Shown: piece by piece, positions 1 to 64,000 of the stretch
Layout: the number at the start of each line of letters is the position of its first letter
Numbering within the stretch: the stretch's first letter is position 1
IMG/VR virus record: IMGVR_UViG_3300023296_001674
From: a virus
Length of the DNA stretch: 64,000 nt
Reading direction: 5' to 3' (one strand)
The notes under the pieces: generated by a model
What the model was told of the DNA's origin: nothing
Seen by the model: the letters and a program-made list of their open reading frames with translations, nothing else
Database searches by the model: none
Position numbers and translations under genes: made by a program

Positions 1-239
1 ATATTGGATAAGATAATAAATTCATTCAATGTTCTTGTTTGTGTGATATTGCAACACTTATTGCATCCAATGCTACGTATATGATCGGCTGCACGTTGTT
101 CAAATATACCATGATCGTCGCATATTATTTTTATTTTAGAATGTGAATGACTATATTCAACTAATGAATAATCATATACATCACCGTGAACGGCGATAGC
201 TTCTTGTATGAATTTAGTGGTGGTTTTTCTTCTTGACAT
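1..239 (-). CDS. homing-endonuclease-like protein, N-terminal part of a third paralog (gene runs off left edge)
   Basis: Minus-strand ATG at 239..237 translates MSRRKTTTKFIQEAIAVHGDVYDYSL..KIKIICDDHGIFEQ, near-identical to N-termini of CDS 6537..7271 and 11698..12435; 5' leader (241-330) also conserved with 12436-12530. Confidence 0.55.
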   Translation of the reverse strand, partial: MSRRKTTTKFIQEAIAVHGDVYDYSLVEYSHSHSKIKIICDDHGIFEQRAADHIRSIGCNKCCNITQTRTLNEFIILSN

Positions 240-408
240 GTGTTATCCTTCCGGGTTATAAATACGTGTGGCGGTTGGATTACCTTCCGGTGTCCAATGT
301 GATGAATGTTCGTAGCAAACATCACGCCGTCATTTTTATTTATCATTATTTCCTTGACATATAATATCAAACTGGTATTATAATAAAAACCACATAGGAG
401 ATTTAACA

Positions 409-618
409 ATGAAAAAGTTCTGGATTATTTTTAGCACTACGTCTGACCCAAGACGATGTTCGAAACCAACACGAGAGGCGAAAAAGCATTATGATAAAGA
501 AAAAGCCTTGACTGAGTTGAACAGACTTGCTAAACAAGAACGAGGCAGAGAATTTATTTTGTTGGAATCTATTTGTTCTGCTGTTGTAACAGATGTTGCA
601 ATCACGCCGCATACCTGA
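409..618 (+). CDS. hypothetical small early protein
   Basis: ORF track; TTGACA-N17-ATTATAAT promoter ~358-390; RBS taggag; stop overlaps next start (TGATG). Confidence 0.6.
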   Translation: MKKFWIIFSTTSDPRRCSKPTREAKKHYDKEKALTELNRLAKQERGREFILLESICSAVVTDVAITPHT

Positions 619-824
619 TGCAAATATTTTGGATCATATTTAACTTATCAGGCAATCCAGAACGGGAATCAAAACCCGCCTATAAGTTAAAGCAATACAC
701 CGATGAACAAAAAGCATTGGCAGAATTGGAACGCTTATCAAAGTTTTATACTGGACAAAAATATGTCCTAATGGAAACCGTTGGTTATGCCGACAAAGAT
801 GGAGTTAAAAATGCCAAAATCTAA
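618..824 (+). CDS. hypothetical small early protein, tandem paralog of 409..618
   Basis: Internal ATG of track ORF 573..824; shares FWIIF...KAL(T/A)EL(N/E)RL with upstream gene; translationally coupled. Confidence 0.55.
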   Translation: MQIFWIIFNLSGNPERESKPAYKLKQYTDEQKALAELERLSKFYTGQKYVLMETVGYADKDGVKNAKI

Positions 825-1344
825 AGGAATGATTCTACCTAACCCAAATCGTAAGGCTGGCGACTTGGTTGTATATGGCTTGATCCCCACCGATCTACCG
901 TCGTTGCGTGAACCTAATGGCGTTGGCTCTAAGGGTGGAAAATGCGCAGCGCATGGGCATCACGGGGGCGTTCAAATGCTTAAGTATGCCAATCATCCAG
1001 ACGTCCAAGCATACATCGAAGACGGTAATGCACATGGCGCGGATTACTTTAATACGTGTATCACACTTGATGCACATAGCAAACAGATTGATTCAATCAT
1101 CGAAACCGCACAGTTGTTGGGTTATGTTGCTGATAAAGTAACTGACCCAGAATATCCGTGGTTCGTTGATCGTGAGACTGCTAAGTGGATGGACACTGAT
1201 AACGTTCAGATCATTTGGGACGTCCAGAAAGGTAACACGGTTCTTGCTCTTCGTAAAGCAACGACGTTTGGTTGGTTGCTAGGCGACAAAGGTAATGATC
1301 CAATTTTTCGTGGGCTGGTTGGCGCACTTACATTAGCTGAATAG
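811..1344 (+). CDS. hypothetical protein
   Basis: Track ORF 781..1344 trimmed to ATG with GGAG RBS. Confidence 0.55.
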   Translation: MPKSKGMILPNPNRKAGDLVVYGLIPTDLPSLREPNGVGSKGGKCAAHGHHGGVQMLKYANHPDVQAYIEDGNAHGADYFNTCITLDAHSKQIDSIIETAQLLGYVADKVTDPEYPWFVDRETAKWMDTDNVQIIWDVQKGNTVLALRKATTFGWLLGDKGNDPIFRGLVGALTLAE

Positions 1345-1356
1345 AAAGGGCACATT

Positions 1357-1569
1357 ATGACACTTAATGAATGGTCAACCATCTGCACAATCAAACAAGA
1401 GCCTTCATACCGATTCGTCGGCAATGAAGGCGTTGTTGCTCTACGCATGGAACGTAAGTGTTGGCTGCGTGTCAAAGGCGACAAGACATATACCGTAACC
1501 CCATTGGGTGAAGGAATTTACACTGAAAACAAAGACACGTGGAACGACGAAAGTCGTTTCAAACTTTGA
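1357..1569 (+). CDS. hypothetical protein
   Basis: ORF track; RBS aaaggg. Confidence 0.55.
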   Translation: MTLNEWSTICTIKQEPSYRFVGNEGVVALRMERKCWLRVKGDKTYTVTPLGEGIYTENKDTWNDESRFKL

Positions 1570-1594
1570 ATACGCATACCAGAAGGAACGAGTA

Positions 1595-1795
1595 ATGAAT
1601 AAACAATATGAAGACGTCGACTTTGATACACTTAATAACGAATTTGCGAACGAACGAATAAGTGATTTTCCAGATGGATTAATCAAAGATACGACAATAG
1701 TCGTCGATCAGTATGGATTTAAAATAAAAAACCCAACATTAGAAATCGAAGAGGATGGATTCATAACTGTATTCCCACCAATCATAAAAGAATAA
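1595..1795 (+). CDS. hypothetical protein
   Basis: Track ORF 1508..1795 trimmed to ATG after aaggaacgag RBS; followed by bidirectional terminator. Confidence 0.5.
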   Translation: MNKQYEDVDFDTLNNEFANERISDFPDGLIKDTTIVVDQYGFKIKNPTLEIEEDGFITVFPPIIKE

Positions 1796-1797
1796 AA

Positions 1798-1843
1798 GAA
1801 AACCCATAGGTCTAATTCAATAGCACCTATGGGTTTTTCTATA
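1798..1843. terminator. bidirectional rho-independent terminator between convergent genes
   Basis: aaaacCCATAGGTctaattcaatagcACCTATGGGttttt; A-run one side, T-run other. Confidence 0.6.
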
Positions 1844-1852
1844 TGGGTTCTA

Positions 1853-2503
1853 TTAGAATGTCATGCAATTTTCTATGACTCGAAGTTGAACATTTCCTAA
1901 ACTGCGATGTCTGGTTTGTTTTAGGTTGAGTTTGAATTTAATATCATCACTTTCTTCTAAGACTTTAGCAAACAGTTCGGGTTGCATTGTTAATCCAATA
2001 TACAATAACCGCATAGTGCTTAATATCTTTCTTATTGGTTTGTCGAGTACAACTATTTCCTTGCCGGTAATAAGTGCGATAAACTTATCAAGGTTCATAC
2101 AACCACGCACTGAGTTGCATTCGGAACAAGCCATAGCAAAGTTATGCTTGAAATTAGAACCACCTTTTGTCCTTGCAACAACATGTTCAACCGTGGCGCG
2201 GTTAGTGTCGTGGTGTGGAATCGCATCACCGTCGTCCAGTTTTGGATACCACATTGGGTCACCACAATAGCAGCATCTATGATTTTGTGCTTCTAATAAT
2301 TTGATATTGCGGCGGCGGAGAAATCGAGTATTTCTACCGCGTTTATTTTTACGCGTATTTTCTTTAGTTTTTTCTACGTTGCCACCATTAGCCGCATCAT
2401 TCTCGAGACGTAGCGCACGCACTTCTTCGAGAGACATGCCTTTTTCTCGCTCACGTTTGTGTTTTCGTTTTTCGGTTCGTCTGAGTTTTCCTAATGGTGT
2501 CAT
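1853..2503 (-). CDS. HNH endonuclease with basic N-terminal region
   Basis: CxxC...HHDTNRATVEHVVARTKGGSNFKHNFAMACSECNSVRG = HNH motif. Confidence 0.75.
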   Translation of the reverse strand: MTPLGKLRRTEKRKHKREREKGMSLEEVRALRLENDAANGGNVEKTKENTRKNKRGRNTRFLRRRNIKLLEAQNHRCCYCGDPMWYPKLDDGDAIPHHDTNRATVEHVVARTKGGSNFKHNFAMACSECNSVRGCMNLDKFIALITGKEIVVLDKPIRKILSTMRLLYIGLTMQPELFAKVLEESDDIKFKLNLKQTRHRSLGNVQLRVIENCMTF

Positions 2504-2556
2504 TACAAATCCTTTCAGTGGGGATAGTATAGAACCATCCCCACTGATGTCAAGGG

Positions 2557-3096
2557 TTATCGCATTTGTTTATGAATCAGTGAACCACCGTTTGGCTTAC
2601 GCTTACACTTAGGGTGATATCGATTTTCTGCGTTTGCAAGTTTACGCTGTCTTGGTATCACTGTGCCACAATCTTTGCATGTATATGTATGCTTTGCGAC
2701 TTTCTTGCGTATTTCGTTAAGAATGGTAGATGAACCACATCGTTTAACGTTCGTTATTCCAAGATCAAACATTATTACACGCCATTCTCTACCATGTGCA
2801 GCAATCTTTCTGCCATTGATATAAGAACCAAATCGTTCTTTGACGAGTATGTGTGCTGTTTCATGTAGCAGTGTGTTAATAAAATCATCCATTTCTTCTG
2901 GTTTCACTGCACCATGCAAATAATATTCGCTGGTTACTTCGACCAGTTTCTTGGAATACTTACAGCAACCAAAGCGATTCTTTGCACGCCAATTGATTGC
3001 GAATTTCCATTGTTCTAATGCATCAAAATCATCACCAGCCGCGTTTCTAACACGATCTAATAAATCGAATTTTTCAAGATATGTAAGAAGTTTCAT
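2557..3096 (-). CDS. SprT-like zinc metallopeptidase-domain protein with C-terminal zinc ribbon
   Basis: LLHETAHILV (HExxH) ...HGREW; C-terminal CKDCG...HPKCK. Confidence 0.6.
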   Translation of the reverse strand: MKLLTYLEKFDLLDRVRNAAGDDFDALEQWKFAINWRAKNRFGCCKYSKKLVEVTSEYYLHGAVKPEEMDDFINTLLHETAHILVKERFGSYINGRKIAAHGREWRVIMFDLGITNVKRCGSSTILNEIRKKVAKHTYTCKDCGTVIPRQRKLANAENRYHPKCKRKPNGGSLIHKQMR

Positions 3097-3222
3097 GGTA
3101 GTTCCTTCCGTTTCAATAAGTGCATTAGATACTATAGTGTATATGATGTCAACACTTTATTTTCACTTGACACCATTGTGCAATCGTGTATAGTGATAAT
3201 CCAAACAACGAAAGGAACCGTT

Positions 3223-3414
3223 ATGTTATCAGAAGAAGAAAAACGTTTTATTGCATTTTGTGCCGAACTTGGCAAACTTTCCGTGAAACATGGCGTTACC
3301 ATTTATTCATGTGGTGGTGTTACTATTCACGACGTGCCATTATTAGAAGTGCTTTACATCGACGATGTATCAAGTGGTGATTTGGATTCAGTTATTGTAG
3401 AAAAGGAAATATAA
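3223..3414 (+). CDS. hypothetical protein
   Basis: Track ORF 3178..3414 trimmed; TTGACA-N17-TATAGT promoter ~3156-3184; RBS aaaggaa. Confidence 0.55.
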   Translation: MLSEEEKRFIAFCAELGKLSVKHGVTIYSCGGVTIHDVPLLEVLYIDDVSSGDLDSVIVEKEI

Positions 3415-3800
3415 TGCCAACACTAAACATATGGGAATTACCGGACAACACTGAAGTTGTTTATATCGACGTTGAAGGAAATCGTGTAACTGGTCGATTG
3501 GTAGAGAATTATGGTTCATATTTTGAATTCGTGCCAAAAGACGAAGATGCAAGTATGATGATTATGCATGACGTGGTTGATACCGTTGTTAAAGTCAGCG
3601 CAATAAAAACGGTTTCATTTGATTTTATCATGGATTCGTTTGTGTCTATACAGGCACCCGAAGGCACTGATCCTGATACATTGATTGAAAAAGCGATGAT
3701 TGCGTTTCATGATTTATTGGCTGCGAATCAAGCCGATGTCATATTTGATTCAACCATTCCAACATCTGAAAACACCGACCCATATGGAAACAAGTTATGA
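3414..3800 (+). CDS. hypothetical protein
   Basis: ORF track; start overlaps upstream stop (TAATG). Confidence 0.6.
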   Translation: MPTLNIWELPDNTEVVYIDVEGNRVTGRLVENYGSYFEFVPKDEDASMMIMHDVVDTVVKVSAIKTVSFDFIMDSFVSIQAPEGTDPDTLIEKAMIAFHDLLAANQADVIFDSTIPTSENTDPYGNKL

Positions 3801-4150
3801 AAATATTTGAACCCATCGAACAATTATTTGATGAAATGGAAGAGACCGGCATTAATATTGCACGCGCCGCAATAAGTGTCGAACTGAAAGCATTGAATGA
3901 AATGTTTCCGCGTCATACGTTCATGTATGAAGGACGACAATGTTTGGATTATGTCAAGGTTTCGCCGCCGTTGCTTGGTGAAGAAAAACTTGTACCTTGG
4001 ACATTTTCTGGTCCTAATTATTGGGATGGCAGGGCGAGTCAATTCCCCGCAATACAAAACATGGTGGAACACTTACAGCGGATTAATGATATCCATACCG
4101 AGTTGACTGTAATTACCCGCCGCAATACTGGTGTAGAAGAAGTTTTCTAA
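3797..4150 (+). CDS. hypothetical protein
   Basis: ORF track; ATGA overlap. Confidence 0.6.
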   Translation: MKIFEPIEQLFDEMEETGINIARAAISVELKALNEMFPRHTFMYEGRQCLDYVKVSPPLLGEEKLVPWTFSGPNYWDGRASQFPAIQNMVEHLQRINDIHTELTVITRRNTGVEEVF

Positions 4151-4159
4151 ACAAAGGGG

Positions 4160-4208
4160 TTGACATAGCCCCTTGACTTCCCTACTATACTGGTAGGGAG
4201 GGATGAGG
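4160..4208 (+). repeat. E-element copy 1 (sigma70-like promoter + TAGGGAGGGATGAGG box), plus orientation
   Basis: TTGACA-N17-TACTAT then ctggTAGGGAGGGATGAGG; one of 12 copies of this module. Confidence 0.6.
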
Positions 4209-4325
4209 TTTATTTGGCTGCGAAAAATAACTGCACCAAAATGAAATAAAGTATTGACACCTTCTATCCAACCTGTATAATACCCACAGATTGAACGAAA
4301 CGACTTACCCCGAAGGAACGAACAA

Positions 4326-4664
4326 ATGGCTGATTCAAATTTTGTAGCGAAGCGAGTAGATGCCGGTGTCCCAATATGGACAATATTTGCTTACGGTAGG
4401 GACATTGGTTCTGCTACGGTTTTCGATTGGGAAGACGAAGGCCCAATGGCAACTGTTCGTTATGGGTATGATGATTTACCAGTTACGTTTTCGGGTTCTT
4501 CTATACGCGATGTATTGGCTAAGGTTGGCGCATTTTTGCGCACCATTGATTCTGATATGGAAGGCGAAGCCGCCGCCGAGTATTATAGCGAAGTTACAGG
4601 ACCAATGGAAGCGGCGGAGCGTTTAGCAGAACGCGGGTATCGGGATGATGACCCTATTTGGTAA
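4326..4664 (+). CDS. hypothetical protein
   Basis: ORF track; TTGACA-N16-TATAAT ~4254-4282; RBS gaaggaa. Confidence 0.6.
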   Translation: MADSNFVAKRVDAGVPIWTIFAYGRDIGSATVFDWEDEGPMATVRYGYDDLPVTFSGSSIRDVLAKVGAFLRTIDSDMEGEAAAEYYSEVTGPMEAAERLAERGYRDDDPIW

Positions 4665-4727
4665 TAGGGGTTGACATTAGGAATTGGGTGGTCTATAACG
4701 CCCTGAACTTAACAAAGGAACAAACAA

Positions 4728-4952
4728 ATGTATAGCGTATATGATAGTTCGAGAGACCCGCGCATGGTAATACCCGAAGTTATGGCACGGACTGTATTCG
4801 ATAGTATTATCGGCGAGTGGAAAATTGCCAAGTTAAAGGGTGGCGAAACTGAACGACGGTTTAAAGTTAAAGAATCGGCGCAATTCGTATTCGATAAACT
4901 TGGCGGTTTTACTATTTGTTTTATTGAAGGCGACTTAATAATTAAGGGTTGA
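4728..4952 (+). CDS. hypothetical protein
   Basis: ORF track; promoter TTGACA..TATAAC ~4669-4697. Confidence 0.55.
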   Translation: MYSVYDSSRDPRMVIPEVMARTVFDSIIGEWKIAKLKGGETERRFKVKESAQFVFDKLGGFTICFIEGDLIIKG

Positions 4953-5002
4953 CTCGCCCAATCCAATAGGCTATACAATAGGTCAACCAACGGAGAGAGA
5001 TT

Positions 5003-6511
5003 ATGCAAATACCAGAAATCACACTTTCAACGCAGCAAGTTAATATTCTTGATTGGGTTAAATCAGGAAAAGGTAATGTCATTATCGAAGCTGTAGCTGG
5101 CAGTGGTAAGACCTTCACATTGGTTGAAGCCGTTAAGTTGATGGTAGGCACTGTATTCCTTGGTGCTTATAACTCTGCTATGGGTTATGAGTTGAAGGAA
5201 AAAACCAAGGGCATGAAAAATGTTCGGGCTGGCACGTTCCATAGTGCAGGCTTTGGCGCACTTCAATATCGTTACGGAAAAATGCAAGTTGATGCTAACA
5301 AAGTGCGAGATATCGTTAATGGTATGGCGGAGGGCGACGACTTGTTTGCTGTATACGGCAACTTCATTAACAAGATGGTAGCACTTGCCAAGGATTCCGG
5401 CATTGGGTTCTTTAATAAAATTAACGACCCTATCATGTGGAATGAACTTGTTGATAAGCACGACCTTATGGATCAACTCGACGAACACTTAACAGTTGAT
5501 GTTGGTATTCAGTTATCAATGGACGTCTTAAAGGCATCTAACTCTAATCTTAAAGTTATTGATTTTAGTGATATGATTTATCTTGTATTGTTAAACAACC
5601 TCCGCCTTTTCCAACAAGATTGGGTTTTGGTTGACGAAGCCCAAGATACCAATAGCACGCGACGCGCACTGGCAAAGAAAATGTTAAAACCCGGTGGGCG
5701 TTTGATCGCGGTTGGTGATCCTCGCCAAGCAATCTTTGGCTTCACTGGTGCTGATTCCGATGCGCTGGACTTGATCTCCAAGGACTTCGGTACAACGACG
5801 CTTCCTTTGACTAGCACGTTCCGTTGCCCTAAATCGGTTGTTAAACACGCCCAACAATGGGTATCACACATTGAAGCGTATGATACTAATATCGAAGGCG
5901 AAGTTATCAACGCTAAATTCGACGACGTGTTCGGTGAAAAATCCGAATATAAGTTTACCGGTTCCGATGCAATCATTTGCCGCCTTAACGCGCCTATCGT
6001 TGAACTTGCATTCAAGTTGATTCGTAAGGGTGTTCCTTGCCGCATTGAAGGTAGAGATATCGGCACACAACTTGCAGCACTTGCAAACAAGTGGAAAGTA
6101 GTCCGCCTTGACGCCTTACGCAATCGCCTTGAGAAGTATAAGGAACGTGAAGTATCTAAGGCTATGGCAAAAGGGCAAGAACAGAAAGCCGGTAGCATTA
6201 CTGACCGCGTGGGCTGCCTTAATGTTCTTATCGAACGCGCCGAAGAAAAGAAACTTGACGTTGCTGGTTTGATTGTAATGATCAAGGGCATGTTTTCAGA
6301 CGCCCAAGATAAAACCACAAATAAGAACATTTTGGTTTTATCATCCGTTCATAAATCAAAAGGTAAAGAATGGCCTAGAGTGTTCTTGTTAGGACGCCAA
6401 GAAAATATGCCAAGTCCTTTTGCTAGACAGACATGGCAACTTTTACAAGAGGATAACCTTATCTACGTTGCTGTAACGAGGGCGATGGAAACGTTAATCG
6501 AAGTGGATTAA
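5003..6511 (+). CDS. SF1 UvrD/PcrA-like DNA helicase
   Basis: AVAGSGKTFTL (Walker A), VDEAQDTN, GDPRQAIFGFTGA, TFRCP, VLSSVHKSKGKEWPRVFL. Confidence 0.8.
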   Translation: MQIPEITLSTQQVNILDWVKSGKGNVIIEAVAGSGKTFTLVEAVKLMVGTVFLGAYNSAMGYELKEKTKGMKNVRAGTFHSAGFGALQYRYGKMQVDANKVRDIVNGMAEGDDLFAVYGNFINKMVALAKDSGIGFFNKINDPIMWNELVDKHDLMDQLDEHLTVDVGIQLSMDVLKASNSNLKVIDFSDMIYLVLLNNLRLFQQDWVLVDEAQDTNSTRRALAKKMLKPGGRLIAVGDPRQAIFGFTGADSDALDLISKDFGTTTLPLTSTFRCPKSVVKHAQQWVSHIEAYDTNIEGEVINAKFDDVFGEKSEYKFTGSDAIICRLNAPIVELAFKLIRKGVPCRIEGRDIGTQLAALANKWKVVRLDALRNRLEKYKEREVSKAMAKGQEQKAGSITDRVGCLNVLIERAEEKKLDVAGLIVMIKGMFSDAQDKTTNKNILVLSSVHKSKGKEWPRVFLLGRQENMPSPFARQTWQLLQEDNLIYVAVTRAMETLIEVD

Positions 6512-6536
6512 CTATGGTTTTTTGATAAATACTTAT

Positions 6537-7271
6537 ATGGTAAAACGCAAAACAACAGAACAGTTTATACAAGAATCGACTGCAATTCATGGTGATGTAT
6601 ATGATTATTCATTGACCAATTATATCAATAGACGTACCAAAGTAAAAATAATATGCACCGTTCATGGTATATATGAACAAACTGCGGGAAATCATTTATA
6701 TCAAAAACAAGGTTGCTCAAAATGTGCCGGTGATAAACAGGCATCGAGACAGCGAAAATCACTATCACAGTTTATTCAAGAGGCAACAATAGTTCACGAT
6801 TCTTTATATGATTATTCGTTGGTGGATTACAATCATACTGATATAAAAGTAAAAATAATATGCCCAACGCATGATATATTTAAGCAAACGCCGCATGATC
6901 ATTTACATGGAAAAGGTTGCCCTAAATGCGTTCATACTATATCAAAAGGTGAAACTAACTGGCTTAATCGCATTGGTTTACCAGACGATACACAACATAG
7001 ACAAGTGCGCTTGCCTATGAATAATAATAAAAATCGAAGGGTTGATGGTTATGATCCATTAACCAATACTGTTTATGAATTTCATGGTGATTACTGGCAT
7101 GGCAACCCCGCACGTTTTAATCTCGATGATATAAACCCAACCATTAAAAAACCATACAGACAACTCTATGAAGCCACCTTAACCAAGGAAGTGCTTATCA
7201 AAGATTCCGGTTATAATCTTGTAGTTATGTGGGAGCATGATTGGAAAGCTCATCCCTCCCTAACAGTATAA
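6537..7271 (+). CDS. homing-endonuclease-like protein (tandem zinc-ribbon-like repeats + C-terminal EDxHD/Vsr-like nuclease motif)
   Basis: Two repeats KVKIICxxHGIFxQTPxxHLxGKGCxKC; C-terminus VDGYDPLTNTVYEFHGDYWHGNP; paralog of 11698..12435 and 1..239; start uncertain (track gives TTG 6522). Confidence 0.6.
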   Translation: MVKRKTTEQFIQESTAIHGDVYDYSLTNYINRRTKVKIICTVHGIYEQTAGNHLYQKQGCSKCAGDKQASRQRKSLSQFIQEATIVHDSLYDYSLVDYNHTDIKVKIICPTHDIFKQTPHDHLHGKGCPKCVHTISKGETNWLNRIGLPDDTQHRQVRLPMNNNKNRRVDGYDPLTNTVYEFHGDYWHGNPARFNLDDINPTIKKPYRQLYEATLTKEVLIKDSGYNLVVMWEHDWKAHPSLTV

Positions 7272-7404
7272 TATTAAATTACTCGTAAAAAAGCAATGAT
7301 TATTTTTATAATATGACGTAAATTACTTGTTGACATTGGTTCAGTTAGTTTGTAATATCTTTTTATCAGAACATCATACATTCACAAATGAAAGATTGAA
7401 AATA

Positions 7405-7824
7405 ATGCCAACATATCGAAAAAGAATACTCATATCAGAATTCGCTGAACCAGAAATATTTTTTGAATATAAAGGTGTGAAAATATATCATACTTATACA
7501 GACAATGCTGAAACACTTTCATCATTGAATTTTGACCGTGATTGTAAAAGCAAGCGGTTGTTTACCACGAACAAAAAATGCGGCATGGTTCCCATGTTTG
7601 ATGTTTATTTTGAAAACGATCTTCGTGTATGGGACAAACAATCAAAAAATGAAACCCGTGGGGTGTTTAACATTCAAAACATTCCAAATCCTAAAGGGCA
7701 TCATATTACGACTCATGCTGGTATTTCAAGAGTTCTTATGGAAGCAATTGACACCGGTTGGATTAAAACTAATAAAACACCAGAGTGTATTCACGATTGT
7801 CATATACTCGCACATCCAAAATAA
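7405..7824 (+). CDS. hypothetical protein (Cys/His-rich C-terminus)
   Basis: Track ORF trimmed; TTGACA-N17-TAATAT ~7330-7358. Confidence 0.5.
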   Translation: MPTYRKRILISEFAEPEIFFEYKGVKIYHTYTDNAETLSSLNFDRDCKSKRLFTTNKKCGMVPMFDVYFENDLRVWDKQSKNETRGVFNIQNIPNPKGHHITTHAGISRVLMEAIDTGWIKTNKTPECIHDCHILAHPK

Positions 7825-7913
7825 TCACATCAAGGGGAGAAGTAAAACCTTTTCCCCTTGACTAACTTTAATAAGTGTGCTATGAATATATCATAATTGA
7901 AAAGGATACGAAA

Positions 7914-8138
7914 ATGCATAACGCAGATGTTCTACATAATGCCTTACTTACCGCAACGATGATGATGCGTAAAGGTCGTGCGTTTAAGATTGTTAGATAT
8001 TCACCCAAACAAGAAACGGTTTATTATAGACCATTTTTCGCCAACGACCTGACTGACATACGCACTGACGAGTTGGATCACTTGTGCGACGATGATTCGA
8101 TTCAGTTATTCACCACAACGCAACTCGAAACACAATAA
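7914..8138 (+). CDS. hypothetical protein
   Basis: Track ORF trimmed to ATG after aaaaggatacgaaa. Confidence 0.5.
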   Translation: MHNADVLHNALLTATMMMRKGRAFKIVRYSPKQETVYYRPFFANDLTDIRTDELDHLCDDDSIQLFTTTQLETQ

Positions 8139-8147
8139 GGAAAACCG

Positions 8148-8345
8148 ATGCAAACTTATACCACCCCACGCTTAACGAACATAAGTGATACATTTCGCGC
8201 CGACGTTGCTGCGGGTGAATTAACTACATGGTGTGAAGAAAACAGTGTAGGTGCTTGGTTCATCCACGCCGTTGATCATGTGGAGTTTGAATTCCCCACA
8301 GATGCCAAACAATTTATGATGAAGTTTTGGGAGCTAGACTCCTAA
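8148..8345 (+). CDS. hypothetical protein
   Basis: ORF track; RBS aaggaaa. Confidence 0.55.
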   Translation: MQTYTTPRLTNISDTFRADVAAGELTTWCEENSVGAWFIHAVDHVEFEFPTDAKQFMMKFWELDS

Positions 8346-8426
8346 AAATCCCCCCGCATGTTCCTACGCAAGTAATGAAGACACTCCATGCGGGGGTTCT
8401 TTTTGTTTTGGCGCACCCAAAAAAAG

Positions 8427-8473
8427 CTCATCCCTCCCTATCAGCATAATAGCAGGGTCAATAGATAAGTCAA
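8427..8473 (-). repeat. E-element copy 2, minus orientation
   Basis: plus strand reads aaaaaaaGCTCATCCCTCCCTATCAG..CATAAT..N17..AGTCAA; i.e. minus-strand TTGACT-N17-ATTATG-ctgaTAGGGAGGGATGAGC-T7; ~90% identical to copy at 18201. Confidence 0.6.
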
Positions 8474-8550
8474 CCATTATTATTAAAAATAAACCATTGA
8501 CAACGGCTTTTGTATTTTATATAATATATAGATTGAAAAGGAGAATTGAA

Positions 8551-8958
8551 ATGTCGCGCACTTATCGTAAGCTTCCTTATTGGTCAAATGATCCAAAATT
8601 AACACGTGAGCGAGGCTCCAAATGGACTGGCATGCGTGTTTTTGTTGCTCCTAATGGAAATGTATTCGGTTGGGATGATGAAGCCCTACGTAAAAAATCA
8701 TCTAAACGTCGCACCAATCGCATTCGCCGTTTGATGGGCAAGAAAGAAATTGTTCTTGCCGTTGCTGCTATGGCAGAAGACGCAATGGAAGACCTCAACG
8801 AAATGATGGATTGGGAAGCCGAAGAGTATTGCGATACATATTACGACGAGTATGAATTGTCTGAATGGGCTGATTGGAAACAGCGTGAAATTGATGATCA
8901 AGCAATTGAAGAATATTATTTAAATGAAGACCCATATTATTACGATTTTGATTATTAA
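8551..8958 (+). CDS. hypothetical protein with acidic/aromatic C-terminus
   Basis: Track ORF trimmed; TTGACA-N18-TATAAT ~8494-8525; RBS aaaggag. Confidence 0.55.
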   Translation: MSRTYRKLPYWSNDPKLTRERGSKWTGMRVFVAPNGNVFGWDDEALRKKSSKRRTNRIRRLMGKKEIVLAVAAMAEDAMEDLNEMMDWEAEEYCDTYYDEYELSEWADWKQREIDDQAIEEYYLNEDPYYYDFDY

Positions 8959-9035
8959 GGGTTGACATCACTATTTGATTTCGTTATGATTCATCCAAGC
9001 TAACAACACAACATAAATCTTGAAAGGATTTAACT

Positions 9036-9293
9036 ATGGCTAATAAATTCACAATCACACGCACTTATGATCGCGATGAAATTATTGACACAGTTAATAA
9101 ATCCATTGAACAAAACGGAACATATCATCAAATCAAATCGTTGCTTGATACTTTATATACTGGATGGTTTTTTGATATAGAAACGGCTTGCGAAGTTGAA
9201 TTGATTTTACGCGAAAAGGGCGATTTTATTCGCGAGTTTTATCAAGAACGGCTAGACGAAATGAATGCTGCCAAGAAATTTGACTTGGTATAA
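9036..9293 (+). CDS. hypothetical protein
   Basis: ORF track; leader aacaacacaacataaatcttgaaaggatttaac repeated at 9308-9342. Confidence 0.55.
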   Translation: MANKFTITRTYDRDEIIDTVNKSIEQNGTYHQIKSLLDTLYTGWFFDIETACEVELILREKGDFIREFYQERLDEMNAAKKFDLV

Positions 9294-9342
9294 CTATTCA
9301 CTTAAGATAACAACACAACATAAATCTTGAAAGGATTTAACA

Positions 9343-9672
9343 ATGTCTAAAACAATTTCCCGCGTAGACTTCATTGAACTTATGGCAGATGCTGCAATGC
9401 GACTTCCAGTAACACGCAAGCGCAAGCCAGAGGATGACCCATCTGAATTCATCGACTTGTTTGATTATGATGCAATGTCAAACGAATGGTCGAAAGGTGT
9501 TCAGTGGCTTCGTGGCGTTGGTGATAGTGGCACTTATAAAGTTCCGACACCCGATGGAACATTCAAGCGCGTTCCAATGCGAACTATTGCTGAAATGCCA
9601 GCGTTCATTCAAGAGATTGTTACCGAGGCACAAACTCATTTGAATATCGATTCGATTGTCGAGATCGCTTAA
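9343..9672 (+). CDS. hypothetical protein
   Basis: ORF track; duplicated leader. Confidence 0.55.
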   Translation: MSKTISRVDFIELMADAAMRLPVTRKRKPEDDPSEFIDLFDYDAMSNEWSKGVQWLRGVGDSGTYKVPTPDGTFKRVPMRTIAEMPAFIQEIVTEAQTHLNIDSIVEIA

Positions 9673-9723
9673 CTAATCTTTAATCATTCGGTGCGATACT
9701 TCTTTATGAAAGGAGTATCGCAC

Positions 9724-9879
9724 ATGATTGATTTTTTATTATACTATTCACTTGGTGGGGTTGTTTGGTGTGTATGGACTGAAGTTCTACACCGGAAAGG
9801 ATTCTTAGCCAGACTAGGGTTGATTGTATTCATCCCTTTTGTTGCAATCACTTTAATGTTGGAATCAATACGAAATTAG
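9724..9879 (+). CDS. small membrane protein
   Basis: Track ORF trimmed to ATG after aaaggag; hydrophobic. Confidence 0.45.
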   Translation: MIDFLLYYSLGGVVWCVWTEVLHRKGFLARLGLIVFIPFVAITLMLESIRN

Positions 9880-9951
9880 TTATTGACTCTTTTATTAAAA
9901 AATGGTACACTTAGTTATACACTTATTATTAACATTTGAAAAGGAATTGTA

Positions 9952-10452
9952 ATGAGACGTTCATTAAAATTAGTATTAGCCTCGATGTTGATCGTGGCGC
10001 TATCCGGTTGTGTTACACAAGGGAGTGGCGGCGGCGTTGGCACTAAAGGTTTGCTTGGCGGTCTTCTAGGGGCTGGCGTTGGCGGATATGCCGGTTCAAA
10101 TATCGGCGGTGGTAAAGGCAAACTTGCTGCTACTGCAATCGGCGTTCTTGCTGGTGCATGGCTTGGAAATAACGTTGGAAACACGCTTGACGACGTTGAT
10201 CGGTTGAAATCGCAAAAGGTAACACAACGCGCACTTGAACGAAATCCGCAAGGTTCTCCAGCGGTTTGGTCGAACCCCACCAATCGAACCTCGGGAACCA
10301 CGACACCGACTCGAACGTATAAGTCACGAAATAATGAAGATTGTCGAACATATAAACAATCAATAGTTATCAATGATAAAATTGAAACAAAACATGGAAC
10401 TGCATGTAGAATAAATGGGCTTTGGGTAGAACAACAACCGCCCGGCTCATAA
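9952..10452 (+). CDS. outer-membrane lipoprotein with glycine-zipper domain (SlyB/17-kDa-antigen-like)
   Basis: Signal peptide + lipobox LSGC; GGLLGAGVGGYAGSNIGGG..AIGVLAGAWLGNNVG. Confidence 0.6.
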   Translation: MRRSLKLVLASMLIVALSGCVTQGSGGGVGTKGLLGGLLGAGVGGYAGSNIGGGKGKLAATAIGVLAGAWLGNNVGNTLDDVDRLKSQKVTQRALERNPQGSPAVWSNPTNRTSGTTTPTRTYKSRNNEDCRTYKQSIVINDKIETKHGTACRINGLWVEQQPPGS

Positions 10453-10577
10453 TATTAAAGATAAAACCAATCTTTTTTTCTATCATCTTTTAAATATTTA
10501 ATAGTTGACAAACTGAAATAATTTGGTATAGTTAAATCATCAACAAACACAAACAACGAAAGAAGAGGCTTAAGACG

Positions 10578-10775
10578 ATGGGTAAAACATTTTCGCGTGA
10601 TCCAGATAGTGACAATTATGCAGGTGGACATATGAAGGCAAATCGCCAAGAAACAAAATTCCGCCGACAAAAATCGGTTCGGAAAGATGCATTGCTAGAC
10701 GAAAGCATGCAACCTGATGAACCAACTTATGGCAAACACACGGATGATTTTAGCCCACGGAAAGACGGCTGGTAA
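10578..10775 (+). CDS. hypothetical basic protein
   Basis: ORF track; TTGACA-N17-TATAGT ~10505-10533; terminator 10781-10812. Confidence 0.55.
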   Translation: MGKTFSRDPDSDNYAGGHMKANRQETKFRRQKSVRKDALLDESMQPDEPTYGKHTDDFSPRKDGW

Positions 10776-10941
10776 TCAATTAAAAAGGGAAGCAGAAATG
10801 CTTCCCTTTTTTTATGCTTGACACTGGTTTAGTTAATTGCTATGTTAAATCGTCGTTGCCCAAGAAAGCGGGTTGATAAAGACTTGACTGACACTACGAA
10901 GTGTTCTATTGATTAATCATAACAACAAAAAGGAACCGAGT

Positions 10942-11301
10942 ATGACTACAGCAGAAGTAATCCCTTTCGCCGTTCTTAAAGCCAAGATCGATGACCGTGA
11001 CATTACACCAGAAGCAATTGAAGAAGCATCGTTTTCACCCGAGGTTGAAGCTGATGTTTTGACAAATTTGCTGGTATCCGGTTTATACAAAGGCATGACG
11101 AATTCTGGCATTGACACCCTTTCGGATGTAAATCAAGAATTACTTGGTGTTATATATGAAATGGTTGGCGCGGTTGTTGATCGCAAATATAAATTGTTTA
11201 ATGAATTCAATGCAATACGTGATATTCAAGCCGAAAAGGGCGATGTTCAACTTGAAACAAATGTTTTTCTAAAACCAAAACAGGAGACAACTGATGCCTA
11301 A
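10942..11301 (+). CDS. hypothetical protein
   Basis: Track ORF trimmed; promoter TTGACA..TATGTT ~10815-10843; RBS aaaaagga. Confidence 0.5.
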   Translation: MTTAEVIPFAVLKAKIDDRDITPEAIEEASFSPEVEADVLTNLLVSGLYKGMTNSGIDTLSDVNQELLGVIYEMVGAVVDRKYKLFNEFNAIRDIQAEKGDVQLETNVFLKPKQETTDA

Positions 11302-11704
11302 AGCCGTAACGCAATATGAAACATTCGACGGAAAAGTATTCTCCGACGAAAATGCCGCTGAACAATGGGAACGCAATACAAATAAAGCAAACGCAATCAT
11401 ATCGATGTTTCCGAACAACGGTCATCTTTCATCTGGCGATTTCTATCAGTTATCAAGAGATTTGATTAGCACCGCGAGAATTAAACTTGCCGATGCTTTA
11501 ACTCGTGGCGGCTTCGATGACGAAATGATTAAAGCATTTCGTGATAATACCAGCGATGTAATCGGACGCTATCTCGACGACGGCGGTTCAACATATTATA
11601 AAGCATGGTGGTTATTTTCTTGTATTGACAATCAAGGGCGGATGTTCAATCAACCGTTCTTTGCCAATAATCCAAGAGAAATAAGAGATGAAGTTTCCTA
11701 TTGA
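11294..11704 (+). CDS. hypothetical protein
   Basis: ORF track; overlaps upstream by 8 nt. Confidence 0.55.
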   Translation: MPKAVTQYETFDGKVFSDENAAEQWERNTNKANAIISMFPNNGHLSSGDFYQLSRDLISTARIKLADALTRGGFDDEMIKAFRDNTSDVIGRYLDDGGSTYYKAWWLFSCIDNQGRMFNQPFFANNPREIRDEVSY

Positions 11705-12435
11705 TTCTTCCAATCATTTTCCCATATCGTGACAAGATTATAGCCGTGAGATTTAATAAGAGTCTCACGGTTCATAGTCTTTTGATATAACTCGCCGAAT
11801 GATTTTTTATTATTGGTGTTGATATGTTCGGGATTGTGTGTATTAGGATTCCCATGCCAATAATCACCATAGAACTCATATATGGTATTTGTGTCAGGGT
11901 CATAACCGTCTGGATATATCCATTGATTATTTAATATTAAAGTTCGTCGCCTATAATCATTTGTATCAGGTAATCCAATATGATCAAGCCACGATTTTTC
12001 CATATATGATTTATTCTGTATAGTTAATGGTCGCAACATAATGGCGCACTTATTACATCCATGATTTAAATGTGCTGATGGTTCTTGTTGAAATATTCCA
12101 TGTTCAGGGCAAATGATATTCACCTTTGTATGCGTGTTATGATAATCAACTAATGAATAATTATATTTATCGCCATGTTTTATCAACGATTTTTGTATAA
12201 ATTTTAATGTAGTTCCCCGTATTTTATCTGAATTATTTTTTATTGCACATTTAATACAGCCTTTTCCACTACTAGTGTGCGAACAAGGCGTCTGTTCAAA
12301 TATTCCATGAGTTGTGCATATTATTTTAACTTTGGTATGGGCGGCAATATATATAGACAATGAATAGTCATATCTATCACCATGAATGGCGATAGCATCT
12401 TGAATGAATTTTGAGGTAGTTTTTCTTCTTGACAT
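11698..12435 (-). CDS. homing-endonuclease-like protein (paralog of 6537..7271)
   Basis: MSRRKTTSKFIQDAIAIHGDRYDYSL..KVKIICTTHGIFEQTP..GKGCIKCA, second repeat, C-terminus YEFYGDYWHGNP. Confidence 0.65.
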   Translation of the reverse strand: MSRRKTTSKFIQDAIAIHGDRYDYSLSIYIAAHTKVKIICTTHGIFEQTPCSHTSSGKGCIKCAIKNNSDKIRGTTLKFIQKSLIKHGDKYNYSLVDYHNTHTKVNIICPEHGIFQQEPSAHLNHGCNKCAIMLRPLTIQNKSYMEKSWLDHIGLPDTNDYRRRTLILNNQWIYPDGYDPDTNTIYEFYGDYWHGNPNTHNPEHINTNNKKSFGELYQKTMNRETLIKSHGYNLVTIWENDWKNQ

Positions 12436-12616
12436 GTGATATCCTTCCGGTTATAAATACATTGGCGGTAGGACTTACCTTCCGGTGTCCATGTGATACA
12501 TACTTGAAATATGTATCACACCGCTCCTATCTATTTATCTTTTTTATTATTAAAACCCTTGACAATGATGGATGTTTGCTTTATATCTAAATCAACTTTA
12601 ATGAAAAGGAATTATT

Positions 12617-13462
12617 ATGAAACTCATAGCGATTAATGCAGATATCACCACGTTGGAAGTTGATTGTATCGTAAATGCATCTAATCCAGCACTAATGCAT
12701 GGCGGTGGGGTATGCGGTGCAATATTTGAAGCCAGTGGCGCAAATGAACTTGCGGGATTTATTGCGCAGAACTATGGGCTAGGATGCTTAACAGGGCAAG
12801 TAGTTGTGACTCCGGGGTTCAACCTACCGGCGAAGTTCATCTTGCACACTGTCGGGCCTGATATGCGCCTATATGCACAAGAAGCGGGTGATACATTGTT
12901 GCAGTTATGTTATATCAACTGTATTGAGGCGGCATTCGATGAAGGGTTGACTTCTATTGCCTTCCCTGCTATCAGTACTGGAATCTTTGGATTTGATAAA
13001 AAACGTGCTGCTACGATTGCAGTTACTACATTGATGGACTACAGTGGTAGCGAAGATATCGAAATTACCTTTGCTTGCTTTGGCGATGAAGATACCGCAA
13101 TAGTTCAAGCCGCGATTGATGATGAAGATGCATCACGGCATTATCTATCATGGTCAATGTATAATGAACAATACGATATTGATTCGGCGGCTGGAAAGTG
13201 TGACATTGAAGGCGATTGGGAAGTGTTATACGCTGACTTATCTACGGATGTTCCTACTGGCATTTACATGGTATCAACAACCTATGATGGCAACCTCGGT
13301 GTAGCGAAAGGCGTTGTTATCAATGATGGTGTATTCGATATCGACCAAACCCTACGCGCTTGTGCGGTTGCCCGTAACAATGCAGGATATTGGGGAACTT
13401 TTCTTGAAGGATTGGATTGGAATAGCGAAACCGAAGAATTTACAGCACACTTCGGTTCTTAA
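12617..13462 (+). CDS. macro-domain (ADP-ribose-binding/processing) protein with unknown C-terminal domain
   Basis: VDCIVNASNPALMHGGGVCGAIFEASG macro signature; promoter TTGACA-N17-TTATAT ~12557-12586. Confidence 0.7.
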   Translation: MKLIAINADITTLEVDCIVNASNPALMHGGGVCGAIFEASGANELAGFIAQNYGLGCLTGQVVVTPGFNLPAKFILHTVGPDMRLYAQEAGDTLLQLCYINCIEAAFDEGLTSIAFPAISTGIFGFDKKRAATIAVTTLMDYSGSEDIEITFACFGDEDTAIVQAAIDDEDASRHYLSWSMYNEQYDIDSAAGKCDIEGDWEVLYADLSTDVPTGIYMVSTTYDGNLGVAKGVVINDGVFDIDQTLRACAVARNNAGYWGTFLEGLDWNSETEEFTAHFGS

Positions 13463-13520
13463 CACTTGACATCATCGATTAAGTGTTCTATGGTTCACTT
13501 AACAACGAAAGGATAATACA

Positions 13521-13763
13521 ATGTCGGAAATTCGCCACAAAGTAACATTCATGCATGAGGTAGATGGAAAAGACGAACCCTTGACCGTGATGTATGTTTA
13601 TCGTATTCCACAACTCAACGAAATTGTAGTTATGTTGGATTCGAAAATTCGATATCGGGTTCTTGAGGTTCTTAATATTATTGATGATCGAAACATCGAT
13701 TTTAAAAAAGATTATATAACGATGTGTGAAATCGAATATTTCATCAAAGTGTCTTGGAAATAA
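13521..13763 (+). CDS. hypothetical protein
   Basis: ORF track; own promoter; RBS aaaggat. Confidence 0.55.
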   Translation: MSEIRHKVTFMHEVDGKDEPLTVMYVYRIPQLNEIVVMLDSKIRYRVLEVLNIIDDRNIDFKKDYITMCEIEYFIKVSWK

Positions 13764-13808
13764 TATACAAAGCCTTGACTCTATTATCTAATAGTGTTAA
13801 ATAACATC

Positions 13809-14096
13809 ATGGAACTAAACGACCTCCCATCGGTTGCAGCAATGCACCAACACAAGAACCCCGATCAGAAACGGAATGAACGTCGTATGCAGGAATTTAT
13901 AACTGACGATATGATACACCCCGACGAGCCAGCACCACAACATAGGTCGCCTTCGTTGTTGAATGACACCGCCTCGACAGTTGTGTTCGAGGCTGGCATT
14001 GATACACCGCAAATGAGCCGCGATTGTATCATTGCTATATATGAAAAAATATTGGGTGGCAATCCAGAAACTGAACTTAAAAATCTTTTTGCTTGA
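13809..14096 (+). CDS. hypothetical protein
   Basis: Track ORF trimmed; promoter TTGACT ~13776. Confidence 0.45.
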   Translation: MELNDLPSVAAMHQHKNPDQKRNERRMQEFITDDMIHPDEPAPQHRSPSLLNDTASTVVFEAGIDTPQMSRDCIIAIYEKILGGNPETELKNLFA

Positions 14097-14121
14097 CATT
14101 GGTTCAGTTAGTTGCTATAAA
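14093..14121 (+). promoter_or_regulatory. sigma70-type early promoter, cassette family G1
   Basis: TTGACAttggttcagttagttgcTATAAA; leader gtaggtaacttaacccgaaaggaaaca; ~60 bp near-identical at 14713 and 21794. Confidence 0.6.
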
Positions 14122-14147
14122 GTAGGTAACTTAACCCGAAAGGAAAC

Positions 14148-14456
14148 ATGATGAGTGATCAAGTAGAAAGCCTGTTAAATGACGTCGTGAAAGATTTTCG
14201 CGAAAAAACTCTCGCCAAAGCAATTGGTGATCATGTCGGAAAAGTCACAGTTCAACATGCAATCACCCTTTTCAAACTGACGACAATTATTTCTGCATTC
14301 ATGGCAATGTTTAAGTTTGCCGCGTTGGGTGGATTCGTAACGATGAGTTGGGGTTGGGTTGCATTTGTATTCTTGTTGCCACTTCCAATTGCGTTTTTTG
14401 ATGCAATCGCTCTTTCATATGTTGCACATCGTATATATGATAAGGACGAGTCATGA
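14148..14456 (+). CDS. membrane protein (2 predicted TM segments)
   Basis: ORF track; hydrophobic. Confidence 0.55.
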   Translation: MMSDQVESLLNDVVKDFREKTLAKAIGDHVGKVTVQHAITLFKLTTIISAFMAMFKFAALGGFVTMSWGWVAFVFLLPLPIAFFDAIALSYVAHRIYDKDES

Positions 14457-14716
14457 AAATTGATACCTCACGACTTGCAAATATTATGCGCATCGCGTAT
14501 AACAATCATCACATGAACATGGGTAGCCGTTATTTCTGCAATCGCACCGATGAGATATTATATAACACAATGCGTCGGGCAAACTTAACTGGTTTAGATT
14601 TTTTGGATTGCAGCACGATGTCAAAGAACATATCAACAGTTATGCATGGGTTGTTGCCGTGGAGCAATGATTTATATGAAGAACTTCGTGCATTGTTATT
14701 TGTAGAAACCGCTTGA
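14453..14716 (+). CDS. hypothetical protein
   Basis: ORF track; ATGA overlap. Confidence 0.55.
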   Translation: MKIDTSRLANIMRIAYNNHHMNMGSRYFCNRTDEILYNTMRRANLTGLDFLDCSTMSKNISTVMHGLLPWSNDLYEELRALLFVETA

Positions 14717-14741
14717 CTCTGGTTCAGTTAGTTGCTATAAA
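14713..14741 (+). promoter_or_regulatory. sigma70-type early promoter, cassette family G1 (duplicate of 14093)
   Basis: cgcTTGACTctggttcagttagttgcTATAAAgtaggtaacttaacccgaaaggaaacacaATG. Confidence 0.6.
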
Positions 14742-14770
14742 GTAGGTAACTTAACCCGAAAGGAAACACA

Positions 14771-15610
14771 ATGTTCACTTATACCGCAAAAGAAATCAAA
14801 AGCCATATATACAATCATTATAAAATTGATGATGATACTGGCAGGGTCGACGAAGTGTTCGGATGGACTAACTACGGCGTTGATGATTTTCGTGAAGCAT
14901 TGTCGCACGGTATCGAAGTGGCGTTACATAATCACATCGAAAAATCAAAGAAATTATCTACGCGTTTGCGTATTTTGGCTGGTAAGTGGTTGAAATCTAA
15001 AACCATTATCGACGCCATATTTAAATTGGAAGGCAATGTTGTCGACCTGCATGATACCATCACATTGCTCATCGCGTTAAAGCATCGTATCAGAAACGCA
15101 ACCGATCTATCCGACGCAGATCGCCCATCTTATACATATCGTGCCAAAGTGTCCGATTCGTTGCGCGACGAATGTAGCAAATATATTAAAATTACAACAT
15201 TGCGCGACGATGAATTGTTTGTATTGGATTCTCCTCTTTTGGTATGGAGGAACAACGACGACAACAAGTTTTATTCGGTTGCCCACGACTTCGAAATCCG
15301 CGAACATCGCGTAGGTGTAGCGGGTTATGAACATGATCTTGCCAAAGGGGCTGTATCGGTTTCATACTTGATGCATAACTTTAAAACTGATTACACACAA
15401 TATGGTGTATCATATGATGCAGAAACCGGAAACTATTTGCATTGTTCAGTGAATTGTAATGGACCCGAACGCATCGAAAGTTATGAAATTTTCTATGCCA
15501 ATATCGAAGACGCGATTATGGAATCTAAAAAAGGAATTGCGGCATTGAAGAAGAAAAATCGTGCTGTAACAAAAGCCGCAACTGAACACCTTGATAGATT
15601 AGCCGCATGA
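14771..15610 (+). CDS. hypothetical protein (279 aa)
   Basis: ORF track. Confidence 0.6.
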   Translation: MFTYTAKEIKSHIYNHYKIDDDTGRVDEVFGWTNYGVDDFREALSHGIEVALHNHIEKSKKLSTRLRILAGKWLKSKTIIDAIFKLEGNVVDLHDTITLLIALKHRIRNATDLSDADRPSYTYRAKVSDSLRDECSKYIKITTLRDDELFVLDSPLLVWRNNDDNKFYSVAHDFEIREHRVGVAGYEHDLAKGAVSVSYLMHNFKTDYTQYGVSYDAETGNYLHCSVNCNGPERIESYEIFYANIEDAIMESKKGIAALKKKNRAVTKAATEHLDRLAA

Positions 15611-15738
15611 TCGGATATTTTATCGCTATCGTTTTTGCCTTGACACTTGTGTTGTTTGGTTCTATAACTGTAACCAACGACGCCGAGACGTGTGTCAAGG
15701 CGGAACGCGAGATTTACATGACCTGCACTGAAAGGTAA
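15607..15738 (+). CDS. small hydrophobic peptide (43 aa)
   Basis: Not in track (<60 aa); ATGA overlap with upstream stop; MIGYFIAIVFALTLVLFGSITV... Confidence 0.35.
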   Translation: MIGYFIAIVFALTLVLFGSITVTNDAETCVKAEREIYMTCTER

Positions 15739-15742
15739 TACA

Positions 15743-15922
15743 ATGGATTTTACTGGAATATTTTACTTACTTGTCGTGATGTATAATTTGTTTATGCTTT
15801 GGAATATATCTGCTTACAGTTTTTCCGCGTTCGTGATATACAAAGTGCCGACATTTTTAATCGCGGGTGGTATGCTTTGGCTTGCGTTGACCCATTTCGG
15901 TTTTCTTATACAGGTGGGATAA
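15743..15922 (+). CDS. small membrane protein (59 aa, two hydrophobic segments)
   Basis: Not in track; RBS gaaaggtaataca-ATG; MDFTGIFYLLVVMYNLFMLW...; stop overlaps next start (TAATG). Confidence 0.4.
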   Translation: MDFTGIFYLLVVMYNLFMLWNISAYSFSAFVIYKVPTFLIAGGMLWLALTHFGFLIQVG

Positions 15923-16278
15923 TGTATTTTCTTGGCGGCATAGTTGCGCTATTGCCTTGGTTGGGGGGTGTCTACCATGTAATCGTAGCACCCAAACCTG
16001 AAAAAAAGAAACGAGAGAAAAACGAACATCTTTCGATGTGTTATCCAAACCCATCTACAACTATAATTCGTGCTTCAAGATATACATCGTTCATGATAGT
16101 TCGTGAACACGATGAAACATACACTGTTTATGAATGCAGGCACCTTACCAAACTTCGAGCAAACATGAATAGTAAATTGAGGTGCGGCAACAAATTAACC
16201 GCCGAAGGTGCTAGAGCACTTGTAACTGCATTAAGCATTGAAAGCGAATGGGTCGATACACCAATAGTATTCGATTAG
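15922..16278 (+). CDS. membrane-anchored protein
   Basis: Track ORF 15799..16278 trimmed to ATG after aggtggg; N-terminal TM MYFLGGIVALLPWLGG. Confidence 0.5.
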   Translation: MYFLGGIVALLPWLGGVYHVIVAPKPEKKKREKNEHLSMCYPNPSTTIIRASRYTSFMIVREHDETYTVYECRHLTKLRANMNSKLRCGNKLTAEGARALVTALSIESEWVDTPIVFD

Positions 16279-16335
16279 TGCTTGACAGTGGTTCAGTTAG
16301 TTGCTATAACAAGGCAACAGATAAAGGACAATCAA

Positions 16336-16944
16336 ATGAAAACGCTTCGTAAAAAACTTCTTGAACTTGAACAGATAAATGTTGATCTGCACAAACTCAA
16401 AGCACCCATCGATAAGAAACTTAAAAAGAATTGGGAAGCGATCAAAGTCGTCAGAAAATCTATTGATGAAGAAGACATTGCGACAATGCTCAAGTTAGGC
16501 GTTGATTGGAAATTTCTTTTGAAACCGGCTAATGATTTTGGCAGTACCGAGATGTATAATTATTTCGACACCCAAGTGCATGAATTGGGAATGCATTCCG
16601 GCGGACGCTGGAGAGACACGCGACAGCCAGTGGTGTCAATCATGCTAACACATGGCGACGAGAAAAGCCTTATGAATAACATCGCAGGAGTTAAACTTCT
16701 TTCACCGTTTTATGAACAGGTTGACGGTGCGGTTCCGTTTGCAATATTTGATCATGGTTTGTCAGAATATGCAGTATATTCAATGACTTATAACCCAACA
16801 ACCAATGAAGTTATTCTAAAGACATTGCGTCATGGCAGAACCGAAGAGAATTTCCTTGGGGCGTTGCCGGATGCTATGAAGCACATACAAGATCATCATT
16901 GGTATGATGGGAAAGAAGAAGATCATGACGACGATGATTATTAA
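16336..16944 (+). CDS. hypothetical protein with acidic C-terminal tail
   Basis: Track ORF trimmed; promoter TTGACA-N17-TATAAC ~16286-16314. Confidence 0.55.
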   Translation: MKTLRKKLLELEQINVDLHKLKAPIDKKLKKNWEAIKVVRKSIDEEDIATMLKLGVDWKFLLKPANDFGSTEMYNYFDTQVHELGMHSGGRWRDTRQPVVSIMLTHGDEKSLMNNIAGVKLLSPFYEQVDGAVPFAIFDHGLSEYAVYSMTYNPTTNEVILKTLRHGRTEENFLGALPDAMKHIQDHHWYDGKEEDHDDDDY

Positions 16945-17000
16945 TTAGTGCTTGACAGCGATTTGGATAACTGCTATACAATGATCATCTTAAACAAAAG

Positions 17001-17216
17001 GTGGACAACATGACCGACAAACCAAAATTCTTATTCGAATATACAGTTGTGTATTCAAAAGGTGCAACGTCAGCACGGTCTGATCTTAAAGACCGAGTCG
17101 AAGAACTTCTTAATGATGGATGGGAGTTGGCTGGCGGTGTTGCTATGAATGAAACCGATAAATTGTTCAGTATATGTCAGGCATTAACCAAAAAGGTGGA
17201 ACTTCACTATGATTAA
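17001..17216 (+). CDS. hypothetical protein
   Basis: ORF track; promoter TTGACA ~16951. Confidence 0.55.
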   Translation: MDNMTDKPKFLFEYTVVYSKGATSARSDLKDRVEELLNDGWELAGGVAMNETDKLFSICQALTKKVELHYD

Positions 17217-17451
17217 TACATTTGCAAAAGGCGACAGCGTTCGCGTGCATCATCAGTATACGCATTTCACCACCATTGGTGTTGATATGACTGTCACCGA
17301 CGTTGTCATTGAAGACGTTGACGGCGAACTGGTAACGTTTTATGAAACCAATAAGCCATGTTCAGTTAATGGCCCATATTACAACGACTTTGAGTTGGTC
17401 AAACTGGACGATACATCGAAACCATTTATCTTTAAGATGGCAATCGCATAG
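17209..17451 (+). CDS. hypothetical protein
   Basis: ORF track; followed by terminator ~17470-17512. Confidence 0.55.
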   Translation: MINTFAKGDSVRVHHQYTHFTTIGVDMTVTDVVIEDVDGELVTFYETNKPCSVNGPYYNDFELVKLDDTSKPFIFKMAIA

Positions 17452-17569
17452 CTTCCATAGCAAAATAGCCATAGCACCTATAGGAAATAACCTATAGAAG
17501 CTATGGTTTTTTCACTCGACAATGGTATAGTTAATTGGTATAACTGTATCAACTTGAAAAGGAACCGTT

Positions 17570-17854
17570 ATGAAATTCACATACAGAACACGCCACATTC
17601 CTTCTGGATCAATATCAGATACCGATGTTGAATGCTATACCGAAGTTGATTTTTTACGGTACTTGAACAAATGGAATGTTGAAGGTAGGGGTTGGTATAT
17701 ATACACCGCTGTTAGCATAACGAATCATTTCCCAATGGCAGGCGCTGCACACGCCCTGAGTAATACAGTTATCGTCCGTAAACCATTGCGCGATATGGAT
17801 GGAGTCAACGCGGACGGTGGATACTGGCAGTCAATTACCGAAACAACCCATTAA
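17570..17854 (+). CDS. hypothetical protein
   Basis: ORF track; promoter cTCGACA..TATAAC ~17517-17546. Confidence 0.55.
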   Translation: MKFTYRTRHIPSGSISDTDVECYTEVDFLRYLNKWNVEGRGWYIYTAVSITNHFPMAGAAHALSNTVIVRKPLRDMDGVNADGGYWQSITETTH

Positions 17855-17875
17855 CATTAACAAAAGGGAACGATC

Positions 17876-18091
17876 ATGACCGACAATAAACGAAAGACTG
17901 AACTCGATGCCGCTGACATAGCCAAGATCATCGGAACTATTTGTGGTCTTATTGCAATCGCTTTTGCAATGTGGCATCTTGGCAGTTGGATTCATTGGGA
18001 ATACTTAACCAAGCCGCATGTTCTCGATGCGATGTGTGAAGTTATCGACCCGGCGACGTTCAATGACCCGACAATTTGTCATCGGGAATAA
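17876..18091 (+). CDS. small membrane protein
   Basis: ORF track; TM IIGTICGLIAIAFAMWHLGSWI. Confidence 0.55.
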   Translation: MTDNKRKTELDAADIAKIIGTICGLIAIAFAMWHLGSWIHWEYLTKPHVLDAMCEVIDPATFNDPTICHRE

Positions 18092-18177
18092 GTGTGTCAT
18101 AAATGACACAGGTGTGATATAATTATCACACATTGAAAACTGCCTCGATTGGTGGTGTATTCATACCGATAAAAAAA

Positions 18178-18212
18178 GATAAGTCAACCTAAAATAATGG
18201 TTGACTTATCTA
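18178..18212. repeat. perfect 13-bp inverted repeat (hairpin) flanking E-element copy 3
   Basis: aaaaaaAGATAAGTCAACCtaaaataatGGTTGACTTATCT; right arm supplies the -35 TTGACT of the E promoter; would be a minus-strand terminator (stem + U7). Confidence 0.5.
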
Positions 18213-18248
18213 TTGACTCTGTTATTATACTGGTAGGGAGGGATGACC
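18201..18248 (+). repeat. E-element copy 3, plus orientation
   Basis: TTGACT-N17-ATTATA-ctgGTAGGGAGGGATGACC-T5. Confidence 0.6.
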
Positions 18249-18338
18249 TTTTTATAAATAAAATGATTAAAATAAGGTGTTGACTATGATTCACTTATCC
18301 TTTATAACTGAACCAACGCTTTAACAAGGAGATTTTTT

Positions 18339-18569
18339 ATGAGTGTATTCAAAGACGTTCCAAAGATTGTTTGGACTAATTTTTATTTGGTCGTTGATAC
18401 GGCGGAGTTGGAATATGTCGATAATGGACGCGCTTATCGTGTTAAAGATGATTTTTTGAAAGAAGAATATCTTACCGCCAAGTCAGAAGGATGTTGTGGA
18501 TTTTTCGACACTGTTATCTTTGACGATATTGGTGACGAATGGATGGTTGGTTGCAATCACGGGCATTGA
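18339..18569 (+). CDS. hypothetical protein
   Basis: ORF track; promoter TTGACT..TATAAC ~18274-18303. Confidence 0.55.
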   Translation: MSVFKDVPKIVWTNFYLVVDTAELEYVDNGRAYRVKDDFLKEEYLTAKSEGCCGFFDTVIFDDIGDEWMVGCNHGH

Positions 18570-18582
18570 AAGGAATTAAATC

Positions 18583-18789
18583 ATGATACATTGTAGATTC
18601 AGGGATATTCGAGGTATGGGCATTGAAGTCGTTAGAGTCGATCAAGTGCCACCCGTTGATGATATAATTACAATCAATTATGTTATGTATGAAATATTTT
18701 CACGCGAATGGTCGGTGATCGATGCTGAAAAAGATACGCGAATGCTTGCTTGTGATGTATGGTTAACGGAATATAAAAAATCAAGATAA
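18583..18789 (+). CDS. hypothetical protein
   Basis: ORF track. Confidence 0.55.
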   Translation: MIHCRFRDIRGMGIEVVRVDQVPPVDDIITINYVMYEIFSREWSVIDAEKDTRMLACDVWLTEYKKSR

Positions 18790-18849
18790 TGTGTTGACTC
18801 TGGTTTGATTGTTCTTTATAACTTAATAATCAAACCAAGGAGAGATACA

Positions 18850-19050
18850 ATGTTAGTTCAATTATCCGGTAAAACAAACCACGGCAAAAACCGTATTCGT
18901 GAACATGGTTCGAGTTGGATGGTTCAAGACCTTCCGACTGGTGTAATATCAGCAAACCCAATGCCTACCCGCAAAACCCTAGTGTCTGTTTTAACAGGCG
19001 CGGAACGTTGGGTGAGTATGACAAACGATAAAGATTTTATTATCGCTTGA
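18850..19050 (+). CDS. hypothetical protein
   Basis: Track ORF trimmed; palindromic promoter cassette G3 ~18795-18840; RBS aaggag. Confidence 0.5.
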   Translation: MLVQLSGKTNHGKNRIREHGSSWMVQDLPTGVISANPMPTRKTLVSVLTGAERWVSMTNDKDFIIA

Positions 19051-19109
19051 CTCTGATTCGATTGTTCTTTATAACTGAATAATCAAAACAACCCCGAAGG
19101 ATTAAGCAA

Positions 19110-19448
19110 ATGACAGGCATGAATTTTTCAGTATATCGTAACGGACGCGGCGACACTACTAACGGCGGCGTTTCCAGTTATCACGAGTCGCTGAACGTAT
19201 GCGCCGAAGGCATTGCGGAAATCTTTGACGCGACGTATGACACTCCAGCGGTTGCGCTTGTTATTCGTAATGTTTGCAACACCGCTTTTCCGATCATCGT
19301 TCCCATTGACAGCACTGAGGCAGGTGGGACAGAGCGTTACATGTTCGGCGGTAACTTTGCATGGACTTCCGATTCCCGTGTTTCGGAATGGTTGGAAGAA
19401 CGCGGATTTACAAACGCCCCAATCAAAATATTTGACCGACAGGAGTAG
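19110..19448 (+). CDS. hypothetical protein
   Basis: ORF track; G3 promoter ~19048-19078. Confidence 0.55.
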   Translation: MTGMNFSVYRNGRGDTTNGGVSSYHESLNVCAEGIAEIFDATYDTPAVALVIRNVCNTAFPIIVPIDSTEAGGTERYMFGGNFAWTSDSRVSEWLEERGFTNAPIKIFDRQE

Positions 19449-19451
19449 GCA

Positions 19452-19556
19452 ATGAGAAACGAAGGCACACTCGAAGAACGATATGAAATTTATAAAACCA
19501 ACGCGGAACTTTTGGGTTGGTACATTAAAACTTTTGATGAATGGATGAACAGCTAA
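19452..19556 (+). CDS. small protein (34 aa)
   Basis: Not in track; RBS caggag; MRNEGTLEERYEIYKTNAELLGWYIKTFDEWMNS; followed by terminator 19560-19588. Confidence 0.35.
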   Translation: MRNEGTLEERYEIYKTNAELLGWYIKTFDEWMNS

Positions 19557-19608
19557 AAAGGAGACGGGGTTCGCCCCGTTTTCTTTTAGGTATATATTCC
19601 AGAAAAAA

Positions 19609-19655
19609 CTCATCCCTCCCTACCGTAATAATACCACAATCAACCAAAGAGTCAA
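19609..19655 (-). repeat. E-element copy 4, minus orientation
   Basis: plus: aaaaaaCTCATCCCTCCCTACCGtAATAAT..N17..AGTCAA. Confidence 0.6.
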
Positions 19656-19671
19656 GCGTTAAAGACAAAAA

Positions 19672-19788
19672 AAGACCCGCCAATTATTAGCGAGTCTTTT
19701 TTCTTTCTCAGGGTACGCCCTCCGATAGCCGAAGGGCAAAATGAATTCGCTACTTAACCGATCCCTCAATTATTTTCGCTGCATCAGA
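19672..19788 (-). ncRNA. candidate ~115-nt minus-strand small RNA (promoter-to-terminator unit, no ORF)
   Basis: Minus-strand TTGACT-N17-TATATT (plus 19795-19823) reads leftward into hairpin gactcgc-taataattg-gcgggtc+T7 (plus 19673-19702); internal GCCCUUCGGC..GGGC structure; no plausible ORF. Confidence 0.3.
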
Positions 19789-19899
19789 AGTTATAATATA
19801 CCACCTACATTAAAAAGAGTCAACATCTATTATTCGCTTGACTATGGTTCAGTTATGTTCTATGTTTAATCATCAATAACAAATAGAAAGGTTTCAACC

Positions 19900-20445
19900 A
19901 TGAAAATCAAACACGCAAAATTCGGACTGGCAGCAAAGAACATCAAGGTATCTGATACGGATGATGGATATATGTGGAGTGCATCTTTTTATCTTGATGG
20001 TGCAAAAATTGGAACTGCACACGATCAAGGGCATGGCGGCGAAATGAATACACGCGGCATAGATAAAACGGCAATGGCGAAAATCGAAACATATGCGGCA
20101 AGTTTGCCACATGATACCACTTACGGACTCGATATGGCACAAAGTGCCGAAATTGTTCTTGAAGAAAACGCAATGAGTACCGATTCATTCAACAGCGTTC
20201 TAAAGAAAACAAAAGCCGCATTGCGAAAGAAAGTTATGGCAAAAGGTAATAAAGAAGGAATTTTTCGCACTTGGAAAATTCCCACTGGTATGACTGCTGA
20301 AACGAAAATGACTAAACTCCGCGAACAAAAAATCGGTGAAACGTTTGAATTTTTGAACGAACTACCACCAGAAGATGCAATGGATTTTCTTTATGTGGTT
20401 GAACCAGAACCCGATTTTAGCAAGCCGTTTGAACTGGTAACATAA
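19900..20445 (+). CDS. hypothetical protein
   Basis: ORF track; promoter TTGACT ~19838; terminator 20453-20482. Confidence 0.6.
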   Translation: MKIKHAKFGLAAKNIKVSDTDDGYMWSASFYLDGAKIGTAHDQGHGGEMNTRGIDKTAMAKIETYAASLPHDTTYGLDMAQSAEIVLEENAMSTDSFNSVLKKTKAALRKKVMAKGNKEGIFRTWKIPTGMTAETKMTKLREQKIGETFEFLNELPPEDAMDFLYVVEPEPDFSKPFELVT

Positions 20446-20506
20446 GTAAAACAAAGGGTGGGGATATTCCCCATCCTTTTTTACATCCATTAACATCCAT
20501 AAAATG

Positions 20507-20554
20507 CTCATCCCTCCCTATCATCACAATACGACCTAACTGTATCAAAGTCAA
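20507..20554 (-). repeat. E-element copy 5, minus orientation
   Basis: plus: aaaatGCTCATCCCTCCCTATCAtCACAAT...AGTCAA. Confidence 0.55.
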
Positions 20555-20618
20555 CACTTATTTTTCACTTGACATATAATATTTTAATGGTATTATACTT
20601 ACAGAAAGGACAAAAATT

Positions 20619-20924
20619 ATGAAACGATTATTAGTAATAGCCGCAGCATTATTAATTATTTCTTCTAATGTTGCAAAAGCAGAACCAGAAATCACTTATG
20701 AGAAATGCACTTCATCGTTGGTGAATGGATTTACATCTGGTATAACTGCATTCAAATGCAATGACAAATACTCCCTTCCGAGTGCATTCATGTATAAGTG
20801 TTCGTATATTGAAAAATATCCTAACAATAAAACACTTGTGGAAGAATGTGAAATATTTTTGAAATCATTGAAGGCTAAACGCCTCAGTCGATTAATGCGC
20901 CAAGGTAAAAAAATATCAATATAA
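20619..20924 (+). CDS. secreted Cys-containing small protein
   Basis: Signal peptide MKRLLVIAAALLIISSNVAKA; promoter TTGACA-N17-TATTAT ~20566-20595. Confidence 0.55.
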   Translation: MKRLLVIAAALLIISSNVAKAEPEITYEKCTSSLVNGFTSGITAFKCNDKYSLPSAFMYKCSYIEKYPNNKTLVEECEIFLKSLKAKRLSRLMRQGKKISI

Positions 20925-20934
20925 GGAGTCGACC

Positions 20935-21186
20935 ATGCGATCCAATGAAGTAATATTTTACAGAACCATAAATATATTTTTTGGTATATATCAATGGTTT
21001 ACCGAACATGATTTTCTACGTTGTTTCGCGATAGGATTGTCATCTTTATATCTTCTTATCGCGTTTATATCGTGGGACTTAATGTGGGTTTCGTTTGTTA
21101 CAACGGATGCCAGATTAGAATTCGTGTTTTATACGTTTATTTCCATCGTTATTTCTTGGGCAGTTTGGGGAATTAAATACAAATAA
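20935..21186 (+). CDS. membrane protein
   Basis: ORF track; RBS aaggag; hydrophobic. Confidence 0.55.
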   Translation: MRSNEVIFYRTINIFFGIYQWFTEHDFLRCFAIGLSSLYLLIAFISWDLMWVSFVTTDARLEFVFYTFISIVISWAVWGIKYK

Positions 21187-21250
21187 TCATTGACACCGCC
21201 TATCTTTCTTGCTAAGTTCTAATCATCAATCAAACAAAAGGAACTGAACC

Positions 21251-21511
21251 ATGAAATTCATATATAAAGATTTAACAGTTTGCGATTTCGATGCGATGTG
21301 TGATATGTTCGCGTCAAACTGCGAAGTGGTCGATTACGTTTATTATGACGGCGAATACGTTGTCGGTGATATCACCGGTATAACAAGTGACCGCCGTTTC
21401 GTGTTAAGTGTGGATGGCGTTGGAACTGAATTGTATTCTAATGCTGGCACGATGTTCGCCGTTGAAGATTATGGTTCTGAAATGCAGGTTCGTATTATTT
21501 CTATAAAATAA
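21251..21511 (+). CDS. hypothetical protein
   Basis: ORF track; promoter TTGACA ~21190. Confidence 0.55.
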   Translation: MKFIYKDLTVCDFDAMCDMFASNCEVVDYVYYDGEYVVGDITGITSDRRFVLSVDGVGTELYSNAGTMFAVEDYGSEMQVRIISIK

Positions 21512-21570
21512 CTGTTGACTCTGGTGTAGTTAGTTCGTATATTAACTACACCAGAACAAAGGAACTGAAT

Positions 21571-21786
21571 ATGCAAAACGCAATCGAACAAGCGACGCAC
21601 CTCGGAATTCAATCATTTAACTCGGGCGAGTCGCTTGTGCCATTCCGCAATAATTCATTGATGGATTTGCTGGAAACACAACGAAATCGCTCATGGGATT
21701 GCACCCCGATTTTAACTGCATATCAAAACGGATTCATAACCGCGCAACAATCTGCGCCCGTACCGGAGGAATTGTTAGTTGCGTAA
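21571..21786 (+). CDS. hypothetical protein
   Basis: ORF track; palindromic promoter cassette G2 ~21516-21555. Confidence 0.55.
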   Translation: MQNAIEQATHLGIQSFNSGESLVPFRNNSLMDLLETQRNRSWDCTPILTAYQNGFITAQQSAPVPEELLVA

Positions 21787-21793
21787 AAACCCC

Positions 21794-21822
21794 TTGACTC
21801 TGGTTCAGTTAGTTGCTATAAC
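21794..21822 (+). promoter_or_regulatory. sigma70-type early promoter, cassette family G1
   Basis: cccTTGACTctggttcagttagttgcTATAACtgtatcaacttaacccgaaaggaacacacaATG. Confidence 0.6.
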
Positions 21823-21852
21823 TGTATCAACTTAACCCGAAAGGAACACACA

Positions 21853-22278
21853 ATGTCTGATGAACTTCCAGTAACACAAACGAAAATCTTGCGCGAAGGT
21901 TTTGTCGCATGTTATGAACACAGAATATGGGGAACTGGATATTTGGACTCCAGCGGCGGAGGTAATTCATTTGTTCAAAAATTGCCCGATAACAAAATTC
22001 GTGACGATATTGAAAAGGCTAATAACGACGCCAAAAGCATCAAATCGATGACAAATTATTATGGCAAAGAACAGGTATCATTCGATACAGTTAAGGTCGT
22101 TTATTATATGGAACGTGCCACACACACAGACGTCACGAATGAAACCGTGTTGAAAAATTTCATCGCTGAACGCGCCTTGAAAAAACTATCCGAGGCCGAA
22201 GTCGAAGCACTTCAAGAATATTATCGATCAGCGGCGATCAGCGAAGATGATGGTCGCCACGGAATGCAAACCCGATAA
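21853..22278 (+). CDS. hypothetical protein
   Basis: ORF track. Confidence 0.6.
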   Translation: MSDELPVTQTKILREGFVACYEHRIWGTGYLDSSGGGNSFVQKLPDNKIRDDIEKANNDAKSIKSMTNYYGKEQVSFDTVKVVYYMERATHTDVTNETVLKNFIAERALKKLSEAEVEALQEYYRSAAISEDDGRHGMQTR

Positions 22279-22348
22279 TAACTGTTGACAATGGTGTAGT
22301 TATATCGTATAACTACATCAACGTTTAACCACTTAAAGGATTTCAATC

Positions 22349-22885
22349 ATGGGAACTTGGGCTGTACCATTTACCGAAAAACAAGCAAACGAACTTCGTG
22401 TTATCATGTCAAAGCATGTTGACGTAAAAGACGCCGCCGAGGTATTTTATAATTATGTTGGCGATGATGGGTTGTTTGATTTGTTCATTGATACCGAACG
22501 CAAAAATGGTTCCGAACAAGATTCTCGTGCGTATGTTATGGATCATTTACAAACTTGGTTTGGTGCAACTGGTGATAGCGAACAGGTTCGCAAAGATTGG
22601 AATTTTAGCCAAAAATTCGAACCGGGCGCACTTGATATCATTCGCCTAATGCTTACCGATTGGCATTTGGATACTACATTTCCAAAATGCACAGAACTAA
22701 GCGCGACAAGTATGTTAAACGGTCTTGCGCAAATGTTGGAGACCGATGGTTGGGATTCATTGAGAGAAACCGGCGTCGAAATTGAACAAATAAGTGTTGC
22801 GCTGAATGGCATCATGTATTTAACCCTTGGCGATGGTAGCGGAAATAGAAAGGCGTTTCGTGTTTCTGTTGTTGACGACGAATAA
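22349..22885 (+). CDS. hypothetical protein
   Basis: ORF track; palindromic promoter ~22280-22320. Confidence 0.6.
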   Translation: MGTWAVPFTEKQANELRVIMSKHVDVKDAAEVFYNYVGDDGLFDLFIDTERKNGSEQDSRAYVMDHLQTWFGATGDSEQVRKDWNFSQKFEPGALDIIRLMLTDWHLDTTFPKCTELSATSMLNGLAQMLETDGWDSLRETGVEIEQISVALNGIMYLTLGDGSGNRKAFRVSVVDDE

Positions 22886-22951
22886 CCCTTGACACTGGTT
22901 CAGTTAATCGCTATAACTTAATCAACGAAACACCAACAGAAAGACAATCAA

Positions 22952-23248
22952 ATGTCAATCGGACAAACAATCATTAGCCAGATCAACGAAATCGATTTTT
23001 GGGCACGCGCCCGTTGGGGTGTAACCGGTGGAACTGGACGAAGACCCATCAAAATCGAGAACGGCGTTAAGTTCAAAACGTGCGGAATAGTTAAGTGGAA
23101 AGGTTGGGTTTCAATTACCCTGAACGGTATGGACACTTATGATATCTCATTCTTTCGTATTCGTGCCGGTGAAATTAGGGTTGACAAGGTGGTTAATAAT
23201 GTTTACAATGACCAACTTGTAACAATCATTGACGAACAGGTTGGTTAA
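22952..23248 (+). CDS. hypothetical protein
   Basis: ORF track; G1-like promoter ~22891-22920. Confidence 0.55.
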   Translation: MSIGQTIISQINEIDFWARARWGVTGGTGRRPIKIENGVKFKTCGIVKWKGWVSITLNGMDTYDISFFRIRAGEIRVDKVVNNVYNDQLVTIIDEQVG

Positions 23249-23249
23249 A

Positions 23250-23420
23250 ATGGATATACTTTTAAGTTTTTTCTTCGGATACATATATTTAATATGTTTT
23301 ATGGTTAGAATATCATGGATTGATACATTTCCAATTAGGAATTGGAAAGATTTGATCTTGCTTCAAACTTCCACTTATCGCCATTACGACGGCACGGAAT
23401 CTAAATCTAGGAAATACTAA
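23250..23420 (+). CDS. small membrane protein
   Basis: Track ORF 23229..23420 trimmed; hydrophobic. Confidence 0.4.
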   Translation: MDILLSFFFGYIYLICFMVRISWIDTFPIRNWKDLILLQTSTYRHYDGTESKSRKY

Positions 23421-23683
23421 TGACTGAATATCGCATTGTAACAACACATGATGAAACCAAAGTGACGATTGACGAGCAAACTGCGAGTCAGCTTGCATTG
23501 GCTTCAAATGGTGAATGGACACACGAAACCTTTACGAAGGCTGGTAAATGCAGAGTCCTTGTATTTACTGAAAACCATTCATTGGCTGAACGCGACTATT
23601 GGGGCAACGCCAAAATGGTTGTATATATCAATCCTAACGATAAAATGGTTGTTATCGAAAAAGACTTGACACTGTATCGCTAA
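23420..23683 (+). CDS. hypothetical protein
   Basis: ORF track; TAATG coupling. Confidence 0.55.
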   Translation: MTEYRIVTTHDETKVTIDEQTASQLALASNGEWTHETFTKAGKCRVLVFTENHSLAERDYWGNAKMVVYINPNDKMVVIEKDLTLYR

Positions 23684-23728
23684 GACGCTAAGTTCTAATC
23701 ATCGAAACACAAACAGAAAGCAAAACCA

Positions 23729-24010
23729 ATGACCGACGAAACCGAAACCCCCGAATTGATTTCAGTTACAGAATTTTACAAACGGACGGTTAGTTTCCGT
23801 GAAAAATTCGGAACCAAACTCGAGCCGGAAATGTATGCAAATCTCAGCAAGATGTATACGATATCCTACTTTCGAATGGATAACAAAGACCCAATGTGGG
23901 ACGTCGCCGTTGAGATCTATCAATCAACTATCGATGAATTTCATCGCCGTATGGAAATGATGGGATACCCCGACATCACTGAATATGAAATGGTCGAAGA
24001 CAATGGCTGA
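23729..24010 (+). CDS. hypothetical protein
   Basis: ORF track; promoter TTGACA ~23668. Confidence 0.55.
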   Translation: MTDETETPELISVTEFYKRTVSFREKFGTKLEPEMYANLSKMYTISYFRMDNKDPMWDVAVEIYQSTIDEFHRRMEMMGYPDITEYEMVEDNG

Positions 24011-24209
24011 TTCAGAACGCGACTGTTTGCTGGTGTTCGCTGGTGAAACTCATTATCCCCTTGGTGGTTACGAGGACTGTAAAGGTATGTTCACCAGCGA
24101 AGCGCAAGCAATGGAACACATCGCAAAAATACATTGTGAATGGTGGCAAGTGTGTCGCATGGATGAACTAATTGGTATGGTTCTTATTAATAGCGGCAAA
24201 CGAAAATAA
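24003..24209 (+). CDS. hypothetical protein
   Basis: Track ORF 23985..24209 trimmed to ATG overlapping upstream stop (ATGGCTGA). Confidence 0.45.
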   Translation: MADSERDCLLVFAGETHYPLGGYEDCKGMFTSEAQAMEHIAKIHCEWWQVCRMDELIGMVLINSGKRK

Positions 24210-24273
24210 GTGCTTGACAGTGGTTCAGTTAATTGCTATGTTAAATCATCGAAACGAACAAAGGATGACCCAG

Positions 24274-24519
24274 ATGAGAAAAACAATTTTTGCTAACGTT
24301 GATCGCAAGCCTCACCAAGCACCCGGCGGCGAGTTTGAAGTTTTCGACACCGCCACTTCGATGACTATGACGACGGGTATGGGTTGGAAGGCAGCATGGG
24401 AAGAATTCGATAAACTCCACGTTGACGGCGATAACTTAGACGTTCGCCCAAGCACCCCAATTCCTGTTGTTGGTTTCGTTGGTAATATCAATCCGTTATT
24501 GTTGACCGAATTTCGTTAA
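24274..24519 (+). CDS. hypothetical protein
   Basis: Track ORF trimmed; G1-like promoter ~24210-24238; terminator ~24553-24597. Confidence 0.5.
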   Translation: MRKTIFANVDRKPHQAPGGEFEVFDTATSMTMTTGMGWKAAWEEFDKLHVDGDNLDVRPSTPIPVVGFVGNINPLLLTEFR

Positions 24520-24629
24520 AAGTTTCATGGTAAACTAAGGGTTTTCCCCTACCCGGTGAATTGAGCGCAAGTTCTTCATCGGGATTTTTTTGTCTTGACA
24601 TTATTAAAACGTCGTGGTATAGTTAAATC

Positions 24630-24743
24630 TAAATAGGGTGAAAGTTCAGTTAGACCTAGTTCAAGTAGCCCGAACATTATAAAGATGAATAATTCTTAAA
24701 CAAACATAAAGGGAAACACCGGAATGATTCCGGTGTTTTTTTG
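24630..24743 (+). ncRNA. candidate ~114-nt plus-strand small RNA
   Basis: TTGACA-N17-TATAGT (24595-24623) then no ORF beyond 4 codons, ending at hairpin aacaccggaatgattccggtgtt+T7 (24716-24743). Confidence 0.3.
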
Positions 24744-24750
24744 TCTGGAA

Positions 24751-24820
24751 CCCATAGCATCAACAGGTTTTTTCCTATAGCATCAACAGGTTTTTTCCTA
24801 TAGCATCTATGGAATTTTCC
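24751..24820. repeat. three tandem ~23-bp direct repeats (iteron-like)
   Basis: cccatagcatcaacaggttttttc / ctatagcatcaacaggttttttc / ctatagcatctatggaattttcc; CCATAG and its complement CTATGG recur through 24850. Confidence 0.6.
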
Positions 24821-24880
24821 CCTTGACTCCTATGGCTTTACTTGCTATGGTTCTATCAATTCAAACGAAAGGACAATATT

Positions 24881-25327
24881 ATGATTACCGGAAGTCGCGC
24901 ACGAATATTGGCAGAAACCACTTGGGGAACTGGTGGGACTCACTCTGCAAGAACCAATCGCAAAGGTGCATTCTATTATTCGTGTTCAGGACATGGTGGA
25001 TACATCGTCGACGGTAATGCCCTAACCGTTGCGGAGCGTGATCACATAGACCGATTTAAAAAACCTGAATATGTATGGGCAATTATCAACGATGAAACCA
25101 GTGCGGTTCGTAAAACATCGAACCCGTTTTCAACTAAACGTTTCTTTGCCCATATGCGCGTAGGTGAAAGACTGGACAAAAACTATCCGATTTATTATTT
25201 TGAAGAAGATTGCGACTGGTCAATCCTTGAAAAGTTCACTGACATTCGCGCAGGTGGTAAGGATACCGACGCAGATACAATTCTCAATATATTCTATCGC
25301 TGGTGCCATGATCGCGAGGCGGCATAA
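24881..25327 (+). CDS. hypothetical protein
   Basis: Track ORF trimmed; promoter TTGACT-N17-TATGGT ~24824-24852; followed by 13-bp perfect palindrome 25335-25362. Confidence 0.55.
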   Translation: MITGSRARILAETTWGTGGTHSARTNRKGAFYYSCSGHGGYIVDGNALTVAERDHIDRFKKPEYVWAIINDETSAVRKTSNPFSTKRFFAHMRVGERLDKNYPIYYFEEDCDWSILEKFTDIRAGGKDTDADTILNIFYRWCHDREAA

Positions 25328-25382
25328 AGTGATCAAAGAGGTTACATTTATGTAACCTCTTTGACTAACTTAAAATAGTTCT

Positions 25383-25428
25383 TGCATTATCGATTGACTC
25401 GTGTATGATCATATCAGGGAGGGATCAG
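25383..25428 (+). repeat. E-element copy (variant), plus orientation
   Basis: TTGCAT..TATGAT..catatCAGGGAGGGATCAGcg-T6. Confidence 0.45.
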
Positions 25429-25577
25429 CGTTTTTTATGGCGCAAGATTATTACAAAATTAAGTGAAACAAAGTAATAAAATAATGCATTATTCGGTTGA
25501 CCATGTTACAGTTATTTGCTATATTTAAATTGTTCCAAGGCACTAACGCCTAACACAGATTGAAAGGGAACCACAAA

Positions 25578-26054
25578 ATGTTAAACCGCAACCAAGTAAA
25601 TGAGATTTTAGCCCCGCTTAACGGAAACACGTTTATCGGCTTAACCGCCACAACGATTCCAAAATTAACTGGCGGCAAGAAAAACGATATGCAGGGTGAA
25701 ATCACCAAACGCACCGTTTCTGTTGTTCAGGTTTTCCAGAACAAATCCACGAACGGATATGAAAACAAGCGCTTGAAAGCGAATCCAGACTTCAAATTGG
25801 GTGATCGCCCTTGGGGAACACGCGTTAAAGGAACACCGTTCATTGAACATAAAGGCGCGGATTACATGGAAGTAATTTTCGTAAGCACCGATTCAGTTGA
25901 TTATTTTCGCAATGGCGAACCAATCGAAAAAGATCAAATCGTTGGTTTGCCTGCCAGCCGCCCCGCTGGTGATACGGATAATGTAATTATTCGAACATAT
26001 AAACTGGAAAGCATCGATTCACTTCGGGCGTTTGGGGCGGAATACACCGCCTAA
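25578..26054 (+). CDS. hypothetical protein
   Basis: Track ORF 25560 (TTG) trimmed to ATG after gaaagggaac; promoter TTGACC-N17-TATATT ~25499-25527. Confidence 0.55.
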   Translation: MLNRNQVNEILAPLNGNTFIGLTATTIPKLTGGKKNDMQGEITKRTVSVVQVFQNKSTNGYENKRLKANPDFKLGDRPWGTRVKGTPFIEHKGADYMEVIFVSTDSVDYFRNGEPIEKDQIVGLPASRPAGDTDNVIIRTYKLESIDSLRAFGAEYTA

Positions 26055-26069
26055 CCGATTCATACAAGG

Positions 26070-26104
26070 AAAAGAAAGTCAAGAGAAATCTTGACTTTCT
26101 TTTC
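26070..26104 (+). terminator. rho-independent terminator (repeated hairpin type containing TTGAC)
   Basis: gAAAGTCAAGAgaaaTCTTGACTTTCttttcg; same core hairpin at 27834-27872. Confidence 0.6.
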
Positions 26105-26152
26105 GATTCATTTGTTCACGTTTTGTTCTTATAAGATGATACCCAAAAAAAA

Positions 26153-26201
26153 CTCATCCCTCCCTGATACAAAATTACCACGTTTACCCCATACGAGTCA
26201 A
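26153..26201 (-). repeat. E-element copy 6, minus orientation
   Basis: plus: aaaaaaaaCTCATCCCTCCCTGATAC...GAGTCAA. Confidence 0.55.
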
Positions 26202-26292
26202 CACTTAATTTATTTTTATTTAGGGGGTTGACTCATCTGATGCCTACCTTTATAACTACAAATAGAAACCAACCACATAAGGAATTGCCCAC

Positions 26293-26595
26293 ATGAAAAA
26301 CACTTACATAAACGCAGTATTCTTTAATGTATCTAACGAAAACGGTTTGGATACGTTTGCCGATAAGGTCCAGAAAGCATTGGATTGCGAATTGTTTTAT
26401 TATGAAAATGGTAGGGAAATAGGCGTGGTTACGTGTGGCGGTTCCCCATCTGGCAAGGATTACCAGTTTGGCATGGGTGGTGGCAACTTTGATTTGGATC
26501 ATAACGTGGTGCTATATTCCGAACCCGCTACCGTGTTCGTTATGTTCGATGACGCTAGTGGTAGCAGGTGCGTTCAGCCAGTAAGCCACCGATAA
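26293..26595 (+). CDS. hypothetical protein
   Basis: ORF track; G4 promoter cassette catttagggggTTGACTcatctgatgcctaccttTATAAC ~26215-26252 (duplicated at 26716). Confidence 0.55.
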   Translation: MKNTYINAVFFNVSNENGLDTFADKVQKALDCELFYYENGREIGVVTCGGSPSGKDYQFGMGGGNFDLDHNVVLYSEPATVFVMFDDASGSRCVQPVSHR

Positions 26596-26648
26596 GAAAA
26601 GAAATCGGCGCGGGGGCAAATTAGCCCTTGCGCCTTTTTTTGTTTCGT

Positions 26649-26677
26649 GGTATAAAATCCGTAGGGGGGGATGAGCC
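26649..26677 (+). repeat. degenerate E-like box (GGGGGGG variant)
   Basis: gtggTATAAAatccGTAGGGGGGGATGAGCC. Confidence 0.3.
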
Positions 26678-26790
26678 GATTTTATCATCAAAATTTATTT
26701 TAATAATAGTGCATTTAGGGGGTTGACTCATCTGATGCCTACCTTTATAACTACAAATAGAAACCAACCACAACCCCGAAGGAACTTATC

Positions 26791-27168
26791 ATGCAAAAAG
26801 TAATCGCCCACATCGAAGCAATCAACGCAGCAACCGGCAGCACTTGGGTTTTGAACGCGGATCATTGGGCTGGCTACGAAATAACCACACCCGAAGCGTT
26901 TGATCGTTATGTGCTTACCACAAGCATTTGGGATGCATACAAATATGGCTTGGGCTTTAAGCCACACGGCATGATGATGGAAGCAATGAGCATGGAACAG
27001 TTGGAACGCGAACTGGAAAGCGTTCGCGCTTCAATCGATGCGAACGCCGAACACGAAGCCGAACGGGAACGGGTGAACAATTTCACTTGGCAAGAACATC
27101 TTGCTTGCGCCAACATGCCAGCAATGGCAAACGACTCCCCCTTCGCAGTGTTGCAGGGGGTGCGATAA
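26791..27168 (+). CDS. hypothetical protein
   Basis: ORF track; duplicated G4 promoter 26716-26753; terminator 27180-27206. Confidence 0.55.
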   Translation: MQKVIAHIEAINAATGSTWVLNADHWAGYEITTPEAFDRYVLTTSIWDAYKYGLGFKPHGMMMEAMSMEQLERELESVRASIDANAEHEAERERVNNFTWQEHLACANMPAMANDSPFAVLQGVR

Positions 27169-27228
27169 CCAACCGAAAGGGGCGGGGGATTTTCCCCCGT
27201 TTTTTCGCGCCAGCAATTCCAAAAAAAA

Positions 27229-27277
27229 GACATCCCTCCCTATGGTGATATTAGCACTATTGCCCAAACAGAGTCAA
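27229..27277 (-). repeat. E-element copy 8 (GACATCC variant), minus orientation
   Basis: plus: aaaaaaaaGACATCCCTCCCTATGGTGATATTA..N18..AGTCAA. Confidence 0.55.
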
Positions 27278-27333
27278 CACTTATTTTCGCCCCCAAATTT
27301 CAGGCATCACCCAATCTTACCACGTTTTCGAAT

Positions 27334-27375
27334 TACAAGTCAACCCCCTATTTTAATTCATTTAAGGGGTTGACT
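27334..27375. repeat. 11-bp perfect inverted repeat around promoter -35
   Basis: GAGTCAACCCCctattttaattcatttaaGGGGTTGACTC. Confidence 0.5.
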
Positions 27376-27431
27376 CTGTTTGGGTTGGGTAGTAATATCC
27401 CTTTATCAACTTAACAAAAGGAAACAAACAC

Positions 27432-27821
27432 ATGGATTCATTAAACGTTTTTGCGGATTCGAAAGTTGGCGATGGTGCAACGATCAATATGTATAGCGAT
27501 TCAAAGGCTTGCACGATTGTGGCGATTAGTGATAAGCGTATCACGGTTCAATATGACGATGTTAAATTGTTGAACGGTGCGAAATCTGGCGAACCCGATG
27601 CACTGGTTTTTGATGTAGGCGGATTTTCCGCACACTGTTCAGGTCGCCAGCGTTGGGAAACAACACCAAACCCCGAAGGCGGCAAGGTGACTTATTCCCT
27701 GCGCAAGTGGAACGACTACAAAAATGAACCAGTTATGCGGTGGGCACCAGTTGGCAGCAAACGCCACGAAGGTTCAGGCTTAACCGAAGGAAGGCATCAC
27801 CACTACGATTTCAATTTCTAG
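27432..27821 (+). CDS. hypothetical protein
   Basis: ORF track; promoter TTGACT..TAATAT ~27371-27400. Confidence 0.55.
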   Translation: MDSLNVFADSKVGDGATINMYSDSKACTIVAISDKRITVQYDDVKLLNGAKSGEPDALVFDVGGFSAHCSGRQRWETTPNPEGGKVTYSLRKWNDYKNEPVMRWAPVGSKRHEGSGLTEGRHHHYDFNF

Positions 27822-27833
27822 GCACAAGGAAAA

Positions 27834-27872
27834 AGGAGAGTCAAGAGAAATCTTGACTTTTCTTTTTTTATT
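27834..27872 (+). terminator. rho-independent terminator (second copy of TTGAC-containing hairpin)
   Basis: ggAGAGTCAAGAgaaaTCTTGACTtttcttttttt. Confidence 0.6.
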
Positions 27873-27891
27873 TTTTCCGCCGCCAAAAAAA

Positions 27892-27939
27892 GGTCATCCC
27901 TCCCTACCACCATAATACACTATTCGAACAACGAGTCAA
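27892..27939 (-). repeat. E-element copy 9, minus orientation
   Basis: plus: aaaaaaaGGTCATCCCTCCCTACCACCATAATAC..N17..GAGTCAA. Confidence 0.6.
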
Positions 27940-27944
27940 GACTA

Positions 27945-28072
27945 TAAACGGGGAACCACGAATGATTCCCCGTTTTCTTTTCTATAATGGCTTGGCTTGC
28001 CGTGTCGCCAGACGATTAGATCATGATGTCAAATCCTTCCGTTAATTTTTATCCGGTGTTTGAACTTACTCT
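27945..28072 (-). ncRNA. candidate ~125-nt minus-strand small RNA
   Basis: Minus TTGACA-N16-TATTAT (plus 28080-28107) reading left into hairpin aaacggggaaccacgaatgattccccgttt (27947-27976); no ORF. Confidence 0.3.
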
Positions 28073-28180
28073 CTACACCATAATACATTAAACAAAATAG
28101 ATGTCAACACTTATTTTAGGGGTTGACACTAACAATCGAAACCGCTATAACTGTATCAACTTAACCAAAAGGAACACCCA

Positions 28181-28390
28181 ATGTCAAACCAAGCATTTGT
28201 AGTTTATAACGGCAAAATCACAGTCAAGACTGAGATTTACGACGGCGGTTTATATTTCGCCGACACCGTGAAAGAAGTGACACAACGCTTGCGCGATTGC
28301 GAGACGTTGGTTGTTAAATCTGGCAGTGAACGCGACCTTAAGAAAATCGTCACCGTCGCCGACCTTTTCACAAACAATCCCCAAGGATAA
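28181..28390 (+). CDS. hypothetical protein
   Basis: ORF track; promoter TTGACA..TATAAC with G5 leader. Confidence 0.55.
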   Translation: MSNQAFVVYNGKITVKTEIYDGGLYFADTVKEVTQRLRDCETLVVKSGSERDLKKIVTVADLFTNNPQG

Positions 28391-28394
28391 GACA

Positions 28395-28889
28395 ATGTCA
28401 AATCCCAAACACATAAACGATTTTTGCAAAGAACTTCGCGCACTTATGGAAAAGCACGGAATTGATTCATTAGGTGTCGAAATTGAGGGCGACACACACG
28501 GCATAAGTGAACAATTCGTTATCGATGATAATCAAAATAAAACACACGTGATCGACGGATTTTCAAGTTATTTGGATAAATCAGATTTGCGTGATTATAT
28601 CGAAGTAACCAGCGAATTATTGAAACGCGACGACGTTCAATTTGTTATCAACGATTTGCAAGATGATGGAGAAGAAAGTTCCGCTAAACTTTTTGAAGAC
28701 TATATCATCAAAGCGGAAAACAACGGCTTAAACATCGACCAAGCATTCCAAGGCACTATCGCACTAAGGGAAGCAATGAATATTATGGGAAGTTATTTCG
28801 ACGCCCTGAATACTAATAATCTTGTTTTTGTTAATCAAATCAATGCGATTGATTCAGCAATGCTACATTATAAAGATAGTTTAAAATAA
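28395..28889 (+). CDS. hypothetical protein
   Basis: Track ORF 28311..28889 trimmed to ATG after aaggataagaca. Confidence 0.5.
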   Translation: MSNPKHINDFCKELRALMEKHGIDSLGVEIEGDTHGISEQFVIDDNQNKTHVIDGFSSYLDKSDLRDYIEVTSELLKRDDVQFVINDLQDDGEESSAKLFEDYIIKAENNGLNIDQAFQGTIALREAMNIMGSYFDALNTNNLVFVNQINAIDSAMLHYKDSLK

Positions 28890-28950
28890 CCGTTGACACT
28901 GGTACATGAAACCGATATAACTGTATCAACTTAACCAAAAGGATCATATC

Positions 28951-29310
28951 ATGGAAACAATATCGCGGTTTTATGCGCACGCTGGCAAAATTGCCATAAC
29001 GATTGGCGCGGGTGATACTACATATATCACCACAGACCAAGCCGAAATGATCGGCGCTAAATTATCTGAACTTGCCAGTCAAGTGAAAAACGGCAATCAT
29101 TCGACTACGGTTGAAGTTCCCGCAACTGAAGAACAAATGAAACGGATGCGTGAGGATGCGCCCGAAATTTATAAAATCATTCGTTGTTATCGCAATGGCA
29201 ATAGCCCCCGCACAATTGCACGTAGTGTAACGATTTTCGAAGCGCAAGAACATTGTAGCGATCCATCAACCTCAAACACCAAATATTTTGATGGATATGA
29301 GTTGAAATAG
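28951..29310 (+). CDS. hypothetical protein
   Basis: ORF track; promoter TTGACA..TATAAC + G5 leader. Confidence 0.55.
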   Translation: METISRFYAHAGKIAITIGAGDTTYITTDQAEMIGAKLSELASQVKNGNHSTTVEVPATEEQMKRMREDAPEIYKIIRCYRNGNSPRTIARSVTIFEAQEHCSDPSTSNTKYFDGYELK

Positions 29311-29370
29311 GTCTTGACTCTGGTGTAGTTAGTTCGTATATTAACTACACCAGAACAAAGGAACAAACAA

Positions 29371-29511
29371 ATGTCAAACGCTGAAATGTATCTCGATTGG
29401 GTTAACAATTTTTTAACTGTTGCACGGTTCGCCGAATATTACAATATCTCCGAGACCGAAGCTCTTGCCGTGATCGAAAAAGGTCGCATCGACCACCACG
29501 CAAATCTGTAA
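29371..29511 (+). CDS. small protein (46 aa)
   Basis: Not in track; palindromic G2 promoter 29313-29357 (identical to 21516); RBS caaaggaacaaacaa-ATG. Confidence 0.4.
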   Translation: MSNAEMYLDWVNNFLTVARFAEYYNISETEALAVIEKGRIDHHANL

Positions 29512-29529
29512 ACAACGAAAGACAAACCC

Positions 29530-29829
29530 ATGCAAGTCACAACCGAACAACTCGAAACTTTCCTAACTAAAGCGCAAGCACATGTAAACGCTGATTACAG
29601 CACTAACTTTGAAGGCGATGCGCCAACACTTTCGATTGACCCAATGACCGAACGATCTAAGTACGCCAAAATCGTGAAAGATACCGGTCAACGTTCATTG
29701 TGGGGTTTCGTTGAACTATCAACCGGCAATCTGTTGACAGGCAGTTGGAAAGCACCACGCAAATCAAAATCAACATGCGGTCATATTGACGAGCCATTCT
29801 TACCACGGACTCGCTGGATGAGTGTATAA
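29530..29829 (+). CDS. hypothetical protein
   Basis: ORF track. Confidence 0.55.
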   Translation: MQVTTEQLETFLTKAQAHVNADYSTNFEGDAPTLSIDPMTERSKYAKIVKDTGQRSLWGFVELSTGNLLTGSWKAPRKSKSTCGHIDEPFLPRTRWMSV

Positions 29830-29895
29830 TAAACCCTTGACTCTGATTCAGTTATTCTTTATAACTGAATAATCAGAACAACGAAAGAAAATCCA

Positions 29896-30072
29896 ATGGT
29901 AGGCAAACTTAATTTTCGTGTATTCCAAGATGGCAAACAACACATTGTTTCCGCACGTAGCATCGTGGTTCGTTTTGAACAAGGTGCATTCATATCAGCT
30001 AACATAAGACAAGATAGTGCCGAATATCTTGAAGCATGTGAAGCAATGGTTAAACATGATATGGGCGAATGA
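29896..30072 (+). CDS. small protein (58 aa)
   Basis: Not in track; G3 palindromic promoter 29838-29880; RBS gaaagaaa. Confidence 0.35.
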   Translation: MVGKLNFRVFQDGKQHIVSARSIVVRFEQGAFISANIRQDSAEYLEACEAMVKHDMGE

Positions 30073-30073
30073 T

Positions 30074-30253
30074 ATGACTGAAATTGCACAAGGCACTGAA
30101 GTCAAATTAAAATTCATTAACGGCGAAAATCGTTATGGCGCACTTATGGATAATCGAAAAAAACATTTGATTTATCGCCCCGTTGATGGTATCAATACCA
30201 TTGTTTTTCATAAAGACTTGAAAAGTGTTGCACCCGTATATATTCCATCTTAA
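30074..30253 (+). CDS. hypothetical protein
   Basis: Track ORF 30017..30253 trimmed; followed by terminator 30266-30299. Confidence 0.4.
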   Translation: MTEIAQGTEVKLKFINGENRYGALMDNRKKHLIYRPVDGINTIVFHKDLKSVAPVYIPS

Positions 30254-30282
30254 TAAAAACAACAGCCGGAGTCACTTAGGTG

Positions 30283-30329
30283 TTGACTCCGGCATTTTTC
30301 CTGCTAATATACTATCAGGGAGGGATGAG
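30283..30329 (+). repeat. E-element copy 11, plus orientation (its -35 lies in the upstream terminator stem)
   Basis: CCGGAGTCActtaggtgTTGACTCCGGcatttttcctgctAATATActaTCAGGGAGGGATGAG. Confidence 0.6.
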
Positions 30330-30444
30330 TAAAATTCGCCCCGAAAAAAACTTTCATTTTATTTCATTTAAGGGGTTGACTCTGATCGGGTTGGGTAGTA
30401 ATATCACTACATCAAAACAAACCAACAACCCAAGGAACAAAACC

Positions 30445-31029
30445 ATGGCAACCGATAAAAATGGCTTAACACTTTCAAACGCTTCTGATTCTGGTTATAA
30501 ATTTGTAACTACTTTGTTTGAAGGACCGCTGGCTGGAAAGTTCGTCGCCTTCGCGGATGTTAAAACCGCCGAATTGCAACGCCTGAACAAATCTCACGCG
30601 CACGGAATAAACGGTTTCTTTGGATTCAAAAACGTTGTTCCGTTGGGCGTTTTCGATGATGTGCGCGACGCCGCATACGTTGGACAAACATTCCACGCAG
30701 GGAACGCAGATGACCGCGACGACAACCTTGCCGAATTATACGCTGGCAATGAGTCAGTTATCCCTAAATCATTGACCGATTGGGATAATCCCGCCGATGT
30801 TACTTCAATGAAAAAAGCCGCAACCCGCGCAAAAACCCGACGCATGGGTAAAACATTCGATGCAAAAAAAGCCGAGACCGCAATCGATAAGTTTGCCAAC
30901 AATTTCAAATCATACAAAATCGGTAACATGGATGTCCGCGTAATCTTGGAACGCATGAAAGAACTGTTTGATAACGGAACAAGCTTAACCCTTTCCGCCG
31001 AAACCGTTTGCTCCGATTACCAGCGATAA
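30445..31029 (+). CDS. hypothetical protein (194 aa)
   Basis: Track ORF 30280..31029 trimmed (N-terminal extension would translate the promoter region); promoter TTGACT..TAATAT ~30368-30397. Confidence 0.55.
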   Translation: MATDKNGLTLSNASDSGYKFVTTLFEGPLAGKFVAFADVKTAELQRLNKSHAHGINGFFGFKNVVPLGVFDDVRDAAYVGQTFHAGNADDRDDNLAELYAGNESVIPKSLTDWDNPADVTSMKKAATRAKTRRMGKTFDAKKAETAIDKFANNFKSYKIGNMDVRVILERMKELFDNGTSLTLSAETVCSDYQR

Positions 31030-31060
31030 CCCTTGACTCTGGTGTAATTGATAAGTATAA

Positions 31061-31363
31061 TTGATTACACCAGAACAAAAGGAATTTAACATGGATAAAC
31101 GCGATGTGATTGTAATTTGCGTTGGCAGTGCCGCCGATGATATACGCGCACTTAATCACGCAACAAACTCCGCAGTTCTAGTCGTTGAAGATAAACCCGC
31201 AATTCACGAAATGGCATTGATGGATGATATATTTTTAACCGATGAAGCAAAAGATATGTTTGTGCTTGAATTAATCGAAGACGCGTTGCCAAAGAATTTT
31301 CTAAGTGAACCAAAACCCCGAAAGGCTTGGAAAAACGAATTCGAAAATCTAGGTCGTAAATAA
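31061..31363 (+). CDS. hypothetical acidic protein
   Basis: ORF track; palindromic promoter 31033-31078. Confidence 0.55.
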   Translation: MITPEQKEFNMDKRDVIVICVGSAADDIRALNHATNSAVLVVEDKPAIHEMALMDDIFLTDEAKDMFVLELIEDALPKNFLSEPKPRKAWKNEFENLGRK

Positions 31364-31387
31364 ATCAAAACCAGAGTCACTTAGGTG

Positions 31388-31434
31388 TTGACTCTGGATT
31401 TCTTTCTGCTATTATACTGTCAGGGAGGGATGAC
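31388..31434 (+). repeat. E-element copy 12, plus orientation
   Basis: CCAGAGTCActtaggtgTTGACTCTGGatttctttctgctATTATActgTCAGGGAGGGATGAC. Confidence 0.6.
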
Positions 31435-31461
31435 TTTATTTTATTCCCGCACTTATAATAA

Positions 31462-31556
31462 AAGCCAGACTCGCGTCTGACCTTTATCCTTTCTTTCTAT
31501 CCGGTTTATGTCCGCCACGTCGGGTCGGAACTATGTATCGCCGAACGCGTCGGCTA
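31462..31556 (-). ncRNA. candidate ~95-nt minus-strand small RNA
   Basis: Minus TTGACA-N16-TATTAT (plus 31564-31591) converging on bidirectional hairpin gccagactcgcgtctgacc (31464-31482); E-copy-12 transcript converges from the other side. Confidence 0.3.
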
Positions 31557-31672
31557 GATTTATATAATACCACAACAACCAAACATGTCAACAAAAAAGA
31601 TTCAATAATAACACTTGACTCCGTTTGGGTTGGGTGTATACTATCCATAGATTGAAACAAAGGATTAATCAA

Positions 31673-32593
31673 ATGGCAAAAGCAACCCGCACCAAAATCG
31701 ATCATGAGCAACAAATCACTAACGCTATTGTCGCCCACGTTGAAGGGTATATCGCCGCCGAGGCTACAGGCGAAGAGATCGCACGTTGGGAAAGCCCCTT
31801 CGGAAAATTCTTCCGTGAAGGCCATTTTTGCGCCGCAACCGATAACCAGTATAAAGGCTGGACTAACAATTTTTTCCTTACACTTATGGCGCACGCAAGC
31901 GGATTCAATTCCGATGCATGGGGAACATTCAAGCAATGGAAAAGCATGGGAACGGATGAAACACCCGTATCTGTTAAGCATGGTCAAAAAGGTTCCGCTT
32001 GGATTGCTTTTCCATATATCAACAAAGATAAAGTAACCGGCGACGACACCGTAACCGGATTCGGATATCGCGCCGTATTCAATGCCGATCAAATCGAAGG
32101 ATATACGCCCGAGGTTGTTGAACTACCAGAGTCGCAGGTTGTGCAACATGCCAAAGCTGAAACATTCTTGAAAAATCTGGACGTAACATTCCAGCATATC
32201 GGAAACCGCGCTTTCTATAGCCCTGCTAGTGATGCAATCAGCATGCCCCCAGAAGGCGCGTTTAAGGCGACTGAATACAGTACCGCAACCGAAGGCTACT
32301 ATGGCACCAAGTTTCATGAATACGCCCACGCAACCCTGCACGCTAGCCGGTGCAATCGCGAACAAGGCGCGGATAAAGCTTCATACGCTTTCGAAGAGTT
32401 GGTCGCCGAATTGACCTCGACTATCCTATGTTCGCGCTTTGGTATATCCGCACAACCACGCGAAGACCACGCTAAGTATATACATTCATGGTTGAAAGCA
32501 CTGAAAAGCGACAAGACCATGATTATGAAGGCAATGAAGAAAGCAAGCCAAGCAATCGCTTGGATGGATAAAAAGCAACCAACATCAAAATAA
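31673..32593 (+). CDS. ArdC-like protein (DUF1738-type ssDNA-binding N-domain + zincin HExxH metallopeptidase-like C-domain)
   Basis: ASGFNSDAWGTFKQWKSMG..KGSAWIAF ; FHEYAHATLH (HExxH); track ORF 31625 trimmed; promoter TTGACT..TATACT ~31615-31644. Confidence 0.5.
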   Translation: MAKATRTKIDHEQQITNAIVAHVEGYIAAEATGEEIARWESPFGKFFREGHFCAATDNQYKGWTNNFFLTLMAHASGFNSDAWGTFKQWKSMGTDETPVSVKHGQKGSAWIAFPYINKDKVTGDDTVTGFGYRAVFNADQIEGYTPEVVELPESQVVQHAKAETFLKNLDVTFQHIGNRAFYSPASDAISMPPEGAFKATEYSTATEGYYGTKFHEYAHATLHASRCNREQGADKASYAFEELVAELTSTILCSRFGISAQPREDHAKYIHSWLKALKSDKTMIMKAMKKASQAIAWMDKKQPTSK

Positions 32594-32654
32594 AAGGTTG
32601 ACAGTAAGGATATGATATCGTATTATATCCTTACTGAAACGAAAGGAACACACA

Positions 32655-32756
32655 ATGACACACGGTAACGGCAAGATCAGGCGATTCGCAGGCAATCTAG
32701 GGGCGCTAATGCTGGCAGCGCTGGCAGGCTACGCGACGCTGGTGGTCCTAGCATAA
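32655..32756 (+). CDS. small hydrophobic peptide (33 aa)
   Basis: Not in track; strong palindromic promoter 32589-32640; RBS gaaaggaacacaca-ATG; MTHGNGKIRRFAGNLGALMLAALAGYATLVVLA. Confidence 0.4.
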   Translation: MTHGNGKIRRFAGNLGALMLAALAGYATLVVLA

Positions 32757-32807
32757 CGCCAGAACCGAGTCAAGCACTTATTTCACGGTGTTGCACTTAT
32801 GACACAG

Positions 32808-32855
32808 TCAAGTCTTTTATTATAAAATAAAAATAAAAAAAGACTTGACATTCGA
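32808..32855. repeat. 13-bp perfect inverted repeat with AT-only loop
   Basis: GTCAAGTCTTTTTattataaaataaaaataAAAAAGACTTGAC. Confidence 0.55.
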
Positions 32856-32939
32856 AAAAAAGAGTGCTCGTGCAGTGTTTTGAAGTTTTTTATTTAATGG
32901 ATACCTTACCCTTAGCTCGAAATACGCCAAAATTTTTCA

Positions 32940-33075
32940 GGCTAAATCGGAACTCTGGCTATCGTGACACTTATCGTGACAAAATGTCGCGATACCATTA
33001 TAATGGGTCATTTATTCATCCTATCGTGACATTTGACCCATTATAATGGGTCAATACACCCCCCACCCCCTTTTC
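32940..33075. repeat. cluster of short repeats and palindromes at early-region/AT-island boundary
   Basis: TATCGTGACA x3 (one inverted as TGTCGCGATA); palindromic CCCATTATAATGGG x2 (second within 22-bp palindrome TTGACCCATTATAATGGGTCAA); then C6AC5. Confidence 0.55.
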
Positions 33076-33163
33076 TATGAAACACTTATTCATTCAATAT
33101 AAAAAAAATTCTGCGCCAAAATTTTAATAAATAATATTAGGTTTTTAACATAGGAACATTTAA

Positions 33164-33319
33164 CATGAAAACATTATCCGATAAACAACATGCTACCATT
33201 AAAGAGAACATGCGTGCTATTCCAAAAGCATCATATACAGACATTGATCGCACCGCAGTTCTTAAAGAAGAATATGCTGAATTTATAAAAAATATCAACG
33301 AAAGCGACAAACCAGAATA
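33164..33319 (+). CDS. small protein (~51 aa)
   Basis: Not in track; MKTLSDKQHATIKENMRAIPKASYTDIDRTAVLKEEYAEFIKNINESDKPE; coordinates approximate. Confidence 0.3.
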
Positions 33320-33323
33320 AACA

Positions 33324-33755
33324 ATGAGAGCATCCGACTTCATCGCTGAAACACTTATATCTGTTTCGCACGGAACCAATACCGATTTTGATCAATTAGA
33401 TGTGGCAAAAACATCCGATGGTGGAATTCACTTTGGTTCCAATCAACAAGCAGCGTTACGATCAACTGGAAAAAATTCGCGCATCATCGATACACAAATT
33501 GATGTTAGAAAACCAAAACGTTGCAAAGACGATGGATCAGGATGGAAAAACAAAATAAAATCCGCCAAACGTTCTGGATATGACAGTATTGTATATTTGA
33601 ACCGTTATGAAAATATGACCACTGAACGAGTAGAACAGTTATCACAATCCGGCAAACTAGATACTTTGGATTCATTATCCGATGCCGCATTCAAAAAATT
33701 AGTTCCTGAAGCACAAGACAGTTATATTGTGTTCGACAACGATCAAATAAAATAG
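33324..33755 (+). CDS. hypothetical protein (N-terminus MRASD.. shared with next gene)
   Basis: ORF track. Confidence 0.5.
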   Translation: MRASDFIAETLISVSHGTNTDFDQLDVAKTSDGGIHFGSNQQAALRSTGKNSRIIDTQIDVRKPKRCKDDGSGWKNKIKSAKRSGYDSIVYLNRYENMTTERVEQLSQSGKLDTLDSLSDAAFKKLVPEAQDSYIVFDNDQIK

Positions 33756-33765
33756 GACACTTATC

Positions 33766-34152
33766 ATGAGAGCATCCGAAATCACAGAAACAACAACGTC
33801 TTTAAAATGGGCAACCCGCAACCCATCACCAAAAGATTATGAAATAGTTATGATCGACATTAAAGCACTTATGGATAATACCAATCGCATACAAAAAATT
33901 TCATTATCTGCTGTAACCAAAGCAGACGATGAAAACATTATAGGTGATCGCGTTTCAAGAGCAAAACAATTTTGGCTAGATGGTGGCGAAATGCGACTAT
34001 CAATGGTTGGATACAGTGATTATTCCAAGATGGTAGACTTCACCGACGGTAGACACCGCCTAATAGCCGCGTATCAACTTGGTGAACGCCATGCACCCGT
34101 ATTGGCAGACAAGGACGGCATAGAAGAATTTAAAGCGCTGGTAGGGGCTTAA
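33766..34152 (+). CDS. ParB-like nuclease (ParB/Srx fold) domain protein
   Basis: DGRHRLIAAYQLG resembles ParB N-domain DGxHR motif. Confidence 0.45.
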   Translation: MRASEITETTTSLKWATRNPSPKDYEIVMIDIKALMDNTNRIQKISLSAVTKADDENIIGDRVSRAKQFWLDGGEMRLSMVGYSDYSKMVDFTDGRHRLIAAYQLGERHAPVLADKDGIEEFKALVGA

Positions 34153-34227
34153 AACCCATCACCCCCAAACTATATTGACACCGTAAAACCACAATGATAT
34201 ACTTATTCTTTAATAAAAGGAAATAAT

Positions 34228-34338
34228 ATGATAAAAGGCAATGACGACAATTTCAGTAGCGATACAGGCAATACCATCGAATGGGGTTTGATCGTTATTT
34301 TACTATTAGGATTTCTTATAATTCCCCTGTTCGGGTAA
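34228..34338 (+). CDS. small membrane peptide (36 aa)
   Basis: Not in track; RBS aaaagg; MIKGNDDNFSSDTGNTIEWGLIVILLLGFLIIPLFG. Confidence 0.3.
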   Translation: MIKGNDDNFSSDTGNTIEWGLIVILLLGFLIIPLFG

Positions 34339-34434
34339 TTAATCATTTGTTAGATTATACCAGTAACGACATATTTGGAATACTTATTGTTATTGTGTGT
34401 ATAGTCCTTATTATATTTGGCCCCATATATATTT

Positions 34435-34665
34435 TTATGTAGTACCCACAATATTTACATTATGCTGCGTGCTAGGAAAATTCAATAGATCATATTGTGT
34501 TATATTATGATTAGCAAATGACATATCATGTGGAAATTTTATTGTTGTATACATTATTGATCCATTAATATTTGCTGTTATATCATGATACCGTTCACGC
34601 GATGGTGATTTATCAATGTTTATTACTGTAAACATCAAAATATTGTTAGTATCGCAGCAGTGCAT
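34435..34665 (-). CDS. hypothetical protein (paralog of 34700..34924)
   Basis: ORF track; AT-rich island minus-strand operon; shared ..ITQ..LL....NV.I motif. Confidence 0.45.
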   Translation of the reverse strand: MHCCDTNNILMFTVINIDKSPSRERYHDITANINGSIMYTTIKFPHDMSFANHNITQYDLLNFPSTQHNVNIVGTT

Positions 34666-34699
34666 ATTAACAATACGGCTAATATATCATCATTAAACC

Positions 34700-34924
34700 T
34701 CACGATATAGTTACATTATTAACTGTGCCATAATACATCAATAATGATTGTTGTGTTATGCTATTATCATTGATAAATTCATTTAACGGATAAGCCAACG
34801 CTACTCGCATAGCCCTCATTTTACCGTCAACAAATGCTTTTTCCACAAAGTCATATTTAATTTCATATTTATGATGTAGTTTAGGTTTAGTTTTTGTTTT
34901 CGTAATATCTATTATGTTTATCAT
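34700..34924 (-). CDS. hypothetical protein
   Basis: ORF track. Confidence 0.45.
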   Translation of the reverse strand: MINIIDITKTKTKPKLHHKYEIKYDFVEKAFVDGKMRAMRVALAYPLNEFINDNSITQQSLLMYYGTVNNVTIS

Positions 34925-35109
34925 TTTAATTCACTTATTTCCACACGTTTTTTTGTACTGATTATTGACAGTAAATCACGTTGTGATAATGTCATATTAT
35001 GAACAATGGATACTACGCTATATTTCATAGTCACATCCATAATTATACCATCCTTCCAATATACAATATAATGCATACGATTGAAAACAATATCTGTTCC
35101 ATTTCTCAT
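34921..35109 (-). CDS. hypothetical protein
   Basis: ORF track; overlaps neighbour by 4 nt. Confidence 0.45.
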   Translation of the reverse strand: MRNGTDIVFNRMHYIVYWKDGIIMDVTMKYSVVSIVHNMTLSQRDLLSIISTKKRVEISELK

Positions 35110-35299
35110 TTATTGGTTGCCCCCAAACAGTATTGCATTATGGTTACATTATTTTTAGTATCGTATAACGGTAGGAGATCACATTCATAATATCATAATG
35201 CAAAAAGCAAAGAATACGTTGACTACCACCAATGATTCAGTATCCATTATACGACAGCCAATATTATAAAAATCATAAAAATCCAATCATCATCATCCA

Positions 35300-35509
35300 T
35301 TATTCAAATCCTTTTATTACGGTACAAGTCATTTTGTTACCTGGGTATCGTTCAGTATCCCACGATTCTTCTGGTTGGGAGAATGTATATTCACCGTGAT
35401 TAACGCAGTCATCATAAATGGATGACGTTGTCATTGTATAAGTGAGCGAAAATGTAAGTACTGCTACGCAAGCAAGCAAACATCATAGTAACTTTGTATC
35501 ATTATTCAT
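35300..35509 (-). pseudogene. frameshifted third copy of the TM + Cys-x3-G-x-Y/E-F small-protein family
   Basis: Minus strand: MNNDTKLL-stop, then other frame ..LLACVAVLTFSLTYTMTTSSIYDDCVNHGEYTFSQPEESW..C.V matching paralogs 35502..35708 and 35705..35899. Confidence 0.35.
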
Positions 35510-35708
35510 TTTCAATTACCTTACATCTAATTGTTTTACCGAAATATTGGTGTGATGAGTATGCTGTATCAAATGTTGAGAATTTGTATGTCCCGTTGGT
35601 ATTGCAATGGTTATATATGGTACCAATTGTGCTATAATAAGTGATACTCACCGTGGTAAGTCCTAATATTAATATTATCACACTTATAGCAATTGTATTA
35701 AAGATCAT
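35502..35708 (-). CDS. small membrane-anchored protein (family with conserved C-x3-G-x-Y-x-F ... C)
   Basis: ORF track; N-terminal TM then IYNHCNTNGTYKF..C. Confidence 0.5.
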   Translation of the reverse strand: MIFNTIAISVIILILGLTTVSITYYSTIGTIYNHCNTNGTYKFSTFDTAYSSHQYFGKTIRCKVIENE

Positions 35709-35899
35709 TTATCGATACTCCTTATTTGGCAATCCATTATTCTATCATCGAAAGGACGTGTGTCAATAGCATTACGTGAAATGAATTCATGATTGCCATA
35801 TGTTGCACAATTTTCAAACACAGCGGTCAATGCGACTGAATAGGAAACATATGATGTAATCAAAATTGTAACGATTGCTGGTAGCACCATATCTCTCAT
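35705..35899 (-). CDS. small membrane-anchored protein (paralog)
   Basis: ORF track; VFENCATYGNHEF..C. Confidence 0.5.
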   Translation of the reverse strand: MRDMVLPAIVTILITSYVSYSVALTAVFENCATYGNHEFISRNAIDTRPFDDRIMDCQIRSIDK

Positions 35900-36537
35900 T
35901 GTTTTTTCTCCTTTTCGAATTGTTTGACTTCATCAAGAAATTTTCTAATATCTTTATTTCCACCACCGAATATACCAAGCTCTATCATTTCTTGTCGTTT
36001 TCTAAGGTAATCAAAATCACAATTACCATCATATAATCCAGAACCGGTTTGCATAGACCAAAACCGATACATCATGGCTCTTGATGTGTAATGTGGTCCA
36101 TGGTGGTATGATTGTTTTTCAACATCCCAACTACAATCATCTATTAGTTTAAATGCTAACTGCACGTATGCGATAGCAGGGTCTGATAGCCAATCTCTTA
36201 CATTGGTATCGAAGTAACCGGGATCACGGTTCCATTCACGGTCAGCCATTTCGGTAGCCCTACGTATTTCTTTTAGGTAGTCGGGTGGTATGGCATATTT
36301 AAGTTGTGTTATCATATCGAGGTATGGTTTAGGGAGCGCTGTTTTACCATTTTGCAATTTGTCATTATTCGACCAAGCTAAGTGATATATGACTACATCA
36401 TCGGTTTTTTGGGCACCATCGATCAAAGTAGGAAAGACGAGATTAATATCTTTGGTATTAAACAGCATCTTTGATATCGATATCATTTTCAAAATATTTA
36501 ACTGAGGACATAACGACAACTTGATTATATGATTCAC
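35896..36537 (-). CDS. hypothetical protein (213 aa; start uncertain, GTG in track)
   Basis: ORF track; overlaps 36458..36643 so true start may be ATG at 36486 or 36468. Confidence 0.45.
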   Translation of the reverse strand: MNHIIKLSLCPQLNILKMISISKMLFNTKDINLVFPTLIDGAQKTDDVVIYHLAWSNNDKLQNGKTALPKPYLDMITQLKYAIPPDYLKEIRRATEMADREWNRDPGYFDTNVRDWLSDPAIAYVQLAFKLIDDCSWDVEKQSYHHGPHYTSRAMMYRFWSMQTGSGLYDGNCDFDYLRKRQEMIELGIFGGGNKDIRKFLDEVKQFEKEKKQ

Positions 36538-36643
36538 GTTTCATTATTAATTCGTCGCGATTATGGCTGATATAAGTGCCACTTAGGTATGATCTGCTAT
36601 TTGTTTCTCTAAAGTACACTTTTATTTTATCACCGTTTTTCAT
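36458..36643 (-). CDS. small beta-rich protein (possible Sm/SH3-like), paralog of 36643..36870
   Basis: GDKIKVYF..SYLSGTYISHNRDELIMKRE vs GTRIKVFI..TTIGEFYSYSEDSLIIHRD. Confidence 0.45.
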   Translation of the reverse strand: MKNGDKIKVYFRETNSRSYLSGTYISHNRDELIMKRESYNQVVVMSSVKYFENDIDIKDAV

Positions 36644-36870
36644 TATATTTCCTCTATGAGTAATATTTTATCTAGTGGGATGAATGCTCGAAGGGGTTGA
36701 TCATTTACACCAACGATATTGTTTATATCACGATGTATGATAAGACTATCTTCAGAATATGAATAAAATTCACCTATTGTAGTTGATTTATCGGTACTGT
36801 AACGGACATCGATAAACACTTTTATTCTAGTGCCTACCATTAATTGTCTTAATGTATGAGTGTCGATCAT
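36643..36870 (-). CDS. small beta-rich protein (first gene of minus-strand operon)
   Basis: ORF track. Confidence 0.45.
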   Translation of the reverse strand: MIDTHTLRQLMVGTRIKVFIDVRYSTDKSTTIGEFYSYSEDSLIIHRDINNIVGVNDQPLRAFIPLDKILLIEEI

Positions 36871-37327
36871 TTATATCTCCTATGTTTTTTATAGTATATA
36901 GGATAATTGATCATTGTCAAGGGAATAGTGGATTACGGTTTTGGGCGGACTGATTTTACATTGTGGGGAAATTATGGTTCACTTATCGGGTTTATAAGTG
37001 AAAAGGTTTCCACAGTAGAAGCATGCGGTTACGTTTCTTTTATGAAGGGGGATTGTATAGTATACGATGGGGTGATTATGCGGGGGATTTGGTCCTGCGC
37101 ACTTAACATTTGGTGTATTTGTGTAGATTATTTTGGGATTATGTGTCATAAGTGTATTTATTATGGGGTATTATGGGGTATAAGCGCTCAAAAAATTTGC
37201 TTAAAGCCTACGGCTTTTTATGATTTCGTTGTTTAATTGTTGAAGGGCGGCGGCGTAAAACACCGATTGTTACTGTTGATCTATTGTGTCATTACTAAAT
37301 AACATCGTATTTAACAGGAGAAGTAGT

Positions 37328-37543
37328 ATGAATAACAAATTAGGATTGATGGTATTTTATATACATGTTGGAACGTTACCAATGCATAGATCGATGTCAT
37401 ATATAGAGTCGATAAAAAAACAAATAATGGATGGTAAGAAAGAAACGCAGTTAACAAGGAATTATGATACCATGTTTATTCCGTCGTCTGATCCAGATAA
37501 TCGAGATACTGTAATAGAGATGTTTCCATACGAGAATGTATAA
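37328..37543 (+). CDS. hypothetical protein
   Basis: Track ORF 37286..37543 trimmed to ATG after aggagaag. Confidence 0.5.
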   Translation: MNNKLGLMVFYIHVGTLPMHRSMSYIESIKKQIMDGKKETQLTRNYDTMFIPSSDPDNRDTVIEMFPYENV

Positions 37544-37595
37544 ATATATATATAATAATAAATAACATTAGACTTTACTTATCGGAGATATAACA

Positions 37596-38357
37596 ATGTC
37601 ACAGAATGCAACAAACATGCGAAAATTAATGGAAAGCGTTAATCCAGTGCAACATATGGAAATGAGCGATATTCCTGTTGATAACATGGGCGCAATTGAT
37701 AACAATGGCGACATGGACGCACAAGTAGGCGGCGACATGGCTCCTGATATGGGAATGGACGCTGCTCCTGAAGCACCAGCACCAGATATGGGCATGGAAA
37801 TGCCTGATATGGGAATGGATATGGCAGCACCTGAAGGCGCAAGCAGTGACATCATTGATGCACTTGACGGCGAATTCAAGCGTTTGACAACTGAATTCTT
37901 GCAAACCGGTGGTGAACTGGATGAAGCGGGACTTGGTGATGTTCGTGAAAAACTAGGTAAGCATATGACAAGTATTCTTGATGTATTGCATTCTGGTTGG
38001 ATGGATAACATGATGGATCAAGGCGCTAACGAAGAAGCACCATCTTTTGGTGGTGATTCTGACGGCGACGCACCTGATTTCAGTGGTGGCGATAGTGATG
38101 ATTCCGATGATTCTTCTTCAGATGACGACTCTGGTGATTCCGATGATAAAGCACCTAACTTTGGTGGTGATGATTCTGATGATTCCGGCGACGATGAAGA
38201 AAAAGATTCTGATGACTCTGATGATGATAAATCTGATGACGACGATGGTGACAAAGAAGATAAAGAAGTTGACGAAAGCGAAAATCCTCTTAAGAATGCA
38301 CACATCAATGAATCAACAAAAATGCGCAATTTACAAAATATCATACTAAACGGTTAA
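37596..38357 (+). CDS. hyper-acidic low-complexity protein (DMGM and D/S-rich GGDSDD repeats)
   Basis: ORF track; PDMGMDAAPEAPAPDMGMEMPDMGMD..; GGDSDGDAPDFSGGDSDDSDDSSSDDDSGDSDD.. Confidence 0.6.
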   Translation: MSQNATNMRKLMESVNPVQHMEMSDIPVDNMGAIDNNGDMDAQVGGDMAPDMGMDAAPEAPAPDMGMEMPDMGMDMAAPEGASSDIIDALDGEFKRLTTEFLQTGGELDEAGLGDVREKLGKHMTSILDVLHSGWMDNMMDQGANEEAPSFGGDSDGDAPDFSGGDSDDSDDSSSDDDSGDSDDKAPNFGGDDSDDSGDDEEKDSDDSDDDKSDDDDGDKEDKEVDESENPLKNAHINESTKMRNLQNIILNG

Positions 38358-38431
38358 TACACTATGATTAAAGAATTATAGAAACCCTACCATTAATTTG
38401 GTGGGGTTTTTTTTAATTACTAAATAAATCC

Positions 38432-38740
38432 ATGCTTTCAAAGAATGATATCAAACATCACATAGCGTTAAATGAAATGGGAATGTATTCTACATTAGAA
38501 CATGTAGCTCCTGGAGCACTTAGTTTTATTGATTCTGTGATAATGATGATGAACTCACAGGGTTGGTATGACTTAGCGTGGTGTCTATCAGAAGATGTTA
38601 AGCGTGGGGTTTATCCACCGCGCAAAGATTCGATACATCGCACCCTAACTTATAAGTATCTCAAAATCAATAAACCTTTATCTAATATGGATAAAATGAT
38701 ATTGACTTTAAAGAATCTATATAATACAATATCACGATAA
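38432..38740 (+). CDS. hypothetical protein
   Basis: ORF track. Confidence 0.5.
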   Translation: MLSKNDIKHHIALNEMGMYSTLEHVAPGALSFIDSVIMMMNSQGWYDLAWCLSEDVKRGVYPPRKDSIHRTLTYKYLKINKPLSNMDKMILTLKNLYNTISR

Positions 38741-38753
38741 TAAAGGAGTTAAT

Positions 38754-39134
38754 ATGTTTGAAGAAGATAAACCAACTGCATGTATAATTGGTAGATTTAG
38801 TCCATGGAATGATGGTCATACTAAACTTATCCAAACCACAATAAAATATTGTGATCCTACATATAAGAATAAAAAATCAGAAGCAGAACAATTGCTTGTT
38901 TTGGTTCGTGATACTGGACAGGATATAAGTGGCATAGAAAACAAAATATCCAGTTTAATTGATAATGATTTTAAAGTAGTTAAGATACCCAATATAACAG
39001 ATATGTTTTTTGGTAAACAATTAACTGTTGATATGCATAGAATAGACATTGGTGATGAAGAACCGGTGAATTTACAGAAAACGTCTGCTGAAGAGGGTGC
39101 CTTTCAAAAGGATTTTTTTAAAAACAGAGGTTAA
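38754..39134 (+). CDS. hypothetical protein
   Basis: ORF track; RBS aaggag. Confidence 0.55.
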   Translation: MFEEDKPTACIIGRFSPWNDGHTKLIQTTIKYCDPTYKNKKSEAEQLLVLVRDTGQDISGIENKISSLIDNDFKVVKIPNITDMFFGKQLTVDMHRIDIGDEEPVNLQKTSAEEGAFQKDFFKNRG

Positions 39135-39152
39135 CAACAAAAGAGATATATT

Positions 39153-39536
39153 ATGAAAAAATTATTATTAGCGGCAACACTTATGGTATTGCCATTTACT
39201 GCGATGGCAGAAGAACAAACAGTTGGAATGTCTGCTACATTTATGTGTAGAGTGGCATCAACAGTAGACGCGCATTTAACTAGATTGGGTTATACCAAAG
39301 GTGTTGAACTTGATGGATTAAATATGGGAACCATTATTATATGGTACGGAACAGAAAACGGCATCAAATCTTGGATGCTTACTGCGAATACACCCAATGG
39401 TTTAACTTGCAAATTAGATAATGGTTATGTTGATCTCAAAAACCCAACCGAAACTACTCCTGAATCGTCAAAACCAAAACTGGATGAAGAATCATTAAAG
39501 AAAATGATGGACAACGCGAAAAAAGACTCACTTTAA
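39153..39536 (+). CDS. secreted protein
   Basis: Signal peptide MKKLLLAATLMVLPFTAMA. Confidence 0.55.
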   Translation: MKKLLLAATLMVLPFTAMAEEQTVGMSATFMCRVASTVDAHLTRLGYTKGVELDGLNMGTIIIWYGTENGIKSWMLTANTPNGLTCKLDNGYVDLKNPTETTPESSKPKLDEESLKKMMDNAKKDSL

Positions 39537-40207
39537 CATTTGATTATATAAATATAATTTGGAAAATTGACCGACTTCAATCTCCTTCTTACAGTTTCTT
39601 CGCCGAGTTTTAATATTTTTGCCGACTCGATGACTGATGAATATATAACGTCGTCTATTTTAACAGATTTTTTGCGATGATTATTTTCTGGATGTTTTCC
39701 ATATAACGGATGTTTATCACCGATTTTTCCATACATGCCATTTTTTTCACCAGAATTTTTTTCACTTATTTTTTGTTTAGTTTCATCTGTTCTTGGCACA
39801 CCGAATAATGGATTATTTTTTCCAGTTCTGCCCCACATTGGATTATTTTTTCCTTTCATTTTCTCTGCAAATTTAGGTCTTTTAACACCTGTTCTGTTGG
39901 GTGGTCTTCTATCAACGCAAATATTAGTAAGTATGCCATTTTTGTCATAACCATTTCGACCAAGTTTTTTAATCCACGTTTTTTCTAAATCATATGCATC
40001 CTTTTCTGGCATATTTTTTTCTATGAATTTAACACCAGGTTCTAATCCTTCTTTTCGTATCGCATTTATTTTATTCCATTTTTGTATATTTTCTGTTGTG
40101 TGTATAGTTTCCGTCAGATGTCTCTTCCATCGGTCTTTTGATCCTTTTCCTATATAAAATTCTATATTATCATGTCTTGGGTCTAGCAATGCGTATACGT
40201 AATACAT
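39533..40207 (-). CDS. GIY-YIG homing endonuclease with NUMOD3-type repeats
   Basis: MYYVYALLDPR..FYIGKGSKDRWKRH; repeated GKNNPMWG/KNNPLFG/KHPLYG motifs. Confidence 0.75.
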   Translation of the reverse strand: MYYVYALLDPRHDNIEFYIGKGSKDRWKRHLTETIHTTENIQKWNKINAIRKEGLEPGVKFIEKNMPEKDAYDLEKTWIKKLGRNGYDKNGILTNICVDRRPPNRTGVKRPKFAEKMKGKNNPMWGRTGKNNPLFGVPRTDETKQKISEKNSGEKNGMYGKIGDKHPLYGKHPENNHRKKSVKIDDVIYSSVIESAKILKLGEETVRRRLKSVNFPNYIYIIKC

Positions 40208-40288
40208 GTATATCCTTATTCGTTATATGTTTTATCCCATCATATATTTATAATAAATATTAATAATGTATAAAATAAGGAATATATC

Positions 40289-40642
40289 ATGACTGAAAAA
40301 ATTATAAACGAGCATCCATTTAAAAAATATTGGCGTCCAGCAGCGGCTACGGTATATTTAATAATATGCATATTCGATTTTATAATAATGCCATCAATAA
40401 TAGAAATTTCTAACACTAAAATAACAAATCAGCAAGCAATAACGCTGGCGTTAAAATTTAATGATTCAGCATCACAAATGCAATCATTGAGTGTGTTTAT
40501 GGAAAAGCGAACATGGAACCCATTAACCCTTCTGGGTAGTGGGTTTTTTCACCTTAGTTTTGGTGCGTTGTTAACAGGTTCGGCTATCACACGTGGCTTA
40601 GAGAAGAAGCAGCACGCTAGCAATGGCAAAGTTATGAAATAA
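40289..40642 (+). CDS. membrane protein
   Basis: ORF track; TM segments. Confidence 0.5.
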   Translation: MTEKIINEHPFKKYWRPAAATVYLIICIFDFIIMPSIIEISNTKITNQQAITLALKFNDSASQMQSLSVFMEKRTWNPLTLLGSGFFHLSFGALLTGSAITRGLEKKQHASNGKVMK

Positions 40643-41120
40643 TAAGTTCTACGCTTACAAAACCTTCTGATTTTGTAGGTCGTTCGTATGTTTCTATCAT
40701 TTGGTTAACTATCTTGTCGCTAACACTTTTACCAGTTTCGTTCTGGCGCTTTTCAAGGCGGCGGAACAATTCGTCATAATCCAATTCGAATGCAACTGCC
40801 TTATGAACATACTTAGGGGTTTGCAACATCTTCTTACGACGAATTTTAATCGAAAGGTTAGTTTGATCCCAAATGATGTGTTTTTTTTTGTTGACAGCCT
40901 CGCGCAGAGCGATGTTGAACTTAGTCTTAGTTTTGAACGGCAACTTGTAGAATGCTTCAGAGTAGGTGATACCTTGCTCCGCAGCATACTTTTCAATGAA
41001 GACGTCGGTGCTAATAACGGTCCAATCGTTTGAATCGTTTTCCATGAACTGCTTAATCCAAGTTGATTTACCGGAACCTGGTGGTCCGATTAACATCATA
41101 ATTGTTGGTTTGTGTAACAT
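40632..41120 (-). CDS. P-loop polynucleotide-kinase-like protein (T4 Pnk kinase-domain-like; no phosphatase domain)
   Basis: IMMLIGPPGSGKSTWIKQF; VISTDVF; IIWDQTNLS; LEKRQNETG pattern parallels T4 Pnk N-domain. Confidence 0.55.
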   Translation of the reverse strand: MLHKPTIMMLIGPPGSGKSTWIKQFMENDSNDWTVISTDVFIEKYAAEQGITYSEAFYKLPFKTKTKFNIALREAVNKKKHIIWDQTNLSIKIRRKKMLQTPKYVHKAVAFELDYDELFRRLEKRQNETGKSVSDKIVNQMIETYERPTKSEGFVSVELIIS

Positions 41121-41131
41121 AATATTATTCC

Positions 41132-41536
41132 TTAGTGTTTATTTCTTTTCTTTCCAAGATTAATAACGTCAATACCTTCGTTATGTAAATCATATTGTTC
41201 GTGTGCTGTTGCGGTTCCATGTATGCCGCGCTCTTCTTTGTCGCCATAATGGATAGCACGCACTTCGTCAGCAAATCTTTCTCCTACATCTTCGCAGTTT
41301 TTTTCAACCCACTCTAATGCTTGTTGTTCATTATCTGATGACTTAGCATAATCTGATTTAGGGCGCGAACCTTTTTTCGAAATATTAGGAGCCATCAATG
41401 CTTTGCTGGTGTGTGTATCACCGCATACAGGGCATTCAATCGCCTTGGTTCCAAGCAGTTCATCGCATTTTGCGGAACTTACGAACCAAGACTCGAACAC
41501 GTGTTCATTTTTGCACTTAATATTATATTTTATCAT
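41132..41536 (-). CDS. zinc-ribbon protein (DUF1178-like)
   Basis: MIKYNIKCKNEHVFESWFVSS..CDELLGTKAIECPVCGDTHTSKALMAP. Confidence 0.45.
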   Translation of the reverse strand: MIKYNIKCKNEHVFESWFVSSAKCDELLGTKAIECPVCGDTHTSKALMAPNISKKGSRPKSDYAKSSDNEQQALEWVEKNCEDVGERFADEVRAIHYGDKEERGIHGTATAHEQYDLHNEGIDVINLGKKRNKH

Positions 41537-41556
41537 GTTGTTATTATATATGGTTT

Positions 41557-41844
41557 GTGCAATATGTCAAGATGTTTATTATTGACTTATGGACGGTGTT
41601 TTTATATAATGATATTATGAGATATTTACATGTAGAAGCACATAGTGGTCGTCCATATTGGATTGTGATTGAAGAAAAAAACAAAGATAATCATTGGGGT
41701 CAAATGTTGAATATAGGAATGAGTGTTTGGTTGTGTGAAAATATATCAACATCGGGCGATGATTGGTGTTTTTTAGACACTAACAATGCAGTTAGTTTTT
41801 TAAATCTTGATGATGCGATGGCATTCATTTTGCGATGGGCATAA
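41557..41844 (+). CDS. hypothetical protein with C-terminal ..DDAMAFILRWA motif
   Basis: ORF track; TTGACT-N17-TATAAT ~41505-41533. Confidence 0.5.
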   Translation: MQYVKMFIIDLWTVFLYNDIMRYLHVEAHSGRPYWIVIEEKNKDNHWGQMLNIGMSVWLCENISTSGDDWCFLDTNNAVSFLNLDDAMAFILRWA

Positions 41845-42098
41845 ATATAGATATGATAACTGTTAAATTATGCGATCACGGAATAAATGTTACCATGCAT
41901 CAAGATGCCGAATTTATTGAAACTGAAAAGGGTATATGGTTAGAGGATAATAACATCGATTATCGCATTTGTTCTATTGTTAATATCTTGGCTATGAATA
42001 TAGACGGTAAGACAATTGATGCGATATCTATTGAAAATATGTCATTTTTTAGCGAAGAAGACTTTATGGCATTTAAATTGCGATGGAGCAATCAATAA
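41835..42098 (+). CDS. hypothetical protein with C-terminal ..EEDFMAFKLRWSNQ motif (paralog)
   Basis: ORF track. Confidence 0.5.
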   Translation: MGINIDMITVKLCDHGINVTMHQDAEFIETEKGIWLEDNNIDYRICSIVNILAMNIDGKTIDAISIENMSFFSEEDFMAFKLRWSNQ

Positions 42099-42580
42099 GA
42101 AGCAAGTTTGGGTGCAAGGAAATCCATATGTGACATAGGGGTATTAATGACAACTGAAAAAGGTAACATCGAAAAATCACCAGCCCAATCTGTACCATTA
42201 TATAACACTTGGTTTAAGAATCTATCATATTTCAATCTAATACTTGAGACTGTTATTACGCATTGTATGCCATCGTCGTTGATATAATATCGCAATCGAT
42301 TGTTATGCAAATCGACAAATCCACCATAATGCATAGTGCCATCTATTAAAATGGTCGCATTACGATAATCATAGCAGTCAGTTCCACCACGTCTTGCTTT
42401 ATACACTTTTTCTTGTTTCCAATTCAATGAATAAGTATTATCTTGATATGTATGTATGCCATCTATTTTTAAGGCGTTACCGTGGAGAACTTTTTGTTTA
42501 AATGAGTTTTCTGTTTGAACGGTTAATGCTTCACCATGAAGTAAATAGCATCCAGTTTCTGATTGTTTTATTGTATTCAT
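42092..42580 (-). CDS. hypothetical protein
   Basis: ORF track. Confidence 0.45.
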   Translation of the reverse strand: MNTIKQSETGCYLLHGEALTVQTENSFKQKVLHGNALKIDGIHTYQDNTYSLNWKQEKVYKARRGGTDCYDYRNATILIDGTMHYGGFVDLHNNRLRYYINDDGIQCVITVSSIRLKYDRFLNQVLYNGTDWAGDFSMLPFSVVINTPMSHMDFLAPKLASY

Positions 42581-42655
42581 AAGTATTCCTATACTAAATA
42601 TTAAAACAGGATATAATAAATCACAGTAAAAGTCAATAAAACAGGAAAGTATATT

Positions 42656-43045
42656 ATGAGTTTTAATAAAATCATCGACGATATTAAGATTAAGTATTTA
42701 ACGATGGACCCAAGCGTTGATCCAAAGAATAAAGAATCGCGCCGGAACTGGATATTATTCATGGCGAACAAGACACAACGGTTTCCTGTACGTCAGGTAT
42801 ATGATAGATTGATACCGTCTGTAACAAAGATGACAGTCAATACAGATATGAAATACCTTGAAGATCAAGGACTTATCAGGCGCGAGAAAGAAAGTGATGG
42901 AACATCGCATATCGTTCCATTGTTTGATGATTCAGGTGAAGCACCTGAACCAAAGCACGTCATATATAAAAGATGGGCGAAAAATGTAATATTACCACTT
43001 ATTGCCTTGACATTACTTGTCGTATTTGTTATTATCAGTGGTTGA
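42656..43045 (+). CDS. winged-helix-like protein with C-terminal transmembrane anchor
   Basis: VRQVYDRL..VTKMTVNTDMKYLEDQGLIRRE; C-terminal ILPLIALTLLVVFVIISG. Confidence 0.4.
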   Translation: MSFNKIIDDIKIKYLTMDPSVDPKNKESRRNWILFMANKTQRFPVRQVYDRLIPSVTKMTVNTDMKYLEDQGLIRREKESDGTSHIVPLFDDSGEAPEPKHVIYKRWAKNVILPLIALTLLVVFVIISG

Positions 43046-43065
43046 TATTAACGAGGAAAAAGAAT

Positions 43066-43803
43066 ATGTTATACAGTATAGGCGACGTTCATGGAAGATA
43101 TGATTTACTTAGATATCTTCATGAAAAAATAATGGAACATTCTAAACAATTTGATGAAGTGCATACAATAGTTATGTTGGGCGATTATATTGATCGTGGT
43201 CCAGATAGTAAACAAGTCATTGATTTTTTGATAACTGAACCATTTACAGATTTTAAGCATGTATATTTAAAAGGCAATCATGAAGATATGATGATAAAGT
43301 CATTATATAGTGATGAAGAAACCGTTATATATGATGTATACAAACAAGATATGTATAATGCTAGGAATATATTCTTAGGCAATGGTGGAACAACGACGTT
43401 AGAATCATTCGGGGTTGAATATATCAGACTAATGAATGATAAAGAATCCTTGGATCATGTATTTTTGCCATATTTGCCATTTTTCATGGGTTTAGAATAT
43501 TATTATGATGTTAATGGATATTATTTTGTTCATGCTGGCATTGTTCCTGGTGTTCCATTGGATCAGCAAGACCCTAACGCTGTGCTTTGGATACGTGATA
43601 GGTTTTTAAATAATACTGATGATCATGGCAGATTGATAATACACGGACACACGCCCACGACAACGCGTGGTATGGGTGCTCATCCAGAAGTTAAACCCAA
43701 CCGTATTAATATAGATACGTGTGCATATCGTACTGGAATTTTAACAGCGGTATGTCTCGACGAAGCGCATCTCCGAGTGCCAGAGTTTATTAGCACAGAA
43801 TAA
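43066..43803 (+). CDS. Ser/Thr protein phosphatase (lambda-PPase/calcineurin-like)
   Basis: GDVHGRYD, GDYIDRGPDS, GNHEDM, HGHTPT. Confidence 0.75.
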   Translation: MLYSIGDVHGRYDLLRYLHEKIMEHSKQFDEVHTIVMLGDYIDRGPDSKQVIDFLITEPFTDFKHVYLKGNHEDMMIKSLYSDEETVIYDVYKQDMYNARNIFLGNGGTTTLESFGVEYIRLMNDKESLDHVFLPYLPFFMGLEYYYDVNGYYFVHAGIVPGVPLDQQDPNAVLWIRDRFLNNTDDHGRLIIHGHTPTTTRGMGAHPEVKPNRINIDTCAYRTGILTAVCLDEAHLRVPEFISTE

Positions 43804-43886
43804 ATTGTTTTTTATTTGACATATGTGATATATATATGTTACTATCATGTTATAAAATAACAATAATCTTTAATATGGAGTAACAA

Positions 43887-44288
43887 ATGAATAAAAATCT
43901 GCTTACAACTTTGATAAATATTAATATAGTAAAGCCCGGAACCGAAATAGCAATGTTGCGTATCGGAAACTCGATGGTTGGATCAGGAGCAACCTCTTTG
44001 AAAATGAGGGTGTTTAGCACAGAAGATAAGGACGGTAATCAACAACAAATAGAAGTGAATGCAAATCATCTCGTAGAAATATATAAGTGTGAAATAATCG
44101 ATGAAGAAATATCTATATATGCACATAGCGTTGTAGATGGCGAAAAATTCATATTAAATGACGAAGATATTGTATTGATTGACAGCATGTTACCAGAAAA
44201 ATTAGCTGCGGTTTACGGATACACACCAGACGGAATCAAAAAGATACAAGGCAAAAAGCGGGGGCGTAAACCAAAAATAAGAGAGTAA
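43887..44288 (+). CDS. hypothetical protein with basic AT-hook-like C-terminus (KKRGRKPKIRE)
   Basis: ORF track; promoter TTGACA ~43815. Confidence 0.5.
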   Translation: MNKNLLTTLININIVKPGTEIAMLRIGNSMVGSGATSLKMRVFSTEDKDGNQQQIEVNANHLVEIYKCEIIDEEISIYAHSVVDGEKFILNDEDIVLIDSMLPEKLAAVYGYTPDGIKKIQGKKRGRKPKIRE

Positions 44289-44296
44289 CATAACAT

Positions 44297-44590
44297 ATGG
44301 GCAAATTAATAAGTTTTCATGATAATCCAGTAACAAGTTTAAAAAAAGAATTGATCGAAACAGAAGAAAAATTAAAAATTGCCCAACATGAGTTATCGTT
44401 TTTTAAAAGTATATATTCTACAACGCATTCAATTGGTGATTTAATAAAATTGCAGTTGGCGGATTTATCACAAAATGTAATGACGCATCAAGGACATCTT
44501 AAAATGGTTCAAGAAAATATAAATGCAATCAGAGTTAAGTTGGAAAACCTTGAAGAAATGAAGAATAGAGTAAAAATGATTGATGAATAA
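44297..44590 (+). CDS. coiled-coil protein
   Basis: ORF track; terminator ~44596-44628. Confidence 0.5.
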   Translation: MGKLISFHDNPVTSLKKELIETEEKLKIAQHELSFFKSIYSTTHSIGDLIKLQLADLSQNVMTHQGHLKMVQENINAIRVKLENLEEMKNRVKMIDE

Positions 44591-44669
44591 CAAAAAATCC
44601 ACCCTGCGAGGGTGGATTTTTTGTCTCTAATAATAAATAATAGTAGGTTTTTATTTAGAGGAATAAAAA

Positions 44670-44858
44670 ATGGCAAAATTAGCAACACAAACATTTACCA
44701 TAACATTATCTAGAGCCGTTCCATCCGATGCGTCGGGTGGTATCACTGCTTTAAATGAAGAAGCAATAGATCAATTAAAAGAAGCAATAGTTGCTTTAGC
44801 AAATGATGATAGCATAGTGGTTGATTTTGTAGAAGCATTATATGTAGGAGATGAATAA
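44670..44858 (+). CDS. hypothetical protein
   Basis: ORF track. Confidence 0.45.
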   Translation: MAKLATQTFTITLSRAVPSDASGGITALNEEAIDQLKEAIVALANDDSIVVDFVEALYVGDE

Positions 44859-45330
44859 AATGAATGATATACAATTGAGTGGAAATTTTAAATTATCAGA
44901 GTTGGTTAAGTCAGATACGGCGGAAAGGTTAGATATTGATAACTGGCCCACAGACAATGATACTATTGAAGCGTTAAGGGTGACAGCAAACAGAATATTG
45001 CAGCCCGTCAGAATGAATTACGGTATTTCTTTTTCGCCTACTAGCGGGTTTCGTTGCTTAACCTTGAATAGAGCATTAAAATCGAAAGATACATCTGATC
45101 ATGTTTTAGGTAGAGCAGTAGATTTTGAAGTACCAGGAATACCAAATAAAGATTTGGCTGTGTGGATACGAGATAACCTATCTTTTGATCAGGTTATATT
45201 AGAATTTTGGGATGGGATAAATCCAAACTCTGGGTGGGTGCATTGTTCTTTTAGATCAGAAACTGAAAATAGAAATCAGTGTTTAACTATTAATAAAAAT
45301 GGCGTATTTAATGGATTTAGAGCAAATTAA
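44851..45330 (+). CDS. peptidase M15-like zinc peptidase (candidate cell-wall hydrolase/endolysin)
   Basis: SDHVLGRAVDFEV (S-x-H-x2-G-x-A-x-D) typical of M15 family. Confidence 0.5.
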   Translation: MNKMNDIQLSGNFKLSELVKSDTAERLDIDNWPTDNDTIEALRVTANRILQPVRMNYGISFSPTSGFRCLTLNRALKSKDTSDHVLGRAVDFEVPGIPNKDLAVWIRDNLSFDQVILEFWDGINPNSGWVHCSFRSETENRNQCLTINKNGVFNGFRAN

Positions 45331-46024
45331 ACAAGAAATTTATTATTTATATGAAATTGAAAATATTATCAATGGAAAGAAATATATCGGATATACTAAT
45401 AATCCAAGACTTCGCCAAAAAGCACATTTTGTTTGGAAAAATAGTGGGTCTATATTGGTTGAACATGCTATTAAAAAATATGGATTAGATTCATTGCGGT
45501 TTAAAATACTTGTTAAATCAGACAATGAAGTATATATTAAAGATTTAGAAATTGCAGCCATTAGCTCTCTTAATACCAAAGCACCACAAGGGTATAATTT
45601 AACTGATGGCGGCGAAGGAACTCGTGGTTTGACATTATCTGATAATCAAAAAGCAGATAGAAGTAAAAACATGAAAGGTAAAATGATTGGTGAGAAAAAT
45701 CCCTTTTATGGAAAGAAACATGATCCAGAAACTCTAAAAAGAATGGTAGAAACTAGAAGAAAAAATGGATCATATGTTGCGTGGAATAAAGGCGGCGGAC
45801 ATAAATTAAGTGCTAAAAGTCGCAAAAGTCTCCGTGAAAACAGACCTGTTGGCGGGACAAAAAATCCAAACGCCAAGTTGACGGAAGAAAAAGTACGAGA
45901 AATATATAATCTAAAAGGACAAATGACTGGTGAAAAGGTCGTCATGTTCTTAGGTTTGAATGTATCTGGTGAGACCGTTAGACGTATATGGAATAGAACT
46001 ACATGGTCGAGTTTAGTATATTAA
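45299..46024 (+). CDS. GIY-YIG homing endonuclease with NUMOD-like motifs
   Basis: IYYLYEIENIINGKKYIGYTNNPRLRQKAHF; GEKNPFYGKKH. Confidence 0.7.
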   Translation: MAYLMDLEQIKQEIYYLYEIENIINGKKYIGYTNNPRLRQKAHFVWKNSGSILVEHAIKKYGLDSLRFKILVKSDNEVYIKDLEIAAISSLNTKAPQGYNLTDGGEGTRGLTLSDNQKADRSKNMKGKMIGEKNPFYGKKHDPETLKRMVETRRKNGSYVAWNKGGGHKLSAKSRKSLRENRPVGGTKNPNAKLTEEKVREIYNLKGQMTGEKVVMFLGLNVSGETVRRIWNRTTWSSLVY

Positions 46025-46069
46025 TATACTATAATAAATAATACTATATTAACGTGAAGGATCAATACT

Positions 46070-46486
46070 ATGAGTAAACAAAGCATCGTAATGTTAGACG
46101 ACACCGGCATTATTCAAAGTGTCTCTGGTGAGGCAATCCGTGCTGATGCATGGTTTGGACTTAAAGATGGATTACATACCGTTACATTTCATATGGAAGA
46201 CTTTACTGGTAGAATATACATTGAAGCCTCATTAGAAACTGAACCAGCGGAAATCGATTGGTTTCCGGTTCACTTGAATGGTGGAAATGCGTATATGCAA
46301 TATCCATTAGACCCGTTGGTTCCTACTGGCACAGCCGGTGATACATTTGTTGATGCGTTTACGTTTCAAGGTAATTTTCTTTATCTTAGAGCAAGAATTG
46401 ATCGCAGTTATTATGTCCCTGTTCCAACTACAGATGACGAAAAATCACTACTTGGGTCAGTAAAGAAGATATTATTAAATCATTAA
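46070..46486 (+). CDS. hypothetical protein
   Basis: ORF track. Confidence 0.5.
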   Translation: MSKQSIVMLDDTGIIQSVSGEAIRADAWFGLKDGLHTVTFHMEDFTGRIYIEASLETEPAEIDWFPVHLNGGNAYMQYPLDPLVPTGTAGDTFVDAFTFQGNFLYLRARIDRSYYVPVPTTDDEKSLLGSVKKILLNH

Positions 46487-46551
46487 TACTTGACAGTGGC
46501 GGATTGTTTTGTTATAATTCATAATATAAAACAAGTAAAAAGAGTTCATAT

Positions 46552-47391
46552 ATGAAATCACCATTACGATATCCGGGTGGCAAAACGCGTGCAACCAAAA
46601 CATTATACTCGTTAATACAATACCATATACAACAAAATAATATAACTGATATATGTTCGCCATTTTTGGGTGGAGGATCATTTGAATTATTTTTATGTAC
46701 AACTGGCATTAATGTTACCGGATATGACATTTTTGATCCGTTGGTAGATTTTTGGCAGTGCATGTTAACTGATCCAGATAAATTAGTTGCGGTTATAGAA
46801 ACTTATAAAAAATCATATGACAGTGGAATACCAACAGCAAAAGAACAATTTTATATATTACAAAAAACACAACACGAATATTCCGACGTATGGCACAGGG
46901 CGGCAATATTTTTCACATTGAATAGATCGTCTTTTTCTGGATCGACGATGTCTGGTGGATGGTCGCCCGATTATCCACGTTTTAATGATTCTTCTATCGA
47001 AAGAGTTAAATCATTTAACGAACCATTGCTGCAAGTTAATAAATTATCGTTTGATCAATCTATAACAAAACATAAAAACAGTTTTCTATATCTCGATCCG
47101 CCATACATGATTGAACACAATCTTTATGGAAAAAAAGGAAACACCCATAAAGATTTTGATCATTTAGGATTATATGACATATTAACAACTAGAGATAATT
47201 GGATTATGTCATACAACGATGATGCTGATATTCGAAATTTATATCAGAATTATAAAATAGAAACGGTAAATTGGGCATATGGCATGACTTCTAATCGCAA
47301 ATCAAATGAAATCGTTATATTCAGTGATGATATAATATCCGACCCTTACTCTATAGATGCTATATCAAAAGGCGCGAATATAATTTGGTAG
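46552..47391 (+). CDS. dam: DNA N6-adenine methyltransferase (Dam-like, alpha group)
   Basis: RYPGGKTR; FLGGGSFEL (motif I); LDPPY (motif IV); TTGACA-N17-TATAAT ~46491-46519. Confidence 0.75.
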   Translation: MKSPLRYPGGKTRATKTLYSLIQYHIQQNNITDICSPFLGGGSFELFLCTTGINVTGYDIFDPLVDFWQCMLTDPDKLVAVIETYKKSYDSGIPTAKEQFYILQKTQHEYSDVWHRAAIFFTLNRSSFSGSTMSGGWSPDYPRFNDSSIERVKSFNEPLLQVNKLSFDQSITKHKNSFLYLDPPYMIEHNLYGKKGNTHKDFDHLGLYDILTTRDNWIMSYNDDADIRNLYQNYKIETVNWAYGMTSNRKSNEIVIFSDDIISDPYSIDAISKGANIIW

Positions 47392-47401
47392 AAATAATGC
47401 A

Positions 47402-48535
47402 ATGTCAAGTTTGAAATATAGGAAAATACGAAAACATATGCTTGAAAATGTTATTAATTGGGGCAATTTTAAATATGTCCCAACGAAAAAAATAAAGAAA
47501 AAAACGAATATCGTTGACCGCGATGCATATAAAAATGCGTTCGGGATAGATTTAGTTTTATCCAATAATAAATCTAACAAATCCGGCGACGTTCTAGAAT
47601 GCGCAACTGCTATTGTCTTATCCAAAAAATTACATGGATCGACTATATATAAAAACAACAGAAAATCTGATAGGGTACATAATGCATTTAATGAATTATC
47701 AGAAATTGAACAATTAAAATGGTTGACGTTAGTAGAAAAAAGCGTAGATGAAATTATAGCAGCAGAAAAATTAGACGAATACACTGATATAATAATATAC
47801 TTTTGCGATCAATCACTCGAAGATGATCAACGTGATATTGTAGTAAAGTCTAATAATGATGACATTTGTGGTATATCTTGCAAGAGAAACAACACCTCTA
47901 ATAAATCTATATCGTGGTATGCCCTGACGACATTTGATAATTTTATAGTTAAGTATACCAATGGATCGATAATCGCCGATGTCATAGATCAAAATATTAT
48001 TGCGGGTTTTTACCACAGGGGTATAAAATTTATTAATCACACCACCAATATCATCGATAATATCAGAAGATGGCCTTCAACAAAAAAAGGTTATTTGCAA
48101 ACACCGCGTGAAAAAGTTATATTAAGAAATAGAATAAACATGTTACAATTAATGACTGATTATATACATAAAATGTTTGTTAGATATATAGAAATGTCAT
48201 CAAATGAAGAATATGATATACGATTATTATATAACATATTGAATGGCATAGGAAAATATGATTATTATAAAGTATCGACGACTAACGATAAACCTAACGA
48301 CGTCGAATCCATCAATACTCATAACACATTGAATAATTATACAGCAATTAAAACCCCCCTTATAATACCAAAATCATTAAATATTACGATGGGTTATGAT
48401 AAACAAAATCGTGTTATAATTATATATGATTTTGGTGGTACCAATATAATGCACATGAGATTACACACCAAGTCTGGTCGTATGTTAAATTCACATATGG
48501 GCATAGAATGCGTGAACGAAACTGCTAAAAAATGA
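47402..48535 (+). CDS. hypothetical protein (377 aa; very AT-rich; immediately downstream of dam)
   Basis: ORF track; no recognisable motif. Confidence 0.5.
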   Translation: MSSLKYRKIRKHMLENVINWGNFKYVPTKKIKKKTNIVDRDAYKNAFGIDLVLSNNKSNKSGDVLECATAIVLSKKLHGSTIYKNNRKSDRVHNAFNELSEIEQLKWLTLVEKSVDEIIAAEKLDEYTDIIIYFCDQSLEDDQRDIVVKSNNDDICGISCKRNNTSNKSISWYALTTFDNFIVKYTNGSIIADVIDQNIIAGFYHRGIKFINHTTNIIDNIRRWPSTKKGYLQTPREKVILRNRINMLQLMTDYIHKMFVRYIEMSSNEEYDIRLLYNILNGIGKYDYYKVSTTNDKPNDVESINTHNTLNNYTAIKTPLIIPKSLNITMGYDKQNRVIIIYDFGGTNIMHMRLHTKSGRMLNSHMGIECVNETAKK

Positions 48536-48624
48536 CATACACAACCCCCTAATTCTATTATATAACAAACCTAAGCCATTCTAATAAATATAAAGAGAAC
48601 ATATTTAATAGGACTATTGTATCT

Positions 48625-50991
48625 ATGGCTATACATGCACAAAAAACAACATTCAGATCGTCTGCACAATTTCCTGATTTTCTTGTAACGGGTCCGTTAA
48701 CCAATGGTCATATATTAGTTTATAGTGATGAAGTCAATGCATTTATTAATACCACAGGAACTATTGGCGGTGGCGGTGATGGCACATTAGATGGCGCAGT
48801 CAATATTGGAACTGGTTCAGAAATATTTAAAGCCATTAATGTTACAGACGAATTAGAATTAAGAACGCTACTTGGCGGTCAAGGTATATCATTACTTGAA
48901 GGCGCTAATGAAATAGAAATATCCAATGATATTATAACTGATTCTGCTATTAGTGTTGCAGATTCTTTTGTTGTAACGATAGATAATGATAACACCACAA
49001 CAGACACTGCGGTATTTGGTGTTAGCACTAATAGTTCTCCTGCAACGATAGTTGTTGCACCAGTTGCCACATATGTTGCCCCAAATTTAGATATATCGGT
49101 TGTGTTACCGAGTTCATTTGTCACTGCATCTGGTGATTTCGTAGCGGACGGTTTTGTTACCGGTATGTGCTTGAAATCAACCGGAACCACTGAACAAGAT
49201 GGTATTTGGATAATAGATACGGTAACAACCAATACAATAACAATAACTGTTCCATTTACAAATCAAACCGACGCGGGTGATCAACCAGACACAACATTGG
49301 AAGGAATGTTTGTTGTATTTACTGCTACAACTTTAACGATGACAGGGCGTGATTTCTACGAAGATGGATTTAGAGTAGGATATACAGTTGACGTAACTGG
49401 AACTACTGATAATGATGGAACATATACAATTGCAGTAATATCTGGCGCAGATATGCTTATCAATGAAACATTTCCGGTAGCGGGATGTGATGTAGGAACT
49501 ATAACTGTAGCGGTTCCTGTTCAGGATCATTCAACTGGATGGTCTGTTAATGAACTTGGTGTCACAATTTCTAACGGTGGAACATTTAACGGTGATATAA
49601 CTGTCACATCTGCCAATAATATAAACATAGACCAAGGAACATTGTTAATCGATAGTGTAGATATTATTGATACTATAAACGCTGCGATATTTACAGTTCC
49701 AACTAATGGTCTTATAACACAAACAACATCGGGCAATTTCACATCCAGAGTGGTTGCAGTTAGTGGTGGATTATCCATCGTTGACGGAGATGGAATAGCA
49801 GGCGATCCTACTATAAGCGTTGATGCATTTGACATTACGTTAGATGGAGATATAACAGGAACGGCAACTGTCACGGATTTAGGTAATACAACCATAACTA
49901 CTACATTAGGAGACAATGGCGTAGTTAATGGGACATTTAACCATGTAACCGTTGATAGCACAGGACGAGTAACAAATGGAACAAATGATGCAATCGTAGG
50001 GGCGAATGGAATAACTGTTACCAATGGTGATGGTGTTGCAGGAACTCCAACTATTACGGCGGCGGATTTTGACATAACAATAGCAGGTGATGTTATTGGA
50101 ACGGCAACAGTTACTGGATTAGCTGATGTCGTTATAACTGTAGCACTAGATGCTATAGCTGCACCAGGAACTTATAACTCAGTTACGATTGATGCAACTG
50201 GTCGAGTTACTTCTGGTTCAGTGATACCGGGCGGCAGTTATCAAGCTGCTGATCCAGAGTTAGATGATTTATCTGGCGGTTTAACCGATCCCGGTTTTAC
50301 AGTATGGGATGGCACGCAATACATCGATAGAACTATAAATGGTTCTACTAATGAGATTGTGGTAACGAATGGAGACGGTGTTGCAAGCGACGCAGTAATT
50401 GGATTGGCTGATGACCCAATCATTCCGGGAACTGGTTCTATGACAATACCAAGAGGCCCAGCGGTTGATAGACCAGGGTCGGGTGTTGAAGGTATGATTA
50501 GATATCACGCTGATGCACAAGATTTCTTTGAAGGATACACCGATACAGGGTGGCTACCATTTATGATGGATGAGGGTGTTTCATTCTTACCATTGGCTGG
50601 TGGCACAATGACTGGTGATATCACTATGGATAGCAACGATATCATCGATATTGGATTAGTTGATGGTCGTGACGTTGCAGTAGATGGTGCAATATTAGAT
50701 GATTTGAATACTGGAACCGGTATCAAAGCACAAGTAGCGGCTGGCGACTTTGAAAGTAGAACAATCGTTGGTACCGCACCAATCGTAGTCACTGATGGTG
50801 ATGGCGTAGCAGGCAATCCTACGGCATCAATGGATATTACAACTGTTACTGCCCTTGAAGTTGGGCAAGTGGTTGATGAAATAAATGATGAATTAATTAT
50901 TTACGATGATTCACAATCAGCAATGAGACGTATATCGCCAAGACAATTAAATAATAGATTTGCCCGTAGATATTTTATGGCGCAATTCTAA
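48625..50991 (+). CDS. tail fiber protein (repeat-rich, Thr/Gly/Val/Asp)
   Basis: 788 aa; recurring GDGVAG.PT..A.DFDIT..GD..GTATVT repeats. Confidence 0.55.
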   Translation: MAIHAQKTTFRSSAQFPDFLVTGPLTNGHILVYSDEVNAFINTTGTIGGGGDGTLDGAVNIGTGSEIFKAINVTDELELRTLLGGQGISLLEGANEIEISNDIITDSAISVADSFVVTIDNDNTTTDTAVFGVSTNSSPATIVVAPVATYVAPNLDISVVLPSSFVTASGDFVADGFVTGMCLKSTGTTEQDGIWIIDTVTTNTITITVPFTNQTDAGDQPDTTLEGMFVVFTATTLTMTGRDFYEDGFRVGYTVDVTGTTDNDGTYTIAVISGADMLINETFPVAGCDVGTITVAVPVQDHSTGWSVNELGVTISNGGTFNGDITVTSANNINIDQGTLLIDSVDIIDTINAAIFTVPTNGLITQTTSGNFTSRVVAVSGGLSIVDGDGIAGDPTISVDAFDITLDGDITGTATVTDLGNTTITTTLGDNGVVNGTFNHVTVDSTGRVTNGTNDAIVGANGITVTNGDGVAGTPTITAADFDITIAGDVIGTATVTGLADVVITVALDAIAAPGTYNSVTIDATGRVTSGSVIPGGSYQAADPELDDLSGGLTDPGFTVWDGTQYIDRTINGSTNEIVVTNGDGVASDAVIGLADDPIIPGTGSMTIPRGPAVDRPGSGVEGMIRYHADAQDFFEGYTDTGWLPFMMDEGVSFLPLAGGTMTGDITMDSNDIIDIGLVDGRDVAVDGAILDDLNTGTGIKAQVAAGDFESRTIVGTAPIVVTDGDGVAGNPTASMDITTVTALEVGQVVDEINDELIIYDDSQSAMRRISPRQLNNRFARRYFMAQF

Positions 50992-51020
50992 TAAATATAA
51001 GATAAAAAGGGAAATTAAAA

Positions 51021-51359
51021 ATGGCAGCAAGAAGATTCGGCGCATTAGACTTAGCAGCAACTACTGATACAGTATTGATGAGTGGCGCTTCTGGTTTTGA
51101 TTCAACCGTTAATGTTAGATTTACAAATAGAAACAGTTCAGCCGTTACGGTTAGAATGGCGCTTGTTGATGATGTATCAGGTAGCGCATTGGGAAGTTTA
51201 TCTGATGAAGATTATTTAGAATACGATACAACAATAGAAGCAAATGATGTATTAGAAAATACTGGATTAGTGATACCCGAAGATCATACAATAGTGGTTA
51301 GGTCGGACACAACATTGGTTACGGTTTTATCTTACGGTTTTGAGGAGCAAATAGTTTAA
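51021..51359 (+). CDS. small virion/tail-fiber-associated protein
   Basis: ORF track; same upstream motif ttctaataaatataa as 48625. Confidence 0.45.
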   Translation: MAARRFGALDLAATTDTVLMSGASGFDSTVNVRFTNRNSSAVTVRMALVDDVSGSALGSLSDEDYLEYDTTIEANDVLENTGLVIPEDHTIVVRSDTTLVTVLSYGFEEQIV

Positions 51360-53152
51360 TGGCGAGATATTCAACAAATAATCCGGTAGCGGTATTACCC
51401 GATTCTGGCGTGACTGCTGGTTCATATACAAATGTTGACCTTACAGTCAATAGTAAAGGTATAGTAACAGTAGCGGCTAACGGTGCTTCAGTTGCATCGG
51501 TGCTTAATGATTTAACCGATGTTACACTAACTGGACCAATAACCGATCAAGTGTTACAATATGATGGTGCAGATTGGCTTAATACAACATTAACTGTTGC
51601 ATCATTGAGTGATATTAATTTATCTGGAGTAACATCTGGGGACTTTTTAACTTTTGATGGCGCAGATTGGATTAACAGCACAATAGATGTGGTGGTAACA
51701 GGCGATATAGGCACCACAGTTCAAGCGTGGGATGCCGAACTTGACGCAATGGCAGGATTAAGTGGGACAGGATATGTCATCCACACAGGCGCAGGTACAG
51801 CCGTAGAACGCACAATCACAGGCAGTGATGGAATAATTGTAACAGACGGCGACGGAGTTGCTGGAAATACTGAAATAACTGTTACCATAGACACATTGCC
51901 ATTCACAGGACCAATAGACCCAGTTAACGATTTATTGATATTTTATAATTTAGATACTACACAAAATGAGCAAGTATCAGTTGAAGACGCAGTATTATCA
52001 GCGACACCTATTACCGATGCAATCAGCGTTGGTGGCGGATTTGAGGTGTTTAAGCAAATTAATAGCAAAGTATTAGAATTTAGAGACATATCTAGCGGCA
52101 GTGCTAGCATAGTTGTTGACATACTTTCAGATAATATTAGAATTAGTGGAACTGCCGCGTTGGATAATTTGTCTGGATTGACACCAACCGATAATAATTT
52201 TATTGTTGGTAATGGTGGATCGTGGGCGGTTGAAGATGCAACTGCATCAAGAACTTCGTTAGGATTAGGAACGATGGCGGTAGAAACCGCAGCCGATTAT
52301 TTGGCATTGGCTGGTGGAGCGATGACTGGCGATATTGATATGGCAACTAATACAATATCCGATTTGAGTGATCCGGTATTAGCACAAGATGCAGCAACAA
52401 TGAATTTCGTCGAGTTGAATTTAGCCGTTGCTGGTGATGGTATGGTTAAAATCGGCAACGAAATTGATGTTGTTGGTGGCGATGGTATTACAGCAAACGC
52501 AGATGATATTGAACTTGATTTAGTATTTCTTGATGCTCACACAGATGCATTATATTATACACAAACACAATTGGCAGACACAACCGATTCAACAGAGGGT
52601 GCATCATTAATAGGTACAGAAACCAAAGTTGGATTAAGTAATGCGACAACAGTTGAAGCCGCATTGGATTATATTGATACCACATTACCTTTTGTGTTAA
52701 CTAAATTTAGTCAAGGATTGAGTTGGAATATTAATATAACTGCTCCTTCGCCAGTGTATGTCATTGTTGATACTATCCAAGTAACACAATTTGCTGAAAA
52801 CGAAGACGGATCGGCGTATAGTGATTTCTTATTACCGATAGATTTTGATACTACCAAAGAAATGACAGTATATTTATCGATGGCAAAATCTTCCGTTGTT
52901 GCTGGCAATGTTAGTGTTGCATTAGCATGGCAACATCAACGCGTACCTGGTTTCACCTCCAATTCGTTAATTGTATTTGCCCCAGGTACAACCACCGTTC
53001 CAGATGCTAGTACATTAATATGGACTATCCCTGCTTCTACTTTTTTACCTCTTGATGTAGTAACATTGCGCGTTCAACGATTGGGTACTGATAATGGAAA
53101 TGATACATACACGGACACTGTAAATTTATTTGCGGGACATATAACACAATAA
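51359..53152 (+). CDS. tail fiber protein
   Basis: 597 aa; TVNSKGIVT.., DGDGVAGNTEITV repeats; ATGG overlap. Confidence 0.55.
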   Translation: MARYSTNNPVAVLPDSGVTAGSYTNVDLTVNSKGIVTVAANGASVASVLNDLTDVTLTGPITDQVLQYDGADWLNTTLTVASLSDINLSGVTSGDFLTFDGADWINSTIDVVVTGDIGTTVQAWDAELDAMAGLSGTGYVIHTGAGTAVERTITGSDGIIVTDGDGVAGNTEITVTIDTLPFTGPIDPVNDLLIFYNLDTTQNEQVSVEDAVLSATPITDAISVGGGFEVFKQINSKVLEFRDISSGSASIVVDILSDNIRISGTAALDNLSGLTPTDNNFIVGNGGSWAVEDATASRTSLGLGTMAVETAADYLALAGGAMTGDIDMATNTISDLSDPVLAQDAATMNFVELNLAVAGDGMVKIGNEIDVVGGDGITANADDIELDLVFLDAHTDALYYTQTQLADTTDSTEGASLIGTETKVGLSNATTVEAALDYIDTTLPFVLTKFSQGLSWNINITAPSPVYVIVDTIQVTQFAENEDGSAYSDFLLPIDFDTTKEMTVYLSMAKSSVVAGNVSVALAWQHQRVPGFTSNSLIVFAPGTTTVPDASTLIWTIPASTFLPLDVVTLRVQRLGTDNGNDTYTDTVNLFAGHITQ

Positions 53153-53168
53153 TAAGGCAGAATTACAC

Positions 53169-54890
53169 ATGGCTAATGAATTTATAGTACAAAACGGATT
53201 GATAGTTGGACGGGCGAGTGGGGCGAATATAACAGTCGTGCCAGACGTGGATGGCAGTGGGTCAGTTATATTCGATGATCGTTCTGGTGGTGTAATAGGC
53301 GATGTTAATTATAATCATACAACAGACATTTTAAGTTTGGATGTTAATGGAATATCACAAATAGCCATTTCTGCAACTGGTGTTACAGTTAGTGGTGATT
53401 TAAGTGTTACAGGAACAACCACAACAACCGACGTATTAAATTTGGTCGTAACTGATAATATCATCACCATAAATGATGGCGAAGTTGGTGCTGGTGTTGC
53501 TAACGGTGTTGGTTATGCAGGGATAGATGTTGATCGCGGAACATTAGATAATTCAGGTTGGTATTATAGCGAACCGAATAATTGGTGGGGGCCAGCGGGG
53601 CCAGAAGGAACATATGGCGCTGGTATAGGAGCAACACAAACCCTTGGTAATATAGCAGCAATCGATGCAACCGATTCAACTGATCAAATTCTAACAATCG
53701 TTTCAAATGCGGCGGTTATTCTCCCTCTTGGTAGTACCGCACAGCGACCTACTGGTGCGGAGGGTATGTTACGACAAAATTCAGATACAAACACACCAGA
53801 AATATATGATGGAACTAATTGGTCGCAAATGATAGCAACTACATCGGGAACAGCAATAGCTATAACCGGTGATATAGACATGATTAATACGCATAGCTTA
53901 TTAAATCCTATTGATCCAACAACTGATTCTGAAGTTGGTGATCGCGGTTATACCGATGGAAGATATTTGCAAATAGATAATAATTTAAGTGATTTAACTA
54001 ATGTAACACGAGCAAGACTTAATTTAGGTCTTACCGCTAGTGTATTAGATGCTGTTGGACGTGATGGTGATACTATGTATGGGTCGTTAACGGTGGGTGA
54101 TACCAGCGACGTAGAAGTAGTAGCCACAACTATAGCAGTTGCAGGAACTGGTTATGTATCAGAAGAATTAGTTACAATCGTAGGCGGAACATTTTCGAAT
54201 GCATTAGTAGTAAAAGTGTTAACGGTTGGCGGTAGTGGTGAAATATTAACATATTCACGATTTTTGAAAGGTATATATACCGTAGGGCCGGGTTCTCCAG
54301 CAGCAACAACCTCGAGTGGTTCTGGTGTAAATGCTACATTTAACCTTACTGTAACAGCATCCGATGTAAGTATATTACCAGACGAAGATTATGCAACTGC
54401 GGTTGAGCCACGTGATATAGGTAAAACTAACGGCGAAGATGGATATGCTGGCGCTAATTTAAGATTTAGAACAGTTAATGCAGAAACATTTAGAGGTGTT
54501 GCAACATCAGCGTTGTATGCCGATTTGGCTGAAAGATATGAAGCTGATGATTTATATGACGAAGGAACGGTAGTTGTATTTGGCGGTGACAAAGAAATAA
54601 CAGTAACAGGATTGAGATTTGATACCAGAGTGGCAGGTGTTATATCTATCAAGCCTGCATATAGAATGAATGAAGGTGCAGGCACAGACGAAACACACCC
54701 ATTCGTTGCACTTAAAGGAAAAGTGCCATGTAAAATTATTGGTGTGGTTAAAAAAGGTGATTTATTGACAACATCACATAAACAAGGGTATGCTATAAGT
54801 AACTCCAATGCTTTACCCTATACTGCATTCGCAAGGGCGCTGGAAGATTCAGATGGTTCAAACGATATAATCTACGTAAGTATAATATAA
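53169..54890 (+). CDS. tail fiber / receptor-binding protein
   Basis: 573 aa; Gly/Thr-rich. Confidence 0.5.
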   Translation: MANEFIVQNGLIVGRASGANITVVPDVDGSGSVIFDDRSGGVIGDVNYNHTTDILSLDVNGISQIAISATGVTVSGDLSVTGTTTTTDVLNLVVTDNIITINDGEVGAGVANGVGYAGIDVDRGTLDNSGWYYSEPNNWWGPAGPEGTYGAGIGATQTLGNIAAIDATDSTDQILTIVSNAAVILPLGSTAQRPTGAEGMLRQNSDTNTPEIYDGTNWSQMIATTSGTAIAITGDIDMINTHSLLNPIDPTTDSEVGDRGYTDGRYLQIDNNLSDLTNVTRARLNLGLTASVLDAVGRDGDTMYGSLTVGDTSDVEVVATTIAVAGTGYVSEELVTIVGGTFSNALVVKVLTVGGSGEILTYSRFLKGIYTVGPGSPAATTSSGSGVNATFNLTVTASDVSILPDEDYATAVEPRDIGKTNGEDGYAGANLRFRTVNAETFRGVATSALYADLAERYEADDLYDEGTVVVFGGDKEITVTGLRFDTRVAGVISIKPAYRMNEGAGTDETHPFVALKGKVPCKIIGVVKKGDLLTTSHKQGYAISNSNALPYTAFARALEDSDGSNDIIYVSII

Positions 54891-54902
54891 GGAAATAATG
54901 TA

Positions 54903-55565
54903 ATGAGTTTTAATAATAGACCAGATAGACCTATAGAATCATCCATTTACCTACGATTGGTAACTGAAGGCGAAATGAGAAAAAACACAATAAAATCATT
55001 TTACTCTACTGTTAAAGAAAACGCACCGGAAAATGTATTAAGTCATTACGATGTTCAAGACCCTGATGGAAATCCTGCTACAACGTTGTTATTACATCGC
55101 GTTAATGAAGACAATAAGCATGAATACGAAATACCATTGGTTAGAAACCTTACACCAGATGAAATATACGAAGTAGCATTAAATCTTAACACTAAATTAA
55201 ATGAAGGTGATTTTTTATTAGAATCGAGTTCATTTGACGATGATTGCTGCCTTACGGAAGATGATGATCCATCTGAATATATGGAAGCAGACGTTTTTGA
55301 ACGATTTGCAGAGAAATTATCTGAGCGCATGCATAATGTATGGTATAAAGAACGCGAAGATGCTGGCTGGAGATTTGGTACACAGCGCCTCGAAGAAGAA
55401 AAAACACACCCATTAATGAAACCATGGAATCAATTAACCGAAGAAGATAAACAAATAGACTATTCATTGCCTGAATTTTTTATTGATTTGTTAGAAGAAT
55501 TTGGGTATGCAGTTGTAAGTCATGATGAATTAGATGGATTTTCAGAAGAAATATCTAAAAAATAA
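54903..55565 (+). CDS. RyR (ryanodine-receptor) domain-containing protein
   Basis: AEKLSERMHNVWYKEREDAGWRFGTQRLEEEKTHPLMKPWNQLTEEDKQIDYSLPEFFIDLLEEFGY matches RyR domain (HN.W..ER...GW.YG...D...K.HP....Y..L.E..K..D). Confidence 0.65.
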   Translation: MSFNNRPDRPIESSIYLRLVTEGEMRKNTIKSFYSTVKENAPENVLSHYDVQDPDGNPATTLLLHRVNEDNKHEYEIPLVRNLTPDEIYEVALNLNTKLNEGDFLLESSSFDDDCCLTEDDDPSEYMEADVFERFAEKLSERMHNVWYKEREDAGWRFGTQRLEEEKTHPLMKPWNQLTEEDKQIDYSLPEFFIDLLEEFGYAVVSHDELDGFSEEISKK

Positions 55566-55627
55566 CTTTGCATTAAATGTAATATCATGTTATAATGTTT
55601 GCTTAATAATATTATAAGGATTCCATT

Positions 55628-55882
55628 ATGGTAACTGAAAACTATCCCACTGTCCCATTAGCAAAGTTTGATGGTCGACCAATTGGGAAGGCTGGATATA
55701 AAGAACCGGTATTCAAAAGAAATATATTTCAAAATAGATTTATTGATGTGATTGTCACAGTCTATTCAGGCGAGATACAGCACCCAACATCGGGTCATGT
55801 ATTGGTTCCAGTTATGTTTGGCGAAATGAATGTCATACGATATTTAGATAAAACACAACTGGATTATACTATTGCTAATTGA
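55628..55882 (+). CDS. hypothetical protein
   Basis: ORF track; TTGCAT-N17-TATAAT ~55574-55602. Confidence 0.5.
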   Translation: MVTENYPTVPLAKFDGRPIGKAGYKEPVFKRNIFQNRFIDVIVTVYSGEIQHPTSGHVLVPVMFGEMNVIRYLDKTQLDYTIAN

Positions 55883-56657
55883 TCCACTTACCAAATATTC
55901 CAACGACGAACAAGATAAAATAATTGAGGTGGCAAAACGGCATCACGCTCATACGTATCATCGTGGAACTAACTTTGATTTATATAAAGAATATGATGCA
56001 CCATATTGGGGTGACGGCGAATGTGAACACGGGAGTTGTAAACATTGTAAATATAATACCATTGATGAAATACGTTCTAAAATGGTGTATGAAAATCATT
56101 ATGACGACAACGAAGAACGATGTTATGAATATTCAGATGGAGCATTTTATGAATGGTTTAACTCTATTATAACCAATGATGAAAAAATATGGATTGAAAA
56201 TATAGATAAACCATTTGAAAAAGCAATTGTTTTTTATGACAATGAGGAATATTGGGAGAAGATTTACGACGATTATGTCGATTTAACATTGCTGAAATGG
56301 TTAAATGATAAAAATATAACGTATCATATCATAAAAGGATTGCTTGACTTTTCTGTAAATCTGTATTATAAAAAAGAATCCATTTGGGATGATCATATAA
56401 GAGAATATAGACTTAGATTTGGTGACGCGACAACTATCGACTATATGTACGCAATATCACATTTAGGTTGGTATAGAATATCAATATATGATATGGCAAT
56501 AAATGATGATGATATCAATGATGCTATAGAATGGATAGATGAAAATCACACCGGTATTGTTCTTAAATATTCCAACGTTGATGGTTATAGTAGCAATGAT
56601 TATTTGTTTGAAAATGATGAAGATATAATGGGTTTAAAATTAAGATGGATGGAGTAA
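55872..56657 (+). CDS. hypothetical acidic protein with C-terminal ..DEDIMGLKLRWME motif (non-ATG start in track)
   Basis: ORF track (TTG); shares C-terminal motif with 41557 and 41835 products. Confidence 0.45.
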   Translation: MLIDPLTKYSNDEQDKIIEVAKRHHAHTYHRGTNFDLYKEYDAPYWGDGECEHGSCKHCKYNTIDEIRSKMVYENHYDDNEERCYEYSDGAFYEWFNSIITNDEKIWIENIDKPFEKAIVFYDNEEYWEKIYDDYVDLTLLKWLNDKNITYHIIKGLLDFSVNLYYKKESIWDDHIREYRLRFGDATTIDYMYAISHLGWYRISIYDMAINDDDINDAIEWIDENHTGIVLKYSNVDGYSSNDYLFENDEDIMGLKLRWME

Positions 56658-56661
56658 TAAA

Positions 56662-57513
56662 ATGTATAACACAAGAATAGCGCCATCACCAACGGGTGAT
56701 ATGCACCTTGGTACTGCTAGAACCGCTTATCATAATTTTTTGATGGCAAGGGCGTCCGGTGGAAAATTTATATTGCGCATCGACGATACTGATGCTGCAC
56801 GCAGTAAACAGTCGCACGTCGACGTCATCCTTGAAACTATGGATTGGTTGGGTTTAGACTACGACGAAATCGTTTATCAAAGTGATAGAAATGATCGTTA
56901 TATGGAAGTAATCAAACAGATGGATGCAGATGATCTTGTTTGCGAGTTAGACAATGGTGCATTTGGCACATTCATCGAAAGGGTTCCTGATGAATGGACA
57001 GATGAAATTGCTGGTGATATTATAGTGTCAGAGACCGATAGTGATATTAGTTCTAGTCTTATATTAATGAAAAGTGATGGAACTCCTACTTATCATTTTG
57101 CATCAGTAATAGATGATATGGATTTCAATATTAATTATATTATCAGAGGACACGATCATATATCTAATACACCAAAGCAACTCAATATTATGAACAACCT
57201 TGGTATGGTCATACCTAAGTTCGCACACGTGGGTCTTATTCACAAAGACGGTAAGAAATTATCTAAACGTGACGGCGCAGCAAGTATGTTGCACTATCGC
57301 GATCAAGGATATGACCCTGATGCAATGCTCAATTTTTTATTGAATCTTGGGTGGGCACCAACAAATCAAGGCAAGCAACATAAAATAATAGATCGTGATT
57401 TTGCTCTAGAGATTTTTATCAATGGTGGAAAATTGCGCAATCAATCAGCAAATATGGATTTAGCATTACTAGATTCATACAATAAAAAGTATAAGTATAT
57501 CAAGAGGAAATAA
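56662..57513 (+). CDS. class I aminoacyl-tRNA-synthetase paralogue: GluRS catalytic-domain only (GluQ-RS/YadB-like)
   Basis: IAPSPTGDMHLGTARTA (HIGH), RIDDTD, SDGTPTYHFASVIDDMDFNINYIIRGHDHISNTPKQ, DGKKLSKRDG (KMSKS); 283 aa, no anticodon-binding domain. Confidence 0.8.
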   Translation: MYNTRIAPSPTGDMHLGTARTAYHNFLMARASGGKFILRIDDTDAARSKQSHVDVILETMDWLGLDYDEIVYQSDRNDRYMEVIKQMDADDLVCELDNGAFGTFIERVPDEWTDEIAGDIIVSETDSDISSSLILMKSDGTPTYHFASVIDDMDFNINYIIRGHDHISNTPKQLNIMNNLGMVIPKFAHVGLIHKDGKKLSKRDGAASMLHYRDQGYDPDAMLNFLLNLGWAPTNQGKQHKIIDRDFALEIFINGGKLRNQSANMDLALLDSYNKKYKYIKRK

Positions 57514-57514
57514 A

Positions 57515-58351
57515 ATGAAGTACGATTTAGGTTCAGATTTACACGTAGATATTAATGCGGGTCGCATTGGTATGGTTAGATTTAAAGAAATGAAAAACGC
57601 AGGTAGTGATACTATAGTATTGGCAGGTGATATATCAAATGATCCAGAACTCACTGTTAAAGTATTAGCGATGGCGGCATCGGCATATGAAAATGTAATA
57701 TTTGTGGATGGAAATCACGAACATTATAGTAACGGAAAATATGGGTTAGACGTTTCTGGTGCTATGGGATTCTTCAAAGAAGCAATAGATTTAATACCAA
57801 ATGTCACATATTTATCTGGCGACAATAACGTTATTATTGACGACACGATGTTCGTTGGGGCTAATGCTTGGTATGATTTTAGAATGGCACCACCACAATA
57901 CACGCCTGAAAAATGCAAAGAAGCATGGGAAACAAGCCTAAATGATTTTAGATTATCTAATTTTGACGTAGAGCCAGAAGTATTGGCGGGTATTCAGTCT
58001 GCATTGATTGCGGATCAAGTATCCAAAGCGCAAGATAATGACGATGTTAAAAAAATAGTAGTTGTTACCCACACCGTGCCGAACACTAAAGGATTATTAG
58101 TTAAAAATAATCCATCGTGGGATATATTAAATGGCTGTTTTGGAAATTCAACGATGTCAAACGTATGGCAAGTTGATACAAATCGCAAAATTATTCACGC
58201 AGTTTGTGGACATACACATTATCCAAATGATTTTGTCGACAACGATGGTATAAGATTTGTAATAAATCCAAGAGGTTATCATGGTGCTGAAAACGAACTT
58301 GGTGATAGATGGTTTTTAGTTCAAATGGATACATCAGACGAACGTATATAA
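57515..58351 (+). CDS. metallophosphoesterase (calcineurin-like)
   Basis: GSDLHVD, LAGDISND, DGNHEHY, VVTHTVP, CGHTHYP; ATG overlaps upstream TAA. Confidence 0.7.
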   Translation: MKYDLGSDLHVDINAGRIGMVRFKEMKNAGSDTIVLAGDISNDPELTVKVLAMAASAYENVIFVDGNHEHYSNGKYGLDVSGAMGFFKEAIDLIPNVTYLSGDNNVIIDDTMFVGANAWYDFRMAPPQYTPEKCKEAWETSLNDFRLSNFDVEPEVLAGIQSALIADQVSKAQDNDDVKKIVVVTHTVPNTKGLLVKNNPSWDILNGCFGNSTMSNVWQVDTNRKIIHAVCGHTHYPNDFVDNDGIRFVINPRGYHGAENELGDRWFLVQMDTSDERI

Positions 58352-58358
58352 AATAAAA

Positions 58359-58394
58359 TAAACCGGTTGGATACAGTTCTAACCGGTTTTATTT
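58359..58394 (+). terminator. rho-independent terminator
   Basis: AACCGGTTggatacagttctAACCGGTTttatttt. Confidence 0.55.
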
Positions 58395-58426
58395 TGATAA
58401 ATACCTTTACATAAAGAGGTTTCATA

Positions 58427-60076
58427 ATGACAAAATATTACATGGGTGTATCCGCTTATCATCACGATAGTGCTGCCGCGCTAATAGATGAACACGGAAA
58501 CATTATTTGCGTTAGCCAAGAAGAACGTAGAACACTTATAAAGAATGACAAATCGTGGCCTGAAGAAAGTATTAATTTTTGTTTACGTCATGCAAAATCG
58601 CAACAGTTAGATACATCCGATATCACTTATGGATTTTATGAAAAACCATGGATTAAATTTACACGTAGATTTTGTCAAAATCCTAAAGACACCGTTCGAT
58701 ATTTCAAAGAAGCATATAATACTACGAAAAAAATAAAAGGTTATAAAACCATAATGCATCACGATGCTCATGCATTGGCTGGATGTGCAACATCGCCATT
58801 TGATAATTGTGTATATTTAATAGTTGATGCAGTGGGTGAATGGGAGACGACAACTTGGGGAACATTTAATAAAATCGATGGTATAAAAAAAGAAGGGTCT
58901 ATTAGATATCCGCACAGTATAGGATTAATGTATTCATCATTTACGAGATGGTTGGGATTAAAACCAAACGAAGATGAATATATTGTAATGGGTGCGGCGG
59001 CTTTCGGTAAACCACGATTTGCTAATAAAATAAGAAAAGATTTTTTATCAGAAGTAACAGCATCGCCACATGGAATAGAATTTAAAAAAGGAGTTCATAA
59101 CGGTATAGAGCAATACTACGGCGACGAAGTTCCCGTAAAAGATTGGTATGATTGGTGTGCGAGCATCCAGTATGTATGCGAACAAATGATGATAGATTTG
59201 GTTAGAATGTTAGAGCAACAATACGGCAAAGGTCATAATTTGGTATTAGGCGGCGGTGTAGCACTTAATTGTGTGGCAAATTCTAAAATAATGAAATCAA
59301 CGCATGTGAAAGAATTATGGATATTACCAAGCCCCGGTGATAGTGGAAACGCGCTAGGGGCTGCTGCGCACGCCGCTGGCATCAATGATTTAGTTTGGGA
59401 TAGTCCTTACCTTGGAATGGACATGGATAACGACAGTAACCCAACACAGGAACTAATACGCAACGTTGTAGCAAGATTGGATAATGGTGAAATTATAGGT
59501 TGGATACAAGGCAAAGAAGAATTTGGTCCGCGCTCTTTGGGTCATCGTTCATTGCTTGCCGATCCAAGATCATCGAAAATTAAAAATAAAATAAATTTAA
59601 TAAAAAATCGACAAACATTTAGACCTTTCGCACCGTCTGTGTTAGAAGAAGAAACATATATGTATTTTGACTTACCAAATGGCACAACAAGTAGATACAT
59701 GCAATTTACAGCAAGAGTAAAAAATCCAAATATGTTACCTGCAATATGTCATATTGATGGAACCACCAGAGTTCAAACCGTACCTAAATCAACCGATCCA
59801 TTTAGACGATTGCTTGAGCATTGGAAAGAAACCACTGGTTGTGCAGCATTGTTGAACACCAGTCTTAATATCAAAGGTCAACCATTAATGAGTAATCGAA
59901 AAGATGCTATTCAAATGTTATTAGATACACCAATGGATGCATTGGTTATAGGCAATAGATTGTACTATAAAATAACAAAAGATGGATTAAGCGATGAACC
60001 CGGCGAAACGGTTCAAATAGCAGAATGTATAGATTACAGCCAAGGCGTTGATGACATGATTAAAGGTCGTTTCTAA
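58427..60076 (+). CDS. NodU/CmcH/TobZ-family carbamoyltransferase (Kae1-like + YrdC-like architecture expected)
   Basis: MTKYYMGVSAYHHDSAAALIDEHGNIICVSQEERRTLIKNDKSWPEE N-terminus typical of Carbam_trans_N; 549 aa; RBS aagagg. Confidence 0.7.
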   Translation: MTKYYMGVSAYHHDSAAALIDEHGNIICVSQEERRTLIKNDKSWPEESINFCLRHAKSQQLDTSDITYGFYEKPWIKFTRRFCQNPKDTVRYFKEAYNTTKKIKGYKTIMHHDAHALAGCATSPFDNCVYLIVDAVGEWETTTWGTFNKIDGIKKEGSIRYPHSIGLMYSSFTRWLGLKPNEDEYIVMGAAAFGKPRFANKIRKDFLSEVTASPHGIEFKKGVHNGIEQYYGDEVPVKDWYDWCASIQYVCEQMMIDLVRMLEQQYGKGHNLVLGGGVALNCVANSKIMKSTHVKELWILPSPGDSGNALGAAAHAAGINDLVWDSPYLGMDMDNDSNPTQELIRNVVARLDNGEIIGWIQGKEEFGPRSLGHRSLLADPRSSKIKNKINLIKNRQTFRPFAPSVLEEETYMYFDLPNGTTSRYMQFTARVKNPNMLPAICHIDGTTRVQTVPKSTDPFRRLLEHWKETTGCAALLNTSLNIKGQPLMSNRKDAIQMLLDTPMDALVIGNRLYYKITKDGLSDEPGETVQIAECIDYSQGVDDMIKGRF

Positions 60077-61098
60077 TGCACCCATATATGTTTGTTTTAA
60101 AACTTGCGACACTTAAAAAAATGGCTGATAAAAAAACGGTGTTGCGCGGTGCAGCGGTAGATGGATGCATCAATTTATTTGAAGGTTTTCAATTAGCGTT
60201 TGATAAAAAACGAGTATTTCATGTTAAAAGTGTGCCATTGATTGAAATAGATGAAACAATGTCACAAGATGAAATAACCGAAAATGGAACATACACTTGG
60301 GATATGTTTAAGGCGTTGGTTGGTTTATTAGAAAAAAATGATATTGATGAAGAAACGAAAAAAACGCTATTATATGAAGCGTGTGAACAATCGGGAATAT
60401 TAGAATGGAATGGATTCTATCGTCCCATACTCATGAAAAATATTAAATGTGGGGTAATGCCAAAAACAATAAACGCGATATTGGATGAATTCGGCGGAAC
60501 GGCATTGAAATATAAAATACCAATATGGAAAATACAACGAATACATCAAAATGGATTACATGTAGGTGAAAAATATGTAGAACCATTATTAGATGGCAAA
60601 CGAGCAATCACGATTGTAAATAAAGAATTAAAAATTGCTCAAATGTTTTCTGAAACTGGTGTATTAATAAAAACCCACAAAATAGATTTGGAACCATTGG
60701 CAGAATTGTCATATCAATTTCCAGCAAGTATGGTATTCGATGGTAATATAATCGATAGAAGTTATGGTGAACTTATGGATAAATCTGGAACCGATTCATA
60801 TTATGCGATATATGACATTATTCCGTTATCTGATTTTGAAAAAAGTTATTGCCCAATGGCGCTAACAGATCGAAAAAATACATTAAATGACCTTAACCTC
60901 ATTCTACGCGAAGAAACGAATGGGCAGATATATGTCCTACCGTCTTTACTGATGGATTTTTCTGCTGAAAATAAAGAAAAGAAACTAAAAGAAATTTCCG
61001 ATGAAATAAAAAATGCCGGATTTAAAGCATCAGTTGTCAAAGATAGCAAATCATTCTACACTTGTGCACGCGATTTATCATGGTTCAAAACACAATAA
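60076..61098 (+). CDS. hypothetical protein (340 aa); weak ligase/nucleotidyltransferase-like motif spacing
   Basis: LLDGKRA, VFDGNII, GFKASVVKD in ligase-like order but motif I lacks Lys; speculative. Confidence 0.45.
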   Translation: MHPYMFVLKLATLKKMADKKTVLRGAAVDGCINLFEGFQLAFDKKRVFHVKSVPLIEIDETMSQDEITENGTYTWDMFKALVGLLEKNDIDEETKKTLLYEACEQSGILEWNGFYRPILMKNIKCGVMPKTINAILDEFGGTALKYKIPIWKIQRIHQNGLHVGEKYVEPLLDGKRAITIVNKELKIAQMFSETGVLIKTHKIDLEPLAELSYQFPASMVFDGNIIDRSYGELMDKSGTDSYYAIYDIIPLSDFEKSYCPMALTDRKNTLNDLNLILREETNGQIYVLPSLLMDFSAENKEKKLKEISDEIKNAGFKASVVKDSKSFYTCARDLSWFKTQ

Positions 61099-61191
61099 TA
61101 AAAAATCTATACTTGGTTATTATTTAAGTTGACTTATAGTTGGCGATTCATTATTATGTATCTACATTAATTAACTAGGAGATACAAAATA

Positions 61192-61461
61192 ATGGCTTTA
61201 GATTCATTAACACCAGATAACACAACCGCAATTAAACAAACTATTGAAGCAGGCGTTCAAGTATTGCGCGAAGTGGATACACTAAAAGAAGATATGAAAG
61301 TCTATGTAACAAATCTTTCCGAAGAATTGGACATCAAACCGGCAACCGTATCAAAGGCAATTCGTCTAGCGCATAAAAACGAGAAAGATGATGCCATCAA
61401 ACAAGCACAAGAAGAAATGACTGATGTAGAATTGATTCTACACGCTGCTGGAAAAATATAA
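61192..61461 (+). CDS. hypothetical protein
   Basis: ORF track; TTGACT-N17-TATTAT ~61130-61158; RBS aggag. Confidence 0.55.
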   Translation: MALDSLTPDNTTAIKQTIEAGVQVLREVDTLKEDMKVYVTNLSEELDIKPATVSKAIRLAHKNEKDDAIKQAQEEMTDVELILHAAGKI

Positions 61462-61510
61462 TAATCAGTGTTGGTTAGACACTTTAACTGTAACCAAAAC
61501 TTTAAAGTCA

Positions 61511-61541
61511 CTCGGGACATAAACCGAGAAGGATAAGAATG
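61511..61541 (+). promoter_or_regulatory. candidate translational operator of DNA polymerase (hairpin abutting SD)
   Basis: CTCGGgacataaaCCGAGaaggataagaATG: 5-bp stem, 8-nt loop, adjacent to SD, the architecture of the T4 gene 43 autoregulatory operator. Confidence 0.4.
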
Positions 61542-64000
61542 ACATACGTAGACGCAATAAAAGTTAAAGATACCATTTATATCGCAGAACGCGATGCTAA
61601 TGGAAAAAGGATAACACAACAATATCCAGCAACATATACACTATATAAGAAACAGCCACATGGCGAACATACTTCTATCTATGGTGATTCGTTAACGAAA
61701 TACACATTCGGAACATATCAAGACCATAGAAATGCGGTGAATGGTGCGCAACCTAGCACATTATTCGAACATGATATTAATCCAGTTTTCAGTTTTCTTG
61801 AAGAACACTATTCTAATGCTCCATTGCCTATGTTGCATGTTGCATTTTTTGATATTGAGGTCGACTTTGATCCTAATATTGGTTTCTCAAGTCCTGAAGA
61901 CCCATATTGTGCTGTGAATGCTATATCGGTGCATCAATCTTGGACGGGGCAAAACCATACGGTTGTTTTGAAACCAAAAACCATAAGAAAAACACTTATG
62001 ATTAATGGCAAAGAAGTGACTAAACTAGTTCCGTTAACAGAAGAAGAAGCAGTAGAAATATGCAATAAATTCGAAAATACCATATTATGTAGAGATGAAA
62101 TCGAATTATATAATAAATTTTTCGAATTGATATATGATGCGGATATTTTAAGTGGATGGAACAGCACCGGATTTGATATACCATATTTGGTTAGACGATT
62201 AGAAAAAATCAAACATACCGAAAAAAATAAGAAGTTTTGTTTATGGGATCAAAAACCCAGAAAAAGAAATTTTGAAAAATTCGGTAAAGAGCAATTCACA
62301 TATGATTTGTTTGGTCGTGTTCATTTGGACTATCTTGATTTGTATCAAAAACATACGTATCACGAAATGCACAGTTATAGTCTAGATGCTGTTGGCGAGT
62401 ATGAAGTTAAAGAACGCAAAGTAGCATATGCTGGAAGTTTGGATATGCTATATAAGGCGGATTTTGAAAAATTTATCGAATATAACCGTCAAGACGTTAT
62501 GGTGTTAGTTAAAATCGATAAGAAAAACAAATTCATCGAGTTATCCAATAACCTTGCGCACGAAATGACTGTAACATTGCAGACTACACTTGGTTCTGTT
62601 GCGTTGATAGAATCAGCCATATGTAAGGAAATACATTCTCAGGGGCTGATAGCACCAAGTAAGAAAAAACCTTCTGGTGAGTCAACGTCGGTGGCTGGTG
62701 CCTATGTTGCTACCCCTATTAAGGGTTTGCATAATTGGGTTGGTAGCGTAGATATCAATTCGTTATATCCTTCGGTTATTCGAGCACTCAATATAAGCCC
62801 TGAAACAATAGTTGGTCAGATCAGATTAACAGAGACAATGACACACATTTCAGATTATTTGAATGAAAAATCAACCAATACGTTAGCAGAAGCGTGGGGG
62901 GATTTCTTTGGTGTTCATGAATACAATAAATTGATGAGAAAATCTCCTGATGAGAAAATCATTGTAGATTTAGAAGATGGGTCGGCATTAGAACAATCTG
63001 TCGAAGATTGGTTTAATTCTATACACGATGAAGATTCAAGTATGTGCGTAAGTAGTAATGGGACATTATTCAGAATAGACAAAAAAGGCATTATTCCAGG
63101 TTTGCTTGAACGTTGGTATAATGAACGCGTTATTATTCGCAAAGAAGCATCGGATATGTATAAGCAAGTAGAAAATATGGAAGATGGTCCCGAAAAGGAT
63201 GAACTTAATAAACAAATAGCATTCCGTGATCAACGACAATTGATTAAAAAGATTTTGCTTAACAGTTTGTATGGTGCGTTACTTAATCCATATTGTAGAT
63301 TTTTTGATCAACGTATGGGACAGTCAGTTACATTAACTGGGCGTTGTATTACCAAACACATGATGTCAAAAATGAATGAAATATTTACCGGTGAATATGA
63401 TCATGAAGGTGAATCGATAATTTATGGCGATACTGATTCTGCATATTTCTCCGCGTATCCAATTTTCAAAGATATAAAAGATTTTGACTGGTCTGCGGAT
63501 AATATAATTGAATTATATGATACCGTATCAAGTCAAATGAATGAATCGTTTCCGGGTTATATGGTAGATGCGTTTCATACATCATTAGAAAACGGAAAGA
63601 TAATTGAAGCAGGGCGCGAAGTTATTGCACAGAAAGGTGTATTCATTAAAAAGAAACGTTATGCTTTATTATGTAATGATATTGAAGGTAGACGTTTTGA
63701 TCAAGGTGATGAACCAGGAAAAATGAAAGCGATGGGCGTTGAACTTAAACGTTCTGATACACCCGCAAGCATTCAAGTGTTTCTAAAAGACACATTAATG
63801 ATGGCACTATCTGGTTCCAGCGAAGAAGAAATTAGATTATACATTAAAGATTTCCGTGAAGATTTTAGATCATGGGATGGATGGAATAAAGGCGCACCAA
63901 AACGCGTCAACAATCTTACAGAAAAAGTCGATAAAGAAAAAACGTTGGGAATGAGAACCAGCATGGCAGGACATCAACGTGCATCAATGGCATGGAATGA
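61539..64000 (+). CDS. family B DNA polymerase, T4 gp43-like (5' part; continues beyond window)
   Basis: FFDIEVD (ExoI), SGWNSTGFDIPYL, YNRQDV, SLYPSVIR, KKILLNSLYGALLN, IYGDTDSAYF; no stop before window end. Confidence 0.85.
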   Translation, partial: MTYVDAIKVKDTIYIAERDANGKRITQQYPATYTLYKKQPHGEHTSIYGDSLTKYTFGTYQDHRNAVNGAQPSTLFEHDINPVFSFLEEHYSNAPLPMLHVAFFDIEVDFDPNIGFSSPEDPYCAVNAISVHQSWTGQNHTVVLKPKTIRKTLMINGKEVTKLVPLTEEEAVEICNKFENTILCRDEIELYNKFFELIYDADILSGWNSTGFDIPYLVRRLEKIKHTEKNKKFCLWDQKPRKRNFEKFGKEQFTYDLFGRVHLDYLDLYQKHTYHEMHSYSLDAVGEYEVKERKVAYAGSLDMLYKADFEKFIEYNRQDVMVLVKIDKKNKFIELSNNLAHEMTVTLQTTLGSVALIESAICKEIHSQGLIAPSKKKPSGESTSVAGAYVATPIKGLHNWVGSVDINSLYPSVIRALNISPETIVGQIRLTETMTHISDYLNEKSTNTLAEAWGDFFGVHEYNKLMRKSPDEKIIVDLEDGSALEQSVEDWFNSIHDEDSSMCVSSNGTLFRIDKKGIIPGLLERWYNERVIIRKEASDMYKQVENMEDGPEKDELNKQIAFRDQRQLIKKILLNSLYGALLNPYCRFFDQRMGQSVTLTGRCITKHMMSKMNEIFTGEYDHEGESIIYGDTDSAYFSAYPIFKDIKDFDWSADNIIELYDTVSSQMNESFPGYMVDAFHTSLENGKIIEAGREVIAQKGVFIKKKRYALLCNDIEGRRFDQGDEPGKMKAMGVELKRSDTPASIQVFLKDTLMMALSGSSEEEIRLYIKDFREDFRSWDGWNKGAPKRVNNLTEKVDKEKTLGMRTSMAGHQRASMAWN

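Follow-up and report, generated by a model that had tools for sequence, protein, structure and literature searches.

A leader shared by genes of the locus analysed here resembles the capsid-targeting sequence of phage T4, MKTYQEFIAE (PMC8442874), a leader of 10 residues in which positions 8 and 10 determine processing, and which heads otherwise diverse injected anti-restriction proteins (PMC9026906, PMC3012670). The domains catalogued for proteins predicted to be co-injected with DNA include ArdC-N, MPTase, ART and ParB-like (PMC5512222). Here, we describe a locus where such domains, found or suspected, a short shared leader and an operon of small proteins lie side by side in a window of 64,000 nucleotides, by which we mean the whole stretch of DNA analysed, from virus record IMGVR_UViG_3300023296_001674.

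The window comes from an uncultivated phage of huge size: among its genes are tail-fibre-like genes, GIY-YIG homing endonucleases, a helicase and a ligase, and proteins identical to its own are found on contigs of up to 570,750 bp. We read the region from about 31.7 to 37.6 kb (Table 1) as three adjoining units within an early part of this phage that is dense in promoters, and not as one island, a composite reading that takes in an early operon, an envelope role and a leader acting as a capsid-type tag, and that we regard, as a whole, as moderately probable. Two relatives were compared, L002, whose proteins are about 70% identical to those of the window, and L009, a 2.7-kb fragment, a sample that covers the range of slot contents poorly.

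Table 1. Features of the region, by position in the window
Feature	Position	Strand	Basis or remark
ArdC-like gene (ArdC-N and zincin MPTase-PolyVal domains)	31673..32593	+	Pfam, PHROG
Promoter-like site TTGACA-17-TATTAT overlapping a hairpin with 16-nt arms, then hydrophobic ORF	32598..32756	+	
Hydrophobic ORF, 33 codons	32655-32756	+	read by eye
Conserved non-coding control region	32807..33054	+	repeats, promoter, palindromes, then C-rich block
p51, 51-aa gene, first of plus-strand operon	33165..33320	+	ORF and independent gene caller
143-aa ADP-ribosyltransferase, polyvalent-protein type, leader MRASDFIAE	33324..33755	+	Pfam
128-aa ParB-motif protein, leader MRASE-ITE, FTDGRHRLIAAYQLG motif	33766..34152	+	homologs in relatives
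Promoter-like site TTGACA-17-TATACT and two tiny ORFs	34175..34442	+	converges on end of minus-strand operon
Possible membrane ORF, 36 aa	34228-34338	+	read by eye; Kyte-Doolittle
Possible membrane ORF, 31 aa, TTG start	34347-34442	+	read by eye; Kyte-Doolittle
Paralog set 3: m76 (34435-34665), m74 (34700-34924), m62 (34921-35109)	34435..35109	-	Smith-Waterman z 4.0-7.1
Two tiny hydrophobic ORFs: 20 aa (35185-35247), 17 aa (35247-35300)	35185..35300	-	status uncertain
Paralog set 2: m59 (35300-35479), m68 (35502-35708), m64 (35705-35899)	35300..35899	-	Smith-Waterman z 3.6-13.5
m190, largest protein of the operon, 190 aa from ATG at 36468	35896..36468	-	
Paralog set 1: m61 (36458-36643), m75 (36643-36870)	36458..36870	-	Smith-Waterman z 6.3
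Operon promoter TTGACA-16-TATACT	36893..36920	-	11/12 consensus matches
GT-rich divergent spacer	36921..37285	+	G+T 65.2%, window maximum
71-aa gene, within variable slot	37328..37543	+	gene caller
253-aa highly acidic, low-complexity protein, conserved right flank of slot	37596..38357	+	

The first unit (~31.7-34.15 kb, plus strand) would be a conserved counter-defence module, in which a gene for an ArdC-N and metallopeptidase protein is followed by a conserved, palindrome-bearing control region and then by an operon whose products are a 51-aa protein, an ART-PolyVal ADP-ribosyltransferase and a DGRHR-motif protein. The ArdC-like gene (third-position GC 0.48) matches PF18818 (E 6e-39), PF08401 (E 2e-10) and the anti-restriction family PHROG 7245 (E 2e-61), and its L002 homolog is 72% identical; it forms the conserved left anchor and closes the GC-richer left domain. 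The promoter-like stretch behind it, with a GC of 0.59, has an equivalent arrangement in L002, where TTGACT and a hairpin precede a 40-aa hydrophobic ORF. The control region contains a hairpin with 17-nt arms (32807-32849), three copies of TATCGTGACA with one imperfect inverted copy, a promoter GTGACA-17-TATAAT (32976-33004) and, at 32995 and 33038 and nowhere else in the window, the 16-nt palindrome CCATTATAATGGGTCA. It is collinear with L002 11140-11395, both palindromes and CCCCCACCCCCTTTT included, and the second palindrome shows changes in its outer arms on both sides that preserve the symmetry; in L009 the palindrome core lies directly upstream of the ParB-motif gene. The repeat cluster at 32.8-33.05 kb that the first-pass annotation took for the left edge of an island is indeed present, as a conserved regulatory region and not as an insertion scar.

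Within the plus-strand operon, the 143-aa protein matches PF18760 (ART-PolyVal; E 7.7e-8, 33.6 bits against a Pfam cut-off of 31.2), a family search with p51 gave no match, and neither Pfam nor PDB searches gave one for the 128-aa protein. The latter is 70-72% identical to homologs in L009/P0123 and in L002, where the homolog forms the C-terminal half of a larger protein of 241 aa; its gene, which is conserved, borders the variable slot on the left. The protein may be called ParB/Srx-like only at the level of its motif: its AlphaFold2 model is unusable (pLDDT 40.6), and the fold initially assigned to it finds support in neither sequence nor structure. The ART and DGRHR-motif genes are probably counter-defence genes, and the earlier suggestion of anti-defence candidates fits the plus-strand genes, with an ART-PolyVal match above the Pfam cut-off adjoining ArdC.

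The second unit (34.15-37.6 kb) would be a hyperplastic slot with a conserved gene on either side, where a host-type sigma-70 promoter drives a minus-strand operon, presumably transcribed early by host RNA polymerase, and where three families of mini-proteins (2, 3 and 3 copies) appear to have been amplified locally around a 190-aa protein. The nine minus-strand ORFs first described are confirmed between 36870 and 34435; apart from two short gaps, neighbours abut or share 1-11 nt, and GGAG-type ribosome-binding sites precede most of them. The operon promoter, 22 nt upstream of the m75 start with its GGAG site, is of a type present at 22 other sites; the window holds 23 near-consensus sigma-70 promoters against 2.6 expected. 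Searches of Pfam, PHROG and PADLOC with the minus-strand proteins gave no match at a meaningful E-value.

Paralogy within the operon was assessed by Smith-Waterman z-scores against 2000 shuffles, which all three of the sets originally proposed exceeded, the third having three members and not the two first counted. Set 1 comprises small soluble proteins with the common motif G-x-[RK]-IKV-[FY] ... G-x-[FY]-x-S ... LI; a 65-aa homolog of m75 (z 9.6) occurs in L009 at a different position, and similarity to Sm/Hfq proteins or PDB entries was looked for and not found, which leaves the Sm/SH3-like label without sequence or structural backing. The members of set 2 have an N-terminal hydrophobic helix (Kyte-Doolittle maxima 1.5-2.4) followed by a domain of ~40 aa with C-x3-G-x-[YHF]-x-[FL] ... 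C-x-[IV], two cysteines and one glycine being invariant; all three are connected through a single homolog in a relative (E 2e-9 to 1.5e-5), and L009 carries a set 2 homolog just downstream of its 190-aa homolog. The frameshift noted in one member of this trio is compatible with the sequence of m59, which has no in-frame ATG but an ATGATG one frame off, beside a T-run at 35478-35480; it could use a TTG start or be frameshifted at its 5' end. The 17-aa and 20-aa ORFs are chained to it by TAATG stop/start overlaps. Set 3 shares ITQ..LL...NV.I near the C-terminus in all members and is absent from L002 and the L009 fragment; m62 gives sub-threshold matches only, to T4 gp30.7 and PHROG 1582. Homology searches place m190, the one broadly conserved member of the operon, in a widespread uncharacterised jumbo-phage family, with 335 homolog clusters mostly on jumbo-phage contigs; a GTG start giving 213 aa is unlikely, and a structural search with its confident model returned no match. 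That m190 might be an orphan or cargo peculiar to this genome is excluded by the breadth of this family.

We regard the operon as an early accessory cassette for which superinfection exclusion is a candidate role. The two-cysteine trio of set 2 would have an inner-membrane anchor and a periplasmic domain held by disulfide bonds, and would act at the envelope, most likely by blocking superinfecting phages; such a membrane role is a reasonable guess.

The third unit would be the GT-rich divergent spacer, which is probably non-coding. It has a GC skew of 0.39, 2.3 tandem copies of TATTATGGGG (37159-37181) and a terminator-like hairpin (37203-37217), an RNA fold z of only -2.2 and no Rfam match. 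Its 3' ~180 nt align loosely with L002 15514-15720, where a matching ORF is absent. Beyond it, the 71-aa gene has neither an L002 homolog nor a Pfam match, and the acidic protein, without a match in Pfam or PHROG, has a homolog at L002 17872-18537.

The window and L002 share the order ArdC, small membrane ORF, conserved spacer, MRAS genes, slot, acidic protein and 102-aa protein, with identities of 72% for the ParB-motif homolog, 66% for the acidic protein and 62% for the 102-aa protein. Within the slot, L002 has one 37-aa minus-strand gene, behind a promoter matching the consensus at 12/12 positions in the equivalent place, a 593-aa MRASEF protein and an SPRY mini-protein; in L009 a minus-strand two-cysteine gene comes immediately after the ParB-motif gene, and the 190-aa homolog next. 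The stretch is therefore not syntenic and conserved in all relatives, since slot content differs in both of those compared, and the accessory character first proposed for the minus-strand genes is borne out. Judged by these gene orders, the slot between the conserved ParB-motif and acidic-protein genes is variable.

The first-pass annotation had proposed that the whole of 33.1-37.5 kb is one compositionally foreign, horizontally acquired accessory cassette with its own operon, in line with the strand switch, the internal paralogy, minus-strand genes absent or different in relatives and a fall in GC at ~32.8 kb. Composition largely refutes this, and we consider it unlikely. The fall is a one-sided step without a right boundary, GC being 0.404 over 1-33099, 0.341 over 33100-37560 and 0.339 over 37561-49000, so that the GT-rich spacer seen as the right edge exists but marks no compositional border. 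The step is ancestral, because L002 has one (0.447 to 0.371) at the equivalent place, where its ArdC gene ends. At third codon positions the GC of the operon genes (0.22-0.31) is that of all genes at 33-55 kb and matches the tail-fibre-like genes (0.22-0.25), and for operon RSCU the correlation is 0.80 (right-hand genes), 0.77 (49-61 kb set) and 0.45 (left domain). The codon-usage distance from the operon to the right-hand genes is 0.388 and the 95th percentile of the native null 0.389, which puts the operon at the edge of the native range and not in its middle. Against a single foreign cassette stand also the separate plus-strand module at 33.1-34.15 kb, kept in relatives, the conserved control region at its supposed left boundary, an operon promoter of the phage's own common type, and the lack of any tRNA, of an integrase in family scans and of an integrase-like gene at the borders. 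The stretch is instead a slot that changes fast and whose composition is normal for its own genome. That several of its mini-ORFs are chance ORFs in AT-rich DNA is highly improbable: the ORFs are short, m59 lacks an ATG, and the two plus-strand ORFs (19-residue Kyte-Doolittle maxima 2.5 and 3.3 for 36 and 31 aa) and the 17- and 20-codon ORFs were missed by the gene caller, but the same caller independently found eight of the nine operon ORFs, skipping only m59, starts and stops are coupled with ribosome-binding sites present, m64, m75 and m190 have homologs in L009, and for paralogs to retain their motifs at 24-31% identity, selection must act on the protein. That the membrane mini-proteins form a holin, antiholin or spanin-like cassette, for lysis or its timing and not for exclusion or host takeover, is very unlikely. 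T4 holin T and antiholin RI are likewise small, with an N-terminal hydrophobic helix and an outward domain with paired cysteines, but the set 2 proteins, at 59-68 aa, are shorter than either, the operon promoter is of early sigma-70 type, neither an endolysin nor a lipoprotein spanin partner lies in the operon or its surroundings, and the presence of three diverged copies is easier to reconcile with interaction partners that diversify than with a clock for lysis.

The leader of the two adjacent plus-strand genes, whose shared MRAS(D/E) start was recognised at the outset and extends to 17 of 19 nucleotides, appears to be a portable element, MRAS[DE]F[IV]xE, heading other, unrelated proteins in relatives. 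It reads MRASDFITE in P0123/L009 and, in L002, MRATEF on a 207-aa, MRASDF on the 241-aa and MRASEFVSE on the 593-aa protein. At least five unrelated proteins begin with it, and beyond it the ART and ParB-motif proteins are unrelated (z 0.0, shuffle test). That it has no targeting role, and is either a remnant of tandem duplication or a common cassette for translation initiation, is a tenable possibility towards which we do not lean. Such a cassette, GGACACTTATC upstream plus the first codons, could be a homology anchor for gene-body swaps or serve efficient early translation, in keeping with the near-identical starts, with a similar GG(A/G)ACACTT upstream of three leader genes (7 occurrences of the motif in the window, where 1.4 would be expected) and with the location of the genes in an early-promoter region. 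The peptide is retained, however, on unrelated bodies while its codons differ (AGA GCA TCC in the window, CGT GCG AGT in L002), and this conservation at the protein level points to selection on the leader peptide itself. Packaged proteins are normally made late, whereas the MRAS genes lie behind a sigma-70-like promoter in a region rich in early-type promoters; ArdC has no leader, positions 7-9 do not fit [IVL]-x-E in two of the six leaders, and no head genes or prohead protease occur within the window. We nevertheless favour a targeting and processing tag of the T4 capsid-targeting type, by analogy, in which case the ART and DGRHR proteins would travel in the virion and be injected along with the DNA, possibly as counter-defence effectors. 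Set against the proven capsid-targeting sequence of T4, MKTYQEFIAE, the leader MRASDFIAE is alike over about 5 residues.

The stretch between 33.1 and 37.5 kb had been flagged in the first-pass annotation as an AT-rich island of horizontally acquired DNA, and composition speaks against both parts of that reading. GC content is 0.404 across positions 1-33099, 0.341 across the alleged island (33100-37560) and 0.339 across the DNA to its right (37561-49000), with a drop near 32.8 kb and no recovery at 37.5 kb. The lowest value within the operon of nine minus-strand ORFs is 0.285, and equally AT-rich stretches occur further right, for example at 40.0-40.4, 45.2-45.6 and 47-48.6 kb. At third codon positions, the nine minus-strand genes have a GC content of 0.22-0.31, matching that of three large tail-fibre-like genes (0.22-0.25), while genes at 37.6-48.5 kb span 0.19-0.44; the left 33 kb, composed of small plus-strand genes, stands at about 0.38 (mean 0.38, n = 11 genes), with 0.48 for the ArdC gene. 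The RSCU of the operon correlates at 0.80 with the right-hand genes and at 0.77 with a 49-61 kb set, both of them native, and at 0.45 with the left domain. Its codon-usage distance from the right-hand genes (0.388) lies at the 95th percentile (0.389) of native subsets of equal size; the codon usage of the operon is inside the native range, at its edge.

The window holds two codon-usage regimes, 1-32800 and 32801-64000, the left 33 kb correlating in codon usage at only 0.55-0.57 with everything rightward and the right-hand sets at 0.96 among themselves. The switch at the end of the ArdC gene is also found in a relative, L002 (1-10927 versus 10928-20927), where GC content is 0.447 before the end of this gene and 0.371 after it, and since L002 has the same GC step, the step is an old trait of the lineage. 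The compositional oddity is therefore the GC-richer left block and not the flagged region; if any part is unusual, it is the left 33 kb, which is the part unlike the tail-fibre-like genes. Composition and codon usage do not deviate from both flanks, as they do in a genomic island, and the hallmarks of insertion (a flanking tRNA, att repeats, an integrase or a transposase) were not found, with no integrase-like match among the scanned proteins; the flanking repeats are kept in L002, which is without the cassette. A second minus-strand mini-operon, encoding a DUF1178 zinc-ribbon protein and an AAA_33 kinase-like protein behind a perfect 12/12 promoter, shows that strand switches are not peculiar to the flagged region. 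In this genome, low GC and a strand switch are thus no mark of foreign DNA, a tempting misreading that is corrected here, and the true compositional boundary is the ancestral step after ArdC.

As proteins 100% identical to those of the window are found on contigs of up to 570,750 bp, the source is a huge uncultivated phage. A near-identity DNA search with 33000-37600 gave no match among 50,697 deposited phage genomes, and the window proteins are at most 51% identical to those of cultured phages. Besides tail-fibre-like proteins, the window encodes a superfamily-1 helicase, a DNA ligase, a methyltransferase and a Nol-like carbamoyltransferase, and no tRNA was found in its 64 kb. The low-GC domain also contains two GIY-YIG homing endonucleases, which have NUMOD3 and I-TevI-type DNA-binding modules, and a 126-aa protein of the window carries the sequence GRFSPWNDGH, by eye like the HxGH motif of cytidylyltransferase-like nucleotidyltransferases, with no Pfam match at E<=0.01.

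The two relatives, L002 and L009, were found via homologs of the ArdC and ParB-motif proteins, and the comparison spans 21 kb of L002 and the whole of L009, a 2.7-kb fragment. L002 is collinear with the window, its shared proteins being about 70% identical (see the table).

Positions of the features discussed and their counterparts in L002
Feature	Position in window	Strand	Counterpart in L002
Perfect promoters (examples)	4254, 8497, 46490	+	
Perfect promoter of second minus-strand mini-operon	41543-41570	-	
Gene with L002 homolog	30280-31029		68% identity
ArdC gene	31673-32593		70% identity
Non-coding stretch after ArdC (570 nt), with small hydrophobic ORF	32594-33164		10928-11558, collinear; hydrophobic ORF and conserved non-coding region
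51-aa gene (p51)	33165-33320		
ART gene	33324-33755	+	
ParB-motif gene (128 aa)	33766-34152	+	MRA(S/T)(D/E)F-starting genes, ParB-motif homolog included, 72% identity
Tiny hydrophobic ORFs, 36 and 31 codons, uncalled	34228-34442	+	
Tiny hydrophobic ORFs, 17 and 20 codons, uncalled	35185-35300	-	
Operon of nine ORFs	36870 down to 34435	-	
Operon promoter	36920-36893	-	
109/102-aa ORF, rejected as gene	36907-37236	+	none
GT-rich spacer	36921-37285		15514-15720, loosely conserved
Acidic protein (253 aa)	37596-38357		17872-18537, 66% identity
102-aa gene			62% identity
126-aa protein	38754-39134	+	
GIY-YIG homing endonuclease	39533-40207	-	
GIY-YIG homing endonuclease	45299-46024	+	
Second minus-strand mini-operon	40632-41536	-	
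Tail-fibre-like proteins	48.6-54.9 kb		

Homologs of the nine minus-strand genes are all missing from the 21 kb of L002, where the equivalent place holds a perfect 12/12 minus-strand promoter ahead of a single 37-aa hydrophobic gene; beyond it come a GT-rich, hairpin-bearing spacer, a 593-aa protein whose sequence begins MRASEFVSE, and a SPRY mini-protein. In L009, the ParB-motif gene (71% identity, leader MRASDFITE) is followed after 22 nt by a minus-strand gene for a two-cysteine protein, which matches three operon proteins named by their length in amino acids, m64 (E 2e-9), m68 (3e-6) and m59 (1.5e-5). A homolog of the 190-aa operon protein, m190, adjoins it (40% identity, E 9e-45), and a homolog of m75 lies on the opposite side of the ParB-motif gene. 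The contents of L002 and L009 therefore define 34.15-37.6 kb, between the ParB-motif gene and the acidic-protein gene, as a variable slot whose anchors and minus-strand promoter are conserved. Presence/absence polymorphism among relatives is confined to this interval, so that the idea of an accessory cassette survives for 34.15-37.6 kb, all nine genes being absent from L002, and fails for the rest of the flagged region. The 190-aa gene and a two-cysteine gene, common to some relatives, form the core of the slot, and the two-, three- and three-fold paralog sets described below are expansions seen in this genome. Small, mostly family-less genes, syntenic anchors and varying content are all found here, as in hyperplastic early regions, and the finding is a real but ordinary feature, a hyperplastic slot of probable early genes in a large phage. 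With its conserved anchors and promoter, the slot offers a way of collecting accessory, probably early genes from other huge phages of this kinship.

Between ArdC and its MRAS genes (those with the start that the ART and ParB-motif genes share in the window), L002 encodes two receiver-domain (Response_reg) proteins and a Sigma70_r4 protein (11559-14006), in whose place the window contains just p51 and ART; the phage response-regulator-like genes of L002 are in a second variable slot. The acidic protein past the first slot consists largely of D/E/S/G/M low-complexity runs (PDMGMD repeats, DDSDDS tracts) and has no family match. Highly acidic low-complexity proteins are sometimes DNA mimics.

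All nine minus-strand ORFs that had been described are present, and an independent gene caller, applied to another assembly of identical sequence (0 mismatches), called eight of them. The first gene has a TTGACA-16-TATACT promoter (11/12 matches) 22 nt upstream; ribosome-binding sites of the GGAG type stand before m75, m61, m64 and m68, and stop/start overlaps of 1-11 nt join m75/m61, m61/m190, m190/m64, m64/m68 and m62/m74. Paralogy was assessed by Smith-Waterman scores against 2000 shuffles, which support all three proposed sets: m75/m61 (z 6.3); the two-cysteine proteins m64/m68 (3.6), m64/m59 (8.1) and m68/m59 (13.5); and m62/m74 (4.0), m62/m76 (7.1) and m74/m76 (7.1). Given pairwise z values of 4.0-7.1, the third set has three members rather than the two originally listed. 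A plus-strand ORF of 109 or 102 aa was rejected as a gene, having no ATG, a composition explained by the GT bias and no L002 counterpart, and crossing a hairpin.

By hydropathy, each two-cysteine protein has a single membrane helix at its N-terminus. The C-terminal domain, about 40 aa long, carries a conserved pair of cysteines, in an invariant C...G...C behind the hydrophobic helix, and the three copies have diverged to 24-30% identity. One of them, m59, lacks an in-frame ATG, and an ATGATG lies one frame off beside a T-run at 35478-35480, making the frameshift suggested for it reasonable; TAATG overlaps, which join m59 to the two tiny minus-strand hydrophobic ORFs, hint nevertheless that the frame is still translated. 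The proposal that m75 and m61 are Sm/SH3-like found no support, a three-sequence profile aligned with E. coli Hfq in hhalign giving a probability of 0.1, and the pair has no Pfam match. PDB sequence and profile searches returned nothing meaningful for this set or for the two-cysteine set, and PADLOC had no match among ten scanned proteins.

The remaining core gene belongs to a widespread family. For m190, also read as 213 aa, the gene caller chose an ATG giving 190 aa, in agreement with the conserved N-terminus of the family. A word-indexed search of 5.8 billion proteins returned the self-match alone, and its apparent orphan status was overturned by full HMMER against 1.84 billion representatives, which gave 335 homolog clusters at E<=1e-3 and 151 at E<=1e-10. 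The family alignment found 16 loci in IMG/VR, on contigs of 13-499 kb with a GC content of 0.29-0.70, 13 of them on contigs of at least 66 kb and eight on contigs of at least 198 kb; m190 is a member of a widespread jumbo-phage family. The family is absent from deposited phage genomes, as tblastn with both the 213-aa and 190-aa versions gave nothing meaningful among 50,697 phage records, and an IMG/VR scan for close relatives of the 213-aa protein gave none. Pfam and PHROG gave no meaningful match for any member, a hunt for fusions among long homologs using Pfam produced one AAA_14 below cut-off, one Glyco_transf_7C and no pattern, and the neighbourhoods of distant homologs show neither a conserved partner nor an adjacent two-cysteine mini-protein. 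PDB sequence and profile searches gave nothing meaningful, and the confident structural model has a fold unmatched in the structure libraries searched, making the family a reasonable target for structural and functional work.

To the left, the repeat cluster at 32.8-33.05 kb is real, as the first-pass annotation had it, and is part of a conserved control region. The non-coding stretch after ArdC has, in order, a promoter-overlapping hairpin, a small hydrophobic ORF, a second hairpin with TTGAC, palindromes and a CCCCCACCCCCTTTT block. The palindrome core, CCATTAYARTGG, occurs in two copies 43 nt apart, the first palindrome overlapping the -10 element of a GTGACA-17-TATAAT promoter and the second having outer arms that differ between phages on both sides with symmetry kept; in L009 the same core (1400-1433) is directly upstream of the ParB-motif gene. 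This conservation marks the region as the likely control region of the MRAS operon and not as an insertion scar, and the region could be an operator pair, an RNA or DNA hairpin element or, among other things, an origin or a signal tied to injection. CCATTATAATGG was rejected as a general phage promoter, being confined to one spacer. On the right, the reported GT-rich spacer is confirmed, its G+T content of 65.2% being the maximum in the window. It contains repeated GGGG(T)AT motifs, a tandem TATTATGGGG x2.3 and a terminator-like hairpin, and in L002 it stands upstream of a different gene. Its RNA fold (z -2.2) is not compelling, and Rfam gave nothing near threshold across 32.4-38.6 kb.

The control region leads into the MRAS genes. 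The ART protein matches Pfam PF18760, ART-PolyVal (33.6 bits against a cut-off of 31.2, E 7.7e-8, profile positions 7-131 of 140), with H16, Y91 and D137 as candidate catalytic residues by eye; a PDB search gave nothing meaningful and IMG/VR no close relatives. ArdC-N and MPTase-PolyVal domains are found, by Pfam and PHROG, in the gene just left of the region, and all three are signature domains of polyvalent proteins, for which delivery along with the invading DNA is predicted (PMC5512222), ArdC-N being typical of conjugative elements rather than phages (PMC5512222, PMC9024508). The 128-aa protein has an FTDGRHRL motif, invariant in three homologs, and its assignment to the ParB/Srx fold comes down to this motif, as there is no Pfam match at E<=0.1 and no PDB match with either the single sequence or a three-sequence profile. 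The DdrB-ParB Pfam model was unmatched, PHROG 21912 reached only E 0.024, an AlphaFold2 model from a two-sequence alignment was unusable (pLDDT 40.6), and neither IMG/VR nor a JGI metagenome scan with the ParB-motif alignment returned close relatives.

What the two proteins share is their start, their bodies being unrelated past the first residues (z 0.0). The leader MRA[ST][DE]F is found on six proteins with five different bodies in three phages, a short N-terminal peptide on otherwise unrelated proteins as in T4, and is kept between phages despite different codons; [IV]-x-E ends it in four of the six (IAE, ITE, ITE, VSE) and is missing there in two. The leader of the window ART is MRASDFIAE. 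The T4 capsid-targeting sequence is MKTYQEFIAE (PMC8442874), a 10-residue peptide that is the sole element common to diverse injected anti-restriction proteins and whose removal by the head protease is set by positions 8 and 10 (PMC9026906, PMC3012670), and P1 DarB likewise has an N-terminal capsid signal (PMC9024508). From the likeness to the T4 sequence, the four [IV]-x-E ends and the spread over unrelated bodies, we propose that the leader may be a packaging and processing tag. Against the proposal, the MRAS genes follow a sigma-70-like promoter in a part of the genome that looks early, ArdC has no leader, the cleavage motif is missing in two leaders, and the head genes are outside the window. 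We regard it as possible, though improbable, that a portable tag, MRAS[DE]F[IV]xE, loads counter-defence enzymes into the capsid for co-injection and that the adjoining slot is a nursery of mini-proteins around a jumbo-phage protein. Under the tag proposal, a lineage of huge phages would carry a tandem, rapidly exchanged array of enzymatic proteins, with a tag of 9-10 residues like MKTYQEFIAE and a cargo of ART-PolyVal, the DGRHR protein and at least three other bodies, so splitting the polyvalent-protein repertoire into separately tagged genes; in the nursery, membrane and soluble mini-proteins would be duplicated and diversified around the protein of unmatched fold.

Transcription bears on the slot as well. 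In the window, 23 near-consensus TTGACA-16/18-TATAAT sites (at least 11/12) occur on both strands against 2.6 expected from shuffles, about a ninefold enrichment; they range over 0.3-52 kb (354-52143), mostly upstream of gene clusters and in matching orientation, and several are perfect. Over at least 47 kb, the phage seems to depend strongly on host sigma-70, and as the minus operon uses the enriched promoter type, host RNA polymerase probably transcribes it early, within the phage's own programme. The architecture of the two-cysteine proteins points to a disulfide-bonded domain located in the periplasm of a Gram-negative host, and the three diverged copies suggest diversification against varying partners. 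Our best guess, a doubtful one, is that they act at the envelope, most simply in the exclusion of superinfecting phages, although no homology to a known exclusion protein was found, PHROG, Pfam and PADLOC giving no match better than E 0.01. Lysis timing is a less likely role, given the early-type promoter and the absence of an endolysin or spanin partner.

Were the tag to be confirmed, the protein-delivery principle of T4 and P1 would extend to huge phages and offer a starting point for predicting injected effectors from sequence alone. A candidate capsid-targeting tag on an ADP-ribosyltransferase of a huge phage is directly testable, and together with a jumbo-phage family of unmatched fold and a conserved control region it is what the analysis adds.

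The closest likeness for the slot is to the hyperplastic regions of the T4 superfamily, in which small early genes cluster between core genes that are conserved. Common to both are densely packed small ORFs for which homologs are few or lacking, strong promoters of the host, early type, content that varies between related phages while the flanks stay syntenic, and local gene duplication; unlike those regions, the slot lies on the minority strand of a huge, uncultivated phage without a close relative in 50,697 deposited genomes, and its 190-aa member is widely conserved in jumbo phages. T4 Imm, Sp and their kindred are small membrane proteins of superinfection exclusion that act early in the membrane or periplasm. 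The two-cysteine trio resembles them as small proteins predicted to be early and to act in the same place, and differs in having no PHROG or Pfam family similarity and in comprising three diverged paralogs with a conserved cysteine pair. The MRAS genes recall the T-even internal proteins (IPI, IPII, IPIII), which are likewise adjacent, rapidly exchanged, of counter-defence flavour and joined by a leader of about 9-10 residues as their sole common feature, here [DE]FIAE with an I-x-E of the T4 prohead-protease type. The cargo here is enzymatic (ART-PolyVal, DGRHR), whereas that of T-even phages is small and basic; packaging and cleavage here are putative, the genes lie amid early-type promoters, the window encodes no T4-type head protease, and two of the six leaders lack I/V-x-E. 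Although the domains here are separate small genes and not parts of one giant polypeptide, they share with polyvalent proteins and the P1 Dar system a repertoire of ArdC-N, zincin MPTase, ART-PolyVal and possibly ParB-like domains, together with predicted early counter-defence by proteins delivered with the DNA (PMC5512222, PMC9024508).

Follow-up and report, generated by a model that had tools for sequence, protein, structure and literature searches.

A stand-alone kinase of the T4 Pnk type with isoleucine at the acceptor-arginine position, encoded next to a DUF1178 protein in a giant phage

The kinase domain of T4 Pnkp (PseT; PDB 1LY1/1LTQ) is fused to a HAD phosphatase, and its essential residues include K15, S16, D35, D85, and R126 (PMC2831316). 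It carries the sequence 35-DDYR-38, an instance of the Asp-x-x-Arg motif said to be common to the RNA-repair Pnks of bacteria, phages, and baculoviruses; the arginine of this motif binds the first phosphodiester and is essential in both T4 Pnk and CthPnk (PMC3902929, PMC2831316). Mammalian PNKP does without this arginine (PMC2831316). Pnkp1 of the Pnkp1-Rnl-Hen1 system (Capnocytophaga, PDB 4XRP) and Clostridium thermocellum Pnkp (PDB 4GP6) are multidomain proteins (kinase plus phosphatase, with or without a ligase) that keep the motif. Verified stand-alone RNA 5'-kinases of 163 to 174 aa are found in Mucorales (PMC11571804); these enzymes, MciKIN, RazKIN, and LcoKIN (PDB 9D8A, 9DRZ), are eukaryotic tRNA-splicing RNA 5'-OH kinases, GTP-specific via a G-loop. 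PSTK and Kti12 (PDB 3ADB, 6QP0) have a C-terminal tRNA-binding domain, and PSTK keeps an arginine at D+3. The 5-hydroxymethyl-dU (5-hmdU) DNA kinases M6 gp54 and ViI gp67 (PMC5889632) are small phage P-loop kinases that act on a nucleic-acid hydroxyl.

To compare a phage locus with these systems, we analyzed a 64-kb stretch of viral DNA (here called the window). The original prediction had placed a stand-alone T4-Pnk-like kinase beside a DUF1178-type protein. Indeed, the kinase ORF (40632-41120, minus strand, 162 aa) and the ORF of a DUF1178 zinc-ribbon protein (41132-41536, minus strand, 134 aa) are adjacent, and both genes are real: the kinase matches AAA_33 with an E value of 1.3e-22, far beyond chance, and the second protein matches Pfam PF06676 with an E value of 7.9e-41 (140 bits versus a cutoff of 31.6). 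The intergenic gap is 11 bp. At the junction (41121..41134, minus strand), an AAGGA resembling a Shine-Dalgarno sequence (41133-41129) shares bases with the TAA that ends DUF1178 (41134-41132) and lies 8 nt 5' of the kinase ATG. The short gap argues that the pair is transcribed together and is closely coupled. Upstream, a perfect match to the sigma-70 consensus (TTGACA-16-TATAAT; 41543..41570, minus strand) ends 6 nt before the DUF1178 ATG, and this predicted promoter would yield a leaderless or near-leaderless early transcript. Four such perfect matches were observed in the window against 0.15 expected, and 0 of 100 shuffles had as many as four. As read from the DNA, DUF1178 and kinase make up a compact unit of two genes, preceded by a perfect match to the sigma-70 promoter consensus.

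The motifs listed in the original prediction are present in the kinase. The P-loop GPPGSGKSTW spans residues 12 to 21 (G12-P-P-G-S-G-K18-S19-T20) and is followed by S37/D39, D85-Q-T-N-L, and R94; the lid, written in that prediction as R-x-x-R-G, is in fact spaced R121-x-x-x-R125 and followed by QNETG. Across 38 homologues, G12, S16, G17, K18, S19, and T20 of the P-loop are invariant, as are D39, D85/T87/N88, R94, R121, and R125, and with the exception of R94 these invariant residues match the T4 Pnk essentials K15, S16, D35, D85, and R126. D39 aligns with the general-base aspartate (T4 D35, Cth D38) in HMMER alignments and is predicted by a structure model to sit at the N terminus of helix 38-49, whereas D85/T87/N88 and R121/R125 are the counterparts of the T4 D85/T86 motif and of the lid residues R122/R126.

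Searches against the PDB with the A1 profile gave Pnkp1 (1.4e-18), the CthPnkp kinase (4e-15), PSTK (5e-15), RazKIN (9e-13), T4 Pnk (2e-12), and mammalian PNKP (2e-10), with shikimate and adenylate kinases about 10 orders of magnitude worse (1e-4 to 1e-3). Pnkp1 and the C. thermocellum Pnkp kinase are the best profile matches, and the top ranks of the profile and fold searches together are held by these two, PSTK, the Mucorales stand-alone RNA kinases, and T4 Pnk. Pairwise identity is about 24% to the T4 kinase domain and 19% to the distant Mucorales enzymes. Best matches to adenylate or thymidylate kinases, named beforehand as the outcome that would speak against a Pnk, were not what we found; models of adk match only residues 8-38, the P-loop, with 24 bits versus a cutoff of 168. 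The 162-aa protein has the Pnk kinase fold, and its sequence places it in the Pnk clade.

PSTK and Kti12 score about level with Pnk, and therefore the fold alone does not fix the substrate. An alternative reading makes the protein a tRNA-dependent kinase or ATPase resembling PSTK/Kti12, with an aminoacyl-tRNA or an intermediate of tRNA modification as its target. We consider this very improbable. The protein ends at residue 162 and lacks the C-terminal tRNA-binding domain of PSTK and Kti12, and its match to NCBIfam selen_PSTK is 33 bits versus a cutoff of 290.5. The ORF likewise stops right after the kinase fold with no phosphatase domain, as had been predicted, and tblastn with a HAD Pnk-phosphatase over the window returned no match. 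The DNA downstream of the kinase is instead a conserved convergent gene for a predicted membrane protein (40289..40642, plus strand, 117 aa) that shares 11 nt with the 3' end of the kinase gene and is syntenic with the DUF1178-kinase pair in a related contig, L014 (65% identity).

One departure from T4 Pnk, missed by the original prediction, is at the arginine of the Asp-x-x-Arg motif. Ile42 of the kinase occupies the position of T4 R38, Cth R41, and PSTK R44. Among 103 family sequences this position holds Ile, Val, or Leu, the exceptions being one Arg, one Phe, and three gaps, and the 23 ligase-linked and 34 phosphoesterase-linked members all carry one of these three in place of the arginine. 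No conserved basic residue is found near Ile42 in the sequence. The family has in addition a helix of its own, T-Y-S-E-A-F, inserted after the Asp helix, in which Y53 is invariant. Compared with T4 Pnkp, the window kinase therefore has no HAD phosphatase, has Ile42 in place of Arg38, and has an extra helix; compared with bacterial Pnkp1 and CthPnkp, it is a single domain without the arginine and without a Hen1 or ligase neighbor. The family as a whole systematically lacks an acceptor-binding arginine that was thought to be universal in RNA-repair Pnks, and an RNA-bound structure of a member would reveal an alternative acceptor site.

This family is very large (1,750 clusters at 50% identity, E <= 1e-30), essentially phage-specific, single-domain, and almost always stand-alone; 148 of the best 150 representatives are 150 to 200 aa long, making the stand-alone architecture the norm. 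Its members are annotated merely as "ATPase" or "unknown," and to our knowledge none has been assayed. We examined the neighborhoods of 43 clusters of the kinase, built at 70% identity. Of these, 14 have an RNA ligase no more than 2 kb away and 19 have one within 10 kb; a phosphoesterase is present within 2 kb in 14/43, a figure into which an NT5C-like HAD and the PPP-type enzyme of the window itself were counted. The phosphoesterase counts for the 43 clusters also retain NT5C-type nucleotidases of clusters 5, 6, 12, and 22, toward which the iterated HADpase HMM had drifted, as a Pfam check indicated; for the tree and motif analyses, only Pfam-confirmed HAD_PNKP genes within 700 bp were taken as HAD repair partners. 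Unbiased clustering of same-strand neighbors within 2 kb ranked Rnl1 first (10+3 clusters) and a small metallophosphoesterase second (8 clusters).

Individual loci show how these genes are combined. Three of them (L039, L062, and L079) have contiguous Rnl1-kinase-HAD_PNKP genes (Pfam HAD_PNKP, 2e-27; RNA_lig_T4_1, 6.5e-30). In the Xanthomonas phage XacN1, the kinase is directly followed by Hen1 and then by PNKP_ligase, a Pnkp-type ligase domain. Rnl1 overlaps the kinase in RpAliso, with a separate Pnk-type phosphatase, and adjoins it in Synechococcus phage B23, while in Campylobacter Fletchervirus the kinase is fused to an HD domain and Rnl1 lies at a distance of 1 kb. The cellular proteins most closely related to the family (<=33% identity) are encoded in Hen1-Rnl-Pnkp1 operons or immediately behind the genes of Rnl1-like ligases. 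The recurrence of Rnl1, metallophosphoesterase, HAD_PNKP, Hen1 with Pnkp-ligase, and HD partners across numerous independent phages and their closest relatives in bacteria therefore identifies the kinase, at the family level, as the 5'-kinase of split RNA heal-and-seal cassettes. These cassettes display the modularity of phage RNA repair: the kinase is combined with HAD_PNKP and Rnl1, with a small metallophosphoesterase and Rnl1, or with Hen1 and Pnkp-ligase, or occurs as HD-kinase with Rnl1.

The split end-healing system proposed for this locus is thus strongly supported for the family and may extend to this phage, but in the 64-kb window we found no RNA ligase, Hen1, HAD_PNKP, or small metallophosphoesterase gene. 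The two separate phosphoesterases that had been noted are present; neither is of the family's partner types. The first (42973/43066-43803, plus strand, opposite to the kinase and 1.85 kb from it) is a PPP-family, lambda/NinI-like metallophosphoesterase that matches phrog_246 (1.9e-45) and, over positions 170-276, the Pnkp-like profile phrog_8238 (2e-9). In the PDB it matches RLPH2, BSU1, lambda phosphatase, and PP1 best, with the CthPnkp phosphatase at only 6.8e-4. This places it nearer to protein phosphatases than to the phosphatase of CthPnkp and leaves it a weak candidate for healing 3' ends alongside the kinase. A phosphoesterase of this type occurs near the kinase in just one other locus (L099). 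The second phosphoesterase (57515-58351) is 16 kb from the kinase. The sole ligase-like gene of the window (60076-61098, 340 aa) was rejected as a sealing partner; it encodes a DNA-ligase homologue (6RAR, 7e-30) in which the motif I Lys is replaced by Leu and the OB domain is missing.

Taken together, the fold, the motifs, and the family linkage lead us to favor, with some reserve, the reading of the 162-aa protein as a stand-alone 5'-OH polynucleotide (RNA) kinase, which in this phage is probably an ordinary RNA-break-repair enzyme of counter-defense. ATP or another NTP would bind at the P-loop (K18/S19) beneath the lid R121-x-x-x-R125, and the 5'-OH of a broken RNA would be activated by D39 as putative general base. 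Sealing of the new 5'-phosphate end might then fall to an RNA ligase that is encoded at another place in the ~570-kb genome or comes from the host. In early counter-defense, tRNAs or other RNAs cut by host ribotoxins could be repaired in this way, as by T4 Pnkp with Rnl1, and the sigma-70 consensus promoter and the nearby block of anti-restriction and methylase genes fit such a role. Two features limit the split-repair reading, namely, the family-wide Ile/Val/Leu in place of Arg and the absence of partner genes from the window. If RNA repair is the correct reading, the protein would be another case of a common phage tool, a minimal 5'-kinase variously combined with a ligase and a 3'-phosphoesterase that have genes of their own, to reverse host ribotoxin damage; the finding for this window is an ordinary one, and the family-level results are the more useful.

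The closest relatives of the kinase (41-48% identity; clusters 9, 38, 10, 28, 18, 25, and 26) form a subclade in a neighbor-joining (NJ) tree that lacks support values, has very long branches, and is used here as a hint only. No ligase or phosphoesterase was found within 10 kb of the members of this subclade, and some of them sit near NAD-salvage genes instead. This subclade may have lost RNA repair, with the kinase acting on a small molecule (a nucleoside, a nucleotide, or an NAD-related compound) of phage metabolism. Consistent with this idea, the nearest relatives are 0.7-6 kb from NAMPT and NMNAT-Nudix genes, or else adjoin a dCMP deaminase gene and have an NT5C-type nucleotidase at a distance of about 2 kb, 11/43 clusters have NAD-salvage genes within 10 kb, the phosphodiester-binding arginine is lost, and DUF1178 is linked elsewhere to ribonucleotide reductase and glutaredoxin. 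We regard a small-molecule kinase as rather unlikely.

A kinase feeding a DNA-modification pathway, as the 5-hmdU kinases do, was the other suggestion made for this locus. A 5-HMUDK-like enzyme or another primer of DNA hypermodification would also be a small phage P-loop kinase, and three neighboring genes of the window (56662-60076), for a carbamoyltransferase, a GluRS-like enzyme in truncated form, and a phosphoesterase, could serve to modify nucleic acids. However, M6 gp54 belongs to phrog_800 (2e-39), which the window kinase matches at a marginal 2.6e-4 versus 1e-24 for phrog_6931, and hhalign aligned the family profile with gp54 over only 32 columns (probability, 72%). No ViI-like or M6-like phages are among the 110 tblastn matches of the kinase, and homologues of the dU-hydroxymethylase, aGPT-Pplase, PLP, and radical-SAM enzymes are absent from the window, where neither tblastn nor phmmer matched M6 gp51, gp52, gp53, gp55, or gp58. 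The window kinase is therefore not a 5-hmdU DNA kinase, and the DNA-modification reading, to which we give almost no weight, is not supported.

The DUF1178 protein has an N-terminal zinc ribbon (C8/H12/C35/C38) and a conserved C-terminal domain (VG..F..E.R.IHYG...RGI.G), with invariant positions C8, H12, C35, C38, W17, F18, V84, G85, F88, G98, and G107. It is compact, missing the low-complexity linker of bacterial homologues. DUF1178 and kinase could constitute a dedicated two-protein module in which DUF1178 is a targeting or regulatory subunit or a phospho-acceptor, with a function unlike plain RNA end-healing. The 11-bp gap, the coupled ribosome-binding site, and the shared promoter would suit such a module, as would a kinase lacking both the acceptor arginine and a nucleic-acid-binding extension such as the PSTK C-domain, and the pair is kept in two further kinase clusters (61-62% identity for DUF1178, 46-48% for the kinase). 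However, the adjacency proposed originally, while real, is lineage-specific: pairing occurs in only 3/43 kinase clusters, which are related and fall within one NJ clade, the gap widens to 110 bp in L014, and an 85-aa ORF intervenes in L017. The kinase is absent from all 80 other viral DUF1178 loci, where the arrangement is nrdA-nrdB-DUF1178-grx (glutaredoxin); bacterial DUF1178 genes also have no kinase neighbor, and no clue came from structure. We therefore think the module unlikely and DUF1178 probably a lineage-specific neighbor of the kinase rather than an obligatory subunit. Equally doubtful is the broader proposal that the Ile-for-Arg family, or at least its jumbo-phage subclade without ligase or phosphoesterase neighbors, has evolved new acceptor recognition or a new acceptor, in this lineage as a DUF1178 module. 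In such a module DUF1178 would be, for example, a subunit that targets RNA or protein, or else a redox-sensitive regulator, as its linkage to glutaredoxin in other genomes might suggest; if true, this would be the first functional assignment for DUF1178.

Two further DUF1178 candidates were set aside. In the P0010/P0012 clade, the kinase is preceded by a 138-aa gene that was considered as a hidden DUF1178; it has no similarity to DUF1178 and no Pfam match. The sole INPHARED match to DUF1178 (MT835930) was discounted as a high-GC fragment with a flanking integrase that looks like a bacterial/prophage border.

Megablast of positions 39500-43900 against 50,697 phage records gave zero matches; the locus therefore has no close relative among sequenced phages. 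In PADLOC, the kinase gave only weak generic P-loop matches (AriA, 1e-6) and its neighbors none. Genes near the kinase unit include ArdC-like, ART-PolyVal, and Dam-like genes. Downstream of the kinase on the same strand is a free-standing GIY-YIG/NUMOD3 homing endonuclease gene (39533..40207, minus strand), which L014 lacks; it is a mobile element with no part in the function of the kinase unit.

ORF calling confirmed the original observation: two adjacent genes lie on the minus strand at exactly the position first noted, encoding a 134-aa DUF1178 protein (41132-41536; Pfam PF06676, E = 7.9e-41) and a 162-aa P-loop kinase (40632-41120; Pfam AAA_33, E = 1.3e-22; KTI12, 8e-9). They are co-transcribed and separated by 11 bp; an AAGGA ribosome-binding site overlaps the DUF1178 stop codon and lies 8 nt ahead of the kinase start codon (ATG). 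A perfect TTGACA-16-TATAAT consensus match (41570-41543, minus strand) ends 6 nt upstream of the DUF1178 ATG and would yield a leaderless or near-leaderless DUF1178 mRNA. The window holds four perfect TTGACA-N16-18-TATAAT matches (4254, 8497, 41543 on the minus strand, and 46490) against 0.15 expected from shuffles; these are probably real host-type early promoters, and the phage appears to use host sigma-70-type promoters. Downstream, a conserved, convergent gene for a 117-aa membrane protein overlaps the kinase 3' end and is followed by a free-standing GIY-YIG homing endonuclease gene. The kinase protein is also present on contigs of up to 570,750 bp, indicating that the window derives from a very large phage; megablast found no close relative among sequenced phages.

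Profile comparisons support the description of the kinase as Pnk-like and stand-alone. In a single-sequence search of the PDB, Pnkp1 (4XRP, 3e-10) and T4 Pnk rank first. Searching with a profile of 38 homologues gives Pnkp1 (1.4e-18), the Clostridium thermocellum Pnkp kinase domain (4e-15), PSTK (5e-15), the Mucorales RNA kinase RazKIN (9e-13), T4 Pnk (2e-12), and mammalian PNKP (2e-10), with shikimate, adenylate, and guanylate kinases at 1e-4 to 1e-3. The NCBIfam models for PSTK, bacterial Pnkp, and PNK-3'Pase match over the full length but below threshold, and adenylate-kinase models match only the P-loop. The best profile matches are thus not to adenylate or thymidylate kinases, the outcome that would have refuted the Pnk-like description.

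The 38 homologues share an invariant P-loop (G12, S16-T20) as well as S37, D39, Y53, D85, T87, N88, R94, R121, and R125. The essential T4 Pnk residues K15, S16, D35, D85, and R126 (PMC2831316) correspond to K18, S19, D39, D85, and R125 of the window kinase. RNA-repair Pnks share an Asp-x-x-Arg motif (T4, 35-DDYR-38; CthPnk, 38-DFCR-41) whose essential Arg holds the first phosphodiester of the acceptor (PMC3902929), whereas the window kinase reads 39-DVFI-42, with Ile for Arg. This position is Ile, Val, or Leu across 103 family sequences, except for one Arg, one Phe, and three gaps. Since all 23 members with an RNA ligase within 2 kb and all 34 adjoining a phosphoesterase also lack the Arg, the substitution is a hallmark of the whole family and no defect of the window gene. 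The Arg is likewise missing from mammalian PNKP, which is a genuine polynucleotide kinase (PMC2831316). Given the family-wide replacement, we describe the window protein as working like Pnk, not as a canonical T4-type Pnk domain. The gene represents a large phage variant of the Pnk kinase, of predicted activity, whose defining features are a single-domain architecture and the missing acceptor Arg.

The family is very large: when 1.84 billion representatives were searched with its profile, 1,750 clusters passed E ≤ 1e-30, a number that grew to 8,679 at E ≤ 1e-10. Its members nearly always consist of a single domain, and 148 of the best 150 are 150 to 200 aa long. The family is also essentially viral. 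The best matches in a set of 185,579 representative prokaryotic genomes reach no more than 33% identity, and several lie in Hen1-Rnl-Pnkp1 operons (Capnocytophaga, Taibaiella, and Dysgonomonas) or directly after Rnl1-like ligases.

We surveyed neighbors at 80 IMG/VR loci plus INPHARED and metagenome loci; clustering the kinases at 70% identity gave 43 clusters. Of these, 14 have an RNA ligase no farther than 2 kb from the kinase, and 19 have one within 10 kb. A phosphoesterase is present within 2 kb in 14 clusters, among which an NT5C-like HAD and the PPP-type enzyme of the window itself are counted. An unbiased ranking, obtained by clustering same-strand genes within 2 kb, is led by Rnl1 RNA ligase (10 + 3 kinase clusters), followed by an ~190-aa metallophosphoesterase (8), an ~200-aa family including a Pfam-HNH endonuclease (8), dCMP deaminase (4), and DUF1178 (3). 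Some loci are contiguous Rnl1-kinase-HAD_PNKP cassettes, as Pfam matches confirm (RNA_lig_T4_1, 6.5e-30; HAD_PNKP, 2e-27 and 7e-36). Rnl1 overlaps the kinase start in Ruegeria phage RpAliso, with a separate Pnk-type phosphatase 2.5 kb upstream; it adjoins the kinase in Synechococcus phage B23 and lies 1 kb away in Campylobacter Fletcherviruses, where an HD domain is fused to the kinase. Xanthomonas jumbo phage XacN1 carries kinase, Hen1, and PNKP_ligase genes consecutively, and its authors flagged the Hen1/PNKP pair as tRNA repair (PMC5852040). The published "PNKP," ORF197, is the Pnkp ligase domain only; the kinase is ORF199, a family member annotated as "predicted kinase." With Hen1 (ORF198) between them, these form a split Pnkp/Hen1 system. 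Mucorales fungi have verified stand-alone RNA 5'-kinases of 163 to 174 aa with a separate ligase (PMC11571804). With the linkage, the cassettes, these phages, the cellular relatives, and the Mucorales enzymes considered together, the best reading of the family is as the 5'-kinase component of RNA heal-and-seal systems that are split and modular.

The NAD-salvage pair NAMPT and NMNAT-Nudix often lies a few kilobases from the kinase (L002-L009, L010, L005/L006, L023, and L026), and NAD-salvage genes occur within 10 kb in 11 of the 43 clusters. This suggests islands pairing RNA repair with NAD-replenishing counter-defense genes.

The original prediction also entertained a DNA-modification kinase, which the comparisons do not support. 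Phage M6 gp54, a 5-hmdU DNA kinase (PMC5889632), belongs to phrog_800 (2e-39), a different PHROG from that of the window kinase, which matches phrog_800 at only 2.6e-4. Profile-profile comparison of the family with gp54 aligned only 32 columns, none of 110 tblastn matches to the window kinase came from a ViI-like or M6-like phage, and the companion genes of the M6 kinase have no homologue in the window.

The predicted split end-healing system is well supported for the family, through its Rnl1, phosphoesterase, HAD_PNKP, and Hen1 linkage, and is putative at this locus. tblastn searches for Rnl1, Rnl2-like, Pnkp-ligase, Hen1, and HAD_PNKP genes found no match in the 64 kb. A 340-aa homologue of ATP-dependent DNA ligase (60076-61098, plus strand; PDB 6RAR, 7e-30) has lost the motif I Lys (EPLLDGKR versus EIKLDGVR) and lacks an OB domain, which no downstream ORF supplies; it is probably an inactivated or repurposed ligase-like protein. 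The PPP/lambda-type phosphoesterase encoded at 43066-43803 resembles protein phosphatases (RLPH2, 1e-9; lambda phosphatase, 3e-5) more closely than it does the phosphatase of CthPnkp (7e-4). It also matches, at 2e-9, the phosphatase part of a Pnkp-like PHROG, and at one other locus (L099) such an enzyme lies 3.5 kb from an Rnl1-kinase pair. The phosphoesterase at 57515 (phrog_1649) is 16 kb from the kinase.

The closest relatives of the window kinase (41 to 48% identity) form a neighbor-joining subclade from large phages, and within 10 kb of them there is neither a ligase nor a phosphoesterase. One of these clusters lies near NAD-salvage genes (NAMPT and NMNAT-Nudix) and a ClpB-like gene. Outside the subclade, somewhat more distant relatives adjoin dCMP deaminase and NAD-salvage genes. 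Ligase-linked lineages flank the subclade on both sides in this tree, which, however, carries no support values. The subclade may therefore have undergone a functional shift, and we regard a stand-alone 5'-OH RNA kinase as the moderately probable function of the window protein.

Two other kinase clusters (L014-L016 and L017) also have the DUF1178-kinase pair, with DUF1178 61 to 62% and the kinase 46 to 48% identical to the window proteins; the spacing is 110 bp in L014, and an 85-aa ORF is inserted in L017. DUF1178 is absent from all other clusters among the 43, and the kinase from all 80 other IMG/VR DUF1178 loci. A genuine two-protein module is therefore improbable, and the pairing is probably lineage-specific synteny, not obligatory functional coupling. 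DUF1178 genes are frequent on low-GC viral contigs, with 129 relatives found. In the 80 loci, which represent only about four lineages, nrdA-nrdB lies directly upstream in 62 to 64, a glutaredoxin gene starts within a few bases after DUF1178 in 65, and the full arrangement is fixed in 62 to 65. The one bacterial locus examined (L018) has a glutaredoxin gene ~1.5 kb upstream and no kinase. This arrangement, together with the nearby bacterial glutaredoxin gene, suggests a redox or ribonucleotide-reductase-linked role for the DUF1178 family. The DUF1178 model (pLDDT 82) has a CHCC zinc ribbon and a small alpha/beta C-terminal domain, with no significant structural neighbor. The family-level features and the DUF1178-glutaredoxin-RNR linkage merit follow-up more than the single locus.

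A compact plus-strand cluster (56662-60076) encodes a 283-aa truncated GluRS catalytic domain (gltX_bact, 7e-81, 272 bits, just below the NCBIfam cutoff; GluQRS/YadB, 6e-49), the phrog_1649 metallophosphoesterase, and a 549-aa NodU/CmcH-type carbamoyltransferase, and may be a tRNA or nucleic-acid modification module. Genes for an ArdC-like anti-restriction protein (MPTase-PolyVal domain), an ART-PolyVal protein, and a Dam-type (MethyltransfD12) DNA methylase around the kinase (31625-33755 and 46552-47391) fit a counter-defense-type early region. The window has at least four free-standing homing endonuclease genes (6522-7271; 11698-12435, minus; 39533-40207, minus; 45299-46024), two HNH-type and two GIY-YIG/NUMOD3. 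In other phages, the ~200-aa family with an HNH domain in its L005 member is frequent beside the kinase (8 of 43 clusters).

Follow-up and report, generated by a model that had tools for sequence, protein, structure and literature searches.

Bacterial glutamyl-tRNA synthetase (GluRS; GltX, TIGR00464), represented by the structures from E. coli (8i9i), Stenotrophomonas (7k86) and Burkholderia (4g6z), has a Rossmann-fold domain with HIGH and KLSKR signatures, a zinc-binding insert of about 35 residues, a stem-contact fold and an anticodon-binding region of about 155 residues. In the group V enzymes, the zinc-binding domain (pZBD) is cut to about 10-17 residues and its first and last beta strands are kept (Chongdar et al. 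2015, PMC4381286). This deletion is compatible with tRNA-Glu charging in several bacteria (PMC4381286), and the group V enzymes, like that of Methylacidiphilum fumariolicum (8jpv), are cellular housekeeping proteins that retain the full length of about 440 aa, including an ordinary anticodon-binding domain. A second relative, GluQRS (YadB; TIGR03838; 1nzj, 4a91), is a GluRS core paralogue of about 300 aa without the anticodon-binding domain. A zinc-binding CxCx11-28Yx3C motif is present in the pZBD of 46 of 61 GluQRS sequences and is thus common but not universal (PMC4381286), and in bacteria the GluQRS gene is linked to dksA. A C-terminally truncated form of E. coli GluRS has also been engineered and, according to the title of that study, is still specific for tRNA-Glu (Dubois, Blais, Huot & Lapointe 2009, Biochemistry 48:6012; cited in PMC3927822). 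Huge phages have been described as carrying full-length aminoacyl-tRNA synthetases (Al-Shayeb et al. 2020, as cited in PMC12619734).

Here we analyze a 283-aa GluRS-like protein encoded in a stretch of viral DNA of 64,000 nucleotides (the window; IMG/VR record IMGVR_UViG_3300023296_001674). The initial annotation described it as a GluQRS-type enzyme. The best reading of its sequence is instead that of a catalytic-core-only GluRS, derived from an ordinary bacterial-type GluRS and not from GluQRS. We found nothing relevant in the literature on truncated phage GluRS or phage GluQRS, and the phage-only truncated GluRS family is previously undescribed.

The gene and its phage setting

The ORF listing of the window contains a 283-aa ORF with an ATG start codon on the plus strand, preceded by a Shine-Dalgarno sequence and flanked by two ORFs in the same direction:

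56650..56653, plus strand: GGAG Shine-Dalgarno sequence, 8 nt 5' of the ATG (direct sequence reading)
56662..57513, plus strand: predicted minimal GluRS coding sequence, 283 aa (ORF, Pfam PF00749, TIGR00464, AF2 model, Foldseek)
55872..56657, plus strand: upstream co-directional ORF, 261 aa (ORF table; context only)
57515..58351, plus strand: downstream metallophosphoesterase (Pfam Metallophos, phrog_1649, sequence; context only)

All of the sequence blocks quoted in the initial annotation, APSPTGDMHLGTARTA, LRIDDTD, SDGTPTYHFASVIDD, RGHDHISNTPKQ and DGKKLSKRDG, were found in the translation. The upstream ORF, which has no Pfam or PHROG match, stops at 56657, 4 nt before the GluRS start codon. 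Apart from the window, only the closest relatives (L002, L003) have it upstream of the gene, and the family as a whole does not conserve it as a partner. The metallophosphoesterase starts 1 nt past the GluRS stop codon, with its ribosome-binding site within the GluRS 3' end. Adjacency to the metallophosphoesterase and to a carbamoyltransferase is limited to the window and close relatives.

The window gene is on a 570-kb contig (ERZ27315719 k141_202852) that also encodes a T4-type DNA polymerase B, ClpP, a 5'-3' exonuclease, tail-fibre-like proteins and a phage-type ligase. Homologues of the gene adjoin T4 gp13, gp15 and sheath genes, and others are on IMG/VR viral contigs. Taken together, the gene content of the contig, the T4-gene neighbours and the IMG/VR homologues support a phage setting.

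Family assignment

The match to the GluRS catalytic domain, recognized by eye in the initial annotation, proved to be far beyond chance. Pfam PF00749 (tRNA-synt_1c, the class I Glu/Gln synthetase catalytic domain) scored 213.1 bits against a cutoff of 23.4 (E=6e-63), and a sequence search matched GluRS chains in the PDB at about E=1e-60. The best-scoring family was the bacterial GluRS model gltX_bact (NCBIfam TIGR00464; 272.4 bits, E=7e-81), for which the equivalog cutoff of 289.95 was not reached because about 200 of its 470 profile positions are absent from the phage protein. The GluQRS equivalog TIGR03838 also failed to reach its cutoff (166.9 bits vs 276.7), and four further GluQRS models likewise scored far under their own cutoffs.

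Pairwise alignment gave 42% identity to E. coli GluRS and 29% to E. coli GluQRS. Over 248 common columns, identity to bacterial GluRS was approximately 40-44%, compared with 27-30% for GluQRS. At the positions where the two GluQRS sequences deviate from GluRS, the phage family keeps the GluRS state: the terminal Arg of KLSKR is retained where GluQRS has Gln (KLSKQ), and the same holds for the Trp versus Phe difference at Ec37 and Ec286 and for the Ec303 region, which GluQRS has lost. GluQRS also diverges in its C-terminal domain. Alignment to GluQRS and to canonical GluRS, which had been suggested as a check of the GluQRS-type identity, therefore favours GluRS, as do the profile scores.

Domain architecture and conservation of the active site

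The protein consists of a Rossmann-fold catalytic domain, a shortened acceptor-binding (CP) domain and a stem-contact-fold domain. Its alignment stops at approximately residue 315 of E. coli GluRS, and the anticodon-binding domain (about 155 residues) is absent. The part of the initial annotation that described a phage-encoded GluRS paralogue without this domain thus holds. The zinc-binding insert, judged by eye to be missing, is indeed absent: a 35-column gap aligns with C98...H127 of E. coli GluRS, and the same gap spans the Cys motif of E. coli GluQRS. The positions of these features are as follows:

56704..56715, plus strand: HIGH signature, H15-L-G-T18; H15 and G17 are invariant in 41 members and conserved with all GluRS and GluQRS compared
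56776..56793, plus strand: RIDDTD block, residues 39-44; Asp41 is family-wide
56947..56952, plus strand: pZBD deletion junction, L96/D97, from alignment; E. coli GluRS has 35 additional residues here, including C98, C100, C125 and H127
57256..57270, plus strand: KMSKS-type loop, K199-L-S-K-R203; S201 and K202 are invariant
57484..57510, plus strand: Lys-rich C-terminal tail, KKYKYIKRK, family-specific; K276 and Y277 are invariant and K278 is conserved in at least 90% of 41 members

An AF2 model of the protein (pLDDT 93.5, pTM 0.91) was compared with known structures using Foldseek. The top matches were bacterial GluRS (TMq 0.85-0.88; 0.86-0.87 for enzymes such as 8i9i, 7k86 and 4g6z), and 38 GluRS chains (TMq 0.80-0.88) ranked above GluQRS 4a91 (TMq 0.76). 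Among the top matches, the lowest rmsd, 2.2 A, was to the naturally pZBD-deleted Methylacidiphilum GluRS 8jpv. The phage protein also resembles group V GluRS in that the zinc domain is deleted and the flanking beta strands are left. The interval Ec92-150 contains 21 residues, compared with 59 in E. coli GluRS, and short beta strands persist at the junction in the model. Unlike the group V enzymes, however, the phage protein joins the pZBD deletion with a C-terminal truncation and is found only on phage or metagenomic contigs.

We then considered conservation within the family. GluRS positions with at least 90% conservation among the sequences compared are all kept, namely R5, A7, P8, S9, H15, G17, R39, D42, T43 and D44, together with R47, Q73, Y144, D151, D152, R162, H189, K199, S201, K202 and R203. 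The Glu- and ATP-binding residues (R5, A7, S9, Y144, R162, D165 and H166) are conserved as well. Placement in a different class I family, or absence of the ATP- and Glu-binding residues, had been named as grounds for abandoning the initial annotation; neither applies here, and the residues are intact. The full conservation of the GluRS catalytic positions suggests a working enzyme under selection and not a remnant or a decoy. The GluRS-type stem-contact domain is also retained and conserved.

The family has several features of its own. The Glu of RIEDTD occurs in 85% of the full-length GluRS compared and is replaced by Asp41 across the phage family. Asp is also found at this position in the full-length viral GluRS L071, L084 and L090, and part of the viral sample was retrieved by a pattern requiring Asp41 (RIDDTD). 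For these reasons, we rejected Asp41 as a marker of a new substrate. The family-specific changes as a set, E to D at position 41, P to G at position 191, S148 and G256, could reflect a different acceptor. The Lys-rich tail, which is within helix 267-282 of the AF2 model, forms the C-terminus at the point where a complete GluRS would pass from the stem-contact domain into the anticodon-binding domain, and is a putative tRNA-binding element.

Phylogeny and distribution

More than 100 proteins belong to the family, every one encoded on a phage or metagenomic contig; many of these contigs measure 100-660 kb, and member lengths are consistent (274-328 aa). A pattern-based scan of 185,579 species genomes found no members. 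A metagenome scan found at least eight more. We built a tree by a distance method (NJ, 200 bootstraps) in which GluQRS was represented by two sequences only. The 51 truncated viral proteins were monophyletic in 92% of bootstraps and sister to GluQRS in 1%, which indicates that the truncation occurred independently of that behind GluQRS.

Full-length GluRS genes are also present on some viral contigs (L039, L071, L084 and L090). Of these, L071, L084 and L090 share with the present family the setting of huge-phage synthetases, very large phage genomes with many tRNAs and translation factors; the huge-phage synthetases are full length, whereas the family described here is a separate, uniformly truncated clade. 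A megablast search with 8 kb around the gene found no match in GenBank phages. With tblastn, no match exceeded 43% identity, and most were bacterial contamination or shorter-group huge-phage relatives.

tRNA genes and protein neighbours

To describe the tRNA context, we used 42 non-redundant loci of the group to which the window belongs (group A). tRNA-Glu is the commonest tRNA adjoining the gene in related phages, accounting for 15 of 36 tRNAs within 1 kb of the gene and 6 of 98 tRNAs beyond 3 kb (Fisher p=4e-6 on tRNAs that are non-independent; p=0.009 at the level of loci). When L015-L018 were merged as one lineage, tRNA-Glu adjacency was found in 4 lineages (p ~0.10). Shuffling the tRNA labels within flanks gave no significant result (p=0.27), and because the tRNA pool is itself Glu-rich, the near-versus-far comparison was used in its place. 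Co-oriented arrays of two to four tRNA-Glu genes (UUC+CUC) are 4-700 nt upstream of the gene in L015, L017 (tRNAs at 9762-9997), L018, L021 and L035, and one is 88 nt downstream in L032. In L179, two tRNA-Gln genes (252-413) are 27-103 nt upstream. Several of the flanking tRNA-Glu have an E. coli-type D arm (G10-U11-C12-U13 / G22-G23-A24-C25).

There was no tRNA-Asp gene within 1 kb of the gene in the 42 group-A loci. As a result, the proposal that the enzyme modifies queuosine of tRNA-Asp and does not charge a tRNA 3' end finds no support in the flanking tRNAs, which are tRNA-Glu with some tRNA-Gln. Short group B, which is more distant, has equal numbers of tRNA-Asp and tRNA-Glu in its flanks (5 each). 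The window has no tRNA gene in its 64 kb, nor in 10 kb beyond, so the link to tRNA-Glu is drawn from its relatives. Four loci were added later as a prospective test, and tRNA-Glu was within 1 kb in 0 of 4, with one at 1.9 kb and one at 8.8 kb. The gene may merely be located in tRNA-rich translation islands.

Protein-coding neighbours in relatives include EF-Tu, RRF, an L12-like protein, a MetRS-like protein and a HisRS-like core. The HisRS-like core, at about 200 aa, is found in the same genomes as the truncated GluRS. Clustering of 2,373 ORFs from 67 non-redundant viral loci identified no conserved protein partner: no cluster occurred in more than 5 of 26 loci or at a fixed position.

Proposed function

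The protein belongs to a phage-only clade from which both the anticodon-binding domain and the zinc insert have been lost, and we consider it somewhat probable that it is an active, minimal and anticodon-blind GluRS that charges tRNA-Glu. We favour this reading because the catalytic domain is GluRS-like by sequence and by predicted structure, and because GluRS with a deleted zinc domain is functional in several bacteria (PMC4381286). The clade appears to have originated from a bacterial-type GluRS by loss of the C-terminal anticodon-binding domains and of the zinc insert of the acceptor-binding domain. Its intact Rossmann-fold site would bind ATP and L-glutamate and form Glu-AMP, probably only with tRNA bound, as in GluRS, and the glutamate would then be transferred to the 3'-terminal adenosine of tRNA-Glu. 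The acceptor stem and the D-arm/inner corner would be read by the CP remnant, the stem-contact fold and the Lys-rich tail, with the anticodon left unread. One small enzyme could in this way charge the UUC and CUC isoacceptors, and possibly tRNA-Gln, on phage- or host-encoded tRNAs and independently of U34 modification. It would form part of the huge-phage translation toolkit. Membership of the family, the domain losses, the conserved catalytic residues, the restriction to phages, the separateness from GluQRS and the excess of tRNA-Glu beside the gene are observations, whereas activity, acceptor, anticodon independence and benefit to the phage are inferred.

The C-truncated E. coli GluRS (Dubois et al. 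2009) appears to be cut at the same domain boundary, at about residue 313-315, and its specificity, as worded in the title, offers a precedent for the proposed mechanism. That enzyme is a laboratory construct with a zinc domain, whereas the phage form is natural and selected, and its extra changes may compensate. The laboratory construct is said to have strongly reduced activity that is stimulated by the free C-terminal domain. To our knowledge, the joint loss of the anticodon-binding domain and the pZBD has no precedent in a proven GluRS, and this joint loss could strongly lower affinity for tRNA.

A more elaborate and rather doubtful version of this hypothesis is that the phages have a private charging system. 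The anticodon-blind minimal GluRS would be paired with phage tRNA-Glu, including CUC isoacceptors and tRNAs with non-canonical D arms that may be poor substrates for the host enzyme. Further partners could be tRNA-Gln or suppressor tRNAs.

Alternative functions

The architecture, a catalytic core with a short C-terminal domain and no anticodon-binding domain, is that of GluQRS, which is itself proof that such an architecture can redirect the GluRS core to the anticodon loop. The phage enzyme could thus activate glutamate without tRNA and form an ester with a modified anticodon-loop base, such as queuosine-34 of tRNA-Asp, and the equal numbers of tRNA-Asp and tRNA-Glu in group B flanks would fit this model. 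We nevertheless consider it improbable, given the TIGR03838 score of 167 bits against a cutoff of 277, the lower identity to GluQRS, the 1% bootstrap support for sisterhood in a tree with two GluQRS sequences, the retained GluRS residue states, the missing CxCx(n)Yx3C zinc motif and the group-A loci free of nearby tRNA-Asp. About equally improbable, or very slightly less so, is a glutamate ligase acting on a non-tRNA acceptor (a small molecule, a protein side chain or a modified DNA base), comparable to MshC or PoxA/EpmA and perhaps working with the metallophosphoesterase or the carbamoyltransferase. Both losable tRNA-recognition modules are gone, the family-specific D41, S148 and G191 are at or near the amino-acid pocket, and translational coupling to the metallophosphoesterase, with the carbamoyltransferase nearby, is seen in the window and its closest relatives. 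However, the family as a whole shares no protein neighbour and has kept and conserved the stem-contact fold, which is a tRNA-binding module. In addition, it is tRNA-Glu genes that are enriched beside the gene, with translation genes nearby in relatives.

A pure binding role is less probable still. HipA-type kinases phosphorylate the Ser of the GltX KLSKR loop, and a small protein in which the loop and its target Ser (S201) are strictly conserved could serve as a high-copy decoy for such a host factor acting on GluRS, or as a sponge for tRNA-Glu. The ATP- and Glu-binding residues would be needless for a pure decoy, yet they are invariant in more than 40 divergent members, and neighbouring genes gave no hint of toxin or defence functions. 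Finally, full-length GluRS on viral contigs raises the idea that the phages captured a host gltX gene of which this protein is a decaying remnant, or that the GluRS is split and its anticodon-binding half is encoded separately. We consider this very improbable, because the family is monophyletic, its members are uniform in length and conserve a C-terminus specific to the family, and the predicted fold is compact and confident. In addition, an HMM of the GluRS C-terminal domain had no match at E<=1 in six-frame translations of the window and of the flanks of 62 truncated-family loci, leaving the split-gene idea unsupported.

Implications

A minimal GluRS that does charge tRNA-Glu would be the smallest one known in nature and would show that such an enzyme can do without both anticodon reading and the zinc domain in vivo. 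The long-standing idea of a core-only ancestral GluRS would become testable with a natural protein, and the enzyme would be a distinct addition to the huge-phage translation toolkit. Taken with the HisRS-like core, the enzyme gives a hint that phage mini-synthetases may form a broader class. A GluRS/tRNA pair that works independently of the anticodon would also be of use in genetic-code engineering. Should the private charging system exist, the supply of Glu-tRNA could be kept independent of the host GluRS, of U34 thiolation and of host systems directed against GltX or tRNA, and the enzyme would be a present-day equivalent of the primordial GluRS that has been proposed to consist of the catalytic core only. 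If the acceptor is something other than tRNA-Glu, the GluRS core would have been re-purposed twice independently, once in GluQRS and once more in this family.

The reading frame of mini-GluRS and its neighbors

The mini-GluRS frame proposed in the initial annotation was confirmed exactly in the ORF listing, and all of the quoted sequence blocks are found in its translation. It is listed here with the two genes that follow it:

56662-57513, + strand: mini-GluRS, ATG start, 283 aa
57515-58351, + strand: metallophosphoesterase, directly after mini-GluRS
58427-60076, + strand: NodU/CmcH-type carbamoyltransferase, 549 aa, after the metallophosphoesterase

A GGAG ribosome-binding site lies 8 nt 5' of the ATG, and co-directional genes flank the frame tightly, the upstream stop being 4 nt before the ATG and the next start 1 nt past the stop. 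This three-gene order is retained in a 69%-identical relative (loci L002 and L003), and not in more distant members. As a sequence match, the similarity of mini-GluRS to Pfam tRNA-synt_1c is beyond chance (213 bits, E = 6e-63).

We found the gene on a 570,549-bp metagenomic contig (ERZ27315719 k141_202852). Window position 12.6 kb corresponds to contig ~28 kb and window position 56.7 kb to ~554 kb, each in reverse orientation. The window therefore spans the contig ends, pointing to a huge-phage genome that is circular or terminally permuted. The neighborhood is phage-like: PHROG matches near the gene include tail-fibre-like and structural proteins, an ATP-dependent ligase homologue, a dsbA-like regulator, a metallophosphoesterase and a Nol-type carbamoyltransferase, and Dam methylase and GIY-YIG endonucleases are also neighbors. 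Further along the contig are a T4-type DNA polymerase B, ClpP and a 5'-3' exonuclease. A nucleotide search of GenBank phages with the mini-GluRS region gave zero matches.

Other genes were recorded in the window:

12617-13462: Macro-domain protein
31625-32593: ArdC-N + MPTase, polyvalent-protein-type modules
33324-33755: ART-PolyVal ADP-ribosyltransferase, also a polyvalent-protein-type module
40632-41120, - strand: KTI12/PSTK-like P-loop kinase
42973-43803: second metallophosphoesterase paralogue
54903-55565, + strand: 220 aa, ryanodine-receptor (RyR) domain (Pfam PF02026, E = 7e-16), position conserved in L002
60076-61098, + strand: 340 aa, matches phage ATP-dependent DNA ligase phrog_114 (E = 1e-12)

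KTI12/PSTK is a kinase family related to tRNA. Motif I of the ligase-like protein, placed by eye only, apparently reads LLDGKR, not KxDGxR, and may lack the lysine that is adenylated; in L002 the homologue gives only a weak match to a Pfam ligase.

Mini-GluRS groups with GluRS and not with GluQRS

The initial annotation had assigned the protein to the GluQRS (YadB) type and suggested aligning it to both enzymes. That alignment went against the assignment: identity is 42% with the GluRS of E. coli and 29% with its GluQRS. Mini-GluRS scored 167 bits against the GluQRS equivalog TIGR03838, below the membership cutoff of 277. Against the bacterial GluRS equivalog TIGR00464 it scored 272 bits (cutoff 290), with about 200 of 470 positions finding nothing to align, and it lacks two defining features of the gltX equivalog. 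The top matches in a PDB sequence search were proteobacterial GluRS (E about 1e-60), with YadB at 4e-23. The AlphaFold model was confident (pLDDT 93.5, pTM 0.91), and when it was used for a structure search, 38 GluRS chains ranked above any GluQRS chain, the best of them with TMq 0.85-0.88 against 0.76 for GluQRS. Of the top matches, the one with the smallest rmsd (2.2 Å) was 8jpv, a GluRS that, like mini-GluRS, is naturally without the zinc domain.

In a neighbor-joining (NJ) tree we compared 51 truncated viral proteins with 17 full-length viral GluRS, 30 cellular GluRS and two GluQRS, 100 sequences in all. All 51 truncated proteins formed a single clade in 92% of 200 bootstraps, and this clade was sister to GluQRS in 1%. 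At positions where the two GluQRS sequences differ from GluRS, the phage family agrees with GluRS: KLSKR versus KLSKQ, Phe versus Trp at E. coli positions 37 and 286, and the region of position 303, which is absent in the two GluQRS. On profile scores, solved structures, phylogeny and signature positions, we rejected the GluQRS identity. Within the limits of a distance tree with only two GluQRS sequences, the truncation is an independent event and not a GluQRS branch.

One full-length viral GluRS (L071 9404-11317, 637 aa, on a 533-kb IMG/VR contig) lacks the zinc domain and carries the RIDDTD motif, and keeps its anticodon-binding domain. It may be an intermediate linking the truncated family to cellular GluRS; the NJ tree places it with other full-length viral GluRS, outside the truncated clade.

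Two domains are lost and the active site is conserved

Both absences reported in the initial annotation were borne out. The anticodon-binding domains are lost: the part of mini-GluRS that aligns with E. coli GluRS stops at position ~315, and the protein ends with a conserved Lys-rich tail that has invariant K276 and Y277. A second loss, that of the putative zinc-binding domain within the acceptor-binding insert, shows as a 35-column alignment gap opposite C98...H127 of E. coli GluRS that also covers the Cys motif of E. coli GluQRS. The Rossmann fold, the rest of the CP domain and the GluRS-type stem-contact fold are kept. Chongdar et al. (PMC4381286) described seven bacterial GluRS with the same zinc-domain deletion, all presumed functional housekeeping enzymes. 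An engineered E. coli GluRS with a C-terminal loss, as in mini-GluRS, is "specific for tRNA(Glu)" according to the title of Dubois et al. 2009. Judged from that article and that title, each loss taken singly would be compatible with tRNA-Glu charging; we found no precedent for both combined.

Across 41 members, 47 positions are invariant, among them those of the HIGH and KLSKR motifs and the arginines of the Glu pocket. The truncated family also conserves every position that at least 90% of the compared GluRS have in common. Such a pattern fits an active enzyme and not a gene fragment. Substitutions peculiar to the family are Asp41 in place of Glu (RIDDTD), Gly191 in place of Pro, Ser148 and Gly256. 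We considered Asp41 as a sign of a new substrate and rejected it because some full-length viral GluRS also have Asp41.

The truncated family is found in phages

A search over 5.8 billion proteins gave thousands of matches at E ≤ 1e-10. The best 120 of these are all 269-318 aa, 53-72% identical to mini-GluRS, and annotated as nothing beyond generic "glutamyl-tRNA synthetase". Contigs of relatives are up to 664 kb long and encode T4-like neck, sheath, gp15 and gp32 proteins. IMG/VR holds at least 94 relatives in three groups: the window's own (group A, 274-328 aa), a small intermediate one, and group B, whose proteins are shorter still (256-285 aa) and which takes in LR745206, an uncultured phage of 635 kb. 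A pattern-based scan that took one genome from each of 185,579 bacterial and archaeal species did not find the family; the matches kept were all full-length GluRS (411-735 aa, ≤42% identity, ≤208 bits). PHROGs has no dedicated family, the best match being a 493-position profile of unknown function, and we found no description of the family in the literature searched. We conclude that mini-GluRS is a phage-only, doubly reduced GluRS.

tRNA and translation genes near mini-GluRS

We counted tRNA genes over 42 non-redundant loci of group A. tRNA-Glu accounts for 15 of 36 tRNAs at distances up to 1 kb from the gene and for 6 of the 98 beyond 3 kb, and there is no tRNA-Asp within 1 kb. Co-oriented arrays of two to four tRNA-Glu, UUC and CUC mixed, end 4-700 nt before the start codon in five loci (L015, L017, L018, L021 and L035). 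L032 has a single tRNA-Glu 88 nt downstream, and L179 has two tRNA-Gln 27 and 103 nt upstream. The direction of the association is clear, toward Glu/Gln tRNAs and not toward tRNA-Asp.

A Fisher test of near versus far tRNAs gave p = 4e-6 with tandem copies counted as independent. The locus-level test gave p = 0.009, collapsing the related L015-L018 left four lineages and p about 0.10, and label permutation within flanks was not significant. In a prospective test of four later loci, tRNA-Glu lay at 1.9 kb in one and 8.8 kb in another, and the remaining two had no tRNA-Glu. For the phage of the window itself, the 64-kb window and the 10 kb beyond contain zero tRNA genes. We therefore take the tRNA-Glu link as moderate support for function.

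The D arm of E. coli tRNA-Glu carries major GluRS identity elements. Several adjoining tRNA-Glu keep the E. coli D arm (G10-U11-C12-U13 paired with G22-G23-A24-C25). Other copies in the same arrays have D arms unlike the canonical bacterial one (for example GCAU/GUGC versus GUCU/GGAC), and might be poor substrates for host GluRS:

L015 9672-9743: tRNA-Glu, non-canonical D arm
L016 7900-7971: tRNA-Glu, non-canonical D arm
L017 9924-9997: tRNA-Glu, non-canonical D arm
L021 8970-9142: tRNA-Glu, non-canonical D arms

Two unusual tRNAs also lie upstream of mini-GluRS genes, one with a UUA (ochre-suppressor type) anticodon at 1.3 kb (L025 8634-8709) and one with an 8-nt anticodon loop at 376 nt (L019 9533-9616). 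An anticodon-blind synthetase could in principle charge them. L035 has a tmRNA at 2704-3118.

We found no conserved protein-coding neighbor across the family and no separate anticodon-binding-domain ORF near the genes. Within 10 kb of mini-GluRS, relatives encode:

L257 1414-2610: EF-Tu
L259 17652-18119: ribosome recycling factor (RRF)
L259 19951-20283: L7/L12-like protein
L260 15384-16742: MetRS-like protein, 452 aa

A protein of ~200 aa with only a HisRS/class II catalytic core (Pfam tRNA-synt_His / tRNA-synt_2b) also recurs less than 10 kb away in several lineages, at L259 (11425-12033), L038/L040, L070, L016 and L015, and was not found in the window. It is a candidate for a second type of phage mini-synthetase. 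L008 107-733 encodes a different tRNA-synt_2b protein of 208 aa. These translation-related neighbors in relatives, from EF-Tu to the HisRS-like core, place mini-GluRS among translation functions.

Proposed function of mini-GluRS

On balance, at slightly better than an even chance, we predict that mini-GluRS is a minimal GluRS that charges tRNA-Glu at A76 with the anticodon unread. We regard it as unlikely that the protein is a glutamate ligase for a non-tRNA acceptor, and fractionally less probable still that it has converged on GluQRS-like glutamylation of a nucleobase, against which stands the lack of tRNA-Asp beside the gene in all 42 loci. A decoy that only binds is improbable. We give very little credence to a remnant or one half of a split gene, because the conserved residues fit an active enzyme and no ORF nearby could supply the anticodon-binding domain.

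In the charging mechanism that we favor, ATP and glutamate would bind in the conserved GluRS active site, and tRNA-Glu would dock through its acceptor stem and inner corner/D arm onto the CP remnant, the stem-contact fold and the basic tail. Glutamate would then be esterified to A76. E. coli GluRS depends on U34 modification. Mini-GluRS would charge both the UUC and CUC isoacceptors, and possibly tRNA-Gln, whatever the U34 modification.
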